A DNA stretch of 64,000 nt. Origin: Lepidodermella squamata (lineage: Eukaryota; Animalia; Gastrotricha). Below, in pieces: positions 1 to 64,000 of this stretch. Within the stretch, counting starts at the first letter, position 1. The number at the start of each line of letters is the position of its first letter. The stretch spans positions 3,534,001-3,598,000 of the forward strand of contig JBLDXI010000015.1 of assembly GCA_047495785.1 (NCBI GenBank), given 5' to 3'. The position numbers and the translations under genes were made by a program. The notes under the pieces were generated by a model, which saw only the letters and a list, made by a program, of their open reading frames with translations, had not been told where the DNA came from and did no database searches.

Positions 1-989
1 AAATGGACCGCGGCCTTAAAAAGAAGCACCGTTCGAAGGTTACAACAACCACAGATTTGCCAGCTGTAGTTACGGATATGCCGTATTTCGAGGTTGAAAT
101 CACCGACAGTCCGTCTGGAAATGGCTTATTAGCAGCCGAACCTGAGCAGCCTACAACGATTAATTTTAAAACAACAACGAGTCGTCGTCCTCTCAAGGCA
201 AAAACAGAGAAACCGAATCGCGTCGATAATCGAAGGGATATATTGAAAAATTATCGCCGACTTCAAGAGCAGCGAAAGGCCAAAGCTGCAACTACGACTA
301 CTCGCACAACATTATCGACGACTACGCCATTTTTTATGCCGGAAACTGTTGAAAAGGTTGCTGATCATCAAGAAAATGCAATTGTTAAGGAGGCTGCGCT
401 CCTTGAACAGCCCAAATTGCTGGAATTAACAACACAGATGCCTTCATCAACCACAATTTCGTCTAATCTTCCGAAATCTTCCACGCCTCGGTTGAAGAAG
501 AAAAAGGTTAGCAGTGAAGAAAGTGAATCAGCCGGTGATAGCAAGAGTGGAGAGACAGAAAGCGCGGGTGAAAGTGAGGAAGAAAGTGGATCGGAAAGTG
601 GGTCGGAAACTGCTGAAGATTCGAAGCCTACAACCAAGCCTGCGAAGAAAAAGTTGGAGGTCCTCAACAAACACCCGTCGTCTCAAAACGATGAAGATGA
701 CGGGCTGGTTCTTGATCGCCACGGTAAGAAGTCGTCGTTGCCTAAAACGAAGGATGAAACTCGAAAATGGGCTCGAGAGGCAGTGAATGAGTACAAGAAA
801 ATATCAAAACAACTGCCCGATATTTTACAAATGGATTTCCCGACTGAATCTCGTAAGAAGGTATCACCACGGGTTCAATCAGCTACCCTGAAGCCCCAAA
901 AATCTGGTGATGAGGCGAATGATAGAAGCAGGCGAAAAACAAGCAAAGAGGAACCTGAGCGCGTGTTGGTTCGAGCGAAACGATTTTAG
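1..989 (+). CDS. 3' part of a low-complexity Thr/Ser/Glu/Lys-rich protein of unknown function (5' end outside window)
   Basis: Open frame of >320 codons from the window edge, ending RVLVRAKRF*; poly-Thr and SE-rich tracts; no recognisable domain. Confidence 0.55.
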   Translation, partial: MDRGLKKKHRSKVTTTTDLPAVVTDMPYFEVEITDSPSGNGLLAAEPEQPTTINFKTTTSRRPLKAKTEKPNRVDNRRDILKNYRRLQEQRKAKAATTTTRTTLSTTTPFFMPETVEKVADHQENAIVKEAALLEQPKLLELTTQMPSSTTISSNLPKSSTPRLKKKKVSSEESESAGDSKSGETESAGESEEESGSESGSETAEDSKPTTKPAKKKLEVLNKHPSSQNDEDDGLVLDRHGKKSSLPKTKDETRKWAREAVNEYKKISKQLPDILQMDFPTESRKKVSPRVQSATLKPQKSGDEANDRSRRKTSKEEPERVLVRAKRF

Positions 990-1973
990 CTTGATTATTT
1001 CTAACAGAAAAAAGCCGGATTTATAGCATTGTAATATTTATTGGTATCTTTGACTCGGAACTTTCAACTCTGTCAACATAGTTTAATCTTGATCATCACA
1101 TCTTAATTTTTCGATTTTCGGTATTTTCTGACCAAAAAGTTATGCTCGGAATAAAAATAAAAAATATTTGAAAAAATCGTCTTTTTGTGTGTTCGCTGGG
1201 CCAATTAACTCACCATAGTAAATTAAATAATGAGAGCTGTTGGGTTCAGCGTTGGGCTCGTGAATTTTATTGATATTTACAGACCAGATTTCCGGCCTCT
1301 GATTTTCCATTCTTTGGATGCTGGGAAACATCGATTCTTTTGTCTATATGTAGGCAATTGAAAAATTAGAAACCCAGAATTCTTGTTTCCCCTTAAATCC
1401 GAATTATCCGATGTATCGAAAAATGCGATTGCTCTCCAGAAAAAAATCACCCTAATTAGGGGAATTTTACACCCTATAGTTGGGAATTATTCCAACGATC
1501 CCGATGGTTTTCAATCGGTTTTTATTCTTTTATTTTATTTTATTTTATTGCCACATCCTTTTTGTTCAGAATTGCAAGTTGGTAGATAACAGGTCAAGTT
1601 ATTATCACAAAGTGGAACATGACCTAGTTGAATTATTGCGACGCATGAAAACAAGGCAACAGGCGGATGGCAGAAGATAGGTCATCGTTTATAAAACCGT
1701 ACATCCTTGTAAGATTTGCAGATTCCACAGCCATTACCACGGATTTCTCATCCCATATGTTTATTTATCAACTGCTGTCATCGCGTACGAGAATAACACG
1801 CACACGCTTCAAAACAACAGCGCAGCCATCCGGCACGTGCTCGAATTCAGTCATTTTTTCAAATTTCAATCTCTTAAACACTGAATTTTAATAAGCTAGT
1901 GCCGACTTTTTACTATAATTCAATTATTTATTATTTTTCGATAGGTATTGTTACTCTTTAAAAATAGCCAAAG

Positions 1974-2603
1974 ATGAGGTTATCAGTCTTTGGCGCCCTG
2001 ATTTTTGTTGCAGGTTTGAGAAATTTTATCCGTAATTTTTATTAAATTTTTTATGATAATTTTTCAGCATGTTTTGCTCATCGCGATGATGATTTTGTTG
2101 ACATAGTTAATGCTAACGATAGAACCGTCGCAGATGACAACCTTGACAATTCGTATATCATCCGAGATGCCCACCATCAATGGGATTCTTCGTCAAGCGA
2201 GCCAGTCACAAGCCACAAAAGACGAAAGCATCGCCGGCGTAAAGTTCAACTGAGCTTCCGAATCAAAATCAGAGCGAAAAACGACAACTTGAACGCGAAT
2301 CACATCGACTTGAAGGGCCTGGATGTCGCCAACGCGCCAACATGTCCTGCTTCCACAACTACAAAGGCTCCTTCGACCAGCCCAACAGACGCGTTTGCTC
2401 CGCGTCTCGGCGGCTTTGTTCTTCAACGACTCCGTGGGCCTGCGATTTATAAACCAAACCATCAGGGAGCTTTCAACTTGGTCAAATCTCCAAAATCCCT
2501 GCAGTCAATGCTTGGCAAGCTGAAAAATCTTCCAAAAAGTGAGCCAGCCTCAACCTCTTAAAATTCTATTGATTAAAAAATATTTTTTTTAGATGCGAAT
2601 TAA
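1974..2603 (+). CDS. Small secreted protein, paralog A of an unrecognised family (3 exons: 1974-2013, 2068-2538, 2593-2603)
   Basis: Signal peptide MRLSVFGALIFVAACFA assembled across a phase-1 GT-AG intron; motifs RIKIRAKNDNLNANHI, LQRLRGPAI and MLGKL are shared with the adjacent gene. Confidence 0.7.
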
Positions 2604-2962
2604 GCTATAACAAACAAGCCCGAACCTCATCATCTCGTCGCCATTTATTTACCTTAAATTATTATACTGTAATTCGTATTCGAAAAATAAATTGCTACTT
2701 ACCTATCACAACATAATTGACACAGTTTCTTTTAATATAGGCTTTTATTAATATTATTTTCCGATTTTCCTAGGGACTAGCGACATAAATTTTGTTCGAG
2801 AGCACGAGGAGCGAAAGACGCCAGCATTTGAAAAGTATCCGAATTTTTTCCTAATTTTTTATGATTATATTTCGAATTTTCAGGGTATTGGCAGCGAGCT
2901 TTTGAATCAATTCTAAACAGCTCCTCAATTCCTGCCAATTGCGAATTTTCTCTAGCCCGAGG

Positions 2963-3959
2963 ATGAACATCTATAGCTTCGGATTAGTTCTCATTTTAGT
3001 TACAGGTTCGTTATATCAAGCGAATACAACAAGCAAATTATTTGCATCCGCCTTAATTGCGATTGATTGATTGATTGGCAGGCTGTTTGGCTTTCTGGGA
3101 CGTTTCGGATAGTAGTCATAGCTCATCAGAGTCCCACGTCAAAACGACGAAAAAGTGCACGAAGAAGGCCACTACAACGACATCGACTTCAACTACTACA
3201 ACGACGACGACTACGACGACTACAACGACAACGACAACAACACCAACACCGCCTGCTCAGGATCCTGTAACCAGCGCTAGGACATCGCCACTGCCTGATG
3301 TCCCGACTACTGAACAACCGTGCGATGTGCCATGCGAAGCACCTAAAGATAGCTGCGATCGGTCTTACCGCAAGAAGCATCGTAAAACGGGTCCGATTCG
3401 CATTAAAATCAAAGCTAAGAACGACAATTTGAACGTTAACAACATCAACATTAGAGACCTGGATTTCTTTGGCTACGACAATAACAACAACAACAACGGG
3501 GCGGATACGACTACAACGAGCACTTCTGCGACTGGTACTGATACTACTAGCCCACTGGGTGACGTCACGACCCCGGCGGGCTCAACCGCTACTAGTACTG
3601 CCACGCAGACAGCTTCGACCACAGTCACTGTTACCCAGACGACGCCGAAAAGCGCGAAATTTTCGAATTGGAAAAAGAAGGAGGCAGCGGCTGACGACAC
3701 GCCTCGAGTTAAGCAGTCGAGGTCTGAAACTATCAGCATTCCTGTCGATTCAGCCTTGGATCATAGCGCTAATGTTGCAGATAGCCATCACGTGGAGGAG
3801 GCGAGGAAACTCAAGCGACTTCGCGGGCCGGCTATCAAGCGCTCTCGGGCCCCGGCTCGAACCTCTTTCATGCTTGGTAAACTCAACGCTCTTCAGAAAC
3901 GTGAGTGTTTTCAAAATAATTTTCGTAATAATTTTCATTTTTTTGCGATAGGTTCTTAA
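2963..3959 (+). CDS. Secreted Thr-rich (mucin-like) protein, paralog B (3 exons: 2963-3005, 3082-3900, 3952-3959)
   Basis: Signal peptide MNIYSFGLVLILVTGCLA; same two phase-1 intron positions as paralog A; motifs RIKIKAKNDNLNVNNI, LKRLRGPAI, MLGKL; poly-Thr tract at 3170-3245. Confidence 0.75.
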
Positions 3960-4223
3960 AATCTTCACGCTGTTCGGAGACATTTACGTGACACCAGCTA
4001 TTATTTTATAGTTTTTCTGTGACATTTAGTTGCATGTATGTGACGATCTTTTCGAACATAGCAGTCAACCGCTATTATGACATAGACCTTATTTAACTGG
4101 AATTATTTTTTTTTGATCGATCACTCGTCTAATAAACACGTTAATTTTACCGGAACAATTAACAGAGCCGTCTTTTTTATTTCATTTTTAATCGACAAAT
4201 CACACAGTCCATCATCCAGGTAT

Positions 4224-5443
4224 TTAATATATTTCTGCGAACGGCTGTCGAATTGGCTGGAGCCTGTATCAAGCATGATAGAAAGTTTAGTTTTATCATC
4301 AGAAAATTTGAATGATTTTACCAATTTTGGCTATCCCATGGTACATCAGCAGTTTCAACAACGTGGAAAGTGTAAATGTTTCTTGGTTTACCGGATAAAT
4401 TTGCCGCGCTGTGAAGCAATGATAATTCCGAAATTATTTTGAAATAAAAAATTCCTGACCTCTTATGAACTACAGTCCCGTGAATTACAACAGCGTCTCC
4501 GGCCTTCACCTCAGCCGGTACAAAGTCGAACCGCTTATCCGCATCCGGGATCGGCCAAGGTCCAGTGAATGATAGCGAAACTTCACCGGTGACAGGGTCA
4601 GTCTTCCGAAGGTATCGGTTGTTGTCGATGAGGCCTTCCTTGTGCGAACCTGGGGCGAACCAAAGACACCCGTTTTCACGATCGGCGTCGTTCAGCGCGA
4701 TCCAAATGCCGACTAGGGCAGAGGGAGGGTCAACATACAGAAAAGTAGCATCCTGGTGCGGAACTACGGCATCGCCAATTTTCGGCTGTTTAAAGATGTA
4801 CATGGACTGGCAAACGGCAGGGTGTTTGAAACCCAAGGCCTTGCTAATTGCCTGAAATTAAAAAGAAATTAGAGTGACCACTTCTCCAGCAACTAATCTT
4901 TAATTGAAAGAAATTTGAAAAATTTAAATCTCAAATTTTGAAATTTTAAAATAAATTTTAACACAATTAATAAATTCTATAATAAAGTCTAAATTATAAG
5001 TGGAATATTTTTTATTTTTTTTTAAATTTTGAAAGTTTTGTTAAATTATGGGGAAACATCTTCCTTAATCTCACCTTAGTTTTGTCGTTAAAAGTGTGCT
5101 TCCGAAAAGTGGGACGTTCCAAGTGAAGGCCATGGCCGATTTTATTAATAGCCAGCGCCTTTTCCACCTTAAGATTCCCATCTGGATCAACGGCGCCCTT
5201 TTCCAGAAAATAGCTGACCGTATCAGCGCTGTTGATGAAGTAGTTGTCCTTAGTGGTGGCATGCGACTGGTTCAGAGCGTCAAAGGCGCTGCGATGCTGG
5301 TTTATATCGAGCTCGTCGATAATCGCCGTCATATCTTGCCGCATATCTTCGACCTCTTCAGGCGATAAGAAGCCCTCGACAACAGCGAAGCCATTTTCGT
5401 TGAATTTTTCAACAAAATCAGCTGGCAAAGTTGGCGGTAGCAT
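4224..5443 (-). CDS. PHYHD1: Phytanoyl-CoA dioxygenase domain-containing protein 1 (2OG-Fe(II) oxygenase), 4 exons
   Basis: ENGFAVVEGFLS, NKIGHGLH, QSMYIFKQPKIG..V.PHQDATFLY (HxD), GIWIALNDADRENGCLWFAPGSH, HGTVVH; last exon WLQPIRQPFAEIY*. Confidence 0.9.
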
Positions 5444-5599
5444 TGCGAAGCTCAAAAAATTGAATTATGAGGCGTAAAAAAATGAAAATAGTGAATTGCA
5501 TTTGATTCACCGCAGCTGACGCACGCGTGCGCTTTTTACGAATAAAAAGTGATCGGCTCTGTGCCAGCATTTGAAACTCGAAACTCAATCCATTTTATT

Positions 5600-6919
5600 T
5601 CATAAGCTTAATCTGTAACTCAGCTCTTTTGAATATCGCATTAGTGAGCAAAATATGCAAATTTCATCACTTTTCTGGCCCATTAAGACTGAGTTATTGC
5701 CAGGGAAAGCTGACCAAACCAAATCAGATAGTTTGAACGGGTGAAGGGCTAAAAGGAGATTGACATCGACAATGTCCCAAACACTTTTCGGGAGTTTGAT
5801 TGTGTACCAGTTGCGATCGTCGATAATTCCATGATTTTCCAGGCAGGCAAATATGGTTGGAACTCCGATCTCTTGAAATACCCGGTGCTTCGCCAATAGG
5901 TCGAACAGGAGAATCGCCATAGGAAGGTCCTTTTTAGCCACGTAAAATATGTCAGATTTTGCTCCGATTGCTCTTCTCCTACCCTTAGCAACCTGGGCAA
6001 TGCGGTTAAGGCAATAGCCATGATAGTCTGGCTCGAATCGGGCCATTTTCTCTAGATCCTATATTGATGGATGAAATATTTTTACTAAAATTGAAACTTT
6101 ATTTCAACTTACTGTGAAGAAGGATTTTAGCTGATTTTGATAGATTGTCACCCAGCCAGCCCACGAATTGGGTGTCCAGCATTCTTTCGAGCTATTACAC
6201 CTCAGCAGGGTGTCTACATCGTAATAAAAGTCATCCCTGGACATGACGTAGCTTATCGATAAATCAAAGTTATTCGAATCGAAAATGAAATTCCAATATC
6301 CGAACAACGCATCATCATGAACGAGAAATACGCCACCTATCTCATGCCTAGGTAATTTCGATGTTCTAACGGCTTCATTAACGCAGTAATAAACAGTTTC
6401 TCCAGCGCCTTCTTTAACAGGTAGTTTTATTTGATAGTTGATGAATCTCCGCTGGAAGTAAGCGAAAAAATTACGCGAAGTTTCATTGAAGTTCCGATAT
6501 ATTCCCATCGTGAAGTCGGTAGAATCAGGCGAAGGGCCGCAAAATCGTATCTCGGCGAAATTTCTGCCATATAGCGCATTGACTAGGGGCGCGACATGAT
6601 AATTTGTCGCCTGGTTGAAAGCTACGATGAGGATAGTTGATTTCTTGAGCCGAATCGCGGCATCACGCGACAATTTATGAGTTTCGAATAAAATATCGGG
6701 CGGTAAATGGCGCGATTCAAATCGGCACGATTTATTGTAGCGGCATAATTGCGACCAAATCAAGCGATCACTTTCGTGCCAAAATTGGTCATCATCATCG
6801 TCATGAGTCGGTGGGCTTCTGTTCTTCGGCGATATTAGGTCGAAATGAGAGATGACCCAGTAAAATATGGCGATGATGTGGCACGCAAAAAATATACGTA
6901 GGTAGCAGCGGTTTTTCAT
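5600..6919 (-). CDS. Type II membrane protein, STELLO/DUF288-like putative glycosyltransferase (2 exons)
   Basis: N-terminal TM; motifs LIVAFN, LY..F..I.FCGP, YYC..EA, FLVHDD..F.YWN, SDIFYV, VFQEIGVPTI..CL, HPFKLS resemble the STELLO-like C-terminal region; first AUG at 6919. Confidence 0.65.
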
Positions 6920-7470
6920 TATAAAATTGTGCCACCTTAATATACTGAAAAGTATGACAAGCAATACATTTTCATATTCATCTTCACTTTCAATTTTATT
7001 TCAGTTTCAATGAGGGCAGGCCTGAATAAAATTTCTCTGAATAATCACGTTGATGAAAGGATACATAGATGAATGGAAATGAAATTCTGCAATAAAGCTT
7101 GGATCCAAAACGGAAATTATTTTATTTAACAGCCGCTTCGGAGGGGGTGTATGCATTCCTTTAAGACATTGAGACTATTGTTGGCAACAATATGAGGTGA
7201 GCTTTCATAATGCTCATTTTTTTGTATGAGTAATCTTCAACGTGGGCTATAAGCTCAACGATGTTACCTGGCAGATGAACACACATATATGAGCTAATGT
7301 TACATTATATTATGAAAGTATAAAAATGAGTTGTAGCCACGATTTTCTTAATTTTCATCAAGATATTAAGATATAAGTTTACTCAAATAGACAGGAAACA
7401 GCTTTTAAATGGACATGCTCGATCAAGATTCCCGGCGATCGTCAAAGCTTGAAAATTTACTCATACCTTG

Positions 7471-10400
7471 ATGAAAGCACGAATCCTATCAGTTTCGTCA
7501 GCTTTGATCTGCTTGGCCTTTGGCTTATGGCCGGCTCAATGTTCCCCAATGGTTAGGAATTACAGTTTTGTAGCTCGTATGGGATGTTAGTTTATTTTCC
7601 AGGCATCTCGTTTCGAGCTGCCATCAGACACTCAACCTTGCCGCGTCCCAGCTCTACAAAACGGCCGGTTTTTGTCCTACTCTCCTAATGAGCCTCGGCA
7701 AAATTGGCCATCTCTACAGGCGAATTCGCAAGTCAGCTTAGGAACTACCTTAATCGCGGATTGCCAACCTTGCTACCGATATGCCGATAACTCGACTGAA
7801 TCTGATAGCGAAACTGAGATCGAATGCCTTGGAAATAATCTGTGGAACGGCATTGTGGGGAATTGCCGGAGAATCGATGATTGCAGCCAAGTGGTAAGCC
7901 TAAATGTTAAAAATGTCCCACAAAATTGAAGGAATCACTGATTATACCGAATCAGACCTTACCAGCTGTCAAGCCTGCTGGCAATAACACAGAATGCGGC
8001 CGCCCGAATGACGATCTGAGCGACGGGGAAACACCACAGCCTTGGATGGTAACCTTAAATAACGACAATATTAAGGAGGCTATTCTCCTTTATTTTCAAT
8101 GTTTTAGGTTTACATTAAAGTTCAGAAAGGCGGAATCTTCATCAGAAACTGTTCCGGCGTACTTATCGATCAAACGTGGATCCTGGCAGCTTCAGAATGT
8201 ATCGAAACTACGGATGGAGAGAGGCCGACCTCGTAATTAAAATTGCGGTGATTTTGCACTAGAAGTCTTAATAGTCATTTTTTTCAAGAATTTCGCTCCA
8301 AGATGGCAGATCGGTTTTCGTTACTAACATTGTCGAAGAGCCGCAGAACAAACAGTTGGCTTTATTGATGATTAACCCTTTCGTCATCTATTCCGAAAAA
8401 GTCCGAGCCCTATGCCTGCCAGACGTCCAATGCGAATCTAAAAATTCATCGATTTGTACCGTTGGATCTGTTTCAAGTTACGAGAATGTCAAAATTTCAC
8501 CTGCTAATTGCCCCTCGCAATTTTGCGCGAATGCTGGCGGTAATAGATCAGGGTCACTTTTCATGTGCGAATTCGCTGGCCGACTTTTCGCATCGGGAGT
8601 TGAACTTTCTCGCAACAATAACTCATGTTGCAGCGACCATCAGATCGGCTTCGTCGCAATTTGTCCATTGATCACCTGGATACGGTGGACAATCACCAAA
8701 TTCACGAATAGAGGGGAATGTAAATTTGATTTCATGTTAAAAATTGCGTAGAATTAATGAGCTGTTTATTTGATAGATTGTCCCGATGAATTTCCTGAAG
8801 TCTATTCTGGCGTAGTCGATGCAAGGCTAAGTTTTTCCGATGTCGATCAACAGCCTCAAAATGGCTATCGCATCGGAACTATCGCTGATATAACATGCAA
8901 TAATGGCTATAGTTTGTTCGGGTCTGATCGCATTATTTGCACAGCAGCCGGGGTTTGGAGCCTGCCTGGCACCTGTTTATTCCTGAGTAAATTCAAAAAT
9001 TTCCAAATTTTCGAAATTTCAATTCTTTTTCGCTAGTTACCCCTGCTCCTCCAATCGCGGAGGTCTTCATTGATTCAGAATCAACGACCGAGGCAGTGGA
9101 AATCACTAATCAGCCAGGATTATGTGGCGTTCCAAATAAGCTTCGTAAAGCTAATAACGCGCCCGAGTTTCCTTGGATAGTATGTTTTTTCTATTTCGAA
9201 AATCTTACCTATATTGCTGGGATTTTCCATCTATCAGATAACAATTAAAAGTTACCTCAACACCTTGACTCAAGGTTACAAAATTTGCGACGCTGTTGTT
9301 ATCGATTACGAACATGCAATCACAGCTGCTCATTGTGTAGTCCATCGGACTGAAATCGCTAAAAGGTGAGATTGCATTTTTTTTTAATTTTCAAAAACTT
9401 TTCAAATTTATAACCAGAGTTGACCTCTCCGTCTTTGAGGATGGCGATTACCAATCAGTTCGATCAGTTCTGGTCATTTTACATCCGAAATTCAAAAATA
9501 AAGACCTAGATTATTCGATTTTCGATTTTGCGATCATTAAAACGAGCAGAATGCCTTCGATAACGCCGATATGTTTGCCTACGACGGGCTCTAATTTTTG
9601 CAGATACTCGAGATGTGAAAACGCCGTGATTATTGACAATGGTATAATTACCTATTATAACCTAAAAAAAATTTAATTTATTTATTTTCAAATTTACAGT
9701 TGAAAATGGGAGGAATTTCACGAAGCTCAACTTGACCATAGCTCTAAGAGCTCATTCGAATCGTTCTTCAATTTCGATATCAACAGCGTGGGCAAATGGG
9801 ACTTGTGGCATGGAATGGAGTAACCCTCTAATGTGCTCTAACGACGACGGACGGTACCAATTAGGGGCTTTAGTGCCGAATGGGCGGTTGAAATGTTCGA
9901 TTAAGCCTGCTGCTATCTACTCGAACATTTGTCCGGCGCTGCCGTGGATCAACCAAGTACTGTCAGGATGGACAGGATTTAAGAGTAGGAAAGCAAATAA
10001 ATTATCATCTTGAAATTACTCACAAGCAGTGACGGACATTATTAGGTTAATTTCTGTAGAGCAAAAGCCGTTTGAATAAAATTTCTGTTTAGAAATCTCA
10101 TTTGGAGGCGTCTCGTTAACTGAGATTCCAACTCAAAATTAAGGCATGCCAGCACTTATTTTTCGATTTCGATTGCGATTTCAACTTCTTGATCGATATA
10201 TAGTGATGCAAAGTCGAAATCGATTCCCGCTATTTTAAATCGATTTTAATTTTATCGATTTTAAAAATTGGTGATTTTTTCCAAAATAAACTGATCAGGA
10301 GACCATCGTAAAAAATGCCTCATCCACCAATCCGATGGTGCCAGGTAGCTAAAAGAAAAATTCCGGGGTCATTAGGGTGACACATAGAGTGACATTTATC

Positions 10401-13400
10401 GCAAAATTCACGTGATGGGAAAATACATCGGTTAAACCTGCTAATAAAAAAATTTAAATGCTCATGAATTTTGGGAAAATCTGGAGATTAAAGCCTAAAT
10501 TTGGGGGTGATATAATCCATTCCAATTCTCTGGTTTCAGTCAAATCCAGCAATATCTCACATACCGTAACGGGTCCTAACTTTGGACAAAACACCTCTTT
10601 TAATTTAAAAAAATTCGGTTTTCGTCTAAAAAAATGGAAAAAAATATCCAAACCTCCGCCCAAGGAAGCTGCGTGGACAGGTGAAGTTTGGAAAATTTAG
10701 AAGCTCACCTTGATTTTAAAAAAATTGGTAAAGAAACCTCTAAATTTGGACACTTGTTCCCAAATTTGGACACCTCATTTGCATATGCTAATTCGACCTT
10801 ACACACATTTTATTTCTTGTTGCGCAATTTTTCTCGTTTTTTCAAAGGCGACTTTTGTAGCCGCGCGCTTGAGACTAAAATAATGCTACCGATAGGATTC
10901 ACTCATCGTCAGATTTAATGCAGATGTACCGTAACGAGTGGTAACTTTGGACAAAACGTGTTTTTCGAACATTAAAAATCAGGCTTTGCTCCTAAATTTC
11001 TGAAATTTTTACCAAAGGTGGGGACGGTGATTCTTGAATTTACTGCAAATTCTAGAAATTTTGAGAATTTTACCTGACCTTTGGCTAATTAATATGTGTT
11101 CCGGTAACTTTGGACAATTAGAGGGTAGCTTTGGACACTCATTTGCATATGCAATTTCATTGCAATTTCATTGTGAATTATCTGTTATTCATGGTTTTTC
11201 ATTTAATCTTGGGTCAGATATCGAAAAAAATTATGAACAGATGGCGCATCATCTGTTTCTCGGAAGTTCAATAAAAATACATTTCTGCGCAGCAGCATAC
11301 TTAACCCGTCCAAAAGTGTCCAAAATTACCCCAATTTTCACCTGTTTTTCAGGTAAATGCTCTGCTAAAACGCGTCGACGGATTGTCATTTTTTCTTCGA
11401 TTATAGGGAGAGTAAAGATAGGAGAATACTCATGCCAACTTTCATTGAAAACTGATCGATTATTAGAAAGATAGAAGGGGGGTCCCAAAACGGCACCCAA
11501 AGTCTCACTGCTTGCAACTTTTTCTGAAATTCGATTTCAGCTCCAATCGTCTTGATTTTTATGTCAAACAAAAGCTGAAGAGACGGAGCATTTTATGCGA
11601 AAACCCCATGATTTAAACTTTCAACCCTGAAAAGTTGCAAACCTGCAAAGCCGAAAGTGTCCAAAGTTACCCTGTCCACAATCACCACACGTTACGGTAC
11701 GCAATACCAATTATACACCAGGATCTTAATACCGTTAATGAACCATGAATCTTCTCGAAACTATGATAAACCAGGTGAAAATGTCTCTGAAGCACCGAGT
11801 CTCATTTAGAAAGTAGACGGAGGGATATCAGTTTGAGGTTAAACCATGGGTTGAGGTTTGAATGAGTCGTGGAGTTTCTTTATCGCTGAACTATTGACAT
11901 GTTTTACCGAAAGTGAACTGTCATTTGTCCCATGGTACGTGCTGTTCACCTGTTTAATTAAAGCTGGCGCCGTCGGATTTGTATTCGGATACATTATTAT
12001 TCCCTATGCTCTCTAGCCAAAATCATGAAAGCATAGCCTAGGCCGGGAGTCATTAAGCTAATTCCAATGTTCTATCAATGCGATGCCATTCTTTTCAAAA
12101 ACTGACAAAAAGCATACATTTCGTTTGCATATGCATAGAGATAAAAATATCATTAAAAGTGTCCAAATTTAGAGGCTAAATTCAAAGTCACCTGTATCAA
12201 AATTGGCTTGTCCTTCTGCCGAGATTTTTTTACAGAATTTAGTTTAGGTAAATCCCCATTTGCAAAAAAAATTTCAGCCCCAACCGTTCACAGGTGAGCA
12301 TTTGGCAAGGGGGGTCCCAAAACACCTTTCTGAGTGATCGAGCTTCGGCGATTTTTCGCAAATCGATAGTACGTGAAATCATTGGCAAATTTGGTACCGT
12401 TGGAAAGCCCACGAAGGGAGCTATTTTTCAGTGAAATTTCTAAACTTTTATCAGTTATGCACAAATTGATATTTGGGGCTAAAGCTCAAAGTGTCCAAAT
12501 TTGGGGTGTCCAAATTTAGGGCGCGTTACGGTGTAAGTAAATTATTTTTGCAGATTCGTATTTCACCGAAATTCCGGAACCGAATTACGCGTACGAACTC
12601 AACATCATTATTGGAGTTCCAGTTTCGTTCATTTCAGCTGTTGGCACACTACTTATTTTGTACCTCGCGAGATGGTTTTACAGGTAAGGCCAATTATGAT
12701 GGCAGTAACTTTTATTCTCACTGGAACCCCTCGATAGCTCGGGGTTCCAGATCGGGGGGAAATTATTTTTCTCCATGGCTAGCCATAGAGTATTCCCTCA
12801 TTCCAACAATAAGCGCATGGTAAAATTCAGCCTTTGGGAAATTAAATTTTTTCTCTATGGCTGAATTAAAATTTTTAAGGTGGAATTTTCATTCCAATTA
12901 TATATGCTATTTTTACAGGGGTATGCCTCTTTAACACCCCAAAAAGTGGCTCCAGATGGTGCGCATGTAGGAGTAGGAGTAGGATTAGGACCCTTATTTC
13001 GCAATTTTCTTTTTCAGCCACAATGCCCTGATAAAAGAATCCGAAAAACGCCTGCCTAGAAACGTTTACGAGCTTATTAAAAACCAGCCCAACTGCGAGA
13101 AAGTGTTTCGAAAATTAGCCGATGACAACTTTCGAAGCCGAGTTCTCTTGGAACCTGAGTGCGTTAGAATCAACAGGAACCAGGAGCTAGATCGTGGCTA
13201 CTACGGAGTGGTACGTCGAGGCGAATTCCATCTACGAAATTCAACGATCGTCCAAAGCGTGGCCGTTAAATACCCACTTACAACGGCTGGCGAAGACGCT
13301 GAGAGACGGCTATTCGCTATATTCACAGAAGCTTTGGCTATGGCTGAACTTAATCACGAAAGTCTACTTCCATTAACTGGAGTTGTCATGGCTGATGATG

Positions 13401-15159
13401 GCTTGCCGATGCTGGTGACACCATTCATGCCGAACGGATCCCTAAATAGATATTTGCTAAATATGGACAGAGATTTATATGAATCTGATTCATCACTCCA
13501 GCCGGCGCTTAACGAAAAGTTGCTTGGTTTTTGCCGCCAAATTTGCGACGGAATGGCTTATCTAGCCGGGAATAGAATAGTTCACTGCGATTTGGCGGCG
13601 AGAAACGTACTGCTGGACGACAATGAAATTTGTAAAATTTGCGATTTCGGTCTGGCGAAATGTTACAGCACGGATAAAAATTACTACACGTGATTTTAAA
13701 TTTCCTCAAAATTCAACTTCAATTAATTTTTCTTTTATCAGATCTAACCAGAATCGCGTGCCACCTCGATGGCACCCACCGGAGTCCTTCGGGACACAAC
13801 AACAGAAGGCGAGGTGGAAGTTTAACGAAGAAACTGATGTTTGGTCATATGGCGTAGTAATGTGGGAAATTTTTACACGTAAGCGTCGAACAATTATTTT
13901 TTCATGTCAATTTTGCTGATTTTTTTCGCAGTTTGCAAGTTACCTTTCGAGGATAGAAAAAACGAAGACTGCGCACATCATTTAGCATGGTTACACCAGC
14001 GATTCAAAGACGCAAAAATCGACAAATCACTCGATGATCTACCAAAACCACGTTTATGCTACATCAATCTGTAAGATTTTCGTTAAACAGAGTGTCTCAT
14101 AATTTGCGCAATATTTTGTGGGAAATTAAATATATCAGGAGACTCTTCCATCCTTTATCCACAAATTGAACATTAACAGGAGAAAACCCGGAAAACCCCG
14201 ATGGTAACTGGTTCGGTAATTTTTCGGTATTTACCCGGTTGGACCACATTTTTCGGATTTTTTAATCGCAATGACAAGTGACATAATTGATTACTATTCT
14301 CATGGCGAAGGTACGACTTTTCAGCAGTGACATTCCGCAAATGAGGGTCAAATCATCAGTGATTTTTCATCAGTGAAAATGAGCATTGACATTTGAGCTG
14401 CGACATTTGCGCAGTGAAAAATCATCCGTGACAAATCAGCAGTGATTTTTCTTTATTTATCCTACATTTTTTTCAAATTTATTATTTTCATCTCAGTGAC
14501 ATTTGCGCAGTGACATTTCAGCGGAGACATTTCATCAACAGAATCTCAGCCGTATTCAGCATAGGGGACTATGCGTTGCATTAAAGTTGAGCTCAAAAAG
14601 TGCAAGTTCAATGCCCGAGATTAATAAATAAAAATTGATGAATTATCACTTGCTCATTTGTCGCTGCTGAAATGTCACTGCTTGTCTTAACACCATTTAT
14701 TATTTAAATTAACACCAAAAGTTGATTTTTAGGAATTGCTACTGACAAAGTGTCACTAATGAAAAGTCACTGCTGAACCTCATTTGCTGAAGTGTCACTG
14801 CTGAACCTCATTTGCTGAAGTGTCACTGCTGAAAAGTCAGACCACGTCTCATGGCATCTTGAAATTTTGTAAGATTTTTCTGGCCACGAGTTATGACTAT
14901 TTGAGTTTTTGATCCCGTTTCCGTGTATTCTCTTTGTTTGCGTTACCTATAGAACACCCTGTAATTTAGGAATGAAGCTGATTTGATTTGTGTTTTATTT
15001 AGATACAACAAAGTTATGAAGACCTGTTGGCGGTACAATCCAATTCACCGGCCTAAATTCGCTGATCTCAAGATTTGGTTACAGGATCCGGATCGTACCT
15101 CTAGAAGCTTATTGGACGATATGTTAAATGACATTGATGGCGACTTTATCTTTGAATAA
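7471..15159 (+). CDS. Receptor tyrosine kinase: signal peptide - Sushi - inactive trypsin-like - Sushi - inactive trypsin-like - TM - MET-like Tyr kinase
   Basis: Signal MKARILSVSSALICLAFGLWPAQC; CCP cysteine/Trp patterns at 7640-7870 and 8775-8985; trypsin folds at 7990-8710 and 9120-9985; TM exon 12554-12683 (IIIGVPVSFISAVGTLLILYLA) phase-compatible with the flanking exons; kinase VAVK, HCDLAARN, DFG..DKNYY, DVWSYGVVMWEIFT, CW...RP. Confidence 0.75.
10564..12531. mobile_element. Non-autonomous TIR DNA transposon (CCGTAACG...CGTTACGG termini, Tc1/mariner-pogo-like) in an RTK intron
   Basis: Left end TA|CCGTAACG..AACTTTGGACA, right end TGTCCAAATTT..CGTTACGG; repeated TTTGGACA/TGTCCAAA subterminal motifs; no transposase ORF. 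Confidence 0.7.
10929..11697. mobile_element. Related MITE nested inside the 10564-12531 element
   Basis: TA|CCGTAACGAGTGGT...ACCACACGTTACGG|TA, i.e. TIRs plus TA target duplication. Confidence 0.75.
12700..12990. repeat. Intronic repeat fragment related to 25240-26310
   Basis: Shares GGAACCCCTCGAT..CTCGGGGTTCCAGATCGGGGG(G)AAATTA..CCATAGAGTATTCCC and TGCGCATGT.GGA with the 26150-26310 region. Confidence 0.7.
14088..14961. mobile_element. MITE (CAG.GTGT termini) in the last kinase intron of RTK1
   Basis: CAGAGTGTCTC...GAACACCCTG|TA; internal GGAAAACCCCGATGGTAACTGGTTCGGTAATTTT shared with the 25005-26440 element. Confidence 0.65.
14307..14846. mobile_element. Foldback-type MITE nested in the previous element, 8-9 bp TSD
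   Basis: Direct repeat TCTCATGGC at 14298-14306 and 14847-14855; TIRs GACTTTTCAGCAGTGACA / TGTCACTGCTGAAAAGTC; many CAGTGA subterminal repeats. Confidence 0.75.
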
Positions 15160-17847
15160 ATACTGAGTTGTTTTACGTACGGTGTATTTTTGAGGCTTAC
15201 AGCGGCTTCTCAAGTGTTTATACCTAGGGAGTTAGAACTTTCAAATTTCTATTCATTCGACAAAAATAACAACAAACAAATAAAAATTAATTTTTACGAT
15301 GAGACCGCAGGCAGATGCGAATCTAAAATAAGGAATTTTTTTGAAAATGAGAAACCTTCAAGTTTTTCCTCCAGCCTATTTACGTATTCTATCCTGATGC
15401 ATCTGAATGAGAAAAATGGTCAGGCGGGATGCTGATATCGATGATAAGGATACTGAATTATCGCCGCTTTATCATGTGTCCGATATATATGTATATTATA
15501 TAGGCGGCGACGTTTTGCGGCTGCTTTGTTGTCCGAGCAGCGCCACATTTCCGCTTTTATTGAATAATCTATTATCATCACAAAAATGATGCTGTGATGC
15601 GCGCGTTAGCTTATTATTTTCTTCGCGCAAGTAGCTTTGTAAAATGTGTGTATATGTCTCGCAGCGCGCGCAGTCGTCGATCTTTGCTGCCACAAAGTGA
15701 CGCGCACAAATATACGCGCTTTTACAGCCGCGCATCATCGCTTCCGGGGTTACTTTCGGGCTGCGACTCCTTTCCGAAATGTATATTCTTACAGTAATAA
15801 AATATATCGACAACACGCCCCCTGTTTTGGTAGCAGCAAATGCGCATTTTTCAATTTAGTCAACTTTCGTAAATAAAAATTATTAACCAATGCGTGCGCG
15901 CAAAAAAATGCGCAAATTAAGGTGGATGCGCTTTTTTGCACCTGATTATTTTCCGCGCACGCGCACAAGTGCGGTAACGCAGATAATTAATACCAACCAT
16001 GGTACTGTTTTTTATTAACGATTTTTATAGCCCCGCAAAGTAGCCAACTGAGCTTGTTTACGAACTGAGCCAAGGTGCATTATCGCCACAAGTTCGCCGC
16101 ACTGATTATGAGAAGAAGATGCAATCACGCGATTTTGATATATTTATTTTAAAGGTCGAAGGCGCGCAGTGTTTCGATAAATACCGTGAAGGCATGTTAA
16201 ACACGCCTTGAAAGCTTTTTCGCGCGCTATGAACTCACCGTCTGCTGGTTTTGCTGTATCCAGCCGTGCGTGTAAAATGTTGCTAAATGCGTTTTGGTTA
16301 AACAGCCTGGGCTATATGTTGGTAATTACTGACCGCGTAATGTTTATTTACGTTTTCGGCTTACTGTTCAACACGCGTGAAGTACAAAATGACACCATTG
16401 AGGTTCAGCGCTCGCGATTTATATGTAAAACAATATCGTTAATAATCGTTATTAGCGATATGGGCTATACTATTTTTACGTATGTAAGGAAAACGACATT
16501 GAATAATTACATCGCCTAGGTTCCAGAAATTACTAAAAATTGCGCTCTCTTGAAATTATATTACCCGGATTTTCCCGGTTTTTTCCGGATCAACTTAATT
16601 CCCGCACTGAGACTGGGAGAATCTTATTACATTTTTTTTGCCTCCGTTTAGATCAATATAACTATGTTTTTCATATATATTGCAATATCACCGCTGAGTC
16701 TAGACATTATTAACTGGTATTTTTGTGCGCCAAGTGTCATCCGTGTCCCGTCGCAGAAGCAGACAATGTGCCCGTTTCGGGTAAACAAATTTAGGTGCGA
16801 TGCACGGGTGTAATAATTCCATGCGCGCAATATACTTTTTTTCGCGTGAAATATCTTCGTTTTCATAGAAAAACACAAGGACCCCTATCCCTAAAGGTCA
16901 ATTTTCAAATAATGGTATGTTGGATTAACCTAATAGGTTTGTGTTGAAAAATATGCGTTTTCTTGGGTTCATGTTATTACACGGGGACAACTTTTAGGTT
17001 AGCGTCTTGTGCAAATAATATATCAAGAAAAAATGTAAATAATAATACGGAATATGCCGTGATAAATACAAGGTTGCCGAGCGAGGAGTCAAGTATTTTC
17101 GCGCGCTGCCATCGATAGCCGGCCATAGAAAATGAAGAGGCTACTAGCGGCAGAGATATACCTGCATTTCAGTATATATGTTTACATCTAACCTATTTAT
17201 AGTGGTATAAATGCCTTATATTTCGGGTGTTTTCACTGCTCCTCAACAATATCGCATGCCACCTATTGTAGGTATATTACCGGTCATGTTTGCGGTTGTT
17301 ATAATATACCCGTGTAGTAGTATAATAATGAAGCGCGCACTCGGTAGTAATAATAATATGGCGCTCTTTTCTCGCGCAGTCGAAAATTCCGAAACGACAG
17401 CAGATATAATATGTGTTTCAACGCGTTATTTTGCGCTGTTGTTATGGCTATATGCGATTCGCGTATTGATAGTCTCGGCTTAACATGGTTATAGTTGTGT
17501 TATAGACCGGGCTTATACTCCTCCGAACAACTATATTATATTCGCGGTATAATATTTTTTCGGGTTCATTAGCCGCGCACGAGAACTTGGCGACTGAATA
17601 CGAGCATTAAAACCTAATCACTCGTAATTACTACCTGATCGCACAACATATACCGCTTATATAAGAACCACCCCCAATCTATACGCAAAAGCAAGCAGTT
17701 TTTCTCATAGCCACACCCTCCATTCACATTTTACTATACGCAAATCATAATGTAGAATATTTAATCGATTAATTCTGCCCCAAAATTCGGAATGACAATG
17801 GCGCTTCAATTGAGGGTATGTAGCTGCCTAGTTTGGAGCTGAATAAC

Positions 17848-20800
17848 ATGTTCAGGAAGCTACAAGGCGTCATATGGATCTTCCTATGGTTATTCGGGAT
17901 AGGTAATAAAGAAAAAAATATTTTAGCTCCAACGTAATTTTTTTAATTCCCATGCAGTATTTCCCAACGAACCAGAAATAATAGAGCCCAGTGATGGCAG
18001 TGCATCGGACGATCAAGTGGCTAGATCTCAGCAAATACCGCCTCAAGTTGACCACTGCCGGTTCTTATTTCAAAGCCCGTCCATCTCGCCGAGCGCATCT
18101 GTAAGCAACGAAAAAGGCGCGCATGTCTTCATATCACCCGCCGGGCGATTCGCCTCGCCGACGATACCTATCACAACGGCTACGAACCGGCAAATGCTGC
18201 TACAACCGTCGCGAGTCTGCGAGTTTGCCTTCATCGCGTCGGCGAACGAAAAAGTCGACATTGCCTTCACGGATTTCGACATGCCTGGCCATCCGCCTCA
18301 ATGCAAACGGGCGTATCTCGATATCGTTTTCCAATCCGATGTTAGCGAGTTCAGAAATTTCGTTGAACTAAATCATGAAAACAGGTTTTTTTCAGCAAAT
18401 TTTTCGAAAATTTTGTTGAAGTTTTCTGGTTTAGATATTGCGGTAAAGATCTCATAAATGTTCCGCATAGACTTATTTCGTTGCACCAATCGATCTTCAT
18501 GCTTATGGACACGACTTCGATGAAAAATAACAGCGAAGGCTGGAGAGGTTTTCGAGGGACATTTGCCTTCATCCCAGCTCGTAAAAATTCACTTATTTTC
18601 AAGATTTATCAATTATCAAAACTTTATAAAGGTCCTTACCATATCGGGACACCTTTACCACCAGCAGCCAGTGGCAGTAGCTTGGCTTCAGCTTCGTTGT
18701 CCGAATGTGGTGGCCAGCTGATTCGATCAAGCATGACGCCTTCTGGGGTCATTTTGTCGCCGAATTACCCGGGTCTATACGGCGATGATGCTTACTGCTT
18801 TTGGCGCCTTCAAGGCAACCCTGGCGAGAGAATCCGCTTGACCTTCAACGATTTCGGAATCTTTTTCGGCGATGAACAGTAAATTAGTTGTATCCACTCT
18901 GGGCTCTTAAAGTTTCATACCTGTTACATAGATGTCCCTTCGATTTCGTCAACATTTACGACGGCTTCAACGCTTGGTCACCGTTGCTAAGGACGCTTTG
19001 CGGCCAGTTACGGAATGGCGACGTCACTCTATACAGCCGTGGATACGAAATGTTTATTGGTAATTTATTTAAAAATGTTCAGTCTGATTTTTCAATTGAA
19101 TTTCTTAGAATTTGTCAGCGGTCGGGGTCGATATGATAGTCGAACTTTTGGCGGCTTGCCCTATTGGATGCCAAAGGACGATTTCTCGGTAATCCTTCGG
19201 TCTTTTAAATTTTACTATTTTTTACGAATTTATTTTTAGTATAAACGACGAGGGTTCAAGGCTTCATTTGAATTTTCAAGCAAAATCGTACCCCTCAGCA
19301 ATATTTTGGGCGCGAATGCTGCTCATATAGCTGGGTCGAAATGCGACCAATTGATTCAAAATACGATCGGGCGAAGTTCGGCAGGAAAAGTAGAACCGTT
19401 ATCACCCCCTCAAACTGTCGATTCGGCCCTTTCAATATCGGCAAACTCGATTTTCTCGCCATTCTACCCAGCCGACGCTCCGGAAAATATCACCTGTATT
19501 TACACGTTTCAGGGCAGAAACGAGCGTGATTACATCGATAAAGTTCGACTGGTGGTCGTCGACTTTGGCGAAGGAACGGGCGAGGCTCTTTTGAATGATC
19601 ACGTGCTGTTGAATCCTCAAAATTGCAACGAGAGACCTGTGCTCGAAAACTACGATGAATTTAACAGCACCAAGCTATTTTCCGTCTCATTTTACTCAGC
19701 CGGACTGTCGTCGATAACTAGCAAAACATCGGATAAAAATGCTTGCAAACAAGACGGTTCGAACTTATTGAAACCGGGCTCAGTCATTGGTAAATTACTG
19801 GCAAATTGCGATTAATCATGAATTTTTTTCTTTTTTTTCTATAGAATCTCTTGGTCCGAATTTGACGATGACGTTTTCAAGTTCCGATATCTCAACGTTG
19901 AATCAAAAGCGCAGATTTTTATTCCAATACAGCTTTGTAAGTCTTTCTTGCCGTACTATAACTAAGGATAAGTTGGGACAAAACCTCATGGTTTTCGACT
20001 GTTAAGAAATCAGTTTTTGCTCAAAAATTCAAAATTTCGTACAAAATAATCGGGCTGGATGATAATCAGTGATTCCTGTTTTTTTTCAAATTTTTCCTAA
20101 TTTACTGGATTTTTGGAAATTTTTTAAAGCTTTTTAAAAATACGACCTTTTGAGTTACCCAGGATTTGCCCATATGGGTCGAATTTTTAGGATGTTTTTT
20201 TTAATTTCCTAAAGCTATAATTTTCTTATTAAAGGATTAAGGGTTAGGTACCTCGTTTGAAACCATTTGAAGCTTGGGGAAAATATTTGATTGATTTTTT
20301 TTTTCATTTCAGATTCGAGATTATCACGTCTCATCTGCTGGAGCTGGTCGCCAAACCGCCGACCATACGTGCCATTACGTGTTCAATTCATCGATTTACG
20401 GCGGAACCAACAAAAATGACATTCCAAACAGTGCCGAGTTACACGAACAACCTGTACAGCAATTCATTTCTTTCTTCACATCACCCCACTTCCCGCGGCC
20501 GTACCCGACAAATGCGCGGTGCGTGTATGATTTCATCATCGACCGGCAACGGTACAGCCAAATGCGCATTTGGTTCGATTTATTCGACGTAGGCGAGGCG
20601 CCGTTTCAGCTGACCGATCGCATTAGGACGTGTCGAGATCACGACCACGTGGCTATTTATCAATTTCTGCCTAGTTCACGGTCTTCTGATGTGACTTCGC
20701 CTAACCCTGGGTCATATTCGGCGGCGTCATTTCCACCTGGCACGTTGCCAGTTTTACATTCATTGATTTGCGGACGCTTTTTGCCTGGACCAATTGTTAG

Positions 20801-22680
20801 CGATCCCGAATCAAGCGTAATTTTGAATTTTTATTAAAAATAATTAATTAATTTTTATTCTATAGGGTTTTCAAGTTGTTTTCAACAGCGGCGTAAAGAA
20901 ATCTGCCGCTGCAGTTCAGGGTGATTTCCGAGGCTTTCGGGCTAATTTCGAGTTTCTCGTGCCTCCCCCGGTCCCGTCTCGAGAAGGAAGGCCCGTTAAC
21001 AGTTCCGTCAGCATCGAATGTCCGGCTAAGCAAATCGTAGTCGGACGTAAAGGAGCGATTGTTAGCCCTGATTATCCAACATCTTTCTACCCAGCCCATG
21101 GCGTAACTTGTGACTGGACTATTCAAACTTACAGCGATAGTGCAAAGCTTCAGTTGATGCTGACAGAGTTCGAAATTGAGGGAACTTACAATCCAACAGT
21201 AAGCTAATACAACAAATCAAGCTATTTAAGGTGTTTTGATACAAATTGTCAGGTTGGACTCGAGAATTGTCAAAACGCTGCTCTGGAGATTTACAGCGGC
21301 CCCAGTTTGGATCAGCCGACTGTCATTCGATGTTCGAGTGCTTCGATCCTAGCTGGAGAGACTTTCATTACGCATGGAAACAAAGCCAGAATACGGTAAA
21401 GTTTATTTTATTTTTCGTAACTTTGTTTGAGGTTATTTTTTTCGCTATAGGTTTCTTACGTCACCAGCTTCGACTGGTGGGCCTGGTTTTCGGATAGATT
21501 GGAACGAAGTATTTGATGTTAATGGTAAATTTCGATATTAGTCAATTTATTGACTGCCTAATTATTGAGTTATTTTTCCTAGAAACCGAATGTCGTATGT
21601 CACCAGCGACTAAATTGTGGTGCTCTGGATCTCGGCGATGCATTTCATCGGAGCTGCGATGTGATGGTTTGTTCATTATTATTCAATTTTCGAATTTTTC
21701 GAAAAAAGCCCAAATTTTCCTTTCCCTATTGGCTTATGCTATTTTATAGAGAAAATTACGGGGATAAAACCAGTGAAAACTCTATATTTTTATCAAATAC
21801 GGTTACGGAGATATCCAAGCGTGAATTTGGTCACGTGACCTTATCTGCCGTCACACCTGAGTGATTATCTCAATAACGGTGATAGATACGAAGCCGCTCT
21901 CAGAGACAAAAATCATCAGAGAGATGAGATCTATTTACAAATTTGTCTACAAATGATAATTTTTGCAAAAAACATTATTTTTACAAAATATGTGAATTCA
22001 GGAATTTTAATTAAGGTGGATTAATTATTATTAATTTCAAACGTTTTTTTTCTACAGGAATTCCGCATTGTGGTTTGACGGACTTGACTGATGAAGACAA
22101 GTGCTCGCGGCCGATAGCGAACCCAGCCAGTCTGGTTCTGATCGCTGCCGGCGGATCAGCCGCCCTTCTCAGCCTCGTTGTCATCCTTCTGGTTGTAATA
22201 TGCCGTTTGCGGCGGCAACGCGTCAAGCATAGGCAACTCGAGAAGGAAGCCCTGCCGCCAACAAGCGACAATAGCTCGCCGGAACACGCGACCCGGTCGA
22301 CAAGCCGGCGCGATAGCAGCAGTGATTCATCGATTCGCTACAACCTTAACCGCCGGTTGATCATAAGCGACGAACCACAGGCATCGGCGTTGCGGAGTTC
22401 GTTCATCGAACGCAAGCCAGCCCCACCGCCGCCATTACCGCCGCCGATAATTAACACTCGCAATCAGCATCACCATCACAACAACAATTACCAAAATCAA
22501 CAGCAGAATCATCACTACCCGGCTAAGCTGAGCGTGAAGACGACGAAATGTGTTGAGGAGACGGTGCTCATCGATACGGAAACAGTCAGTGGTAGCACGG
22601 TGACCGCCTCGGCCAGTTCGAAAAGCAACGGCGGCGGCGCGAAACGAATGCAGCTATTCGAAAAAATCACTATTGTTTGA
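17848..22680 (+). CDS. SOL-1/LEV-10-like single-pass protein: signal - 5 CUB - LDLa - TM - cytoplasmic tail
   Basis: Signal MFRKLQGVIWIFLWLFGIV; CUB signatures (SPNYPGLY, CPFDFVNIYDG, SPFYP..C.Y.F, SPHFPRPYP, SPDYP..C.W.I); LDLa CISSELRCDGIPHCG..DEDKC; TM LVLIAAGGSAALLSLVVILLVVIC; ends EKITIV. Confidence 0.8.
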
Positions 22681-22928
22681 TAAATATATATAGAAGAGTC
22701 TCACTCTTTTTCTATTGTTTATTATATTGATGACGAAATTTGAAAAATTCGTGGATAAAATATACTTTTTTATCAGAAGAAATAAAGCGCTACCTTTCAT
22801 CCCAATATGTGTCGCGTATAATATGACTCATCTTCTTAACGTAATTTAAATACGTGAGCATCATTATAAGCCCCGAAAAACCTGAGCTGAGAATGTTGCA
22901 CTTTTTATAAGCTAATCTGTAACGTTCA

Positions 22929-25900
22929 ATGCTTGACCGGACGCCAATTTACCTTCTCTTGGCTGCAATTGGATCAATTTTGGCAGCAGGCAATATTTGC
23001 GATTCGTCCTATCAGTCCGGGCTGGTTAGCTTGCTGGCGAAAGATTCGGAGAAAAAGGATTCGAAATTTTGCACTGGTATTCTGATTTCTGATCAATGGG
23101 TACTAACATCAGCTGATTGTTTGGCGGGGAAATCTTCACCTGAGTAAGTTGTCTATCTCTAAAAGATCTTTAGAGGCTTCATCACAATTTTTCTAGCTTG
23201 GAATTCGGAATGAATGACCGTCTCCGTTACGGTTCATTAACTGAAGGTTCAATCAGCAGAGGAAGTTTGCTAGTTTGCCAAGAAGACAATGCAGATTTAG
23301 CTCTGGTGAAAATCGACTCTCCAGTTAAATTTTCCGATAAAATTCGGCAAATTTGCTTGCCAGATTCTAAACTATGCAGTTCAAACCCACTGAACCGTGA
23401 CGTCTCTGAAATCGACTCTTGCAAACAAGGTTTTGCAGTCGGCTGGAGTAAACGGCCACCAGTTGGGAAAATCCAAACCTCCGGCATTCAAAATTGGAGC
23501 ATGGCAATTATTCCTTTGAATGACCGAAGCTGTGATCTAGCTGTTAATCAAACGGACAAAATTTGCACTACAACAGATTTTACAGTTCTCGAGCCTGGTG
23601 GAGTCCTAATGTGCAGTCCGAGCGACAACGGGCAATTTTATGCCATCGGACTAGCGAATAACGGAACCTATCGAGGAATTACTATACCATCAGTTTTCAG
23701 CCGAATTTGCTCTCATTTAAGCTGGATTAATCAGGTCATATCCGGAAATCATAAATGCTCGAAAAATGGTAATTAATTGACCGATAGAATTTTTTCTCAT
23801 TCCATCGAATTGCAGGTTTGTCCAATGAGGCAATTATAACAATTGCTGTCACAGTCACCGTTGGTTTGGCCATCATTTCAGCCGCTGCCGGTTATCTTAT
23901 CTATCGATTCAACCTCATGAAGAGAAGTCGCAACCAATTGCTGAGAATTTTCAGCTCGAATACAGCTACGGAACAAGATTCACCTGCGACCCTATTAGAA
24001 AAGCTGAAACTGGACCCATCTTGGAATGAGATATCGCCGTTACTAATCTCACCACCTAGTCAGCTTAAAATCGAGAAAAGGCCGTTCGACAAAGGAAATT
24101 TTGGGCGAATTTTCAAAGCGAAACTGATTGGAATGAAGGAACGATTAGCTGTTAAAGTTGAATATCGCTTTGATTCACATCGTAATCACGAGTTGATGTT
24201 ATCGGAAAGGGTGCATTTCGTGATACAGACTCTTCCGATCATGACCTTGGATCATGAAAATGTCCTGAAAATTTTGAAATTAGCGATAATTCGAAATGAC
24301 ATACCTTGCATTGTGACACCCTACATGGAGAACGGTAATTTGAGGAAATTTTTGCGGAGCCGTAAATTTATTGGTGAGACGCTGTTCGGATACTGCCAAC
24401 AAATATGTAAAGGAATGGCCTATCTCGAGGGCAAAACGTGGCTTCACCGGGATTTGGCCTGTCGCAATATTTTAGTGGATATCAATCAGCAACTGAAAAT
24501 TAGTGATTTTGGTCTCGCGCAATGGCTTCCGCTAAATGCAACTAGGTGAGCATATTGGACTTTTTAACCTCATTTTTTGTTATCTCCTAATTATAGCTCA
24601 CCAAATGTTGCTATTGACGCCACTCCCCTGCGCTGGCATCCACCTGAATCGTTTAACGATAATAAATTCGATCTGAGGAGTGACGTTTGGTCTTTCGGCG
24701 TAGTTGTCTGGGAAATTTTTACCCGTGAGAATAGCTAAAACAAGGAATTTAGTGAAATTTAGTTTTTTTCCCTCCCCATAGTATGCATTGATGAGCAGCC
24801 TTACGAGGACAGATCGGATGCATCTGTTAGGCAATTCATCAATAACGGCGGTCGATTAAGCTGGCCAATGGAAAAGTTTCAGTCATATATCCCATTGTGA
24901 GTCTTTGCAACTTATTTGTCTTTGATCTCTCCTAAAAATTTGAACAGATTTACGCTGATGAAACCGCTAAGGTTGTAGTAGTGGATTTCCATGTAGACTC
25001 GGTACAGCGTGTCCCAAAAGTTGCACAACAATTTCTTGATTTAGCCACGTTTTGTTGGATTTCCAATTAATTTTATTAAATTGAACCTACCGAGAGAACC
25101 TTTATACGCGATTTAAAACCGAAGAAAACCTGGAAAACCCCGATGGTAACTGGTTCGGTAATTTTCGGTATTTCACGCGTCTGGACCAAATTTCTCCGGA
25201 CTTTTTTAATGCTATTAACAAAAGACATACTTGATTAATATTCCCACATACGCATGGTTAAATTTTGCCATGGGGAAACACATGTTTCTCTATGGTTATA
25301 AATATTTCTCTATGGCTTGAAACTGCCACAAATTTGGGCAGCATTTTGCTAGAAATTGGCCTCAAAACCCCCAGAAAACCCATTTTCTCGAGAATCTTAG
25401 GAAAGTCACTAGAACAACGAAAACCCCAATTTTATTTAAAAGCAATTTCACGTGCAAAAACAAAAATGTGACCAAATGAGGTGAAAAAGAGGTCGTCGAA
25501 ATCTCTTGCTGGCAGCCGTCGCGATGCAGATCCGGTTTCCCTCCTGATTCGCGGTTTTGAGCGACAACGCAGAAATTCAGCGACTAGCCAAAGCAACGTT
25601 AGACGCGACAATGACTGGTTTCTCGGCGAGTCTTCGACTGGCGAAATTGACCCATATCCACGATTAATTTCCGCTGCGACCTGAATACCATCGGATACCA
25701 TGCAGCGAGCGGATGGCTTTTATCGTTGCCAGTCTCCCAAACGGCGCGATGTAGATTCATTGAATTCTGTGCGCAACCGGCTGGCTGGCGATCGATTTGA
25801 GAGGATTCTTCGAGGCAACGATTTGTTCGCTTCCAGAATCCATCGAACCAAGGCAACTGATGATCTCGGCTTGATGATCGGGCTTGATATCGGCGCTCTG

Positions 25901-26955
25901 AATTCCATGAATCTTGAATACTGATGCTTCGGCCAGCCGGAGAGCATGACGATTTCGACGACGAATGAAGGTTGACCAAAAATCAAGTTGCAAACAAGAA
26001 AAAATTCGCCGGAATGAAAAATGATTTTCTTTTACAAACGAAGAATCATTTTCGTGAAATTTTAAGTTGGATGTTTTATTTTCTCAAAATGGTTACTGTG
26101 AATTCACCCCTGTGTACCTATTACACCCTTTTAGGGAGCCTACAGGTGTCGTGCGCATGTGGGAATAGGATTACTCTATGGCAAACCATGGAGAAATATA
26201 ATTTCCCCCCTCTCTGGAACCCCTCGATTCGTTTGGCTGCGCCAAACTCACTCGGGGTTCCAGATCGGGGGGAAATTATATTTCTCCATGGTTTGCCATA
26301 GAGTATTCCCTTATTCTCGTGATTTCTTGAATTGTTTTCCAATTTTTCTGGCCATGAGATGTGACTTCGTCTCTCATTTTAGAGTTTCTGAACCCTTTCC
26401 CGTGAATTTTCTTTGCTTGTGTTACTTATGAGACACGCTGTAATATTCAAATCAACGATAAAATTTGTGCGACCTCGAGTCATTTTTATTCATGATTTTG
26501 AGATACAGCGACGTTTCGGGTACCAAGTTCCCTTCTTGAGGCTAAAAATCTGGAATAATCGCAAGAAGTAGAAAGTAGCACAACAAGTGGCGATAGGAAA
26601 AAACATAGTGGTCAGGATGTAGTGAGATCAACGCATTAAAATTGCAAGAGCTGTATAAGTAACGCCATATCTCATACTATATCCTGACCACTATGTTTTT
26701 TCCTATCGCCACTTGTTGTACTATACTATCTACTTGTTGTGATTTTTCTAGACTTTTAGCCACATGATGGGTACGAGGTACCCGAAACGTCGCTGTATCT
26801 CAAACTTATGAATAAAAAATGACTCGAGATCGCAACATTGTTTTCGTTTTGATAGATTTACGTTGGTGAATAACGACTGCTGGAATGCTGTTCGAATCCA
26901 CCGACCTTCCTTCGCAACTTTGCAAACTATTCTAGATCAACTATTTCAAAATTGA
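22929..26955 (+). CDS. Receptor tyrosine kinase: signal peptide - inactive trypsin-like domain - TM - Tyr kinase (paralog of 7471-15159)
   Basis: Signal [19 protein letters not shown]; [43 protein letters not shown]; 47-nt phase-1 intron 23769-23815 joins it to [26 protein letters not shown]; [39 protein letters not shown], last exon CW..HRPSF at 26856-26955. Confidence 0.85.
25005..26440. mobile_element. MITE of the same family as 14088-14961, carrying a nested inverted-repeat element
   Basis: TA|CAGCGTGTCCC...GAGACACGCTG|TA; nested inverted repeat ATTCCCACATACGCA (25240) / TGCGCATGTGGGAAT (26153). Confidence 0.7.
26450..26853. mobile_element. ~400 bp inverted repeat resembling paired Penelope-like pseudo-LTRs with degenerate hammerhead motifs
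   Basis: Arms of ~170 bp are reverse complements; each carries stem-loop + CGAAACGTCG followed by AATAAA. Confidence 0.55.
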
Positions 26956-27638
26956 CATATAATCAAGCGTAATACATCAATGTCTCATGATGTTCAGAAT
27001 GCGAATAAAAAATCGAGCCTTACTGATTGATTTTAATGAATACGATAGTGAATTTCAACACCTTGAGGCACGCAACCGTTCCAGCTGCTGCTAAGGTAAT
27101 AAATCAATAATCACAACGCCAATATAATCTCTATACCGATATATTATTTTCTCTGGATATCAAGCCTGATATCGCGTTCGATATTGGTATGATAATATTT
27201 TTTCTCGTTTTCCAGGCCGTAAATGATGTAATGGTATAGTATATATATTTAAGGCGGCTTTTTGCTGTTGTTATAACGCTTAATCTTATAGGCGGCGCAC
27301 TCGTCGCTGGTTAAAATGTGGCCGAATGCTGAAACGAACACCTGGGCCGGCGCGCATGTTTATCCACCCGCCCGCAGCGAGATGATTCCACGCTGATTTT
27401 TTTACGCCTTTTTATTATCTAGCGCAATAAATCACACACATACAAAGCAGTAAATTGCACTTCCCAGATGATTTCTTATGGCCGGTGTAATATCGAGAGC
27501 ATTCATGATATATATAGTTTTTAATCGCCTCGTTATTGTTTTCCGTTTTCATTCAGATTAGGCGTTAAGTCGAGGCGCCACCTTTTATCGGAATGATTCA
27601 CTGATATTCGCATTGGACATTTCGAAAGGTTCCGAAAT

Positions 27639-30600
27639 ATGCGCGCGAAAGCAGCCGCCGCATTGCTTCTAGCTATAACTTTTCATCTCAGTTTCGGACA
27701 ATCGGTTGTCGAGAACGAGGTTGATCCGTTCCTCAATTTTCCAGATGAGCTCGACAATACGCAGGGCAGATATCCCGATCACGTACGAGTTGGTAAGTAC
27801 TTGAATATTTCAAATTCAATTATTTCTAAAAATTCGATAAATTAGTGGTCATCTTCGGAAATATTCCAACGACCAGCTTTGACGTGGCTGCGGTGAAATT
27901 ATTCGCGTTCGTGGATAAAGGACTGCTTTTCAACAGGACTCGCCTGATGACGACTATAATTCAGCTTCCAAATACGCAGAACATGCTGACCATCACCGGA
28001 CATCGTAAATATAGCTATAATTAAATTTCGGAATTTCTCAGCAATTCAGAATACGAGGGAAAAAATGTATTTCTAGAAAATCAGCATTTGCTCCCAAATT
28101 TCTGAAATTAATTCCTAAGGTGGGCAAGGCAATTCTTGTATTCACTACAAATTTTCAGAATTTTGCTATTTTTACCTGATTTTTGGCAAATTAAAATGTG
28201 TATGCCTGCATTTGGACAATTATAATTAGAAGGCAATTTTGGGCACTCATTTGCATAAGCATAAATGAATCGCATGACCTGTATCTCAGGGTTGGCACTA
28301 AACACGTAAATTATCATTAAAAAGTGTTACTTTCCGAATAAAATTAATTTAAGGTCTGAAACTGATGGCCTTACACTCAAAATCACGGCGAATTGTATGG
28401 TTGTTATGGTTTTTATTTAAATTCTTTTATTACTTACCTAAAATTTGGTTCCACAACAGGCTATTTTGTTTTTTGTTTCCCATAGTAAAAGTAAGAACCA
28501 ATTCATAATAATTATCCCTAATTTATTGCTAAGTTTCAAGATAAAATGTCAAATTTCTTGCAAATTTCCTAATTTGATGTTCTCATTTCCTTTAGTTTGC
28601 GCCGAACTTCAAACTGCTTCAAACCTTGTCGGATTAGTTGTATCCGGGTTACCACGAACCATTTGGGACTACGTTTTAGAGCTAGCTCGAGGTTGGGATA
28701 TCCCGGTTATCGATATAACGCGCGACCCTGCCCTGGAAATTCAGACCGCCGGCGCATTTTCCGCCGTAAAAGTCAAACCAGGCCGTCCTTACGCTGCGAA
28801 TTCTCCGAAGTTTAGCCGAGAACCGGTTATGCTGCTAAAAATCCACACCAGCTACGGTCACATAGCCGCAGCCGTTCAAGACATCGCTACTGCTTACAAA
28901 TGGCGCCGGCTAGTATTTCTCTACGACAACAAACAAAGCCTGATGAATATGCAAAGTTTGCTAGGCGACTCGGCGAAAACGTCAACAATCCGCGAATATT
29001 TCATCGTTCAAGTTTCCGAGGAAAACCTCTTCGAAGTCGTTAAAATGGCGCTAACTGTCCAACAATGGACGACGGTTGTAGTCGCATTCGACGCGGTTAT
29101 GACTATCAAATTCCTCAAAACAGCCGCACGTTGCGGAACTCTGACGTCGAACTACGCCTTCGTCATGTCTAACATCGATGCGCACCTGTATTCGATGGAA
29201 GAATTCGCCCATAACTGGCCTAATGTCACAGTTTTGAGACCGATTATTCGCAACAGGGTGACTATGGAATGGCTTGACGCTGCGAAGCAATTTGAGAGTA
29301 TCCAAAAAGATTATCGCGTTTTAGTCGACTCTGCAACTCTTGGCTATGGCGACCGAATTACCTTACCGAAAAGGTTGGAACTGGACCGAGAATTACCGCT
29401 CTATGTAAGGCCAAATAATTTCGAATAATTTTGAATAAATTTAATTTTTTCCAGCTCTCATCGGCTCTAGCAATTGATGCTTTGTCCATGTTTCGAAAAG
29501 CCATTATGGAAACTTTGCCCGATTTTTTCGAATGGGTCGATGTCCAACCAGCTGGTTTACTGACCTGCTCCAGACCTTTTCCTTTACTCAATGGCTACGG
29601 CTCGTACCTCTTCAACGAATTACGAAATTTGTCCATTGATGGCATTACTGGGCCGATTCATGTCAATGCCAAGACAGGAAATCGCGAAAAGGTGACTGTT
29701 GACGTTCTAGGCCTGAGTAGTAGGGGCCTAGTGAGAATCGGCGAGTGGCAATCGATTTACGGAGAGATTCCTACAACGCCTGCTGCTGAGTACAAAAGAC
29801 ACTCGATATTTTTATGGCGACCTTTATCGATTGATGAAGACGTGTTGTTACGGGTCAAATATCCTACTAGTGATTTGAACTCCTTACAACGGGCATTATT
29901 GGCTGCTTCGATGAAGGCTAGTTTTTTTTTATTGTAGATAATTAGGTCACTTGGCTATTTTTTCCAGAAAATGACGCTGAGAATTACAACTTTGCTTGAA
30001 AGACCCTACGCGATGATTCGATCCAAGTTCAAGCCAGGTCAATTAGTACCCGGGTCATCCAGGTCATTGAATTTGCACAACTTGGAAGGCTTTTGCATCG
30101 ATCTCCTAGAAGAAATTTCGGCGATTATTGGGTGAGTCATTCTCAAACCGCTCAAGAATCGATTTTTAAGCGGAATTTTCTTCAAAAGATTCAGTTATAA
30201 AATTCACGTTGTTGCCGATGGTAAATACGGGAAGCTGGACAATAACACCGGGAAATGGACCGGAATGATTGGGGAGCTGATAGAAGACAAAGCTGATGTC
30301 GCAGCTGCACCCTTGACTGTAACTTTCGCTCGAGAGCAAGGTAAAATTTGAAAATCCGAAGAAAAAATGAATCCTTTTTACACATTTTAGTGGTCGATTT
30401 CACGAAACCATTCTTACATCTCGGCATTTCGATTTTACACGTGAAACCTCAAGCTGCCCCGCCGACTCTATTCGCTTTCATGGATCCATTCGCTGGTACC
30501 GTATGGTCGGCCATTTTGATCGCATGTGTTGCTGTTACCGGGGTTTTCTTCCTCGTCGGTCATTGCTCACCCTATGAATACGACTACAACGACGAAAGCC

Positions 30601-31980
30601 ACACCCCAGACCAGCGGCATCCCTACTCGTGGGGCAGCACCTTTTGGTATACGGTCGGCAATTTTCTCGGCATCGGCACTGACATTGGGGCGACTGCTTT
30701 GTCGACGCGAGTTGTCACGATTTCCTGGTGGTTTTTCACCCTGTTAATCATCAGCTCATACACCGCAAATCTCGCTGCTTTTCTAACAATCGAAGCTCAA
30801 GTTTCTCCGTTTGAAAACGTTGAAGAGCTAGCAGGCCAAACTAGCGTACTTTACGGTACCTTGCGAGGCGGCTCAACGGAAAATTTCTTCCGAGAAGCTA
30901 AAATCGATACCTACAAAAAGATGTGGGCTTTTATGAGAGATAAGGACGTGTTCGCGAAGTCGAATGACGAGGGTATCGAACGGGTTGTGAAAAGTAAAGG
31001 CAAGTATGCCTATTTGATGGAGTCGGTCTCCTTGCAGTACGTTCTGCAAGACCCTCAACGCAACAAGGACTGCTACCTCCGCCAGATCGGCGGTTTGATC
31101 GACTCGAAAGGCTACGGCCTGGGCACGAAACGCCAAGCTCCTTACCGAGATCTTCTATCCATGGCTATTCTTCAACTTCAAGAAACTGACAAGTTGACAA
31201 TGATGTACGAAAGATGGTGGAAAAACGACGAACTTCGATGCAGTGAAAAAGAGGCAGCATCTGGAGGGGCGAAATTTATGAGTAATTTTCTGAAAAAATT
31301 AATTAAAAAAAATCCACCTTAATTTATTTGTTTTCCAGCAATGCAACAATTTTTGGGAGTTTTCGTCGTTCTCGGTCTCGGGTTTTTCTTCGGCGTTGTT
31401 ACGGTAATAATGGAAGTGCTCTGGAACCTTCGAAGGCGAGCGCCTGGGGAGGTAATTGTCGCCTATCTTTCTCAAATTGTTCCTTTTATTTCTTGATTTT
31501 CAGAGAGCTCGTTATTGTCAGCGTATTTGCGGGTATTTGGGAGATACAGCTTCATACTGGTTCAAGAAACAACGGCCTTATCAACCGAGGCGAAAGAAGA
31601 GTATTGCCATGGCTCTTGCTTCGACAACCCATCAGTTGGGCATCATCCGCGAGGTTGAAGAAGATCCTTACATCCAACAGGAAGAACAGGAAGCGAGTGA
31701 TTATGAAATGGAACAACCTACTACTACAACCAAGCCGACTAAGGATAACTACAGCGTTAACAACAGTGATTACGGTGGTGAAGTTGAAGTTGAGCTGATG
31801 CCGCATCAAGCCGATCAGCAGTTGGACGATGGTTCTCGAACTATCAGGAAGCTGAAAGTGAAAAACAATGACCCAAATCGTTCGGTGCCTTCGCCAATTT
31901 TGCGCTACAAAAGCGATACAGCTCTAACGAACGAGCCGCGAGATTTCTTGACGCAGACTGATGACAAATTTTTAGGCTAA
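27639..31980 (+). CDS. Ionotropic glutamate receptor subunit (AMPA/kainate-like), multi-exon
   Basis: Signal peptide; ATD; [40 protein letters not shown]1, [48 protein letters not shown]4 [10 protein letters not shown]. Confidence 0.92.
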
Positions 31981-32970
31981 AACCGCGCTTTTGTCACAAA
32001 CTATTTTTTGCATTCAGTTTTTATACTGCTTTCACACGTTTCTAGTAGTTGTATACAAATAAAAATTGCGGCGGGGAAAAAACAGCACCTTAATTGCTTC
32101 GAAATCCTGTTTACAATGTTAATTGTCTTTCCTACTACAAGAAACGGCGCTTTTCTCGGATGTAAACATAGCAAACACTTCCTATTATCACAGACTAGTA
32201 AAAGAGCTTATATCTATAATCCATGCGTTGGTTGCACTTAATACTTCGCAGTCCGTTCCTAATATAAAGGAGTAATTTTTACAATTTTTTAAAGAGTCAG
32301 CCTTCAGTTTTCAGCCTTTATTTGCGTTGTCCTTTGTTAAGTGGAGGTCCTCGCTACTGTGTGGGTCCAAGTGCCACCCGCTGTCAAAATATCTTAAATA
32401 ATACTGTCTAATGTGGGCGGCGTATTTTAAGATGAGCGTAATTAATGCGCGCGGGTTAAGACCTGGCCGCCTCTTAACGGCCGGGCAAAAAAACACAGCT
32501 GAACCATCATCGAACGCGGCGCTCATCAAGTGGTGGATGCCATTGAGAGAAATCGATTTCTGACAAGTACATTATACCGCCGATATGTTATATGCATTTT
32601 TTATAGTATTTACGTTTGCTCATCCTATTGCATATTCTGAAGTTTTATTGCCAATTGTAATGCATTTATCGGTTCGCGCACAGTTGTGGAAGCCATATAA
32701 TGCGCGTTTGGGTAATTCACTACCGCCTCCGGTTTTTTTTATTGCAGAACAATAGAAGCGCTGCGCATGCATATAAAAAAAGTCATTATTACCAAAGATT
32801 TGTTCTCGATTTCTCGATGCGCAATTCAGCTGCTGCTCACAGCTGGCCGCTAGAGATTATTTCCTTCCGCATTTAGTGCTCACCTTTCATTGAGGATTAG
32901 GAAAGCGGCCCACACTTCTAACATGAAAACGCACTTTTTAAACTTGAAAATGCTCTTGAATTTTAGAGCT

Positions 32971-34089
32971 ATGCTTAACAATTTTTTCCCGATTTCGCCC
33001 GAGCTGCGGACAAAGAAAGGGAATAACAACGGCCAGAAATCACCCGATAGTGGCCACTCATCACCCTCATTGGTCGAAACTAGCGACATCGCCCGGGTTC
33101 AAATGCTCCTGAACCACGGAAGTCGCCTGGCCGAGGAAGACATGCAGACCCTAGCTATGATAGCTGTTCAAACGAAAGATCTAGCAATGTTAGATTTTCT
33201 CGTTGAAACAGGACTCAACCTCGACAACGTCGAAGACCCAAACGACGGCAGGACCCTTCTAATGGCAGCTATCGACGGCGGCCAGGTAGATATTACGAAA
33301 TACCTGCTGCAATATGGAGTTGATGTCAATGTAAGGAACAAAAAGGACGGCAATCGTACGGCTATTTTTATGGCGGCTCGGAAGGGTTATGTCGACCTTG
33401 CTGAGTTGCTAGTCGAAAATGGAGCTGATGCTACGATTACCGACTCGAAACTTCAAACCCCTCTATTCAAAGGCTGTGTAAGGGGTCATCTCGAGCTTGT
33501 CAAGTTTTTCGTTGAAAAATGCCGCCTCGACGTGAATTTGAGGGACGAAGCTGGCCGGACTCCTGCTTTCATGGCAGCGAGTCAGGGCCACGTTTCGATT
33601 CTGGCGTACCTTGCTGAAAACGGGGCAGATTGTTCAACGGCTGATTCTAACGGCTGGGCGCCGCTATTTCTAGCTGCTTACTACGGTCATACCTGCGTTG
33701 CGAGATTTCTAATCAATCTACCTTATATTGACATCAATTTCAAGGGTGAAGATGGTATAAGTGCGATTTTCCTCGCCGTGGAGAACGGCCATTTCGAGTT
33801 GGTTAAACTGCTAGTCAACAACGGAGCTTTGCTGGATGAAGTTGAGACGAAAAACGGATGGTCGCCGCTGTTTTTGGCCGTCAGACAGGGCCATTTACAG
33901 ATAGCGCGTTACCTTATCGATCGGGGAGCGGATATCATGCGGACAGACAAGGACGGATCTCCGCCGGTCTACTACGCTATTAATCGCGGCCATTCTGAAA
34001 TCACGGATTTGTTAGTTAAGCTTATCGATAAGCTAACCCTCGTGCATGATGACGTTTTTTATGACGTGGAAGATATCGATCCTTTTTGA
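32971..34089 (+). CDS. Ankyrin-repeat protein (~8 repeats); exact start uncertain
   Basis: Repeated G.TPL..A...GH...V..L...GA motifs in one open frame. Confidence 0.85.
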   Translation: MLNNFFPISPELRTKKGNNNGQKSPDSGHSSPSLVETSDIARVQMLLNHGSRLAEEDMQTLAMIAVQTKDLAMLDFLVETGLNLDNVEDPNDGRTLLMAAIDGGQVDITKYLLQYGVDVNVRNKKDGNRTAIFMAARKGYVDLAELLVENGADATITDSKLQTPLFKGCVRGHLELVKFFVEKCRLDVNLRDEAGRTPAFMAASQGHVSILAYLAENGADCSTADSNGWAPLFLAAYYGHTCVARFLINLPYIDINFKGEDGISAIFLAVENGHFELVKLLVNNGALLDEVETKNGWSPLFLAVRQGHLQIARYLIDRGADIMRTDKDGSPPVYYAINRGHSEITDLLVKLIDKLTLVHDDVFYDVEDIDPF

Positions 34090-35602
34090 GGTTATTACAA
34101 AACAATAGTTTCTGATAATTCGTACTAGTTTTTCCAGTAAAAATTGAACGAGAATATATTAGAGACATGACGTCCTCTGAGTGGCGCAAATGCCCTAGAG
34201 AGATACGCATCATTTCTTGAACTACAGAATACTACAGCCCTGGAGTTTTTAATCTAGCTGCAACTTTTTCTAGTACACGGGTGAATAAATATTACGGCGA
34301 AAGAAGCCGCATTGAAGTTAGCAGAATAATTATGCTTCCACTTTATATCCGATCGGCTCCATTTTGTCATCCATTGTTACGGACCATGCCCAGTCGCTAG
34401 AAAACATCCGCAACTCGAGAACGCCTTCTGTTGGCATTCTGCCAGAATTTGTGTTAACTTCAGCTAAAGTATGCAAAAAGATGCATACATTTTGGGACAT
34501 GCCTGTAATGTCAGGCAGAGTCAACATGCATTGATACGTTAAGTTGCCAAACAAAAAATAGTTGCGCAGCATCTGGAAAACGCTGTATAACACCGTATCA
34601 ATGCATGTTATGCCATTCATGAAAAAAGTGGAGTTAATCGGTTAAGTGGGAGAATATTTTACTGGAATCCTACTAACTTCAATACAGTCGGAAGTCGGAA
34701 GAAATGTCCCAAGGAAGAAATGAATGGGGATTAAACGTTAAGCATCCTACCTATTCTTCGCGTGAATCAACGAACTAATACTAGATAGCTCGCCAAATTA
34801 ACCTTATTAGGAGAAGTGATGGTTCATAGGACATGAAAACATTAATTATTCCTAATGTCATTTTCCGTTAGTCACAAACAAACAAATCCATAATCATCAA
34901 TAATATTAAAGCTGCTACGTAAAGGCTCGAGAGGGGGTGGATGACAGGAGAATCTGGCACAAGTTAGTTATGAACTGGACATTGGATAATGCGAGGTAAA
35001 AAGTAAGACGCAGATTACGTTGATAGTAGCAATTCTAGGGTTTACTTGTGATAAAGCCAGGTCAAAGTGTCGATTTCAAGTGAATCCTCCGCCCGTTTCT
35101 TTTGATTTGATGAGTATTGATCAGAGAGGTCCGTCATGCAGACCTCTCTTCCAGCCTGAGTGCAGCAAAGTCAGCAACAGGGTTAATTAGCCTAATAGCT
35201 GGATGATTAAAACCGGTGACATAAGAAGCAAATTTTACAGCAAAAGGTCTCTCCATTTCAAGAATCATTGATTTGCGGATGAATAGTGGTTTATATCGCT
35301 GTTCCATGTCTCCTTACTCCTTAGAGAGCCGGAAGTAAGGGAAATTGCGGAAAACCGCGTCACATTGCTCACATTTGAGCGCTGTTTTTAATATACTTCA
35401 GACCCATAGTATAGGTCCACACTTACCTATTCTTAACCGTCCCAAAAACTTCAGCTATTAGAAGTCACTTTGAAGTATATCAAAACGTAATCAAAACGTA
35501 ATCTGAATGTCCTATTTCTTTCCAATATTTTGGGTTGGGTTGGGTCGATGATGAAAATGGTTAATTTCGACTCGGATGCTTTTTTGAAGACTGAGTGTTT
35601 GT

Positions 35603-36655
35603 ATGATTAATATTACTTCCAATTTCACAAATCCAACGACTATTCCTTTCGGCTCGAACAGAAACTGTCACAGCCCACAGCCGGCAACTTGGCCTTTTAT
35701 CATCGTTTACTGCTCGATTCTTGCTCTATGCTTCATGGGAGCCTGCCTCAATTTGTTGAACTTCATGGTCTTTCGAGACCGCCGACGGCTCCCAGCACCG
35801 ACTTACATTTACCTGACAGTAATTTCAGTAGTCCACTTTACAGCGCTTACCAGTGAGTTCTTCTTGCTGCTAGCGTCCCTTTTCGGCAGAGGAATTTACA
35901 TCTTCGAACTATACTATGCCTTTCTCTTCTGGCCTGTCTTCAATTATTCGGCTACTGTAGCAGTTTGCCTACAAATCGCAAGCACAATTGAACGGTACTT
36001 CTACGTCATTGCTATTCGACCTTATTCGAAACTTGTAGAGGAAAAGGAGCAGGTTGTAACTAGATACGTCATTGTTGCAGTTTTCGTTTTCGTTTTAACA
36101 TTCAACGCCCCGAGAATGTTGGCATATAACTTTAACTGGCAAACAGGCTGTTATGAAAGCCGATGGTCATCGAAAGAAACTCCATGGTTCAAGTACTACA
36201 CCATAGCTAGAACTATAGTCTACAATGCAGGCTCGTTACTACTGCAATTGATTTTCGAAATTCTGCTGATATCCACGATTCTGTGCCGGAAGAGGAAGGC
36301 CTTTCAGGGCGATCACGCTCGAATTGGTCGCGAGAGGCGATTGACTTTAACCTTGATTTTCTCCGCTTTACTTTGGTTCATTACAGAACTTCTAGCCATT
36401 CTGTTCAATCCGATCACAATCAACATATTTTGGGGTACGTTCTTCAACTCGCATAAAAAGATGTTTTGGATGACAATGCTTTCGCTGGGTCTGCTGGCAA
36501 TTGAGTACAGTTTATCTTTTGTTACGTCCTTAGTTTTCAATTATAATTTTCGAAAATTATTGAAATCAAAGCTTCCTTGTATCTTCGCAAGCGTGAGTGG
36601 GGATAATACAAGCAACGAAAATTTGGAACGTCGTAGTTCTGAATTATTTCTTTGA
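35603..36655 (+). CDS. Intronless rhodopsin-class GPCR (peptide-receptor/chemoreceptor-like)
   Basis: Seven hydrophobic segments, G..LN in TM1, Y.YL..IS in TM2, TIERY at the end of TM3, N-terminal N-glycosylation sequons, FRKLL helix 8. Confidence 0.85.
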   Translation: MINITSNFTNPTTIPFGSNRNCHSPQPATWPFIIVYCSILALCFMGACLNLLNFMVFRDRRRLPAPTYIYLTVISVVHFTALTSEFFLLLASLFGRGIYIFELYYAFLFWPVFNYSATVAVCLQIASTIERYFYVIAIRPYSKLVEEKEQVVTRYVIVAVFVFVLTFNAPRMLAYNFNWQTGCYESRWSSKETPWFKYYTIARTIVYNAGSLLLQLIFEILLISTILCRKRKAFQGDHARIGRERRLTLTLIFSALLWFITELLAILFNPITINIFWGTFFNSHKKMFWMTMLSLGLLAIEYSLSFVTSLVFNYNFRKLLKSKLPCIFASVSGDNTSNENLERRSSELFL

Positions 36656-37747
36656 GTTCAGAATAAAATTTGAAGATTTTCGAATCTCATAATGTAGTCT
36701 CGCTAATCTGAAAAAATTGATTACGATGACCTGATACTTTTCTACCGTAAGTCGCATGGGCGATAGTTAAAATAAAGTAACTTGTGGACGGTAGCTTGTG
36801 GACGAATTCTCACAATTGAAGGAATAGCAAGTTAAAATCTTTAACAAAAATTTTATGGGGCAGACTCACAGAGCTAGTTTTAAGATAGAGGTCCTACTCC
36901 TGACTTAGCCTGTTAACGCCATGGGCACCGGATGTTGTGATGAACCAGCATCCAGTGGTTGGAAAAGTAAACAAGTCAGGTGATTTTTCCATTCCCGATT
37001 TTTCATTCATGGACATTTTCTTGATGAAAAACTTGGTGGTACCAGAAAATCCTTCAAATGGTGAACACTGCGATTATTTTTTCAAAATTTTCGGAGCAAT
37101 GTGAAATCGTGAAAAAACTATTCCGTCATTTCAAATACATAATTCGACATTAACTGATTATCGAAATTGAAGCACATTTCGAATAGGGTGGGTAAATCTG
37201 ATCAAGGTCTACATTTTGATGCTTGGAGCGAGCTTGGAAGATTGTTTTCCTGATTTTCTATGATTTTATGGTTTTATGAATCAAGGCGGTTATCGGAAAG
37301 AGTGCTTATGGCGGATGAGGACTAATGCAATCATGGAATGTTTCTTCACCTTCCGTGTCATTTAATCTTTTAACTTCAACCGTAGAACTTTGTCAAAATT
37401 CAAAGCTATATATACTCATATGCATTTGCGAAATATAAGATATGTGTTATGTCATGTGATCGCAGATAGCCATTGCACTCCAAATCTACAAATCCTGATT
37501 GAACGCCCCCTTCAATGTTTTAATCTCATCAACATTACCGACTTCAGAAAATCGCATATTTCCGAGCACTTACAGCTGCTGATCTAGACATCACGTTGAG
37601 CATTCAGCCCCAGACAAGCATCGTCTCGTGACAATTGATCCCTTTATCTTCATATTTCATTTTCTCTACTTATTTTGTTATCTCTTCAGAGGCGGCACTT
37701 GACACTTTCAACTGGTTCAAAATAAGGATATACTTTTAGCGATATTA

Positions 37748-40129
37748 ATGACCGCGATTTCGCTTGGAATAATTGCTCTTTGCATTATATTCAATGCATC
37801 CCGACAAAGCTGTGAAGCAACACAGAACTTGACTGTTCTAGCATTGGTACCTATCACAGGAGCTAGCCCACTGAATGGAAAAATTTGCTCTGCCGCTATG
37901 CAAGTCGCCATTGATGCTGTGAATGCCAATCGGACATTTTTGCCCGACTATTACGTATCGGCTCGATATCTCGACGAAGGACCGCAGACCATTGCTGGGA
38001 TAAAGAATCTAATTGCATTCTCCAACGAAATTTCGATCAACACAGCACCAATAATAGTTGGCCCGATGAACTCGTGCCAATTCATTTCTCCAATGGCTAG
38101 GGCCCTTAACTACGTCCAGGTTACCACCAGATGTGCAGGACCAGTATTCACCGCCAACAGAAAGATGTACCCGAACCTGTATCGAATTGCAAGGCCAGGT
38201 GATTTGATGGAGATTGAACTGTTGTACTTCGCCAAGAAAATCGGCGGTTGGCGACAGGTGGGTCTTGTATTCTCAGCAAAAGCTGCAGCGTTTGGGCCTT
38301 ACATGCAACTTGTTGCAAGGAAAGCAGGAATCGATATCCTTTTCTATGGAGGCGTCACCGACTTCAATTACGAATTCATGTCGTCACTGAAACAGTCGAA
38401 AAGTAGAGTTATAATCGCGTCCCTGCAGGATGCCCAGTCAATGCTACAATTCCTGTGTGAAGCCCATCGAGCTGATATCAAGGGGCCTCAATTTGTGTTC
38501 CTGTTGCTAGGTCCCATCATTGACGCCTACAAGGTTGATCTCCCCGCAAATTGCTCCCGTGAGGCTTTACTTGAGCAACTCAAAATCGCTTTCAGAGGTG
38601 GCGAGATAAGTGAATCGGCGGACAGCTCTAAATTGACATCACTGGGTTATACTGTTTCAGATTTCGAAAAAAGACTGGACATCCGTACCAATCGAGAACG
38701 AGGGCAGGAACACTCTGTAAGGTACAACTGTCATGACGCGATGGCTCATGCTTTACTTGCCTTGGATAACGCTGATAAGGTGCTTCGAAACAAATCTCTT
38801 CTTAGGCTGGAACACTTTTCCCAGAACCCAGAGGCTGTGATGCGAATTGCTAACGACAGTTCAGCTGCGTCCATTATGGTTTCGCTTTTCGACAACATGC
38901 AATTTTCAGATCGGCTAGAACGTGACAATAAAGTGGCGTATCTAACTCAATGGATCAATGATATTCCAACCAATGTCTACATGCTTTGGTATCCGCACAA
39001 AGACGTAGAAGGAATAACAGATCTAGAGAGGCACGAGTCGAAAATGATCAGCAAACCAGTTTGGACAACACGAAGTGGCAAACCCCCGAAAGATCTCTCC
39101 GAAACTCTTCACATTGTGGCAGAGGAAACAACGATTCCATTGCTTATTGCGATTATTATCTTGGCTTTCATGTCATCGGTTATGGCCGTATCTGCAGTTT
39201 TATTCATTGCCATTACACAGCAAAAGCTCAACATAATGAATACCAGATTTGAGAAAATAGCTATCGGATTACTTTGCTCCGGAGCATTACTTCTGAATTT
39301 AGCAGGAATAATGTTCCAACTTGGCAGTTCGGCTGTTGTTTGCCCTCTTCGGGTCGTCTTTACTTCACTTGGATTAGCATCAATTGTCCTCGCTCTAGTA
39401 TTCATTACAACAAAATTGGTCATCACTAGTAGAATGAAAGTGGCTACCTCAACTACACATTCTCAATGGAATTCAGCTTCTTCAAAGCGAGCTAAGACCA
39501 CCATTGGGTCTTTTCGATGGAATTCACACTCGTCGAAGCGAGCCACTGCAAAGTCTGTCGTGTCTCAAGGCAATAAGAGGTCGCTCGCTTTGCTGCCTTC
39601 CTCTAGAACTCCGGCTGGAGGCATGAAGTTCTTCTCTTCTGGCGTGATATCTTTTGTATCGACTGTGGTCATTACTTGTGTTTGGATTCTAGTTGATCAG
39701 CCGAAACAGCTTGAATCGCTAAGCAACGAGTCATATGATGAAGTGCTTGACTCGTATTACGTTATAATTACTGAGCAATGTGGATCTGTAAGCGAATTCT
39801 ACTGGACTCTTGCTATCGCCTGCGTCAATGTATTGTGCTTGTTGAGTGTGATGCTGAAAGTTTTCACCGGAGTGACATCACTGTTAAAGTATACGACTCA
39901 GCTCATCGGCCTCAAGTACGCAGCGATTAATGCGATTTTCGTCCTAATTGCCACTCTTGGCTTAGCGGTGTCTCTTCAAGATCAGGTTTGGCGCAATGCA
40001 GTATGGTCTTTCGGTTTGATAGTATTCGCTAATTCAATATACTTCTTCGTGACTGTCTTGCCCTTGATAATCACGGGTCTCGCGAAGTCCACTATACCGT
40101 CAGCTACTGTGACCACGTGGCACAACTGA
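37748..40129 (+). CDS. Intronless class C GPCR, GABA-B-like (Venus flytrap + 7TM), copy 1
   Basis: Signal peptide; A.Q.AIDAVNAN..FLPDY, IIVGP, RKMYPNLYR, GWRQVG; no cysteine-rich domain; 7 TM with VCPLRV and W..VD.P. Confidence 0.85.
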   Translation: MTAISLGIIALCIIFNASRQSCEATQNLTVLALVPITGASPLNGKICSAAMQVAIDAVNANRTFLPDYYVSARYLDEGPQTIAGIKNLIAFSNEISINTAPIIVGPMNSCQFISPMARALNYVQVTTRCAGPVFTANRKMYPNLYRIARPGDLMEIELLYFAKKIGGWRQVGLVFSAKAAAFGPYMQLVARKAGIDILFYGGVTDFNYEFMSSLKQSKSRVIIASLQDAQSMLQFLCEAHRADIKGPQFVFLLLGPIIDAYKVDLPANCSREALLEQLKIAFRGGEISESADSSKLTSLGYTVSDFEKRLDIRTNRERGQEHSVRYNCHDAMAHALLALDNADKVLRNKSLLRLEHFSQNPEAVMRIANDSSAASIMVSLFDNMQFSDRLERDNKVAYLTQWINDIPTNVYMLWYPHKDVEGITDLERHESKMISKPVWTTRSGKPPKDLSETLHIVAEETTIPLLIAIIILAFMSSVMAVSAVLFIAITQQKLNIMNTRFEKIAIGLLCSGALLLNLAGIMFQLGSSAVVCPLRVVFTSLGLASIVLALVFITTKLVITSRMKVATSTTHSQWNSASSKRAKTTIGSFRWNSHSSKRATAKSVVSQGNKRSLALLPSSRTPAGGMKFFSSGVISFVSTVVITCVWILVDQPKQLESLSNESYDEVLDSYYVIITEQCGSVSEFYWTLAIACVNVLCLLSVMLKVFTGVTSLLKYTTQLIGLKYAAINAIFVLIATLGLAVSLQDQVWRNAVWSFGLIVFANSIYFFVTVLPLIITGLAKSTIPSATVTTWHN

Positions 40130-40559
40130 CGCCAGGCTACTGGATCAACGGGTCCAGTCGACTGCAAATTATTTGAGAGACCACGCTACTGACAAATACG
40201 ATTTTCAAGCATCTGCTCTGATCGTTTTGGCTCATGGTCATTCGATCGATTAATTCATCTTGTTTTTTTTATATAATTTCCTTAATTTTAGTTAAGCGGT
40301 GTCAATTCAATTCATTGTTTGATGTTCAGAATGTTCAAAGAATGATCAGAAATTTCGGAGCTCATTGTCTCACTGTGTTTACAAGATACTCCTTCTGCTG
40401 ATTGATTCCGCAATTTAGGTCTACATATGCGTATAGATTTCCTAAACATTCTTCAAAATAAGGAAGTTGCTGCCTTCTGAAATATGTCATGAAACATGAA
40501 AGTAGGGTTCAATTATTCGCATAATTCTAATTTGCACGACATTATCAGCTATTCAATTT

Positions 40560-41580
40560 TTGGATTCCTCGTTGATACTGACCTCAATCTCGACAATCGA
40601 AGGCGGCAATCGCACGGCAATTTATATGGCGGCTCGGAAGGGTCATGCGGATCTCGCTTAATTGCTAATCGAAAATGGAGCTCCAAACCCCTCTGTTCGA
40701 TGTAAGAGTGTCATCTCGAGATTGTGAAGTTTTTCGTTGAAAAATGCCGCCTCGACGTGAATTTGAGGGACGAAGCTGGCAGGACTCCTGCCTTCATGGC
40801 AGCGGCCACGTTTCGACTGTGGCCTACCTTGCCGATTCTAACGGCTGGACGCCGATATTTCTAGCTGCTTATTGCGGCCATACCTGCGTTGCGAGATTTT
40901 CTAAACAATCTACCGTCCTGCTCAAAAAATGTCATCCTCGAATGAATGCAGCCTCAAATAAATGTCAGAGGTTAGAAGTCGGTCGGAAAAATAAATGTCA
41001 GGTCAGTGGCGTGGACAAAACTCGAGATCACTAATGATTTTGGCCTTTCTGATTGGATATAATTTCTGCTCTTGGCATTGGGAAAGGTCATAGACCAAAA
41101 ATACGTAGAATCTGAGGGGAATGGATGCCGTTTGGTTACAGGTGTTAGGCAGTTAATTGCTGGTTCGGGCAAATGAATGCCGAGCCCGAAATAAATATCA
41201 GTCCCTTTGAAATGTCAGGAGTTCATCAACGTTAGAAAAAAATGTCATGGTTTTTGTTTCGGGCAGTACGGTACCTTATACATATTCACATCAATTTCAG
41301 TATAATTGCGATTTTGCTCGCCGTGGAAATCGGTCATTTCGAGCTGGTTAAACTGCTGGAAAATGTTTTGTTGAAAAGTGCCGTCTCGACGTGAATTTGA
41401 GGGACGAAGCTGGCCGTGCTCCTGCTTTCATGACAGCGAGTCAAGGCCATGTTTCCAATTTGGCCTACCTTACTGAAAAGGGGGCAGATTGTTCAACGGC
41501 TGATTCTAATGGCTTGGCGCCGCTATTTTTAGCTGCTTACTACGGCAATGTCGGCGTTGCGAGATTTCTAATCAATCTAC
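40560..41580 (+). pseudogene. Two rearranged, frameshifted fragments of the ankyrin gene
   Basis: High nucleotide similarity to 33190-33810 (e.g. CTCGACGTGAATTTGAGGGACGAAGCTGGC twice) with deletions, stops and a MITE insertion. Confidence 0.85.
40913..41271. mobile_element. MITE with CCGT termini and TA TSD inserted in the ankyrin pseudogene
   Basis: TA|CCGTCCTGCTC...GGGCAGTACGG|TA; the intact gene has the empty site AATCTACCTTAT at ~33715; AAATGTCA internal repeats. Confidence 0.75.
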
Positions 41581-41973
41581 CAACAACAACGCAATAATCA
41601 AGGCATAATCACAGTACAATAAACATAACAATGTTCCCGAGTTCCTTACAGTTAGGGGTCATCTCGAGCAAAATTGTTCTTCCACTTTATATCCGATTGG
41701 CTCCATTTCGTCATCAATTGTTATGGACCATGCCCAGTCGCTAGAAGACAACCGCACCTCGATAACACCTTCCGCTGGCATTCTGCCAGAATTCCTGCAA
41801 ACTTCAGCTTGAGTATGCAAAAAGATGCATCAATTTTGGGACATGCCTGTTTTTGCAGGCAGAATGGCGCAACATGCATTGATACTTATAAGTTTGTCAA
41901 ATAAGTTGCCAAATCAAAAAATAGCTGAAGAACTTTTGGGAAACGCTGTATAACACCGTATCAATGCATGTTA

Positions 41974-42534
41974 CTTGGGACTAATACTGTATGGACTCGA
42001 CACTGCCAGCGTCTCTCCATAAAAATCCTGCTGGATGCAAAAAACCGTCCGAAGAATCGTAATCGTAAAGTCGTTCAAAAATCGCGAGAAAAAAATCGAA
42101 AAATGATGTTTTATAAGATCATTCTTTACATAAATACGATAGAATATTCATGACTCATTGAATAATTTTTTGCCATTTTTTATTCCCTCAAAATGGCTAT
42201 TTCTGAATAGCATTCAAAGTAAAATCATTGCGAAGTCATAAAATTTTGAACTTGGCACTGTTGCAAAGATCGTGACTTAAGCTGTCGATGTTCATAGCTA
42301 TCGAAGTCTGTAACTATCGGCATGGTTTGCACATACGGTACTCTCGTGAAACTTGTCCTGTTTTTGGCTTTGTAACGGGTGGATGTGTAAAAATGGTGCT
42401 TTTAATGCGTAAAAACATGTTTTTTCATGCGTGATTTTCTCGCATCTTTTGATTTTTTTCCTGTCCAGCAGAAAAGTGGCTAGTGTCGAGTCCATACAGC
42501 ACATACTAATACAGCATACAGTATTAGTCCCAAG
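41974..42534. mobile_element. MITE with perfect 20-bp TIRs
   Basis: CTTGGGACTAATACTGTATG / CATACAGTATTAGTCCCAAG flanked by duplicated CATGTTA; empty paralogous site at ~34602-34612. Confidence 0.85.
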
Positions 42535-43172
42535 CATGTTACTCTATTCATGAAAAAAGTGGAGTCAATCGGATAAGTGGAAGTAAAGTATGCGAATGGA
42601 GAAATCCCTGCTTTCATTGATCGAAAGATTGGCTGAAAGATCGAACGAAGTCGCTTTGCAGTCATCAAGTGACGTCATTCAAAAGCCATTGCGCTCATCA
42701 AAAAGCGTAGAGTTTGCATGAGGGCCAATGCATAAGAGACTCCTCAATTTCCGTGGAATTCAATTTTGAGCTCCTCGCGCCTCGACTGTGGAAGGTTTTG
42801 CTATCCAGAGCCGTACGTCTGAAATATAAGATCCGCAAGCCATATGTTCGCAGCCAGCCATTGCAATCCAAGTCTACAGATAGTAGCTATATATGAGGCT
42901 AAAGCTATTTGCTATTTTTAATGTTTTAATCTCATCCGCAACTACTTCCGACAATCGCATACTTCCTAGCACTAAGAGCTGAACTCGACATCACGTTGAG
43001 CATTCAGCCCGAGACAATCTTTGTTTCATGAAAAATTGATATCAACACATTGATCCTCATATTTCATTTTCTCGATTAACCTATTAAAATCATTGAATTA
43101 TAACTGTATTATCTCTTCAGAGGCGGCACTTGACAACTTGTTCAAAGAAAGGCTATACTTCTGGCGATATAA

Positions 43173-45488
43173 ATGAGCGCGATTTCTCTTGGAATACTAG
43201 CTCTTTGCATTCTATGCAGTGCATCCCAGCAGAGCCGCATAGCAACGCAGAACTTGACCATTCTAGCATTGGTACCTGTGACAGGAGCAAGCCCTATGAA
43301 TGGAAAAATTTGCTCTGCCGCTATGCAAGTCGCAGTTGACACTGTGAATGCCAATCGGACATTTTTACCTGACTATTACGTATCGGCTCGATATGTTGAT
43401 GAGGGGCAACAGGCTACTATTGGAATAAGGAATCTTATTGCTTTTTCTGTCGAAAGCGTTATTGATAGAGCTCCAATAATAGTTGGCCCGATGAACGCGT
43501 GCCAATTCATAGCTCCAGTGGCTAGAGGCCTTAATTACGTCCAAGTGACCACCAGATGTGCAGGACCAGTATTCACCGCCAACCGAAAGATGTATCCGAA
43601 TTTGTATCGAATCGCGAGGCCTGGTGATTTGATGGAAATTGAGCTGCTGTACTTCGCCAAGAAAATCGGCGGTTGGCGACAGGTGGGTCTGGTATTCTCA
43701 GCAAGAGCTGCTGCCTTTGGGCCTTACATGCAACTTGTTGCAAGGAAAGCTGGAATCGATATCCTTTTCTATGGAGGCGTCACCGACTTCAACAATGAAT
43801 TCATGTTTTCTCTAAAGCAATCGAGAAGCAGAGTGATAATTGCGTCACTACAGGATTCGCAGTCCATGCTACAATTCTTATGCGAAGCTCATCGAGCGGA
43901 TATCAAAGGACCACAATTCGTGTTCTTGTTGCTGTCTCCAATCATTGATGCCTACAGGGTTGATCTCCCTGCAAATTGTTCTCGTGAGGCTTTCCTAAGG
44001 CAACTCAAAATTGTATTCAGAATTGGCGAGAATAGTGAATCGGCGGACAGCACTAAATTGACTTCACTGGGTTATACTGTTTCAGATTTCGAAAAAAGGC
44101 TGGACAACCGGACAAATCAAGAACGAGGGCAAGAATATTCTGTGAGGTACAACTGTCATGACGCCATGGCTCATGCTTTACTTGCCTTGCATAATGCTGA
44201 TAAGGTGCTTCGAAATAAATCAACTTTTAGGCTGGAACACTTTTCCCATATCCCAGAGACTGTGATGAATATTGTTAATGAAAGTTCAGCTACGACCAAT
44301 ATGGTTTCGCTTTTCGACAACATGGAGTTTTCAGATCGCCTAGAGCGTGACAATAAGGTGGTTTATCTCACACAATGGATCAATGATATTCCCACCAATG
44401 TCTACATGCTTTGGTATCCGCACAAAGACGTTGAAGGAATAACAGACCTAGAGAAGCACGAGTCAAAAATGATCAACAACCCAGTTTGGATAACACGAAG
44501 TGGCAAACCACCGAAAGATCTTTCAAGAACTCTTCACATTGTGGCTGAGGAAACAACAGTTCCGTTGCTTGTTGTGATTGTTATCTTAGCTTTCATGCTA
44601 TCTGTTGTGGCAGTGTCTGCTGTTTTAATTATTTCCATTAAGCAGCAAAAGCTCAATATTATGAATACCAGGTTTGAGAAAATAGCTCTCGGATTACTTT
44701 GCTCTGGGGCATTATTTCTGAATTTAGCGGGAATAATGTTCCAGCTTGGCAGTTCGTCTGTTGTTTGCCCTCTTCGGGTAGTCTTGACTTCACTTGGATT
44801 AGCTTCAATCGTCTTCGCTCTTGTATTCATTACGACAAAATTGGTCGTCGCTATTGGAATGAATGTGGCTACGTCAACCACACATTCTCGATGGAATTCA
44901 GCCTCGTCAAAGCGAGCTGCGAAATCTGTCGCGCTGCAAGGCAATAAGCGGTCGCTCGCTTCGCAGCCTTTCTCTAGAACTCCGGCTCGAGGCATGAAGT
45001 TCTTCTCTTTTGGCGTGATATCATTTGTATCGACTGTGGTAATTACTTGCGCTTGGATGCTAGTTGATCAGCCAAAACAACTTACATCGCTAGGCAACGA
45101 GTCTTACGATGAAATGCTTGACTCTTATTACGTAATAATTACTAAGCAATGTGGATCTGTACGCGAACTCTACTGGTCTCTATCAATCTGCTCCTTAAAT
45201 GTCCTATGCTTGTTAAGTGTGATGCTGAAAGTTTTCACCAGAAGGAAATCACTGTTGAAATATAAAACTCAGCTCATCGGCCTGAAGTACGCCGCTGTTA
45301 ATGCGGTCTTCGTCTTAATTGCCACTCTTGGGTTAGCTGTATCTTTTCAAGATCAGGTTTGGCGCAACGCAATTTGGTCTTTCGGTTTGATAGTATTCGC
45401 TAATTCAATACACTTCTTCGTGGTTGTCTTGCCCTTGGTAATCACGAGTCTCGCGAAGTCAGCTACTGGGTTCTCGGGGCACAACTGA
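43173..45488 (+). CDS. Intronless class C GPCR, GABA-B-like, copy 2 (tandem duplicate)
   Basis: Collinear and highly similar to 37748-40129 including flanks (37510-40560 vs 42910-45860). Confidence 0.85.
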   Translation: MSAISLGILALCILCSASQQSRIATQNLTILALVPVTGASPMNGKICSAAMQVAVDTVNANRTFLPDYYVSARYVDEGQQATIGIRNLIAFSVESVIDRAPIIVGPMNACQFIAPVARGLNYVQVTTRCAGPVFTANRKMYPNLYRIARPGDLMEIELLYFAKKIGGWRQVGLVFSARAAAFGPYMQLVARKAGIDILFYGGVTDFNNEFMFSLKQSRSRVIIASLQDSQSMLQFLCEAHRADIKGPQFVFLLLSPIIDAYRVDLPANCSREAFLRQLKIVFRIGENSESADSTKLTSLGYTVSDFEKRLDNRTNQERGQEYSVRYNCHDAMAHALLALHNADKVLRNKSTFRLEHFSHIPETVMNIVNESSATTNMVSLFDNMEFSDRLERDNKVVYLTQWINDIPTNVYMLWYPHKDVEGITDLEKHESKMINNPVWITRSGKPPKDLSRTLHIVAEETTVPLLVVIVILAFMLSVVAVSAVLIISIKQQKLNIMNTRFEKIALGLLCSGALFLNLAGIMFQLGSSSVVCPLRVVLTSLGLASIVFALVFITTKLVVAIGMNVATSTTHSRWNSASSKRAAKSVALQGNKRSLASQPFSRTPARGMKFFSFGVISFVSTVVITCAWMLVDQPKQLTSLGNESYDEMLDSYYVIITKQCGSVRELYWSLSICSLNVLCLLSVMLKVFTRRKSLLKYKTQLIGLKYAAVNAVFVLIATLGLAVSFQDQVWRNAIWSFGLIVFANSIHFFVVVLPLVITSLAKSATGFSGHN

Positions 45489-46168
45489 GGTCAGGCTACC
45501 GGATAAACCGGCACAGTCAACTGCAAATTATTAGAGACCACGCCCCTGACAAAAATGATTGATCTGCTTGCTTTGTTTATGTTTATTTTCTCTTACTTTT
45601 TATTTCATCAATTTCAGTTTTACGGTGTCAATTCGTTTCATTTTTGATGTTCAGAAAATGTCCATGAATCGCGGCACTCAATGTCGCTTAAAAGATATTC
45701 CCTCAGCTGATTGATTCCGAAATTTATAAGTCTCCATATTATTCATAGATAGTTTTCTCATACATTCTTCAAACTAAGGAAGTTGTTTTGCATTCTATGT
45801 CATGAAAGTAGGGTACTATTATTTACGAAATTCCAATTTTCGCTCAATTTTGAGTGACTCAATTTTCGTTCACAGGATTTTCAAATTTTCTACTGCAGAA
45901 AAAACTACTATCACCTCATCTATTGTTTGTGCATATATTCCATTTTGTTTAAATGTCTGCTGTAGAAAAGGTTCCCGAAATAAGTAAACTTTTAAAGTTG
46001 AAAATTGTTATGAGACATTATTATCGATTCTCATAATTTATTTTCAATTGATTCCTGATCGGAATTATTAACATCAATTTTCATGAATGGCGCTTGATTA
46101 TGCTTGCAAATCGGTTCAAAGAGGATAGAATAATCTGATGTGCTCCACTAGGCTATACTTTTACCAAA

Positions 46169-46271
46169 TGGTTGGCTACAGGTGGGTCTGGCATTCTCAG
46201 CGAGGGCGGCTGCTTTCGGGTTTCAAATGCAACTTGTTGCGAGGAAAGCTGGAATCGATATCCTTTTCTAC
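46169..46271 (+). pseudogene. Short remnant of a third GABA-B-like GPCR copy
   Basis: Encodes GWLQVGLAFSARAAAFGFQMQLVARKAGIDILFY, matching both full copies. Confidence 0.75.
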
Positions 46272-47481
46272 GTGTCCATAATCAGAACGAGCAATGAGGC
46301 GGTTTCAACCTTAGGTCGACCGGTACTCGGTCTGCTTGTCCTGCCTTCTTTCTTCTAAAAAAAAAGAAATCTGAAATCTATATTATAATATTGCAAACAG
46401 GAAAGTAACTCACAGCTCACGGTTAATAAAGGCTCGATCTAAGGCCAAAAAACCTAGCACCCCGCTCGACGTCTGTGGTGGCGGAAATAATTCGAGAGAA
46501 GCAGTAGAAGTTGCAAAATTTGACTGGATCTTAGGTTCTAGTAGTCCAATGGTCAATGGTAAACGCGTTTCTCAGACTTTCGCGTCTACGATTTTTGTAA
46601 TTGTTACCGAAAAGTCTACGAATAAGAATAATGTGCTTTCCTACGAAGCACGTAGACCGTAGAACTGAACGTAGAAAAGAATATCAATTCCAGCTTTCCT
46701 CGCAACAAGTTGCATTTGAAGCCCGAACGCTGCCGCCCTTGCTTAGTATACAGACCCAGCTGTCGCAAACCATTTGACAAAAGTATCACCTTGTGGAACA
46801 GATCTGATGGACCTGAACCTGGGGGTCGATTCAATACAGCGCCGTCGATGAAAACCTTTTTCAACTATTCCGACCAGATATCCATTGAAAATAAAAGATG
46901 AGAATCAAATATAGAAAAAAGAAAAAATATAAAATATAATGAAGATTGTCGGGCTAAATACTGATCGTGATGTCAGGCTCAGCTTTACTTCCAGGAAGTA
47001 TACGCCTTTGACGGAAGTTATGACGGGTCGTTTGAAAACATGTATAGGCGGCGTCTAAACAGCTTGAATCTCTGCAATACAACAGGCGCAGTGTAACTAA
47101 CTAACGAACACATTATATATGGATAAATTATATGGATCCTGTAAGAACATCAGCTCACGAATGCAAGAGCTTAAACAGGTTTAGTATTCTCGAGTTTTAT
47201 ACTCATTTGTTTGCGTCGGTTTTATTTAGTCGGTGAACAGTAAAAAGTGGCGTTTTACCATGCTTTTATGATTTATAAAAGCAACTTTAGGCTCTTAGAT
47301 CGACAAATAATAGGGAACTATTAACTGGAATCGATCTTAACAAAATTCGGTTGCTAAACTCGAACTATTAGGAGTTAAGAGCTTATTTGTTCATATAATC
47401 TTATATCATGTTGATGATACGAAAAGGATCTCCATTTTTACATTGCACTGGGTTTGCCGAAACTTGCCGGAGGATAAATAA

Positions 47482-48536
47482 TCACTCAGTAGCTACAAGC
47501 CATTCTTTCGGGACATTATCATTGATATATTTCTCGAATTCCTCCAGCAAATCTTTGTCTTCAAAGTGATTGCGCCAGTCTCCAACCTGACCTTTACGCA
47601 TGTATTGATGCTCTCCACTGAACATGCCAACCTTTTTGTACCAAGAGTCTTTCGTCCAAGCGTGCGCTGATCCACCGCGCATCTTTTCGAAACTGGTAAA
47701 ATCTCGGATTCGTTCCACTGTGGCATCGTCGATCTTCTTGCCGAGGAATTCAGCTATTCTGCGAATCGCACCGGCATGATCCTATACATGATTACATCAA
47801 TAGACGATTGCTATGGTTGGAAAACCAATAAATGTACCTTTTTAATGTCTTCGTAGCGAAGGATCAAAAGATTCTTTCCTTGTTTTCGCAAGTCGTAGTA
47901 TGACTTGACATGCTTGTGATACGATCCAGGGAATATATTGCCATCAATGGAAGCTCTCACGAACTCATCAAAAGTTAGTTTAAAGTTGAAACAACCCCCG
48001 GTCAACCCAGTAAAATGATGGTAATTTGATACAAGAGCGTCCTTCGGGTTTCGATATATGTACAAAATGCGGGCTTTGAAAGCATCTTTCGGCAGCAATT
48101 CGCCCGGCAAGTGAGACATGTAGAACCGCTTGCCTGGTTTTGACGCCAGCCTTTCAATTGCCTGAGGCAACGGGGGCTTTGGCATGTCCAAAGGCATGCG
48201 TTCATCAGCAGGCATGACGTTGTCGAAATCCCCTGTCTCAATCAGCCAAATCATGTAGTGCAGCCAATGCGACCCAGACTTGGGATAACTCAGGCAAAAA
48301 ATGTCATCCTCCTTTACGGGCAAATTGTAAATTTGCGGCCAATACAGTGGAAAATAGGCCGGCAACGAGTAACCGTGGAATTTGACAGTTGGCAGACCGC
48401 TGCCATCGACATCAGCCAAGTGAGAGTATTCATCGCTGAGTTTTGCCAGGTATCGCTTTGTCATTTCGTAGTCGGGCTCGTTACGATCATTAGGTAGCAT
48501 TTTTTCGACATCGAATTCTGCCTTTACTGAAGTCAT
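47482..48536 (-). CDS. Cytosolic sulfotransferase (SULT1-like), one intron ~47782-47837
   Basis: 5'-PSB SYPKSGSHW, SHLP, 3'-PB RNPKDALVS, YEDIKKD, RKGQVGDWRNHF. Confidence 0.92.
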
Positions 48537-49062
48537 TGCCAGCTAAGGTCACGTGCTTCAACTCCTAATTCTTTGAACAGCAGATCTGTAATGCAGATAT
48601 TTCCTGGAAATTCGCCCAACTTATATACTGATCAGTGTCTGGGAAGGCGTTAAATTCAGCAATCTATTGCGCATTCATGAGCAATATTATAGCTGTTTTC
48701 ATGATTTATCTCCCCAATTTATAACTGCAGGTGTGAAATAAAATTGAAACTAAACATATCAATAGCTCTTTAAATTTATCACCCCTGCGTCGTCTAATGC
48801 GGATTCTTCATCAATTCTTCAACACAGTTAATATTCATCAACACGTCTTATACTACCGACTCTATAAGTAGTAAGAAATACCGCTACTAGCCCGATGGCC
48901 TGCCCAGAAACTTAGAACTCCAACTAAGCTGAATATAGATGACCTGATAACTCGAATTACGAATTTCTCCCGGCCGGTTTTCAATTTATTTATATGCACT
49001 AATAATTTTTACAACGAACTGTTTACTGAAGTTACAAGTTTAGTATTTGTATAGTGACGCTC

Positions 49063-49242
49063 TCATCGCTTCCAATGACCAATGCCCCATGGCGACTGGT
49101 TGATTGGACCGTGCGGACCGTGCGGACCGTGCGGAAAAGGAACAAAGTCGCGTGGTGCTTGAACTATTGGACGGGGAAATGGGCAGCCGAGTTCATTGGG
49201 TTGAGGAAAACATCCGCCTTCCTTAAAATTGTACTGATTCAT
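49063..49242 (-). CDS. 59-aa Pro/Gly/His-rich micro-ORF
   Basis: MNQYNFKEGGCFPQPNELGCPFPRP...PHGPHGPHGP...WKR*; AATAAA on the minus strand at ~48985-48990; 9-bp repeat GGACCGTGC x3 is in frame. Confidence 0.35.
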   Translation of the reverse strand: MNQYNFKEGGCFPQPNELGCPFPRPIVQAPRDFVPFPHGPHGPHGPINQSPWGIGHWKR

Positions 49243-49629
49243 CCTACTCAAATAAGATTGATGAATACTAAGAGTTAGATGAAAATTGTCCACCTGTTTA
49301 GTTTCCTGAGAAAAATTTTCCACAATAAGGACAGCCAAAGCAACTTGAAGAGGCGATATCACAGTCTCGATTTTTACAATACAGGCACTCTACTCCCATG
49401 AATAAGCGATTTGCCAAGAATGATGCAATGCAGCAAAGCGTCATTTAGGTGCTAAGCAACCTCCTGTTTTTTCGATAATAAGCATAGGAATAGAGAGAAT
49501 TGCGAAGCGCCGAAGTTGGTAGCCGCTAAATAATTAAACAGAAACACAGTTGACGTAAAATGCGAGGAAGTACTGAAGTAGCTTAAACTTTCATCAATTT
49601 TACGCCATTTTTTTCCTGATTCGTGCACC

Positions 49630-49755
49630 ATGCCTGGCCAGCAACCACCTAACGTAACTTGTGGTACTCACGCTAACATGCATAATCCTCAACATCCAAC
49701 TTACACGGGACCCTGCAACAAGCAGTGCCAGCATCCGTGCGCAGGGAAGAAATGA
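49630..49755 (+). CDS. 41-aa Cys/His-rich micro-ORF (not in ORF track)
   Basis: GCACCATG context; MPGQQPPNVTCGTHANMHNPQHPTYTGPCNKQCQHPCAGKK*. Confidence 0.35.
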   Translation: MPGQQPPNVTCGTHANMHNPQHPTYTGPCNKQCQHPCAGKK

Positions 49756-49854
49756 TCTCGACTCCACTGCGAGTGACTCAATTGACAGGAAACTAATAAC
49801 CTCTCATTAAGTTTGTGTAGTTAGTGTTACTAAAACTGCTTATATTCACTATCA

Positions 49855-49953
49855 ATGAGTGGGAAAGGCAAAGATGGCTGTGGTTGCGGTGGTAGTGGAA
49901 AAACGGACAGTGGCGCCAGTGGTCATGGCAAAACAGGATCGAAATCGAAATGA
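49855..49953 (+). CDS. 32-aa Gly/Ser/Lys-rich micro-ORF (not in ORF track)
   Basis: MSGKGKDGCGCGGSGKTDSGASGHGKTGSKSK*; GC-rich island in AT-rich flanks. Confidence 0.35.
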   Translation: MSGKGKDGCGCGGSGKTDSGASGHGKTGSKSK

Positions 49954-50105
49954 AGCCGCCATCAAAGCTGCAACGCATTTCAACTTATAAATGTTAAAAT
50001 GTTTCAATATATAAATTGGCTGATTACATCCATTATTTAGTTTGAACATTTGAACTATGGAACATTTAAATATTGAAATATTTTAATTTCTCAAATAAAT
50101 ATAAG

Positions 50106-50363
50106 ATGCTTCGTCGCAAGGTAATAAATCCCGACAAAATCAGCCAAGCAATCCATGAATATCAGAATAGCTCTAAGACAGTAGATAAAATCGCAGCTGA
50201 AGTGGGACTCAGCAGAGGCACGATTTACTATCATTTAGGCAAACAACAACGCGTCTCATCGCTGAAGGGCGGTGGCATCAACGTTAGTCTGATTCCAAAG
50301 GATGTCTCTCATGTCGGCGGCAAGGAAGCTTACCTGCTAAGAAGAAGATTTCTCGGTAAATAA
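50106..50363 (+). CDS. Small helix-turn-helix DNA-binding protein (viral)
   Basis: AIHEYQNSSKTVDKIAAEVGLSRGTIYYHL; AUG in AATATAAGATG context. Confidence 0.7.
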   Translation: MLRRKVINPDKISQAIHEYQNSSKTVDKIAAEVGLSRGTIYYHLGKQQRVSSLKGGGINVSLIPKDVSHVGGKEAYLLRRRFLGK

Positions 50364-50370
50364 TATAAGC

Positions 50371-50706
50371 ATGGAGAAAGGATTTCTTTCATACACAGAG
50401 GTCGATGAAATCGTCGATGAGAAGGATCAAGATATTGACAAACTGAAGCAGGAAGTTGAGATTATCAGCGATCAGTATTCCTCGCTCAAGAGACAGTCCT
50501 CAAATACCCGTATTAAGACTTTGGAGAACGAGAAGGCTGTCATTGAACAGAAATACAGTGATTTGCTGATTGCAAGGGAAAAAGAAGATAACGACCGTAA
50601 GTTACAGAGCCAGAGGCGCAAAGCTGAGCTGTCTGAACGGCGACAGAAAATGAAGTCAGATATAGAGAAATTCATAGCTGAAATGAGGGCGCGACGAGAA
50701 AAATAA
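50371..50706 (+). CDS. Coiled-coil protein (viral), unknown function
   Basis: 111-aa E/K/R-rich heptad pattern; AATATAAGCATG start. Confidence 0.65.
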   Translation: MEKGFLSYTEVDEIVDEKDQDIDKLKQEVEIISDQYSSLKRQSSNTRIKTLENEKAVIEQKYSDLLIAREKEDNDRKLQSQRRKAELSERRQKMKSDIEKFIAEMRARREK

Positions 50707-50724
50707 AAATCGTTTTAATACTTA

Positions 50725-50979
50725 ATGAATACTTACTCGAGTGCCCAAGAAGAAATAATCTCATATATAAAGGTGCTTGTTAGAGAACTTCAGATCGACT
50801 GCTTAAGGACGAACACTCAGCTTCAACGCATTTTTGTTGCATTGAGTGTAATCGCCGCGTTGCTAGGGTATTTTGTAAATAGGGATAGAATTAAAAAGCC
50901 TTCGACCATCAAAGGCAATCATGCTAAAGCAGTTAGAGCACCAAAGAAACGTGTGAAATTTTACTCACCTTTTCGCTAG
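50725..50979 (+). CDS. Small single-TM protein (viral)
   Basis: IFVALSVIAALLGYFV followed by a basic tail. Confidence 0.6.
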   Translation: MNTYSSAQEEIISYIKVLVRELQIDCLRTNTQLQRIFVALSVIAALLGYFVNRDRIKKPSTIKGNHAKAVRAPKKRVKFYSPFR

Positions 50980-50980
50980 C

Positions 50981-51562
50981 TTAAGAGACGTTCACACCGT
51001 GCTTTTTCAGTTCCTCAAGAAATATTTGCGTGCGATCACAATTTAAACTCTTCTGGAGCAACCTTTTCATATCATGGAATTTCTCGTTTTCTCTCATGAT
51101 TACCTGATACTCAGTGTCACTAATGTGGTTATCTTCCAAGGCTGATTTGATCATGTCGCCAATTGAGTTGGCTTTCGACATAGCAAGCGTGGCTATTCGC
51201 TCATGTTTTTCGGCTTTGCGTTCGAACTTCAAGTCAAGCAGGTTGAGAACTAGTATGACCATACCTCCCGAAGCTGCACTGATTTCCAAAAGTAGGCCTG
51301 TGGGAAGGCCCAGTGACATCAGTGCGATTCCACCAATCGCAAGCGATGTTGTGCCGCCCGTAATTCCATGAATAGTAGCTTTGCAAATTGACGAAAAACG
51401 GGAATACCTATTGTAAAGCTTCTTTCTTTTCGATATTTCTGTGTTGAAAACATCATTTAGGCGCCGGAGCTCAGCAAGCCTGAACTCTTGAGTAGAGGAC
51501 ATTTGTAGTCTAGGGGCAGTGGGGTAAATACTTTCTACTGTTTTTAGCTGGTTGTCATTCAT
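50981..51562 (-). CDS. Two-TM membrane-active protein of the type annotated GasderminX in adintoviruses
   Basis: QEFRL.EL....NTEI.KRKKLY..Y, Gly-rich hydrophobic hairpin, K.EKHE.I..LA.SK.NSI...I..AL.D..IS..EY..I..E.EK; first AUG 51562. Confidence 0.6.
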   Translation of the reverse strand: MNDNQLKTVESIYPTAPRLQMSSTQEFRLAELRRLNDVFNTEISKRKKLYNRYSRFSSICKATIHGITGGTTSLAIGGIALMSLGLPTGLLLEISAASGGMVILVLNLLDLKFERKAEKHERIATLAMSKANSIGDMIKSALEDNHISDTEYQVIMRENEKFHDMKRLLQKSLNCDRTQIFLEELKKHGVNVS

Positions 51563-51576
51563 TCTGAATGTATGTA

Positions 51577-52236
51577 TCACGTATTCTTTAGGTTAGAAAT
51601 AATCAAAATGTATGACAGTTGTATGCTTTCGTCAGCTGCTGCAATAACCGTTAAGCTATCATTCAATCGGAATTGCTCTATAAAGGAACAGTATTCATTG
51701 CTACTCTCCAAATTAATATTGTTATAGTTGAAGTATTTCGAGAACAAGTTACCGTTGTTTTTGAAGAAATCAAGAGTGAAGGATGTGGCTCTGTTGTCGT
51801 CCAGCCGGAACCACATTTCCACTCTGGCTGTAACGTCCGCTCGAAACACTAAGCTATCGCTTACTTCAGGCATTCCGGAAATCATGTTATCAAAACTTAG
51901 CTTATTCTCGCGCGAAAGAGAAACCTTGCCAGAGCATATCAATCTGGAATCCCGAATCGCGCCATCGTTTGGATTTATTGGTGGATGGATGTTCGTGAGC
52001 CTAGCATTTTTAAAGTCAACAGTCTGATCGGATTGAATCATTAAACAACTTCGCTCAACCCAATTTTTACTAACAGCATCGTTGTCGAAAACGGGACCAC
52101 CCAAATTTTCGATGCAGTAGCTATTCGCGTTTAGGTTTGCCGCAAATGGAGTACTGCCGTCTGCCCTCAAATAAATTGCTGCCTGTCGTGCATTTTCAAA
52201 CCATTCACTAGGAATGAATATTTCATTCGATCTCAT
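51577..52236 (-). CDS. Putative fibre/spike protein
   Basis: Two copies of a (I/L).N(L/I)..P....D(A/G) stalk motif and a beta-rich C-terminal head. Confidence 0.5.
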   Translation of the reverse strand: MRSNEIFIPSEWFENARQAAIYLRADGSTPFAANLNANSYCIENLGGPVFDNDAVSKNWVERSCLMIQSDQTVDFKNARLTNIHPPINPNDGAIRDSRLICSGKVSLSRENKLSFDNMISGMPEVSDSLVFRADVTARVEMWFRLDDNRATSFTLDFFKNNGNLFSKYFNYNNINLESSNEYCSFIEQFRLNDSLTVIAAADESIQLSYILIISNLKNT

Positions 52237-52729
52237 AATGAGCGATGACTAGATTATACTTATTCCGCCATTGCCTCAGCGTCTTATCGTTAACCGATTT
52301 CACGTGTACGCTCTGTGCCACAAGGTCGTAGCCATGTTCCTGAGCCAGAGCTTTGATAACAAAGTCAAGGTGCATCATATTTTGATCGGGAAAGAGTTCT
52401 GCATAGCCCGAGTCAAACTTAATAAAGCTCGACATCAACCTCTCAAGTTGAGGAGGTAGCATTTCTATACCGCGCTTTTTAATTACAGTCATTAAATGCC
52501 ATTTTCGTTTGTAAGGTACTAATTTGAATGGCGGGGAGTGCTCACAGTATGGATAGCATAAACCGCAGTTTGGGCATACGTTGAAATTCGCCCTTTCGTC
52601 AAGCAAAAGTTCTGTGGCACACGCATCGCAATACACGTAAGGCATAGTAGAAAATGTCTTTCTCACTGATTTGGAATTCTCAAATATATCTATCAGTTTC
52701 TTCAATTCATCTTCAACGGACGCTTGCAT
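52223..52729 (-). CDS. VLTF3-like late transcription factor with N-terminal Zn ribbon
   Basis: CDAC...CPNCG then PYKRKWHL (cf. VLTF3 YKR..HF), N.....FVI..L, K....L..W. Confidence 0.6.
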   Translation of the reverse strand: MQASVEDELKKLIDIFENSKSVRKTFSTMPYVYCDACATELLLDERANFNVCPNCGLCYPYCEHSPPFKLVPYKRKWHLMTVIKKRGIEMLPPQLERLMSSFIKFDSGYAELFPDQNMMHLDFVIKALAQEHGYDLVAQSVHVKSVNDKTLRQWRNKYNLVIAHYEIE

Positions 52730-52892
52730 CCTTTTTATCTACGATGGCATTTCTCTTTAACACTCTTATGAATTTATACTTTGTCATACCGCAGAGTGTA
52801 CAAGATCCTGTCCTGATCGCTCTGTTATTACGAGTTGCTAATTGCTGCTCATTCACTGTATTAGTGTTTTTCCTACAATGCAGGCAATACAT
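52713..52892 (-). CDS. 59-aa zinc-ribbon protein (DUF5679-like), below ORF-track threshold
   Basis: MYCLHCRKNT...TRNNRAIRTGSCTLCGMTKYKF; fills the gap between the protease and VLTF3-like genes exactly. Confidence 0.75.
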   Translation of the reverse strand: MYCLHCRKNTNTVNEQQLATRNNRAIRTGSCTLCGMTKYKFIRVLKRNAIVDKKDASVR

Positions 52893-52894
52893 AT

Positions 52895-53353
52895 CTAGCT
52901 TAACAATAGATTTTTCAGTAAGTCATCATTGTGCGGCGACCCAGTGTTATTGAAGTCCAGCAAAATAGCTAACTTATCCCTACCTTTAGCTAGTTCTCTT
53001 AGAAAGTAAATGGCATAGAAGCCACATGCAACAGAGCCAGGATGCTGTATATCGTGTGTGGAATACCAAATTACTCGTTTTCCACGACGCTGAATGATCT
53101 CATTAGGGCATATAAACCCGAAGCTATCGAAGTAGATTATTTCAGTCGACTTCACAGCCATTGAGACCCAATGACTTCCGCGGTTAACTTTATCGTCCAG
53201 GTTAATGACGTAATATCCTCGTTGAAGTGTAGCAGGAAGGTCGTCCCGAGCGTAACAGCCCTTGAAGTCGTTTCCGAGAAGCCTCTTTAAAGCTTCGGTT
53301 ATCTCAAGATTGGATAGAGGATAAAACCCGCGATTTTTCAGTTTTTTTCCCAC
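52895..53353 (-). CDS. Adenain-like cysteine maturation protease; no in-frame AUG ahead of the catalytic His
   Basis: VINLD....GSHWV, YFDSFG, IQ...SVACGFY (His/Asp/Gln/Cys intact). Confidence 0.9.
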   Translation of the reverse strand: MGKKLKNRGFYPLSNLEITEALKRLLGNDFKGCYARDDLPATLQRGYYVINLDDKVNRGSHWVSMAVKSTEIIYFDSFGFICPNEIIQRRGKRVIWYSTHDIQHPGSVACGFYAIYFLRELAKGRDKLAILLDFNNTGSPHNDDLLKNLLLS

Positions 53354-53916
53354 GGCATGTAAACCCCTTTTCCGAATAAGGTCGGAAGAAATGCACCCAG
53401 TAAGCTTGATACAAGCGGCAATATAAAAGCTCCACCCTGTTGCTCTATGTGGCTTTTAATTGCCTTGCTACTGCCAGCAGGCACAATTTGTCGGGACTCC
53501 AGAAGCGAAACCGCCTTTTGCAGTTCATCTAAATCCTCTTTTGGTATTGTCAGCGACACGCCTTTGCCTACGATCTTGTCAGCTGCTGTACTGGCGAGGG
53601 AACTGGCAAGGCCGCTCAGCGCTGCAACGGCTACAGGGGCTATAAATTTAGAAGCTGTGGCAAGCGCTGGTAACAGGAACCCGCCAGACTGATTCTTCCG
53701 GAGCTGAGTTTTGCTCAGTTTAATATCAAGCCCTTTCATCCTTTGTTTGCTCTTCATTACTTTATCTATCTGCCTTTGCGTCAACAACAACTTGGAACCA
53801 TTTGGATCTGCAAGAAGCTGATCAATTGTGAAACGCAATACAACTTGGCCTGGTTTTTGAAATGCTCTTCTCTGGGTCTCTGTTAGTTTAATGTCGAATG
53901 GAATGTATTTAGTCAT
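53338..53916 (-). CDS. Virion core/membrane-active precursor (adenovirus pX/pVI-like) with multiple adenain sites
   Basis: LLLTQRQI.K, DIKLSKTQL, QSGG|FLLPAL, IVGKG|V, QQGG|AF, LFGKG|V; amphipathic segments. Confidence 0.75.
   Translation of the reverse strand: MTKYIPFDIKLTETQRRAFQKPGQVVLRFTIDQLLADPNGSKLLLTQRQIDKVMKSKQRMKGLDIKLSKTQLRKNQSGGFLLPALATASKFIAPVAVAALSGLASSLASTAADKIVGKGVSLTIPKEDLDELQKAVSLLESRQIVPAGSSKAIKSHIEQQGGAFILPLVSSLLGAFLPTLFGKGVYMPWEKN
53341..53347 (-). promoter_or_regulatory. Candidate -1 ribosomal frameshift slippery heptamer A_AAA_AAC
   Basis: Minus strand TGG GAA AAA AAC TGA: X_XXY_YYZ in frame immediately before the core-protein stop; the protease ORF is in the -1 frame. 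Confidence 0.6.
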
Positions 53917-53937
53917 TATTATTCTAAGTTAGAAAAT

Positions 53938-55311
53938 TCACAGCATGTTAAGGCTTATCTCGAGCTTATCGTCTTTGTAGTTGAAGCCTATTTCTTTTTC
54001 CCTAAAAATGAAACAAAACATAACTAATGGCTTATCGACAGGACTGATTCTAGCTTTAAATGTGACACTCACGCTTTGGTCACCGCGTGAATTATATATA
54101 GCACCGGCATCTACACTTTCCAGATTGAATGCCAGGAAACGGTAAAATCGACAAAAATCAAGGTAACTAAGCTGACTACCAGTGTTCGTGCTTTCGCGAT
54201 CGTTGAAATGGTTCATGTTTTCCTTAATATAGTTATAGAGCCGGTGAGCGTTGAAGCGTGAAAAGTTCATGTTGGCCTCGGCAAACGCCTCCTTATTGTT
54301 TATCATGAGAGAGTAGCTGAATATATTCCATTGAGTGTAAATTTGTGTCAGTTTAGTTTGATACTCTGCGTCTGAGAAGTCTTGCAAGAATACAATATAC
54401 AGCCAGCTTGGTTTTTTCATCTCAGATGTGATTGTCCATTGTACTGAAGAACTATTCACAGCAAACTGGGGGCTCTGAAAGCATTCTAGCGATTGCCATT
54501 TGTAAACTTTCGTGAGACCCGTATTGAAAGCTTTCAAAATGCGTGCTCTAGTTTCAGGCATCAATGTGACTTCCGGAATAAACATATAAGCTGAAGAAAT
54601 CTGGAAATGCATCCCTTCCGGCAAATCATCGTTTTTCCCTATGGCTGCGACTATGGGTTTGGTGTAATTTGGTGTTAATATCACTCGAAATCTCGCCTTG
54701 GTCCACATCCCAAAATAATTTTGGAAGAAAGGAATGTCCCTTAAGTAAAGTGTGACAACCATCTTATGATCTTTAACATACAAGGATCTCAAGAGTAGTC
54801 CCTCGTTGCAGCTGTTCTTCGCAGGATCGAAACTTTCTGCTGTAACTTCAGGAGTCATTTCATAATTGACATGGGCTGGGTAGTCTCTGGCGAAAAGAGA
54901 TTCTTCCCCAAGACTTCGCGCGTAGTCATCCGACCAGTGAATAACGCCCAGCAACGAGCTCCAGTGTTCGTTATAACGTGTTTGCTCTACCTGGTTATCA
55001 TTATCACCTACTTGCACTTCAACTGTTTCAAACATGGATATAACATGGTTCCTAATTGCGTACTTGTCGGTTGCTTTGAAAGCCTGACTATCGTTTCGCC
55101 GGAACTCAACACTCAATTGAATATAGGCTTCCCTCGGCAATAAAAACAACTCACGCAAGTTATATGTAGAAAAGATAAGGCGAGAAGGCTGAGAGGGCTG
55201 ATCCTGTATAAAACTTGTTGCACAAACCTCGGCCCAGCTTTTCCTTTCGAACTGCCGATCATCTATGGTCGGACTCTCAAAGAGACAGTTCACTATTTCG
55301 GATTGAAGCAT
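53938..55311 (-). CDS. Major capsid protein (double jelly-roll, hexon-like)
   Basis: 457 aa, beta-rich; LLPREAYIQL, ISSAYMFIPEVTL, KPSWLYIVF; position in the morphogenesis module. Confidence 0.8.
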   Translation of the reverse strand: MLQSEIVNCLFESPTIDDRQFERKSWAEVCATSFIQDQPSQPSRLIFSTYNLRELFLLPREAYIQLSVEFRRNDSQAFKATDKYAIRNHVISMFETVEVQVGDNDNQVEQTRYNEHWSSLLGVIHWSDDYARSLGEESLFARDYPAHVNYEMTPEVTAESFDPAKNSCNEGLLLRSLYVKDHKMVVTLYLRDIPFFQNYFGMWTKARFRVILTPNYTKPIVAAIGKNDDLPEGMHFQISSAYMFIPEVTLMPETRARILKAFNTGLTKVYKWQSLECFQSPQFAVNSSSVQWTITSEMKKPSWLYIVFLQDFSDAEYQTKLTQIYTQWNIFSYSLMINNKEAFAEANMNFSRFNAHRLYNYIKENMNHFNDRESTNTGSQLSYLDFCRFYRFLAFNLESVDAGAIYNSRGDQSVSVTFKARISPVDKPLVMFCFIFREKEIGFNYKDDKLEISLNML

Positions 55312-55330
55312 TTAAATAGGCATTAGATAT

Positions 55331-55630
55331 TTAGCGTATCAGCTTAAAGCCAGTTCCAGTGTAATTATCGATGTCTCTTTTGATTTTCTTCTCTAGCTCC
55401 TCAATAGCGTGGATAGAGCGCTCAGCTTGTTTTGCCGGCAGCACTTTGTCTGCAAGTTTGTTCGCGGCATAGGCACCTATTTTGTCACCGGCAACTTCCG
55501 CTGCCTTTGATAGAGCTGATTTGGCCAAAGTCTGAACCGGTAAGAGACCGGTAAATCTGTCGAGCATATTTTTTGCGATGTCTACATAACCGCGTCCTAC
55601 GACATATGCTTTTGTTCTGCGATTTTTCAT
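55331..55630 (-). CDS. Small basic/amphipathic core protein (cupiennin-like of adintoviruses)
   Basis: VVGRG|YVDIAKNM...SKAAEVAGDKIG..ANKLADKV; terminal YTGTG|F; first AUG 55630. Confidence 0.65.
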   Translation of the reverse strand: MKNRRTKAYVVGRGYVDIAKNMLDRFTGLLPVQTLAKSALSKAAEVAGDKIGAYAANKLADKVLPAKQAERSIHAIEELEKKIKRDIDNYTGTGFKLIR

Positions 55631-55652
55631 TATAACAAAGTAACTAGAAAAG

Positions 55653-56393
55653 CTAGCGAATATCAAGACCAATACCCCATTTTCTTTCAGTCATCTCCAG
55701 TGGTGCACCAGCCTGGGTGGTGAGCGTTATTTTTATGTTTTGTGTATTAGCATTCGTACAGGACAAGTAGCGTTTCTCATTTGGAACAATGTTAACGTGT
55801 TGACCGAAATTTTTGTTAATCGGACAGGTGAAGATGACATCACTAACCTCCGGGACTAGGCTATTATTGACGACGTTACAGTGAACAAACATCGAGTCAT
55901 TTGACATCGTGATGTTAGGAATATGCTGCCCATTAAAATCTGCCCGGAATTCGCCTTTGTCTACACCTAGAAATTCAGACGTAGCATCATGCTCGATCAG
56001 AAGAGCGTAACCTGGTTGAATTCGAAAGCTCAGTTTATTCAGAACAGTATTGACAGACAAGCTTATGCCGTAAACTTCTGAGCCGTCGATGGTCTTGAAA
56101 TGGCCGTTTCCCTTCATAACAAAGTGAATATAATTGTTATAATCACGAAAAGTGAAGGTTCCATCAGGAAATCGTATTTCAAAAGTTTCGTCTTCTGGAT
56201 CTTTATATCTGAGCTTACTATTACCTGAAGCATGTGATACATTATAAAAAACATCGTAAAAGTGAATGTAGGAAACGGCGATGCTGCGCTTTGTGAAATC
56301 GATCTTATCATTCAGGTAACGATCGATGACGTTGCTGGCGTCCGACCTGTTATTGCAGTAATATTCCAAAGGCAGAAATATTGGATCACCCAT
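55653..56393 (-). CDS. Minor capsid protein (penton, single jelly-roll)
   Basis: FYNVS....N....Y, FPDG.F...D.N, FVHCNVV.NS, DVIFT, FG..V...P, I.I.LT.Q.G. Confidence 0.8.
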   Translation of the reverse strand: MGDPIFLPLEYYCNNRSDASNVIDRYLNDKIDFTKRSIAVSYIHFYDVFYNVSHASGNSKLRYKDPEDETFEIRFPDGTFTFRDYNNYIHFVMKGNGHFKTIDGSEVYGISLSVNTVLNKLSFRIQPGYALLIEHDATSEFLGVDKGEFRADFNGQHIPNITMSNDSMFVHCNVVNNSLVPEVSDVIFTCPINKNFGQHVNIVPNEKRYLSCTNANTQNIKITLTTQAGAPLEMTERKWGIGLDIR

Positions 56394-57489
56394 TTACCAT
56401 TGTTATTAGATTTTCGTATTCAGCTTTGGTCAATCTATTGTTCTTCAAAAGAAAATCTGCAATGCTCACAACTTCGTTATATATTTCAGCGTTATTGTTT
56501 CCCGCTCTGATTTCACCAATCGCGTTTACAAGCCTCTTTTGGGCATCAACAACATCAGTTACGTAAATTCTGTTCCAGATTTTAGAATGGGGTTTGGGTC
56601 GATATCCAGTCAGTTCACAAATTTTTTGATATTGATCATAGTCTTGCTTAGAAAAGTTCACCTTCGGATTGTACCTTTTCAAGAGCAATTGTTTGACACC
56701 ATCACTTATGTCTATATCGGCTAAACCTTGCACTTTACCTTTATTCTTCTTGCGAATCCTTAAAACCCCCCGCTTTATGTCGTCTTTTCTGGCGTAAAAC
56801 CTACCAATTTTCAAATAATTGTTGGATATACCTGTACCAGATTTCTCAAGTAGCACCCGTTGATTCTCAAAAGTCTCAAGCAACGAGTTCTTGAAGTTTT
56901 TCAAAATTTGTATATCATTTTGAATCGATTGATACTGTGGAGAGTCTTTGTATCCTTTTTTAGTGAGTTGAGCTAATTGGGAGCCCAAAACATTTTTATT
57001 ATAGTGCGAAAGAGATACAATAATATGCGCGGGATCAGCCCCAGCCTCTTCAATCTCTTTAGCTGTGGGGAAGTTATGTCTCTTCAAAACTATGTTCTCC
57101 ACTGATTCCTTCGCCTCTTCAGTTGTCGGCTCCGCCTTTGGTAATACCGCTTCCAGACGATGCGGGTGATTAGCTGTTGGTAAGCTTCTCTTTGCTGTTT
57201 GTTTGAGCTCCTTGGCAACTGATCTTATTGCTTCCACAGTTGGCATCTGCCTGTAAGTCTCTTGCAAAGCTGTAAGGGGATCGGGTTCAACATTTACACT
57301 ATGCTTATACTTTAAAGCATATACATCGCCTTTAACCATGGCCAAGTGTCGGTCGTACATCTTTTCCTGCTTATCTAAATCTTCAAGAATTCGAATTTGT
57401 TCATCAGTTGTTAATTCGCGTAGCGGCATATCACTCTGACTAGAATAAATCGCTCCTTGTTCGCCCAGCGGTCGCTCCTCGTTAGCCAC
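56386..57489 (-). CDS. Conserved Polinton protein of unknown function; start uncertain
   Basis: C-terminal KRL...GEIRAGNNN..I.NE...I.D.L motif seen in Polinton proteins; internal KSGTG|I; ORF track start is GTG, first AUG about 20 codons later. Confidence 0.7.
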   Translation of the reverse strand: MANEERPLGEQGAIYSSQSDMPLRELTTDEQIRILEDLDKQEKMYDRHLAMVKGDVYALKYKHSVNVEPDPLTALQETYRQMPTVEAIRSVAKELKQTAKRSLPTANHPHRLEAVLPKAEPTTEEAKESVENIVLKRHNFPTAKEIEEAGADPAHIIVSLSHYNKNVLGSQLAQLTKKGYKDSPQYQSIQNDIQILKNFKNSLLETFENQRVLLEKSGTGISNNYLKIGRFYARKDDIKRGVLRIRKKNKGKVQGLADIDISDGVKQLLLKRYNPKVNFSKQDYDQYQKICELTGYRPKPHSKIWNRIYVTDVVDAQKRLVNAIGEIRAGNNNAEIYNEVVSIADFLLKNNRLTKAEYENLITMVNG

Positions 57490-57629
57490 ATGATCGCTTT
57501 TTGAACGCCAAATGATCGCCCATTGAACGCTCAGTTGAACTCATCTTATATTGGAGATAATCAGCAAAGCTAAGATAATTCAAACTGTTTGATAGATAAT
57601 TTAAACTAATTTCTAATAGCTAAAAATGA

Positions 57630-58322
57630 TTAGGCGAAGATTGAAGCGTAGTTAGCTCTTAGTCTTAGACACTGTGGCTTGCTTTGACCGTCAATGATAA
57701 ACGAACCATGAGGAAGGCTTACGGCTTCATTGTACTTGGCAATAAACTCTGTTGTCTTAATTGAGGGGGCGTATATTCGATGAATTAGGCTCAGCTCCCT
57801 GTTGTCTGCCAGCTTCTTCAGCACAACAAAATCGGCATTATCCCTAATTGTCTTTGGGATCTTAAAATATGACTGCGAAAGATAAAAGGCTGACGCGTTG
57901 TATTTTCGGCATCTTATCCACATTGCACCGATATGTGTTTCTTGCAGCTTCTTTTGCTCCATGCAGATATCGTCGAAAGCATAAGCATGCTGGAAACTTT
58001 TATCCAGGCTCTCAAGAGGCATGACTTCAGAAATGTCATTGGAAGAGTGAACAAGGCTTACTGAAATTCCTTGCTTGGAAAGAATGTCTTCCTTTTGTTT
58101 CTGAAGCCTAATCAAGTACTCGTACTTGTCCTCATCTAGAGTTTTACTATATAAGTAGATCTTGTGAAAAAATGAGTTATGCAGTATAGTCAAAAGATCT
58201 GAAGTCTTTCCGGTCCCGGACGGTCCAATAATAAGACATCGAAAAGGATGCTGAGGGAAAAAGGGCGATCCATTTTTGTACTCCTGTCGCTGTGATTGAA
58301 CGATGCTGTCCCAATTAATCAT
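57630..58322 (-). CDS. A32/FtsK-like genome packaging ATPase
   Basis: PFRCLIIGPSGTGKT (Walker A), YAFDD (Walker B), RCRKYN, LSQSYF.IPKTIRDN. Confidence 0.92.
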   Translation of the reverse strand: MINWDSIVQSQRQEYKNGSPFFPQHPFRCLIIGPSGTGKTSDLLTILHNSFFHKIYLYSKTLDEDKYEYLIRLQKQKEDILSKQGISVSLVHSSNDISEVMPLESLDKSFQHAYAFDDICMEQKKLQETHIGAMWIRCRKYNASAFYLSQSYFKIPKTIRDNADFVVLKKLADNRELSLIHRIYAPSIKTTEFIAKYNEAVSLPHGSFIIDGQSKPQCLRLRANYASIFA

Positions 58323-58358
58323 TTGCTCTTTATTTAGATTTTCAAGTCCTAATGAATA

Positions 58359-59780
58359 ATGTTTGACAGAATAATTAACAGCTTGCCGGTGGAATTTCAT
58401 TTACCGAGTTATCCCGTTCAAGGAGAAATCGTTCCTGGAGGGTCTTATAACAATAAGCAGTCATATAGCTACGCTGGCCCAGGAACACATTTTGCGCAAA
58501 GAATGAGGCAGGGCTACAGAGGTATAAATGAGTTGGACGAGGCAGCCAGAGAACATGACGCTGCCTATCACTTTTACAAAGACAGAGAGCGACGCACCGT
58601 TAGCGATAGAATTCTTGCAGACAAGGCACTCAGGATTGCAAGCGATCTATCGAAAAGTGGTTACGAGAGGGCTATGGCAGCATTTGTCTACAAAACGTTC
58701 GTTGAAGGTGGAATCGCTGACCACCTGCAGGGGAAAGGCATGGTTCTTCGAGATAGGAAACCTGTTAGTTACTCGCAACAAATTCCGAAGCGAAAGACAA
58801 AACAAGAGCCGCCGCGATCAGAAACAGTTAGCAAAATGAAGTTTGAAACATTAGCTGAGGAGCTTCATAAACCCGCAAGAAAGCGGTTTCCAAGACGTCG
58901 CGTTCATGTGCATAACGTTGACGACACATGGGGCATGGACATCGTCTTCATGAACGACTTGACCGATGACAATAATGGCTATAAGTACATTTTAACCGTG
59001 ATATGCTGCTTCAGCAGATATGCATGGGCCGTCCCCTTGAAATCAAAAGACGCAAAAAGTGTTTTCGATGCCTTCTCATCAGTTATAAAGACAAGCCGAC
59101 GACAGCCTAAAAATATTTGGGTCGATGAGGGCAGTGAATTTTATAATTCAATCTTCACTAAATGGTTGAAAGCAAATAAGGTGAATCGGTACTCGACCTA
59201 TGAAAATTTTCATAATCCTATGATCGAGAGGTTTAACAGGACTCTTAAAACTAGAATGTGGAAACGCTTTACACGAAACAACTCACGCAATTGGGTTGCA
59301 ATATTAGATGACCTAGTTAGAGAGTACAACCTTACTAAGCACAGATCGATTCGAATGACGCCAATTCAGGCGACTGATCCAAAGAATAGAGACATCGTTC
59401 ACAACAATTTGTACGCGGAATCAGAGGAAAATAAGTTACTTAAGCCCAAATTCGCTGTTGGTGACATTGTGAGGATCAGTCGACTGAAAGAGACCTTTGA
59501 AAAAGGTTTCCACCCTTCATGGAGTGAAGAACTTCTCAAAGTCGTCAAGGTTAACGAAACCCTTCCTAGAACCTATAAAATTGAGGCTCTAGATGGTGAA
59601 CCAGTAGTAGGTAGCTTCTACGAACAGGAATTGCAGAAATCTTCCCAACAGCAAGAAAACCTTTACCGGGTTGAAAAGATTTTGAGAAGAAAGAAAGTTA
59701 AAGGTAAGGAAATGGTTCACGTCAAATGGGCAGGATATGATAAGCCGACTTGGGAGCCCGCAGATAACTTGTTGGATTAG
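58359..59780 (+). CDS. PLA2-like domain fused to retroviral-type (RVE) integrase with C-terminal chromodomain
   Basis: YAGPGT..NELDEAAREHDAAY (parvoviral PLA2-type); WGMDIV, WVDEGSEF, IERFNRTLK (DDE); YRVEKIL..VKWAGY..TWEP. Confidence 0.93.
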   Translation: MFDRIINSLPVEFHLPSYPVQGEIVPGGSYNNKQSYSYAGPGTHFAQRMRQGYRGINELDEAAREHDAAYHFYKDRERRTVSDRILADKALRIASDLSKSGYERAMAAFVYKTFVEGGIADHLQGKGMVLRDRKPVSYSQQIPKRKTKQEPPRSETVSKMKFETLAEELHKPARKRFPRRRVHVHNVDDTWGMDIVFMNDLTDDNNGYKYILTVICCFSRYAWAVPLKSKDAKSVFDAFSSVIKTSRRQPKNIWVDEGSEFYNSIFTKWLKANKVNRYSTYENFHNPMIERFNRTLKTRMWKRFTRNNSRNWVAILDDLVREYNLTKHRSIRMTPIQATDPKNRDIVHNNLYAESEENKLLKPKFAVGDIVRISRLKETFEKGFHPSWSEELLKVVKVNETLPRTYKIEALDGEPVVGSFYEQELQKSSQQQENLYRVEKILRRKKVKGKEMVHVKWAGYDKPTWEPADNLLD

Positions 59781-59805
59781 TTCAATCATGACCGCACAGT
59801 GAAGC

Positions 59806-60114
59806 CTATGAGAGCAATTTTTGCAGTTTTATTGCCAACATTTGATTTATAATTTCCTCTATATCCTTCGTCGTAAGGTTTTCAGGCTTAGGCTCACACG
59901 TTCTGCCACTTGTGATCGCTCCTTCCATTTGTGAAGTTACTTCATGACATTTTCCCTGTACAGGGTTTGCACGACTTGCTCTAACAACTTCCATAGTTTT
60001 CTTCCAATAGTTTTTGCAAGCTATACGATGCTGATCACGATAGCCTGTCTCGCGTTCTTCTTCAGTCAGATATTTCTTCGGGCGACCTCTTTGCTTAATC
60101 GTGTTTGTAGTCAT
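59806..60114 (-). CDS. Small basic AT-hook protein, divergent from pPolB
   Basis: KQRGRPKKYLTEEER followed by a basic helix. Confidence 0.6.
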   Translation of the reverse strand: MTTNTIKQRGRPKKYLTEEERETGYRDQHRIACKNYWKKTMEVVRASRANPVQGKCHEVTSQMEGAITSGRTCEPKPENLTTKDIEEIINQMLAIKLQKLLS

Positions 60115-60206
60115 TATATATTATCATTAGAAAAAAACTATATAAGATTTTCTGCAATTGCGGAAAATTACTTAAAGATTTTTTTCTTAGTATAATATAT
60201 ACAATC

Positions 60207-63200
60207 ATGACCGACAACAGTGAAACCAATGTAATGGGACCTAACGGTCGTCGTATTAAGGTTGGTGGCCGAGCATACAATACGCTATTGAGGAAGGGTT
60301 TTGAATTAAAAGATAACCGTTGGACGAAGGGTGGGATGCCTTACGAGAGAACCCAACGGAAAACAGTATTAAATCCTATCACGCAAAAATATATTTCTAT
60401 CGGTTCGTCCAATTTCAAAAAACTTGAGAAGGAGTTTTTCTATGACGAAGCGAATAATCAGCTTATGAAACGAGGTGTGAGCAAGATAAAAAGGGGCAGC
60501 CAGGACTATCAGAGGCTGCGTAAAGATGGCTATATCTTGAATTCTGCTGGTGAAATGGTGTTCCGAGGGCAGAAAGAAAATCATGTCATAAATCCTAAGA
60601 CTTTGAAATTCATCAAATGGGGTGGACCAACGTATAACAAGATGATTGCCGACGGCTATATTTATATCGAGCGCATTAACTCTCTCGAGAATAACAATTA
60701 TATGGAATTTAATGAGCAGAAAAATCCCGAGCATTTTAAGAATATCCTCTATAGGTTAGACATTGAAGCTCATAATTCAGGAAGTGATTTCCATCTATTC
60801 ACCGAAAAGGTTAGAGAATCAGTTGTTGATTACGTGCAAGAAAAATTAGAGCAAAATGATAACATTAAAATAGTGTTTAACGCTGATTTGAATTGGAAAA
60901 AAGACAACAATAGTAAATCAGAACATAAATGGTCTTCCGCTGTAAAGGCTGCCCCAGTTATCAGGAAATATGATGACATAGGGAGCGTTGTAGACCAACA
61001 CTTCTCTCAACTTGGTGGTTCCATTGAGAATTACGAGCAGCGCGGCTCCGGATGGATCTTCCAAAACATTTCGCGACTCCGTGTTTGTGCTTTCAGCTAC
61101 TGCCCGTTAGGGACAGGATCTTACATTCCAACACCGAAGTTTATTGCAGATAAAAAGGCCGTTATAAATGTTAAAAACACCGACGATGAATGCATTATCT
61201 GGAGCATGCTGGCTTGCTTGCATCCAGTAGATAAAAATGCACAGGAATCATCCAAGTACAAGTTTTTTAAAAATGAACTGAAACATGACGGTATCAAGTT
61301 TCCCATTTCGTGGAACGACATTTCAAATCTTGAAGATCAGAATAGGATAAAGATCAACGTGATTGAATACAAAGAAAAAGATGGTTGCCATCGCCTCATT
61401 TCATACTACGCGTCGAAGAAACCTTACGCCCAAGAAGTTAACCTTCTGCGAACTACTCTCAGAGACGGTGCTAAGGTGATAGCACACTTCAGCTGGATAA
61501 AAAATTTGAGCCGGTTGCTACCTAGTTCTGATCAGCACAAAAAGCATTGGTGCTTACAGTGTCTGACTGGATTTGACAGCGAAATAAAGCTGAAAGAGCA
61601 TAATTGCATAGTAAATGGCAACGTCATAGTGAAGTTTCCTCCGAAAGGTAGCCGAGTTATTTTCAAAAATTACTACAAGCAGCTTGAAGTACCGTTCGTT
61701 TTCTATTGTGATGCGGAGACTACGCTAACGAATTCCGATGTTCAAAAGGGTAGGTCCTTGATTTATCAGAAGCATGTTGCGAATTCCTTCGGATGTTTAC
61801 TGGCTAGTAAGGTACCTGAAATCCGTTCGAAGTATTGGCAGTTTGAAGGGGCAAATTGTGCGGAGCAGTTCCTGAGATTCTTGATTAAAAAGCAATACAG
61901 TTTGAGGAAATTTATCCAGGAAACCAATAAAGACATGGTGTTATCTCAACCAGAGCAACAAAGTTATGATAATGCACAGCACTGCCATGTTTGCCGAAGC
62001 GCCTTGGGCGACGATAAAGTCCGCGATCATGACCATCTTACAGGCCGTTTCAGGGGAGCTGCTCATAATGCCTGCAATCTGAATTTGAATCTCAAGCATT
62101 CTTTCATCCCGGTTGTTTTTCATAACCTGAGTGGGTACGATTCGCACTTGATAATGCAGGCAGCCGGAAAAGTAGTGAACGAAATCAATGGAGAAAAGAT
62201 TGCAAATTTCAAAAAAGAAGACAAAAAGAAAAGACCAAACCTGTTGACGATTGACGTCATAGCTAATTCCTCGGAAAAGTATTTAAGTTTTAGTATAGGC
62301 AAACTTCGATTTATCGATTCGTTTCAGTTTATGAGTGAAAGCCTGGACCAAATAGTCAGTAATCTGAAAAAATCGGGAAAGAGATTCGCTCATTTTGATG
62401 AACAGCTTTCCAAGTTCACAACTGAACAAAGATCCCTGCTGCTTCGTAAGGGAGTGTATCCGTACGATTATATAGATAGCCTCGACAAACTGAATGAAAC
62501 TCAGCTACCGAATAAGTCACATTTCTCAAACAGACTAAATTCTTGTTCGCTTGATGATAACAAAATCGAAATAACTTCTATATCTGACGAGGATTATGAA
62601 CACGCACAAGCCGTTTGGTCAAAACTGAATTGCAAAACTCTGAAAGACTACCACGACCTGTATTTGAAAACAGATGTTCTCTTGTTAGCAGATTGTTTTG
62701 ACAGTTTTCGAGACACCTGCATAAGCTATTACGATCTGGACCCGGCGCATTATTTAGGTGCACCTGGGTTAAGTTGGGACGCGATGTTGAAATACACACG
62801 TGTTGAACTGGATCTCTTTGATAATAAGGAGATGCTTGAATTCGTTGAAAAAGGCATAAGAGGCGGTATAGCTGTTATTCCTGGGAGGTACGCGAAGGCT
62901 AACAACGAAGGTATGACAGACTATGACGCAAATGCTCCGAAATCGTTTATAATGTATTGGGACGCCAACGCGCTTTATTCTTTCGCGATGACCCAGTGGT
63001 TACCGCAGAAAGACTTCGAATGGATTGGTCCTGAAACAATCACCAAAGATTTCGTGAAGTCAATTGGGGCCAAAGACGAATTCGGGTACATGCTGGAGGT
63101 TGATATCGACTATCCTGCAAGGCTTCATGACTCACATAATGACTATCCGTTTTGTCCAGAGCATATTCTTTGCGAACCGAGCCCTCACATGCAAGATCTG

Positions 63201-64000
63201 CATAAGCAATTAGGACTTAACAGGCCGGCGAAGGTGAAAAAGCTAACACAAAATCTGAACGACAAGAAACATTACGTCATGCACTATCGCGCGCTACAGC
63301 AAGCTCTTGATAATGGTTTAGTTCTGAAAAAGGTGCACCGAGCTTTGAAGTTCAAACAGAGCAATTGGGCCGAGCCCTATATCGCATTCAATACTCGAAA
63401 GCGAAAAGAGGCTAGCAATGAATTCGAGAAGGGGTTTTTCAAACTGATGAATAACGTCATTTTCGGTAAAACTTGTGAGAACGTACGGAATCGCATTGAC
63501 TTAAAACTGGTTACTTGCCCTAAGAAGCTTCAGAAACTCGTAAACAAACCAACATTCAAGGACGCTAAGAAGATAAGTGACGAGCTGTTCAGCGTGGAAA
63601 TGGCAAAAACTGAGATATTTTATGATCGACCAATTATCGTTGGAGCAGCCATTTTGGATTTGTCCAAGGTGCATATGTACGACTTCCACTACAATGTCAT
63701 CAAACGAAAGTACGGCGACAAAGCTAAGCTTCTTTTCACAGACACAGATTCTTTGTGCTACCATATCACAACTGAAGACGTTTACACAGACATGAAACCT
63801 ATCGAAAACCTATTCGATTTCTCTGATTATCCTAAAGATCACTTCCTATTCTCAACTGTCAACTGTAAAACTAACGGCGTATTTAAAGACGAAGCAAAGG
63901 GACGTGTAATACGAGAATTCGCCGGAGCACGATCCAAGGTCTATGCAATTTTGTACTCAGAAAAAGATGAAATAAAAAAGGCGAAGGGAGTTAAGCGGCA
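60207..64000 (+). CDS. polB: Protein-primed family B DNA polymerase (pPolB) with endonuclease VII-like insertion; runs off the window, absent from ORF track
   Basis: Single frame from ATG 60207; YCDAET (ExoI), FHNLSGYDSH (ExoII), RKGVYPYDY, YLKTDVLLLAD, YWDANALY (motif A), KLMNN..FGK (B), FTDTDS (C), KKAKGV. Confidence 0.95.
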   Translation, partial: MTDNSETNVMGPNGRRIKVGGRAYNTLLRKGFELKDNRWTKGGMPYERTQRKTVLNPITQKYISIGSSNFKKLEKEFFYDEANNQLMKRGVSKIKRGSQDYQRLRKDGYILNSAGEMVFRGQKENHVINPKTLKFIKWGGPTYNKMIADGYIYIERINSLENNNYMEFNEQKNPEHFKNILYRLDIEAHNSGSDFHLFTEKVRESVVDYVQEKLEQNDNIKIVFNADLNWKKDNNSKSEHKWSSAVKAAPVIRKYDDIGSVVDQHFSQLGGSIENYEQRGSGWIFQNISRLRVCAFSYCPLGTGSYIPTPKFIADKKAVINVKNTDDECIIWSMLACLHPVDKNAQESSKYKFFKNELKHDGIKFPISWNDISNLEDQNRIKINVIEYKEKDGCHRLISYYASKKPYAQEVNLLRTTLRDGAKVIAHFSWIKNLSRLLPSSDQHKKHWCLQCLTGFDSEIKLKEHNCIVNGNVIVKFPPKGSRVIFKNYYKQLEVPFVFYCDAETTLTNSDVQKGRSLIYQKHVANSFGCLLASKVPEIRSKYWQFEGANCAEQFLRFLIKKQYSLRKFIQETNKDMVLSQPEQQSYDNAQHCHVCRSALGDDKVRDHDHLTGRFRGAAHNACNLNLNLKHSFIPVVFHNLSGYDSHLIMQAAGKVVNEINGEKIANFKKEDKKKRPNLLTIDVIANSSEKYLSFSIGKLRFIDSFQFMSESLDQIVSNLKKSGKRFAHFDEQLSKFTTEQRSLLLRKGVYPYDYIDSLDKLNETQLPNKSHFSNRLNSCSLDDNKIEITSISDEDYEHAQAVWSKLNCKTLKDYHDLYLKTDVLLLADCFDSFRDTCISYYDLDPAHYLGAPGLSWDAMLKYTRVELDLFDNKEMLEFVEKGIRGGIAVIPGRYAKANNEGMTDYDANAPKSFIMYWDANALYSFAMTQWLPQKDFEWIGPETITKDFVKSIGAKDEFGYMLEVDIDYPARLHDSHNDYPFCPEHILCEPSPHMQDLHKQLGLNRPAKVKKLTQNLNDKKHYVMHYRALQQALDNGLVLKKVHRALKFKQSNWAEPYIAFNTRKRKEASNEFEKGFFKLMNNVIFGKTCENVRNRIDLKLVTCPKKLQKLVNKPTFKDAKKISDELFSVEMAKTEIFYDRPIIVGAAILDLSKVHMYDFHYNVIKRKYGDKAKLLFTDTDSLCYHITTEDVYTDMKPIENLFDFSDYPKDHFLFSTVNCKTNGVFKDEAKGRVIREFAGARSKVYAILYSEKDEIKKAKGVKR

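What the first reader, a model, noticed from the sequence alone, without database searches (positions are those of the whole stretch)
7471..15159. Second pseudoprotease-RTK: (Sushi-SPH)x2 ectodomain on a MET-like kinase
Seen: two Sushi + trypsin-like units (LAASEC lacks His; the second keeps TAAHC but has GMEWSNP in place of GDSGGP). They splice with matching phases over a 2.6-kb TE-filled intron to a TM exon not shown by the ORF track (12554-12683) and then a kinase. It shares with the 22.9-kb gene the odd RWHPPESF motif, IC..L.WINQV.SG and three kinase intron positions, so the two form a family. The activation loop DKNYY resembles MET DKEYY. Established: Sushi-protease is the complement C1r/s/MASP/factor B arrangement, and MET's ligand HGF is itself a dead trypsin domain. 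Inference: a complement-like or tethered-ligand-like receptor.
Basis: partly seen in the sequence, partly recalled or inferred. Interest (0 to 1): 0.82.

Follow-up and report, generated by a model that had tools for sequence, protein, structure and literature searches.

The report
Receptor kinase with two dead-protease modules
An intact 15-exon animal gene most likely encodes a cell-surface tyrosine-kinase receptor whose outer part is two "Sushi plus dead trypsin-like" units, a layout I found in no paper or database, though no RNA yet proves the two halves are one transcript.

Summary
Fifteen exons (7471-15159, + strand) with GT-AG borders and matching phases give one 1081-residue reading frame. 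It encodes a signal peptide, Sushi, a dead trypsin-like domain (SPH1, 0 of 3 catalytic residues), Sushi, a second dead domain (SPH2: His and Asp kept, Ser replaced by Trp), one membrane helix, and a complete tyrosine-kinase domain.

The 2.6-kb intron before the membrane exon holds a nested 1.97-kb inverted-repeat transposon. One contig in a DNA run lacks that transposon but keeps the exon.

The gene at 22929-26955 is a true relative. It shares RWHPPESF and IC..L.WINQV.SG, three kinase introns at identical position and phase, and the phase-1 intron before the membrane helix.

"MET-like" is only partly right. MET-type receptors are the best-scoring named kinases at 38-43% identity. In a tree, however, this kinase falls in a separate clade (support 98/94) whose members carry CUB, flytrap or dead-protease ectodomains.

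No RNA run exists, so the join at 9984/12554 is inferred. A secreted isoform ending at 10013 cannot be excluded. The complement-like and tethered-ligand ideas are untested.

This scan already found dead-protease receptor kinases elsewhere in this genome. This gene is a new variant, the first with Sushi units.

The parts
7471..7551 (+). Exon 1: start codon and signal peptide (MKARILSVSSALICLAFGLWPAQCSPM)
   Evidence: ATG, hydrophobic core, GT donor, phase 0. No signal-peptide tool was available, so this is judged from the sequence.
7603..7893 (+). Exon 2: divergent Sushi/CCP module 1 (6 Cys, C-x2-P, NG, conserved Trp)
   Evidence: Pfam silent. MASP-1 CCP E 0.15 and CR1 E 0.36. Atlas features 0.95, with 27 of 30 nearest clusters Sushi. 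AF2 fold uninformative, pLDDT 38.
7956..8048 (+). Exon 3: linker with the 'CG' of a protease pro-region but no R|IVGG activation site; ends in PWM
   Evidence: Sequence; phases 0-0.
8108..8232 (+). Exon 4: SPH1 N-terminal part; WILAASEC (His57 replaced by Glu)
   Evidence: Pfam Trypsin 0.0018 and DUF1986 0.0005, profile positions 20-46.
8289..8719 (+). Exon 5: rest of SPH1; Asp102 replaced by Gln (NKQLALL), Ser195 replaced by Arg (GGNRSGS)
   Evidence: Matriptase alignment places both motifs (E 0.78). 37% identical to the paralog SPH. Profile A1 against PDB 4.6e-10. 30 of 30 Atlas neighbours are Trypsin.
8777..8986 (+). Exon 6: Sushi/CCP module 2, a phase 1-1 exon
   Evidence: Pfam Sushi 3.6e-8; complement receptor and factor H CCPs.
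9037..9179 (+). Exon 7: linker with 'LCG' and LRK, ending in PWI; no canonical activation site
   Evidence: Sequence.
9238..9365 (+). Exon 8: SPH2 N-terminal part; AITAAHC (His57 kept)
   Evidence: Pfam Trypsin 0.0029, profile positions 21-47.
9418..9641 (+). Exon 9: SPH2 middle part; DFAIIK (Asp102 kept)
   Evidence: Pfam Trypsin 0.028, profile positions 63-115.
9700..9984 (+). Exon 10: SPH2 C-terminal part; CGMEWSNPLMC (Ser195 replaced by Trp), ICPALPWINQVLSG; donor GTAGGA at 9985, phase 1
   Evidence: Chymotrypsin C chain 1e-5, aligned motif for motif.
9985..12553 (+). Intron 10 (2569 nt): 577 nt of single-copy DNA, a nested inverted-repeat transposon at 10562-12532 (inner element 10926-11700), then 21 nt before the acceptor
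   Evidence: Inverted repeats I1 and I2. Read depth in the thousands. An X2 contig joins 10563 to 12543.
10011..10080 (+). Read-through stop (TGA 10011-10013) and AATAAA at 10075-10080: a possible secreted isoform ending ...SGWTGFKSRKANKLSS
   Evidence: AATAAA occurs 0.95 times per kb on this strand, so it is weak evidence.
12554..12683 (+). Exon 11: stalk and single membrane helix (LNIIIGVPVSFISAVGTLLILYLARWFY); has no Met, and an in-frame stop lies 18 nt upstream
   Evidence: Kyte-Doolittle peak 2.44; the only such segment after the signal peptide.
13018..13689 (+). Exon 12: juxtamembrane region and kinase N-lobe through the activation loop (DRGYYG, VAVK, HCDLAARN, DFG, DKNYY)
   Evidence: Pfam PK_Tyr_Ser-Thr 1.9e-36; MET 82 bits.
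13742..13878 (+). Exon 13: [10 protein letters not shown] and DVWSYGVVMWEIFT
   Evidence: Pfam 3.1e-11; alignment A2.
13932..14070 (+). Exon 14: kinase subdomain X with an insert
   Evidence: Aligns to the paralog, with the same intron on both sides.
15003..15159 (+). Exon 15: subdomain XI (CWRYNPIHRPKF), a tyrosine-free tail, and a TAA stop overlapped by AATAAA (15155-15160)
   Evidence: Pfam 0.0044.
22929..26955 (+). Paralog: 6 exons, 619 aa, signal peptide-SPH-TM-kinase; 30% identical in the TM and kinase part
   Evidence: Model rebuilt; sister of this gene in the tree.

Best explanation
One gene encodes a type I receptor tyrosine kinase of about 1081 residues. Outside the cell it carries two tandem units, each a Sushi/CCP module followed by a catalytically dead, non-activatable trypsin-fold domain. 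Inside it carries a complete kinase. That kinase keeps the catalytic Lys, Glu, Asp, Asn, DFG and the paired activation-loop tyrosines, but has HCD in place of HRD and PPE in place of APE. Inferred mechanism: the dead protease domains, probably supported by the Sushi modules, act as protein-binding modules. Ligand binding brings two receptors together, the kinases phosphorylate each other on the YY pair, and a signal follows. The gene belongs to a lineage-specific kinase clade (RW[HY]PPES) in which one TM-kinase cassette is found behind different borrowed ectodomains: CUB, Venus-flytrap, one dead protease, and here Sushi plus dead protease twice. What is shown: the domains, the dead sites, the intact frame and the family relations. 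What is inferred: the splice across 9984/12554, kinase activity and ligand binding. The ligand is unknown.
For: One open frame of 3246 nt through 15 exons, all GT-AG with fitting phases. Pfam Sushi 3.6e-8 and PK_Tyr_Ser-Thr 1.9e-36 and 3.1e-11. Trypsin-fold homology: exon 10 against chymotrypsin 1e-5 with GDSGG aligned to MEWSN; profile A1 against 346 solved trypsin-fold chains, best 4.6e-10; Atlas neighbours. The membrane exon has no Met and an in-frame stop 18 nt upstream, so the TM-kinase half cannot start translation on its own. The ectodomain has 32 Cys and 10 N-x-S/T sites. The paralog joins SPH to TM across a 47-nt intron of the same phase 1, 8 residues after INQVISG (10 residues here), and shares three kinase introns at identical position and phase. 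Only the donor at 9985 puts both the TM helix and the kinase in frame. Intron 10 is long because of a nested inverted-repeat transposon; one contig in a DNA run lacks it and keeps the TM exon with 3 differences in 226 nt. Careful tree: this gene plus the paralog at 95/56, within a six-member clade at 98/94 with P0125 (CUB), P0142 (weak CUB), P0137 (flytrap ORF upstream) and P0115.
Against: There is no RNA evidence. Both runs that hold the locus behave as DNA and show no GT..AG joint. A stop 27 nt past the donor and AATAAA at 10075 would allow a secreted product. The transposon ends 21 nt before the acceptor and might weaken it in this haplotype. Sushi 1 and SPH1 are very divergent: SPH1 and SPH2 are only 20% identical, and both exon-level AF2 models failed. 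HCD and the Asp in the glycine loop are unusual for an active tyrosine kinase.
Confidence: 0.7

Rival explanations
1. There are two products. The upstream ten exons make only a secreted (Sushi-SPH)x2 protein that ends at the TGA at 10011-10013 and is polyadenylated after the AATAAA at 10075. The TM-kinase exons are either a separate transcription unit with an unseen 5' exon or are no longer used. A milder form, compatible with the main explanation, is that both a secreted decoy and the full receptor are made by alternative polyadenylation.
For: The stop and AATAAA lie just past exon 10. The intron is 2.6 kb where the other thirteen introns are 51-932 nt, ten of them under 65 nt. Earlier notes of this scan (s1-422647, untested here) report the related ectodomain in secreted, anchor-only and kinase forms in this genome. 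No RNA contradicts it.
Against: AATAAA occurs about once per kb on this strand by composition (61 in 64 kb). The TM exon has no start codon and has an upstream in-frame stop. The phase and position of the intron match the paralog's 47-nt SPH-TM intron. The downstream exons keep an intact frame, canonical splice sites and all kinase motifs, which is unexpected for an unused remnant. The intron length is explained by a transposon missing from another haplotype.
Confidence: 0.17
2. The gene is a young pseudogene or a silent copy. The frame is still intact, but the gene is no longer expressed or correctly spliced, for example because the transposon landed beside the acceptor of the TM exon.
For: There is no expression evidence. 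The transposon end lies 21 nt from the acceptor. Residues at usually conserved kinase positions are unusual: HCD, DxGxxG and PPE.
Against: There are no stops or frameshifts in 3246 nt, and all 28 splice dinucleotides are canonical. The DxGxxG and RWHPPES variants are shared with the intact paralog and with relatives, so they are family traits rather than decay. A transposon-free haplotype exists.
Confidence: 0.08
3. This is a MET-type receptor carrying its own HGF-like ligand (a tethered dead protease domain), or a complement-type recognition receptor.
For: MET/RON are the best-scoring solved kinases, and DKNYY resembles MET's DKEYY. HGF beta chain appears among weak exon-10 hits (E 0.11). MASP-2 and haptoglobin appear among profile hits.
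Against: The kinase lies outside the MET clade. There is no Sema, PSI or IPT domain for a tethered ligand to bind. The tail has no docking tyrosines. The SPH profile scores better against TMPRSS6, enteropeptidase and chymotrypsin than against HGF, MASP or haptoglobin. There are no CUB-EGF modules, no thioester partners and no active protease.
Confidence: 0.03

Closest known systems
MET/RON receptor tyrosine kinases (HGF and MSP receptors)
   Same: They are the best-scoring named kinase family: 82 and 77 bits in PDB, and 38-43% identity to Sema-PSI-TIG receptors. They share the paired activation-loop tyrosines after DK, and both lineages sit in one larger tree clade (97/91) that also holds RYK.
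   Different: This gene has no Sema, PSI or IPT ectodomain and no C-terminal docking tyrosines. Its kinase is outside the MET clade, with HCD for HRD and RWHPPES for KWMALES. In the MET system the dead protease domain is in the soluble ligand (HGF), not in the receptor.
Haptoglobin (CCP module plus dead serine-protease domain)
   Same: The unit architecture is the same: a Sushi/CCP module directly followed by a trypsin-fold domain that has lost catalytic residues and works by binding (established knowledge). Haptoglobin is among the profile hits at 1.1e-6.
   Different: Haptoglobin is secreted, has no membrane helix or kinase, and is cleaved between its chains. No specific kinship was shown here.
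C1r/C1s/MASP and Limulus factor C type Sushi-protease enzymes
   Same: A CCP module sits immediately N-terminal to the S1 domain, with the linker 'CG' kept. MASP-1 CCP is the best solved match of Sushi 1 (E 0.15), and MASP-2 appears among SPH profile hits.
   Different: Those are active, zymogen-activated proteases with CUB-EGF or lectin modules. Here the activation site and the catalytic Ser are lost in both domains, and the chain ends in a kinase.
Dead-protease receptor kinases already noted by this scan in the same genome (s1-411509, s1-393953, s1-384321, s1-422647, s1-374039)
   Same: They share the idea of a catalytically dead trypsin-fold domain in the ectodomain of a tyrosine-kinase receptor. 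The in-window member shares motifs, introns and tree position with this gene.
   Different: Those have either a lone SPH or LamG-SEA-LamG-SPH. This gene has two SPH domains, each preceded by a Sushi module, plus an extra intron between TM and kinase and a non-RD (HCD) kinase. Only the in-window paralog was checked here.
Venus kinase receptors and other lineage-specific RTKs built by domain shuffling (PMC3703292; choanoflagellate RTKs, PMC3584944)
   Same: A standard TM-kinase cassette is joined to an ectodomain borrowed from another protein family. The phase-1 intron before the TM exon and the phase 1-1 Sushi exon fit exon shuffling.
   Different: The borrowed module here is a pseudoenzyme of the S1 protease family, and the kinase is from a different clade.

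Membership tests
Receptor tyrosine kinase (type I, single pass) | N-terminal signal peptide and a single membrane helix between ectodomain and kinase | tested here: met
   A hydropathy scan finds one helix at residues 686-711 (peak 2.44). The N-terminus has a basic-hydrophobic-polar signal-peptide pattern. No dedicated signal-peptide predictor was available.
Receptor tyrosine kinase (type I, single pass) | Tyrosine-kinase catalytic domain with TK-specific motifs (xDLAARN, PxxWxxPE) | tested here: met
   PF07714 at 1.9e-36 and 3.1e-11. HCDLAARN, DFG, VAVK, the alphaC Glu and PPRWHPPES are present. The HRD Arg is Cys, making this a non-RD kinase.
Receptor tyrosine kinase (type I, single pass) | Ectodomain and kinase on one mRNA | not testable with these tools
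   No RNA run holds the locus. Both runs laid are genomic contigs.
MET/RON family | Sema-PSI-IPT ectodomain | tested here: not met
   No Sema, PSI or TIG hit in any of the ten ectodomain exons at E up to 1.
MET/RON family | Kinase domain inside the MET clade | tested here: not met
   The MET clade of 13 rows (99/98) excludes it. It lies in a separate six-row clade at 98/94.
MET/RON family | C-terminal multi-substrate docking tyrosines | tested here: not met
   The tail after subdomain XI (ADLKIWLQDPDRTSRSLLDDMLNDIDGDFIFE) has no Tyr. That this is a MET hallmark is established knowledge.
Peptidase S1 (chymotrypsin fold) | Sequence homology to the S1 domain over both barrels | tested here: met
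   Exon-level Pfam Trypsin hits at profile positions 20-47 and 63-115. Chymotrypsin 1e-5. Profile A1 at 4.6e-10 with 346 chains. Atlas neighbours. The fold was not confirmed by modelling.
Peptidase S1 (chymotrypsin fold) | Catalytic triad His57-Asp102-Ser195 | tested here: not met
   SPH1 has Glu, Gln and Arg at these positions. SPH2 has His, Asp and Trp. Both are pseudoenzymes.
Peptidase S1 (chymotrypsin fold) | Zymogen activation site (R/K followed by IVGG) | tested here: not met
   The linkers read CGRPNDDLSDGETPQPWM and CGVPNKLRKANNAPEFPWI. There is no IVGG-type new N-terminus, and the segment is 4-5 residues shorter than usual.
Sushi/CCP module | Four-Cys framework with conserved Trp; profile match | tested here: met
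   Module 2: Pfam 3.6e-8, plus CR2, factor H and DAF CCPs.
Sushi/CCP module | The same, for module 1 (7603-7893) | tested here: inconclusive
   Pfam silent. MASP-1 CCP E 0.15. No BLASTP match to module 2. Atlas features 0.95 with 27 of 30 neighbours Sushi. AF2 pLDDT 38.
Complement C1r/C1s/MASP proteases | CUB-EGF-CUB-CCP-CCP-active SP architecture | tested here: not met
   No CUB or EGF hits, and the proteases are dead. Only the CCP-SP order is shared.

The most novel reading that the evidence does not exclude
The two dead protease domains keep a usable substrate cleft and act as bait. They would capture a specific extracellular protein, such as a protease inhibitor, a cleaved peptide end, or a microbial factor that targets host proteases. 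The receptor would then wire a complement-style Sushi-protease recognition unit directly to phosphotyrosine signalling. Together with the dead-glycosidase receptor kinases noted elsewhere in this genome, that would make 'dead enzyme as sensor on a kinase' a general receptor-building principle in this lineage.
Probability: 0.12. Interest if true: 0.85.

Novelty: new variant of a known kind. Interest (0 to 1): 0.55.

Why it matters
Receptor tyrosine kinases are defined by what their ectodomains recognise. None of the classical families, and none of the papers or protein hits I searched, has a trypsin-fold domain in that position. In the one well-known case, HGF/MET, the dead protease sits on the ligand side. 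A family that puts dead proteases on the receptor itself, here paired with Sushi modules as in haptoglobin and MASPs, would be a clean natural example of pseudoenzymes recruited as receptor binding modules. It would also be a tractable case of exon shuffling onto a common TM-kinase cassette. Its value is limited for now by the missing transcript evidence, the unknown ligand and the unidentified host organism. The general idea has also already been flagged several times in this genome by this scan.

Tried and rejected
1. RNA evidence. Laid on 9200-15159, both behave as genomic DNA: contigs run through introns and there are no GT..AG joints. The splice could not be tested.

2. AlphaFold2 on exon 2 alone (pLDDT 38) and on exon 5 with the four-row alignment A1 (pLDDT 35). 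Both models are useless, so no fold search was run.

3. BLASTP of Sushi 1 against Sushi 2 gave no alignment.

4. The bacterial-type promoter and terminator scan upstream of the gene found nothing and is irrelevant to a eukaryote.

5. Search for the architecture elsewhere. The 150 nearest kinase representatives have no match to any ectodomain exon. Eighty metagenome loci (480 kb) with RWxPPES-type kinases have no SPH profile hit and no Sushi or SPH tblastn hit. None of the 120 best relatives of the P0142 kinase carries PF00089 or PF00084. These are weak negatives: the length windows exclude proteins over about 1000 residues, and the collections sample this lineage poorly.

6. Literature. Three full-text searches and one kinome paper (PMC8662651, which has no occurrence of trypsin, sushi or protease) gave no description of such a receptor.

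7. The alternative donor at 9957 (CAA|GTACTG) was rejected. Joined to 12554 it loses the TM helix and the kinase frame.

8. Exons were joined only inside local scripts, for the frame check, the pairwise alignment with the paralog and the tree.

9. The organism was not identified. The earlier guess of a rotifer was not tested.

Full report
**Gene model**

Reading 7400-15400 and testing the borders by script gives 15 exons on the + strand:
- 7471-7551, 7603-7893, 7956-8048, 8108-8232, 8289-8719
- 8777-8986, 9037-9179, 9238-9365, 9418-9641, 9700-9984
- 12554-12683, 13018-13689, 13742-13878, 13932-14070, 15003-15159

Every intron begins with GT and ends with AG behind a pyrimidine-rich tract. The phases fit, and the joined frame is 3246 nt (1081 codons plus stop) with no internal stop. 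Ten of the 14 introns are 51-62 nt. The exceptions are intron 10 (2569 nt), intron 11 (334 nt) and intron 14 (932 nt), all of which hold high-copy repeats (read depth in the thousands). The stop codon is overlapped by an AATAAA (15155-15160).

All such calls were made exon by exon by reference. Exons were joined only inside local scripts.

**Domains**

Pfam finds:
- Sushi in exon 6 (3.6e-8)
- the tyrosine-kinase family in exons 12, 13 and 15 (1.9e-36, 3.1e-11, 0.0044)
- sub-threshold Trypsin matches at the correct profile positions in exon 4 (20-46), exon 8 (21-47) and exon 9 (63-115)

Exon 10 aligns to the chymotrypsin C chain at 1e-5, with CMGDSGGPLVC opposite CGMEWSNPLMC. Exon 5 aligns only weakly to matriptase (E 0.78), but both conserved blocks are in register: DIALL opposite QLALL, and GDSGGP opposite GNRSGS.

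A profile built from exon 5, the paralog's protease-like exon and exons 9 and 10 (A1) matches 346 solved trypsin-fold chains. The best is 4.6e-10 (TMPRSS6, enteropeptidase, chymotrypsin, protein C); MASP-2 and haptoglobin score about 1e-6. Language-model neighbours of exon 5 are 30 of 30 Trypsin clusters at 0.92-0.95.

Catalytic residues:

| Domain | His57 | Asp102 | Ser195 |
|---|---|---|---|
| SPH1 | Glu | Gln | Arg |
| SPH2 | His (kept) | Asp (kept) | Trp |

Neither domain has an R/K-IVGG activation site, although the 'CG' of the pro-region linker is kept. Both are therefore non-activatable pseudoproteases.

Sushi 1 (exon 2) is the least secure element. Pfam is silent and it shows no BLASTP similarity to Sushi 2. 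Its best solved matches are MASP-1 CCP (E 0.15) and CR1 (E 0.36). It does have the C-x2-P, NG, Cys and Trp landmarks, and 27 of its 30 nearest Atlas clusters are Sushi at 0.95. Exon-level AlphaFold models of exon 2 and exon 5 failed (pLDDT 38 and 35).

**Membrane and kinase part**

Exon 11 encodes the only strong hydrophobic segment after the signal peptide (residues 686-711, Kyte-Doolittle 2.44), followed by basic residues. The ectodomain has 32 Cys and 10 N-x-S/T sites, against 2 such sites inside the cell.

The kinase keeps VAVK, the alphaC Glu, the catalytic Asp and Asn (HCDLAARN), DFG, DKNYY, DVWSYG and CW..P..RP.F. Three positions are unusual:
- DxGxxG in the glycine loop, shared with the paralog
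- Cys for the Arg of HRD, specific to this gene
- PPE for APE, inside RWHPPES

I read it as a probably active, non-RD tyrosine kinase. That is inference.

**One gene or two**

No RNA is available. The run search returned one low-coverage run labelled as a guess and one genomic run. On 9200-15159 both show contigs running through introns and no GT..AG joint. The join at 9984/12554 therefore rests on indirect evidence:
1. The phase is 1 on both sides, and 9985 is the only donor that puts both the helix and the kinase in frame.
2. Exon 11 has no Met and has an in-frame stop 18 nt upstream. The first Met downstream lies inside the kinase. The TM-kinase half therefore cannot be translated alone without an unseen 5' exon.
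3. In the paralog, the protease-like exon is joined to the TM exon by a 47-nt intron of the same phase, 8 residues after INQVISG (10 residues here).
4. Intron 10 is long because of a nested inverted-repeat element. The outer arms are at 10562-10588 and 12507-12532 and the inner arms at 10926-10953 and 11673-11700. This leaves about 600 nt of single-copy intron.
5. One X2 contig (record 13, depth 63) joins 10563 to 12543 and 12768 to 12991 while carrying the TM exon with 3 differences in 226 nt. This is most simply a haplotype without the two repeat insertions.

Against this, a read-through stop lies at 10011-10013 and AATAAA at 10075. That hexamer occurs 61 times on this strand of the window, about once per kb. 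A secreted isoform made by intronic polyadenylation is possible and would not contradict the receptor.

**Family**

I rebuilt the gene at 22929-26955 as six GT-AG exons encoding 619 residues: signal peptide, one dead protease domain (Asp, Asp and Pro at the triad positions), TM helix and kinase.

It is only 30% identical to this gene over the TM and kinase part. Its protease domain is 30% identical to SPH1 and 41% identical to SPH2 over partial local alignments of 99 and 54 columns. It nevertheless shares [18 protein letters not shown], the DxGxxG loop and three kinase introns at identical alignment columns and phases (2, 1, 2).

SPH1 and SPH2 are just 20% identical. They share the phase-0 intron after PW[MI] and the phase-2 intron about ten residues after the His-motif Cys. 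The latter is an old feature of S1 genes (established knowledge), so the tandem duplication is plausible but old.

**Kinase classification**

Against solved structures, the best single domains are MET (82 bits), RON (77) and EphA2 (72). Against 1.84 billion representatives no hit reaches 50% identity over a full domain. The best single-domain scores are a flat 80-92 bits and include Sema-PSI-TIG receptors, a WIF (RYK-type) receptor and an Ig-Ig-FN3 (TAM-type) receptor.

A careful maximum-likelihood tree of 56 kinase domains (298 columns) gives the following:
- This gene and the paralog are sisters (95/56).
- Both lie in a six-member clade (98/94) with P0125 (CUB-TM-kinase, RWHPPES), P0142 (weak CUB, RWHPPES), P0115 (RWYPPES) and P0137. 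P0137's metagenome contig has an ANF-receptor ORF directly upstream.
- The MET clade (13 rows, 99/98) excludes them.
- Both lineages lie in a larger clade with RYK (97/91).

'MET-like' is thus a fair description of similarity, not of membership.

**Novelty search**

- None of the 150 nearest kinases matches any ectodomain exon.
- Eighty metagenome loci with RWxPPES-type kinases hold no SPH or Sushi match.
- None of the 120 best relatives of the P0142 kinase carries Trypsin or Sushi.
- Three literature searches and a holozoan kinome paper describe nothing similar.

These are weak negatives, because of the length windows of the searches and the sparse sampling of this lineage.

Within this scan the idea is not new. 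Notes on the same genome report dead-protease receptor kinases at several other loci, with LamG-SEA-LamG-SPH or a lone SPH. Of those I checked only the in-window paralog. What is new here is the Sushi-SPH unit, present twice, which is the haptoglobin/MASP-type pairing.

**Verdict**

The gene is a new variant of a known kind: a receptor tyrosine kinase with a borrowed pseudoenzyme ectodomain.

Nothing ties the protease-like domains to complement or to HGF more than to ordinary S1 proteases, and the receptor has no Sema domain for a tethered ligand to act on.

Noticed in passing
window 10562-12532 (inner element 10926-11700): A nested inverted-repeat (MITE-like) transposon with termini TACCGTAACG...TTTGGACA. 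Both elements are high-copy, with read depth in the thousands. Contigs in both runs join 10925 to 11697, so outer-element copies without the inner insert exist.
   Followed up: partly
window 12768-12991 and 26202-26327; 14173-14340 and 25076-25228: The same repeat families sit in introns of both paralogous receptor genes. One encodes ...GSRSGGNY[FI]SPW[LF]AIEYSLI... and the other ...[11 protein letters not shown][RQ]VF.... The second lies in the homologous last kinase intron of each gene. The 12768-12991 copy is absent from one X2 contig. With copy numbers this high, the shared location may be chance.
   Followed up: no
L002:1068-4404 (metagenome scaffold, ERZ23486764): An ANF-receptor (Venus flytrap) ORF is followed after about 30 nt by a TM-kinase ORF of the same RWHPPES clade, and after another 30 nt by the rest of the kinase. 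This looks like a flytrap receptor kinase from an unidentified eukaryote with very short introns.
   Followed up: partly
window 22075-22680: A 201-codon ORF just upstream of the paralog encodes a membrane helix (LVLIAAGGSAALLSLVVILLVVI) followed by a Ser-, Pro- and Gln/His/Asn-rich tail with no Pfam match. It may be the last exon of another single-pass membrane protein.
   Followed up: no
window 28445-45488: A run of receptor genes on the + strand: ANF-receptor and ligand-gated-channel exons (28445-31322), an ankyrin-repeat ORF (32890-34089), a weak rhodopsin-type GPCR (35603-36655), and two long ANF-receptor ORFs (37748-40129 and 43173-45488).
   Followed up: no
window 6104-6964 (- strand): The upstream neighbour on the opposite strand has a STELLO-type glycosyltransferase match (8.8e-7).
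   Followed up: no
window 13129: Run X2 reads A where the window has C, at full depth (93 of 93). This changes Asn to Lys in the juxtamembrane segment (DDNFRS). It is a fixed difference between the sample and the assembly.
   Followed up: no

Follow-up and report, generated by a model that had tools for sequence, protein, structure and literature searches.

A predicted single-pass receptor in the gastrotrich Lepidodermella squamata that couples a catalytically dead trypsin-fold ectodomain to a tyrosine-kinase-type domain

A six-exon gene and its insertion-bearing last intron

The window, by which we mean the whole stretch of 64,000 nucleotides analysed here, holds a six-exon gene on the forward strand at 22929-26955 and a longer paralogue upstream of it (Table 1). 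Every intron of the six-exon gene has GT..AG ends, and the coding sequence of 1860 nt keeps a consistent, intact frame over all six exons to encode 619 residues. Four introns measure 47-57 nt, so the 47 nt of intron 2 are typical in length. The initial annotation had described this interval as a clean 47-nt phase-1 intron with a stop at 23776, and the letters agree. Because this TAA lies in frame, retention of intron 2 would give a secreted ectodomain. We considered and rejected a coding exon upstream of 22929, as in-frame stops precede the ATG and the preceding gene has its own stop and AATAAA. Among the public sequencing runs searched for the gene stretch, no RNA run was found to contain it; one possible RNA run gave contigs of only 60-170 nt that are ambiguous at the 23768/23816 junction. 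We infer from the splice signals and frame that the exons are joined in one mRNA. An Rfam scan of the window returned no match.

Table 1. Positions of the six-exon gene, its paralogue and the repeat elements within the window.
Feature	Position	Strand	Description
Paralogue	7471..15159	+	Sushi, dead protease domain, Sushi, dead protease domain, TM helix, kinase
Exon 1	22929..23143	+	start codon, signal peptide (22929-22991), N-terminal part of trypsin-fold domain
Intron 1	23144..23196	+	53 nt, phase 2, GTAAGT..TAG; 8 residues past the His57-Cys58 motif
Exon 2	23197..23768	+	remainder of dead trypsin-fold domain
Intron 2	23769..23815	+	47 nt, phase 1, GTAATT..CAG; in-frame TAA at 23774-23776
Exon 3	23816..24545	+	TM helix, juxtamembrane region, kinase N-lobe up to DFG
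Exon 4	24597..24724	+	end of activation loop, RWHPPE, DVWSFG; PK_Tyr match
Exon 5	24782..24896	+	kinase C-lobe, alphaG region
Intron 5	24897..26855	+	1959 nt; holds the repeat block
Element with terminal inverted repeats	25003-26442		in repeat block
Nested palindromic miniature repeat element	26163-26316		inside the terminal-inverted-repeat element
Second palindromic repeat element	26454-26848		repeat block
Exon 6	26856..26955	+	kinase C-terminus (26875-26913), TGA stop, no C-terminal tail
AATAAA polyadenylation signal	27004..27009	+	49 nt past the stop codon

Intron 5 contains, at 24939-24962, a proximal copy of the acceptor and of the first 15 nt of exon 6, followed by a 1.9-kb repeat block (24963-26847). 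Read depth here climbs to 59,800 in a public DNA run, compared with about 83 over the exons. The block is apparently an old insertion into the former exon 6, and the gene would then be an example of an exon insertion bypassed by way of a duplicated splice acceptor. For exon 6 to be joined, splicing has to favour the distal acceptor at 26855 over a good proximal one at 24947; use of the latter would end the protein after FTLMKPLRL. A 24-nt mini-exon at 24948-24971, if spliced in, would lengthen the protein by 8 residues.

A dead protease fold outside and a kinase-type domain inside

Sequence comparisons support an ectodomain that consists in full of one catalytically dead S1/trypsin-fold domain. 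The Trypsin profile PF00089 matches exons 1 and 2 independently (E 3.8e-6 and 8.3e-6), covering profile positions 23-46 in exon 1 with 27.3 bits and 86-220 in exon 2 with 26.2 bits, where the curated cut-off is 20.6 bits. In a phmmer search against the PDB, exon 2 aligns with elastase and chymotrypsin C (E 3.8e-7), and the alignment extends to the C-terminal helix, here WINQVISG at 23723-23746; of the 30 nearest clusters in a protein-language-model search, 26 are Trypsin. His57 is replaced by Asp (LTSADC in place of TAAHC, 23103-23120) and Ser195 by Pro (LEPGG in place of GDSGG, 23588-23602), while Asp102 is retained in NADLALV (23288-23308). The PDB alignment also reveals a 4-residue deletion that removes positions 189-192, Cys191 included, and the partner Cys220 is absent too. 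The domain is an S1 homologue that lacks the complete His57-Asp102-Ser195 triad, the oxyanion hole and the S1 pocket of an active S1 peptidase. Exon 2 also encodes an N-glycosylation sequon, NQT (23546-23554). A structure prediction, which the initial annotation had proposed, was run on exon 2 alone as a single sequence with no alignment; AlphaFold2 returned a pLDDT of 30.6 and a pTM of 0.22, and assignment to the trypsin fold therefore rests on sequence homology. For the full ectodomain we would expect an S1 fold of two barrels whose S1 pocket is closed. Neither a word-indexed protein search nor a metagenome scan found relatives of the ectodomain outside this species, and phmmer found no match between it and the 150 nearest kinase-bearing proteins.

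A hydropathy heuristic yields only two peaks in the 619 residues. The first, at residues 5-25, is a predicted signal peptide with an AAG/N cleavage-type site at residues 21/22; the second, at residues 264-292, is a predicted transmembrane (TM) helix (23830-23904) between ectodomain and kinase, encoded right at the 5' end of exon 3. The predicted topology is that of a type I single-pass protein. The ectodomain exon encodes no separate membrane anchor, and the first in-frame ATG of the TM and kinase part is Met297, just past the helix.

The cytoplasmic part has the motif set of a tyrosine-kinase-type domain. PK_Tyr_Ser-Thr (PF07714) matches exon 3 (E 6.5e-32) and exon 4 (E 2.4e-13) and outscores PF00069 in both. 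Lys376 is kept within LAVKV (24145-24159), and the HRD Asp475 and Asn480 of HRDLACRN (24445-24468) and Asp493 of DFG (24505-24513) are all present. Exon 4 adds RWHPPE (24631-24648) and DVWSFG (24682-24699), and exon 6 adds CW...RPSF. The WMAPE motif reads WHPPE, as it does throughout the kinase's clade in a set of 33 comparators. The full residue set of an active kinase, with its beta3 Lys-alphaC Glu pair and activation-loop Tyr, is lacking. In three PDB alignments the alphaC Glu is Gln400 (24226-24228), a position at which 33 of 33 comparator kinases keep Glu. Pro403 sits within the alphaC helix, and the first Gly of the G-loop (DKGNFGRI, 24088-24111) is Asp. Tyr is absent from the activation loop, the juxtamembrane region and the tail; nearly all 33 comparators have an activation-loop Tyr.

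These results bear out much of what had been proposed for the locus, namely a signal peptide, a chymotrypsin-fold domain without catalytic His and Ser as the entire ectodomain, and a TM helix leading into a Tyr kinase domain with HRDLACRN and DFG. The name given to the whole, receptor tyrosine kinase, fares less evenly. The domain is of the kinase type, but it is atypical, and because the alphaC Glu is lost and both an activation-loop Tyr and a docking tail are lacking, the label is not assured in its enzymatic sense. The kinase may be weak, or the protein may be a co-receptor.

Family membership and purifying selection

The paralogue carries its TM helix at about 12598-12660, and its kinase shows HCDLAARN, DFG and RWHPPE. 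It has in common with the six-exon gene the order dead protease, TM helix, kinase, as well as RWHPPE; identity is 37-41% in the protease-like segments and 33% in the kinase. Three kinase introns, including the boundaries of exon 5, stand at identical positions and in identical phases in both genes, and the phase-2 intron after the His57-Cys58 motif recurs in both protease-like domains of the paralogue. Judged by domain order, intron positions and phases and RWHPPE, with the paralogue in the window as the comparison, the six-exon gene is the minimal member of a lineage-specific family and not a singular oddity. The family, as its sequences define it, combines a membrane-proximal dead protease domain with a divergent receptor-kinase clade that has RWHPPE for WMAPE. 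Unlike the rest of the family, the six-exon gene lacks Sushi, LamG and SEA modules and has only the dead protease domain outside the membrane; it alone has Gln at the alphaC-Glu position.

Searches beyond the window were directed at the kinase and at the architecture. An exhaustive representative search for kinase relatives returned none above 47% identity, its top ranks being multi-kinase gene-model concatenations, and a metagenome scan with the kinase found two distant kinases, neither with a protease-like part. No orthologue of the receptor outside this species was found in the protein, representative and metagenome searches. PF00089 occurs in 0 of the 120 best relatives of clade member P0152, and a trypsin and Tyr kinase architecture was found neither in the literature searched nor in the nearest kinases. 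The initial suggestion of an unusual receptor class is in line with the papers and nearest kinases searched, but the paralogue shows that this gene is not singular. Receptor tyrosine kinases are classified by ectodomain, and a sole dead trypsin fold falls outside the described classes within the papers and proteins searched.

The gene is under purifying selection. A second haplotype, recovered from the public DNA run, differs at 27 coding positions (19 synonymous, 8 non-synonymous), and codon position 3 holds 21 of these differences. Between haplotypes pN/pS is about 0.12 in both halves of the gene (binomial p 1.5e-7), with 7 of 10 differences synonymous in the ectodomain (p 0.002) and 12 of 17 in the TM helix and kinase (p 3e-5). 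One second-haplotype contig covers 22800-24503, from the ectodomain through intron 2 and the TM helix into the kinase N-lobe, and shows 23 substitutions; the only indel in this well-covered interval is a 2-nt insertion at 23789, inside intron 2. One change in this haplotype, V542D, falls in the conserved alphaF helix. The exon-6 insertion is present in this haplotype too (contigs across 24566-25152 and 26710-27000), and the constraint was therefore measured with the insertion already in place. A pN/pS of this size between two insertion-bearing haplotypes excludes a neutral pseudogene and is compatible with a scaffold role.

Possible functions and relation to known receptors

We consider it probable that the locus is a single functional gene and that its product is a type I single-pass receptor with a dead S1 ectodomain, a TM helix and a tailless Tyr-kinase-type domain. 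This reading draws together the intact frame, the Pfam, PDB and language-model matches, the TM helix at the start of exon 3, the contig of the second haplotype, the pN/pS ratio and the paralogue. The dead protease fold would act as a binding module and not as an enzyme, and clustering driven by a ligand would then alter the state of the cytoplasmic kinase. Given the loss of the alphaC Glu and the lack of an activation-loop Tyr and docking tyrosines, the kinase most likely gives a weak signal or works alongside paralogous receptors, in the manner of an ErbB3-type co-receptor.

Alternatively, the gene could be a decaying or non-signalling member of the family, either a recently disabled copy in a birth-and-death process or a double pseudoenzyme that serves as a scaffold or decoy; we think this rather unlikely. 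The alphaC Gln and helix Pro, the G-loop Asp and the missing activation-loop Tyr and tail point in this direction, as do V542D, the repeat block in the former exon 6 with its competing proximal acceptor and the failure to match the gene to RNA in the public runs searched, whereas the intact 619-codon frame, the low pN/pS in both halves of haplotypes that share the insertion and the retention of the VAIK Lys, HRD Asp and DFG Asp point away from it. A bolder proposal, which we regard as quite doubtful, is that the protein represents a new receptor class in which the dead protease fold is itself the sensor, for example a bait for protease inhibitors, cascade components or microbial proteins. On this view both the extracellular and the cytoplasmic domain of the protein would be pseudoenzymes, and it would depend on active paralogues for all signalling. 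If so, the family would form a modular surveillance system, like plant receptor-like kinases, in which modules (dead protease, CUB, GH18, GH16, Gla) have been shuffled onto one kinase clade.

The position of the TM helix, which lacks a start codon of its own and lies exactly between the two parts, makes it improbable that the locus encodes two products, a secreted dead protease ending at the intron-2 stop and a cytoplasmic kinase starting at Met297 or later, or this pair together with the full receptor through regulated intron retention. An in-frame TAA two codons into the intron, an in-frame Met just past the helix and a 23768/23816 junction seen in no RNA data would suit such an arrangement, but the gap has GT..AG ends and a length typical of the gene's introns, it contains the 2-nt indel between haplotypes, and the paralogue has the same domain order. 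An assembly or annotation artefact joining unrelated protease-like and kinase sequences, for which nothing specific speaks beyond the general risk with unusual domain architectures (PMC3927609), is scarcely credible given a contig from an independent haplotype that is unbroken over 22800-24503 and a paralogue arranged alike in the same window.

The solved or named kinases nearest to the single receptor that we favour are MET/RON-like: MET itself scores 74 bits, and the relatives include proteins named 'hepatocyte growth factor receptor-like' and 'MST1R'. In a quick maximum-likelihood tree, the kinase, the paralogue, P0151 and P0032 form a group that lies outside the MET/RON/IPT clade, at a weak SH-aLRT of 81-85 and with a long-branch warning. 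We therefore reject a firm 'MET-like' assignment and treat the label as approximate. The ligands of MET and RON, HGF and MSP, have a beta-chain that is itself a dead serine-protease domain. A role for a dead S1 domain in receptor signalling would be common to both systems, in the ligand for HGF/MSP and in the receptor for the six-exon gene. The Sema-PSI-IPT ectodomain, twin activation-loop tyrosines and C-terminal docking site of MET/RON are all absent from the six-exon gene. A specific link to the HGF beta-chain was also rejected, as it is not among the 60 best PDB matches of exon 2, which are led by elastase, chymotrypsin C, thrombin and C1s.

Receptor tyrosine phosphatases gamma and zeta have an inactive carbonic-anhydrase-like ectodomain; there, as predicted here, a dead enzyme fold is the ligand-binding ectodomain of a single-pass signalling receptor, although the fold is a different one, the cytoplasmic domain is a phosphatase and not a kinase, and there is no homology. 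Soluble serine-protease homologues such as the insect masquerade and clip-domain types, haptoglobin, azurocidin and protein Z have an S1 fold but no catalytic triad and exert their effects by binding; 'Masquerade-like' clusters are among the nearest language-model neighbours. Those proteins are cofactors or ligands, whereas the product described here would be TM-anchored to a kinase and has neither a clip domain nor an activation cleavage site. The S1 protease tryptase gamma (PRSS31), which is anchored in the membrane as a type I protein and has a short cytoplasmic tail, shows the same order of signal peptide, S1 domain and C-terminal TM anchor, but it is active and has no kinase. Since nothing but the dead protease domain lies outside the membrane, the six-exon gene is the cleanest family member for studying the ligands of a membrane-tethered pseudoprotease and any switching of the kinase on binding.

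On the cytoplasmic side, ErbB3 has likewise lost the alphaC Glu, and signalling via partner receptors is a plausible model for the six-exon gene. ErbB3 lacks the catalytic Asp too, whereas the six-exon gene retains Lys, HRD Asp and DFG Asp, and it may offer a natural case in which to gauge the signalling that remains once the alphaC glutamate is lost.

The trypsin-fold ectodomain

Rebuilt from sequence, the predicted ORF of the gene (1860 nt, 619 codons) is open across six exons separated by GT..AG introns of 53, 47, 51, 57 and 1959 nt. The 47-nt phase-1 intron proposed in the initial annotation lies at 23769-23815 and carries an in-frame TAA two codons inside. Both ends of the gene are well defined, since stops lie in frame directly 5' of its ATG, the upstream gene has its own stop at 22680 and an AATAAA at 22781, and an AATAAA follows the gene's stop codon at 27004. 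A good 3' splice-type acceptor (ctttttataag, in 22900-22928) sits 17 nt 5' of the ATG, and the AATAAA of the preceding gene is just 148 nt upstream; these features are compatible with spliced-leader trans-splicing of tightly packed genes.

Exons of the gene and repeat elements of its last intron
Feature	Position	Strand	Remark
Exon 1	22929-23143	+	sequence-based model
Exon 2	23197-23768	+	sequence-based model
Exon 3	23816-24545	+	sequence-based model
Exon 4	24597-24724	+	sequence-based model
Exon 5	24782-24896	+	sequence-based model
Exon 6	26856-26955	+	sequence-based model
Element with terminal inverted repeats	25003-26442		in intron 5; nested palindromic miniature element inside
Palindromic element, 395 nt			in intron 5; ends 7 nt before exon 6

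Pfam Trypsin is matched independently by exon 1 (E 3.8e-6, profile positions 23-46) and exon 2 (E 8.3e-6, positions 86-220), each exceeding the curated cut-off. Exon 2 also aligns with the solved structures of elastase and chymotrypsin C (E 3.8e-7), over a stretch that opens in the Asp102 region and closes with the C-terminal helix, and 26 of the 30 nearest clusters in a protein-language-model search are Trypsin, masquerade-like proteins among them. Asp102 is retained (NADLALV). As first read, the catalytic His57 and Ser195 are missing, replaced by Asp (LTSADC) and Pro (LEPGG). A 4-residue deletion has taken out the S1-pocket floor (positions 189-192, Cys191 among them), and Cys220, the partner of Cys191, is likewise missing; by alignment, the pairs Cys42-58, Cys136-201 and Cys168-182 are retained. 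The domain begins directly after the signal peptide (aa 1-21) and stops 8 residues before the TM helix (aa 268-292), the sole other hydrophobic stretch. The ectodomain is thus a single dead trypsin-fold domain alone, and the initial observation is upheld, its interpretation in part.

The kinase and its proposed function

Pfam recognizes PK_Tyr_Ser-Thr in exon 3 (E 6.5e-32) and exon 4 (E 2.4e-13). The closest solved kinase is MET (74 bits), with ITK and, counting two stretches, an EGFR construct alongside; named relatives are 'hepatocyte growth factor receptor-like', MST1R and Eph. In a quick maximum-likelihood tree, the gene, its paralogue in the window and the database proteins P0151 and P0032 group together on long branches, with weak support (SH-aLRT 81-85), outside the MET/RON/IPT clade. 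'MET-like' is therefore an approximate label, and we dropped a firm identity of that kind.

The kinase retains Lys376, the HRD Asp, Asn480 and the DFG Asp. The alphaC glutamate is Gln400, versus Glu in 33 of 33 comparators in a multiple alignment (three PDB alignments agree), and Pro403 lies within the same helix. A motif survey found no tyrosine in the activation loop or juxtamembrane region. The protein terminates 13 residues past RPSF, with no C-terminal tail, and its cytoplasmic sequence has no obvious docking sites. Judged from these residues, catalysis may be weak.

The architecture and the constraint on it are established here, while the function we infer. Secreted serine-protease homologues act as binding modules; the dead fold is most likely a binding module here as well, in this case joined to a kinase. 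Clustering would then change the state of the cytoplasmic kinase. Because the alphaC Glu is lost and docking tyrosines are absent, we favor a protein that signals weakly or serves, together with paralogues, as a co-receptor. That the gene encodes a real, selected, single-chain receptor acting in this general way, its splice being predicted, we consider probable. Alternatively, kinase function could be impaired, with the protein serving as a decoy or scaffold, or the gene could be decaying. The two alphaC changes and the missing activation-loop tyrosines speak for this reading, which we regard as unlikely, though worth keeping in mind.

Continuity, constraint and the last intron

Separate products, rather than one receptor chain, are improbable: the TM helix is encoded at the extreme start of exon 3 with no in-frame ATG ahead of Met297, and the ectodomain exon has no membrane anchor of its own. 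Regulated retention of the 47-nt intron, which would yield a soluble ectodomain, is conceivable from the sequence. A sequencing-run search for this stretch matched no RNA run. An assembly artefact joining protease-like and kinase sequences is very hard to credit, as a contig from X2, a public DNA run with a second haplotype or strain, runs unbroken over 22800-24503 through ectodomain, intron, TM helix and kinase N-lobe. This contig differs by 23 substitutions and one 2-nt insertion, the latter within the 47-nt intron.

Across all exons, X2 and the window have 27 listed differences (19 synonymous, 8 non-synonymous), with 21 at codon position 3. The resulting pN/pS is ~0.12 (binomial p 1.5e-7 versus neutrality). 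Synonymous changes account for 7 of 10 differences in the ectodomain (p 0.002) and 12 of 17 in the TM helix and kinase (p 3e-5). The unbroken contig, this selection pattern and the position of the TM helix together rule out an assembly chimera and a neutral pseudogene, the latter through low pN/pS in both halves. One X2 difference, at 24704, is radical (V542D, in a conserved kinase helix) and could mean that the allele is defective or that the contig is in error.

Intron 5 is packed with high-copy repeats, where X2 depth reaches 59,800 versus ~83 in exons. The acceptor and first 15 nt of exon 6 are duplicated, at 24939-24962 (TTTGAACAGATTTACGCTGATGAA) and 26848-26870 (TTTGATAGATTTACGTTGGTGAA), with an alignment score of 26 versus a maximum of 24 among 500 shuffles, and the copies flank a 1.9-kb repeat block. 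Insertion with acceptor duplication is the simplest reading: the ancestral intron would have been 51 nt, similar to its neighbors, until the block inserted 15 nt into exon 6, duplicating the acceptor. The insertion would then have been absorbed into the intron, the frame being restored by splicing to the distal copy. Splicing at the proximal acceptor instead would stop the protein after FTLMKPLRL and truncate the kinase. One could alternatively conceive of an in-frame 24-nt mini-exon, whose donor (GTTGTA) is weak. The insertion is present in X2 as well, and it is between these two haplotypes that the excess of synonymous changes built up; constraint thus acted with the insertion present, which argues that the distal acceptor works.

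The same terminal-inverted-repeat family fills the homologous last intron of the paralogue (14087-14965), the end segments of the two elements being 83% and 72.5% identical. In the public DNA run, a short version with an internal deletion reaches very high copy number, and numerous contigs there link ~25173 to ~26342.

Relatives and neighboring loci

The paralogue (7471-15159, +), found by tblastn of the gene model against the window, runs Sushi, dead protease domain, Sushi, dead protease domain, TM exon, kinase. Its identity to the gene is 37-41% across protease-like segments and 33% across the kinase. Three kinase-domain introns have identical positions and phases (2, 1, 2), and all three protease-like domains carry a phase-2 intron 8-10 residues past the His57-Cys58 motif. 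In both genes the first G-loop glycine is Asp and RWHPPE (24631-24648; 13775-13792) replaces the usual WMAPE, in its near-universal form (K/R)W(M/T)APE. The shared introns, Asp and RWHPPE indicate that the dead protease-TM-kinase unit was inherited whole, not built twice. The gene is the minimal family member, lacking Sushi and having one dead protease domain as its sole ectodomain.

RWHPPE also occurs in several receptor kinases from environmental contigs whose ectodomains are of the CUB or ANF-receptor kind (P0151, P0152, P0177), and may mark a lineage-specific kinase clade or a lineage-wide change. The CUB receptor kinase P0152 (7186-8772 of the ENA metagenome contig L003) was called without introns; its model reads through an in-frame intron-like segment at WEIF(T/S), the intron site of the gene and paralogue, so the position seems conserved there.

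When exon 3 was searched exhaustively with HMMER against 1.84 billion representatives, no protein exceeded 47% identity, and the top ranks were multi-kinase gene-model concatenations. Ectodomain-like sequence was absent from the best 150 proteins, which include a bdelloid protein; those scanned had CUB, Gla, IPT/TIG, SH2 or no domains. The ectodomain exon had no detectable relative of 105-332 aa in the protein search and none in JGI metagenome contigs, where a kinase scan gave two distant kinases, both without a protease-like part. PF00089 appeared in 0 of the 120 best P0152 relatives, whose ectodomains include CUB, ANF receptor, IPT/TIG, WIF, GH18, GH16 and Eph modules, and the literature searched described no trypsin plus Tyr-kinase receptor. 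This negative covers the nearest kinases, the protein and metagenome searches and the literature, a narrower scope than an exhaustive domain-combination query. Within these searches we rate the gene as a receptor tyrosine kinase whose type of ectodomain is undescribed, and the dead-protease receptor kinase is lineage-specific. The novelty seen by the initial annotation stands to that extent, but with a paralogue in the window the gene is no lone oddity.

Some of the nearest Tyr kinases carry GH18 (chitinase-like; P0213, P0265) and GH16 (glucanase-like; P0232, P0031, one tardigrade protein included) ectodomains, and other recognition types: Gla (P0116), CUB (P0152) and ANF receptor (P0177). This suggests broad shuffling of modules onto Tyr kinases in micro-invertebrates.

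The upstream neighbor (18017-22680), ending 248 nt before the gene's ATG, apparently spans multiple exons and encodes a membrane protein that combines several CUB-like segments with a TM helix and a tail rich in Gln, His and Asn. Two highly similar tandem intronless ORFs (37748-40129, 793 aa; 43173-45488, 771 aa) resemble receptors of class C (ANF-receptor plus 7TM). An intronless virus-like ORF block at ~50980-59780, with an integrase-like ORF at 58359-59780, fits a Polinton-like element.

Follow-up and report, generated by a model that had tools for sequence, protein, structure and literature searches.

In a Polinton-type element of the gastrotrich Lepidodermella squamata, the reading frame of an adenain-like protease overlaps, in the -1 frame, the end of the gene that lies before it. 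Sequence comparison indicates that this junction is a real and conserved feature, which most likely represents a gag-pro-like -1 frameshift in a double-stranded DNA element. Since no AUG precedes the active site of the protease and the overlap lies at a conserved slippery site, the enzyme is probably made by low-level -1 ribosomal frameshifting at the heptamer A_AAA_AAC.

The Polinton-type element and its genes

The element lies within positions 50,000-64,000 of the window, i.e., the whole stretch of 64,000 nucleotides that was analysed, with the minus-strand gene order capsid gene, 192-aa gene and protease; its right end falls beyond the window edge. The flanking genes, viewed by eye, suggest that the host is likely an animal. 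An rve integrase with chromodomain, an A32 ATPase and a cysteine protease, all recognised by Pfam, place it among the Polinton/Maverick elements of the adintovirus type. Its genes beyond the junction include the following:

53938..55311, minus strand: likely major capsid protein ORF, 457 aa, assigned from size and position
57630..58400, minus strand: A32-like packaging ATPase (PF04665, E 2.8e-10)
58356..59780, plus strand: ORF with PLA2-like domain, rve integrase and chromodomain (PF08398, PF00665, PF00385)
60111..63998, plus strand: long ORF with family B polymerase motifs recognised by eye, running past the window edge

The 457-aa ORF had no match in Pfam, and the sole Pfam match of the 1296-aa polymerase-like ORF was Endonuclease_7, with no PolB match at E 0.01. 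According to the ORF list, the ORFs of the element are uninterrupted.

Several further observations were made in the window. The PLA2-like domain is in frame with the integrase (58356-59780, plus strand), with an adenain-type L-Q-G-K|G site in between, and GxG sites resembling it are also found in the ORFs of 119 and 384 aa. TAAATG forms the start of the ATPase gene (58400), a 246-aa ORF (56393) and the likely capsid gene (55311), all on the minus strand, and most genes of the element have an A+T-rich leader; these features possibly constitute a common late promoter or initiator word. Before 50002 (region 50002-50142), contigs of X1 and X2 part from the window, a divergence that likely lies near the left end of the element, and loose poly(A) ends occur in X2 behind 50119 and 50142. 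Elsewhere, two ORFs similar to each other, neither with an intron and each about 770-800 aa long (37703-40129 and 43173-45488, plus strand), appear receptor-like by eye, a large extracellular domain being combined with several membrane helices.

Architecture of the junction

The features of the junction are as follows:

53338..53916, minus strand: upstream 'core-like' ORF, 192 aa, from ATG 53916 to TGA 53340-53338, ending PWEKN
53341..53347, minus strand: phased slippery heptamer A_AAA_AAC, seen in the sequence, kept in variant contigs and with counterparts in relatives
53338..53340, minus strand: zero-frame stop TGA adjoining the heptamer, its position shared by all 9 close homologs
52895..53455, minus strand: protease reading frame (-1), stop to stop, opening after TAA 53458-53456
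53351..53353, minus strand: GTG in the protease frame, context GCC-GTG-G, built from the Pro-Trp codons of the 192-aa gene
53365..53379, minus strand: adenain-type site L-F-G-K|G, predicted release site from sequence and adenain rule
53297..53332, minus strand: hairpin proposed in the earlier note, not supported

The 192-aa gene ends in TGG GAA AAA AAC TGA. An earlier note on this DNA had reported that A_AAA_AAC is in phase and directly adjoins the stop, that the protease overlaps the end of the 192-aa gene in the -1 frame, and that no AUG is available between the in-frame upstream stop and the catalytic His; all three statements were confirmed (heptamer at 53347-53341; reading frames checked; a GTG at 53353). 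The first ATG of the protease frame lies 4 codons past the catalytic His, and the frame is open in -1 across the site both in the window and in relatives. The heptamer conforms to the rule for canonical eukaryotic -1 frameshift sites, X_XXY_YYZ with Y being A or U and Z not G, as given in the accessible part of PMC7618472. Few codon positions of the element carry a phased canonical heptamer, namely 13 of 4009 across 11 ORFs. The TGA directly 3' of the heptamer may act as a pause element.

The L-F-G-K|G site is located nine codons upstream of the shift site. Its presence had been noted before, with the cut placed at G|V; by the adenain rule (M/I/L)XGX|G, as stated in the accessible text of PMC4246237, the cut would instead fall at K|G.

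The protease and the upstream protein

As previously described, the catalytic residues of the adenain ORF are intact (codons His 53173, Asp 53128, Gln 53047 and Cys 53026). The protein was assigned to PF00770 (E 1.6e-4, above the Pfam cut-off) and could also be aligned to 1avp. Its predicted structure (pLDDT 89; residues 1-7, counted from the GTG, disordered) found its best structural match in the adenovirus protease 4wx4 (Z 15.9, rmsd 2.4, 142 aligned). This match begins at model residue 11, which indicates that the folded domain starts about six codons past the heptamer, from about 53323. With a His-Asp/Glu-Cys triad, an oxyanion Gln and an adenain fold in the model, the predicted enzyme is classified as adenain-like (clan CE).

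The 192-aa protein comprises a folded N-domain (residues 1-80), two GG-hydrophobic helix segments and a C-terminal GxG-V-Y-x-P-W-E tail, the structure model being confident only for residues 1-80 (pLDDT 73-93). No Pfam, PDB or fold match was obtained, the whole model having been searched. The designation 'core protein', introduced in the earlier note, is thus kept here as a label by analogy: the likeness to pVI/pX-like core or cement proteins consists of GG/GxG sites and hydrophobic helices, with no match in sequence or fold. The N-domain (residues 1-80) is also present in the distant DNA locus L145 and in distant Polintons.

Variant contigs and substitution pattern

The A-run at the junction was bridged without gaps by three variant contigs of two studies, which argues against an assembly slip. 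Two of them belong to run X1 (depth 708 and 231, span 53223-53388), which is possibly related to the source of the window, and one to X3 from another study (depth 3, span 53309-53557). These are assembled contigs in place of the raw reads originally proposed for this check, and the matches listed represent 10 of 21 records. No contig of X2, possibly an RNA run, spans the junction, which carries no information about expression.

In total, 15 differences from the window were listed. Upstream of the junction, six out of eight affect third positions and are silent in the core frame, and each of the six would alter the -1 frame. Three of the 15 fall within the first codons past the site, representing a variable linker. 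Inside the protease domain, all four differences fall on third codon positions when read in the protease frame, and three are silent. No difference was listed in 53338-53388, where no more than about two would be expected. Because substitutions are mostly silent on either side, each in its own frame, both genes look functional, with the frame switch at the junction; this switch from core-frame-silent to protease-frame-silent positions supports a programmed core-protease fusion.

Conservation of the junction among close relatives

Conservation within the close clade was deduced from proteins rather than read from DNA. A search in the range of 105-336 aa yielded 27 homologs of the 192-aa protein, the nine closest sharing 40-68% identity with it. 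All nine end in PWE-x(0,1)-K-[N/K/I]-stop with a GxG just before, and the GxG is present in 10 out of 10 rows of alignment A2. The spacing between Trp and stop varies by one codon, and the A-run still adjoins the stop. No fused form was found among the nine close core homologs, the search range being slightly short of a full fusion.

On the protease side, 11 homologs were available, of which seven are called from an [M/L]G start, one from a few codons later and three from an internal Met. The [M/L]G start corresponds to the Pro-Trp-Glu tail read in -1. A two-frame compatibility test was applied to eight N-termini (the seven [M/L]G-start proteins and P0040). Seven match a real core tail, in the -1 frame only, and these matches require A_AAA_AAY, A_AAA_AAG or A_AAA_AUY ahead of the stop. 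The eighth agrees with the generic pattern, which none of 1560 internal 7-mers did. For three fitting core/protease pairs, the longest contigs are of equal size (4182, 7279 and 2915), so that both proteins likely reside on one contig. In P0039, the core tail is read in -1 over 18 residues and CTG or TTG is forced at the position of the GTG, where P0008 has a Leu start.

The comparison across relatives suggested in the earlier note therefore revealed a conserved -1 overlap and heptamer, but some of the heptamers are poorer. Three of the nine close cores end in KK, and one ends in KI, which corresponds to no canonical heptamer. Heptamers with a final G are disfavoured in eukaryotes, according to the accessible part of PMC7618472.

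Distant relatives

Among viral sequences, 278 loci yielded 214 protease ORFs, 155 of them non-redundant and with the His motif. An ATG at least 35 codons before the His was present in 148 of the 155, four were open at the contig end, and three had none; lack of an ATG is thus unusual. L108, which has no ATG, was left uncounted, as it resembles a broken copy of L097.

In three loci, a core-like gene overlaps the protease in -1 and carries a phased heptamer, namely L145, L182 and L057, in which the heptamer precedes the stop by 1, 1 and 4 codons, respectively; as background, 47 of 574 ORFs carry a phased heptamer within their last five codons. L145 has an N-domain homologous to that of the 192-aa protein (probability 96.6%) and the heptamer A_AAA_AAC, together with an additional GxG site within the -1 linker and an in-frame ATG past the site. 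This locus was found via a pattern containing an A-run, the pattern having matched away from its heptamer. L182, among the matches listed by a junction-blind scan, has a phased A_AAA_AAA/AAG and no ATG before the His, and its upstream gene is weakly similar to the core gene (E 7e-4, probability 27%). L057 contains a U_UUU_UUA heptamer and in-frame ATGs downstream. In L067, L073 and L098, weakly similar upstream genes are followed by a protease with its own ATG. The coexistence of AUG-bearing and AUG-less relatives indicates that both strategies exist. Relatives with an independent AUG and no heptamer had been named as evidence against frameshifting; L145 and L057, which keep a phased heptamer, possess such an AUG, and this counts against frameshifting.

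L056 was not counted: it shows a -1 overlap with A_AAA_AAG, but the heptamer lies about 28 codons before the stop, and its upstream ORF is a fragment with no identified family. The viral proteases L002-L005, L008, L009 and L063 carry an in-frame fusion at the N-terminus to an unrelated domain of about 170-280 aa. Viral contigs, scanned with the proteases of the window and of L057 and with A2, P0044 and A4, yielded no loci, the GTDB scan two, neither of them informative, and the phage collection none. In the junction-pattern scan, 46 of 47 matches were attributed to chance.

A large distant lineage, comprising at least 7993 short protease ORFs (P0046-P0165 being members), has the junction in several frames. 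Among the best 120 of 7993 free protease ORFs, a sample that favours ORFs open upstream, the core tail was found in +1 in 96 cases, in frame in 15 and in -1 in one, with eight unclassified; this sample weighs against the -1 reading, but may not show the native frame of the lineage. Seven of nine distant-lineage core proteins stop at the junction, one runs on and one is fused. In-frame core-protease ORFs are represented by P0021, P0044 and P0045, and the run differs among copies.

RNA structure downstream of the heptamer

The hairpin that had been put forward as a stimulator did not stand out from shuffled sequences (z between -0.07 and +0.96 in five folded segments, and -1.0 for 141 nt). When 53270-53340 was folded, it appeared in the minimum free energy structures and was absent from the centroid. 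A simple pseudoknot search at the window junction was equally negative, 54 of 60 shuffles equalling or beating it, and the window has no supported stem-loop or pseudoknot at the 5-9 nt downstream spacing of -1 frameshift signals. Comparison with shuffles likewise gave no stimulatory hairpin or pseudoknot in L056, L057 and L182. A second hairpin of 8 bp, 44 nt downstream, was rejected as too distant; one variant substitution lies in its stem. L145 alone has a stem (13 bp, 4-nt spacer, z -5.2, reached by 0 of 200 shuffles), and at 1627-1706 (minus strand) of L145 the codons of the conserved protease PLSN motif form the 3' arm of this strong stem. The gag-pro-like reading of the earlier note is supported by the conserved overlap with its slippery site and by the substitution switch, but its stimulatory hairpin is not supported in this element.

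Alternative explanations for protease expression

A near-cognate NUG start within the Pro-Trp codons, reached by a short transcript or by reinitiation past the nearby stop, would dispense with frameshifting altogether. GCC-GUG-G is a good Kozak-type context (purine at -3, G at +4), as is ACC-(C/U)UG-G in P0039, the GUG lies 13 nt upstream of the stop, and seven of 11 protease homologs are called from the [M/L]G start at this place. However, NUG-G is dictated by the conserved Pro-Trp-Glu, and the codon is non-AUG in all three readable cases (window, P0008 and P0039). Each of the 15 other ORFs starts with AUG and has an A+T fraction of 0.53-0.93 in the preceding 15 nt, versus 0.47 at the GUG, and six ATGs lie upstream of the GUG within the core gene. 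Such a start would also leave the phased A-run unexplained, as well as L182 and L145, both without Pro-Trp, and is considered unlikely. Polymerase slippage on the A-run during transcription, of the potyvirus PIPO/Ebola GP type, would produce the same fusion. It tolerates non-canonical heptamers and requires no RNA structure, and runs of at least six A or T were seen or deduced at nearly all junctions (five being forced for the KI pair); editing at GAAAAAA and A-runs is known from the accessible part of PMC5009743. Against slippage of this kind, the A-run is codon-phased and tied to the stop, the L145 stem lies at ribosomal spacing, and the part of the element inside the window shows no gene for an RNA polymerase. 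Host Pol II is not known to slip much on such short runs. We regard this route as improbable too, whereas a core-protease fusion through either a ribosomal or a polymerase slip, taken jointly, is very probable.

Two further explanations appear highly improbable. An alternative splice could put an upstream AUG into the protease frame, and AG dinucleotides are indeed available at the GKG codons just upstream of the junction; yet the ORFs of the element are uninterrupted, and splicing needs neither a conserved slippery site nor a conserved stop position. The junction could also be a broken or mis-assembled single ORF, or the protease gene could be dead, for which the in-frame ORFs P0021, P0044 and P0045 of the distant lineage, with their variable run, might be cited. 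This is countered by the same run in all three variant contigs of both studies, by the silent-site pattern on both sides and by the lack of fusions among the close core homologs within the search range, just short of a full fusion, given above.

A proposed model and its relation to known systems

Under the preferred explanation, -1 ribosomal frameshifting, most ribosomes would end at the TGA and release the 192-aa protein, while a few would slip by -1 on A_AAA_AAC, pass the stop and produce a fusion of structural protein and protease. The slip rate is probably low because the element in the window has no RNA stimulator; a pause could come from the adjacent stop or from the invariant nascent PWE tail. 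Effects of the nascent chain on frameshifting are known (PMC7618472, accessible part). The fusion would presumably be packaged via the 192-aa protein, and the protease would then cut the Gx|G site (L-F-G-K|G), freeing itself in a form that keeps the conserved tail at the N-terminus. From the zero-frame product, this tail would be cut off as a short peptide, which by analogy is reminiscent of pVIc. A low output of fusion would suit an enzyme such as that of adenovirus, packed at about 7-50 copies per particle as stated in the accessible text of PMC4246237.

RNA viruses, retroelements and tailed phages offer well-known cases of programmed -1 frameshifting, and A_AAA_AAC is the MMTV heptamer. The arrangement resembles retroviral gag-pro (MMTV, SRV-1 and HTLV) in that a structural gene is followed by a protease in -1, so that a minor fusion would dose and package the enzyme. 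In contrast to the retroviral systems, the element is double-stranded DNA, its protease is a clan CE cysteine protease, the copy in the window has no pseudoknot or stem, and the stop adjoins the heptamer. Frameshifting at MMTV gag-pro is treated in the accessible part of PMC5009743, which also covers the G/GT genes of phage lambda, where a low-level -1 shift takes place close to the 3' end of a gene for morphogenesis in a double-stranded DNA virus. Lambda differs by its bacterial ribosomes and by a product that is a chaperone extension, not a protease. The adenovirus adenain with pVI/pVIc offers a likeness in fold (Z 15.9), in Gx|G and GG|X sites, in the few copies per virion, and in a short C-terminal peptide freed from a structural precursor. 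Adenain, however, has a gene to itself and, sliding along DNA, encounters pVIc in trans (PMC4246237, accessible text), whereas here the tail would be in cis; by this analogy, the tail peptide might play a pVIc-type role as protease cofactor.

The same virus group has been connected with -1 shifts before. For adintoviruses, the accessible part of Buck et al. (PMC11071296) contains KnotInFrame-predicted slippery sites, alternate Penton C-termini and potential Hexon-Adenain fusions. The partner there is the major capsid protein or penton, whereas here it is a small gene between capsid and protease, and the protease has no AUG of its own; the section on shifts in the accessible part presents no conservation analysis. 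Among the matches listed, 'Hexain' in the accessible supplements of PMC11071296 denotes adabscovirus proteins. This junction is not described in the accessible portions of PMC5803895, PMC8097293, PMC11131425, PMC8502044, PMC11161782, PMC12567637, PMC5544889, 10.1101/2021.01.25.428050 and 10.64898/2026.10.13.758929. In the accessible full-text literature, from which subscription journals are mostly absent, no demonstrated -1 shift was found in virion-building genes of Polintons. The earlier suggestion that such a mechanism is undescribed for Polintons accordingly holds for this junction, but not for predicted -1 shifts at other adintovirus genes.

A wider reading, doubtful at present, is that several Polinton lineages make their protease by a gag-pro-like -1 shift, mostly with no RNA stimulator, the pause being due to the stop codon or the nascent peptide, and that the G-V-Y-x-P-W-E tail is a built-in pVIc-like activator, by analogy the in-cis counterpart of the adenovirus in-trans activator. 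If true, a conserved shift between structural protein and protease would explain how the protease is dosed and packaged in Polintons, and would argue for selection on particle maturation. Many Polinton proteases would then carry false start annotations or be recorded as broken genes.
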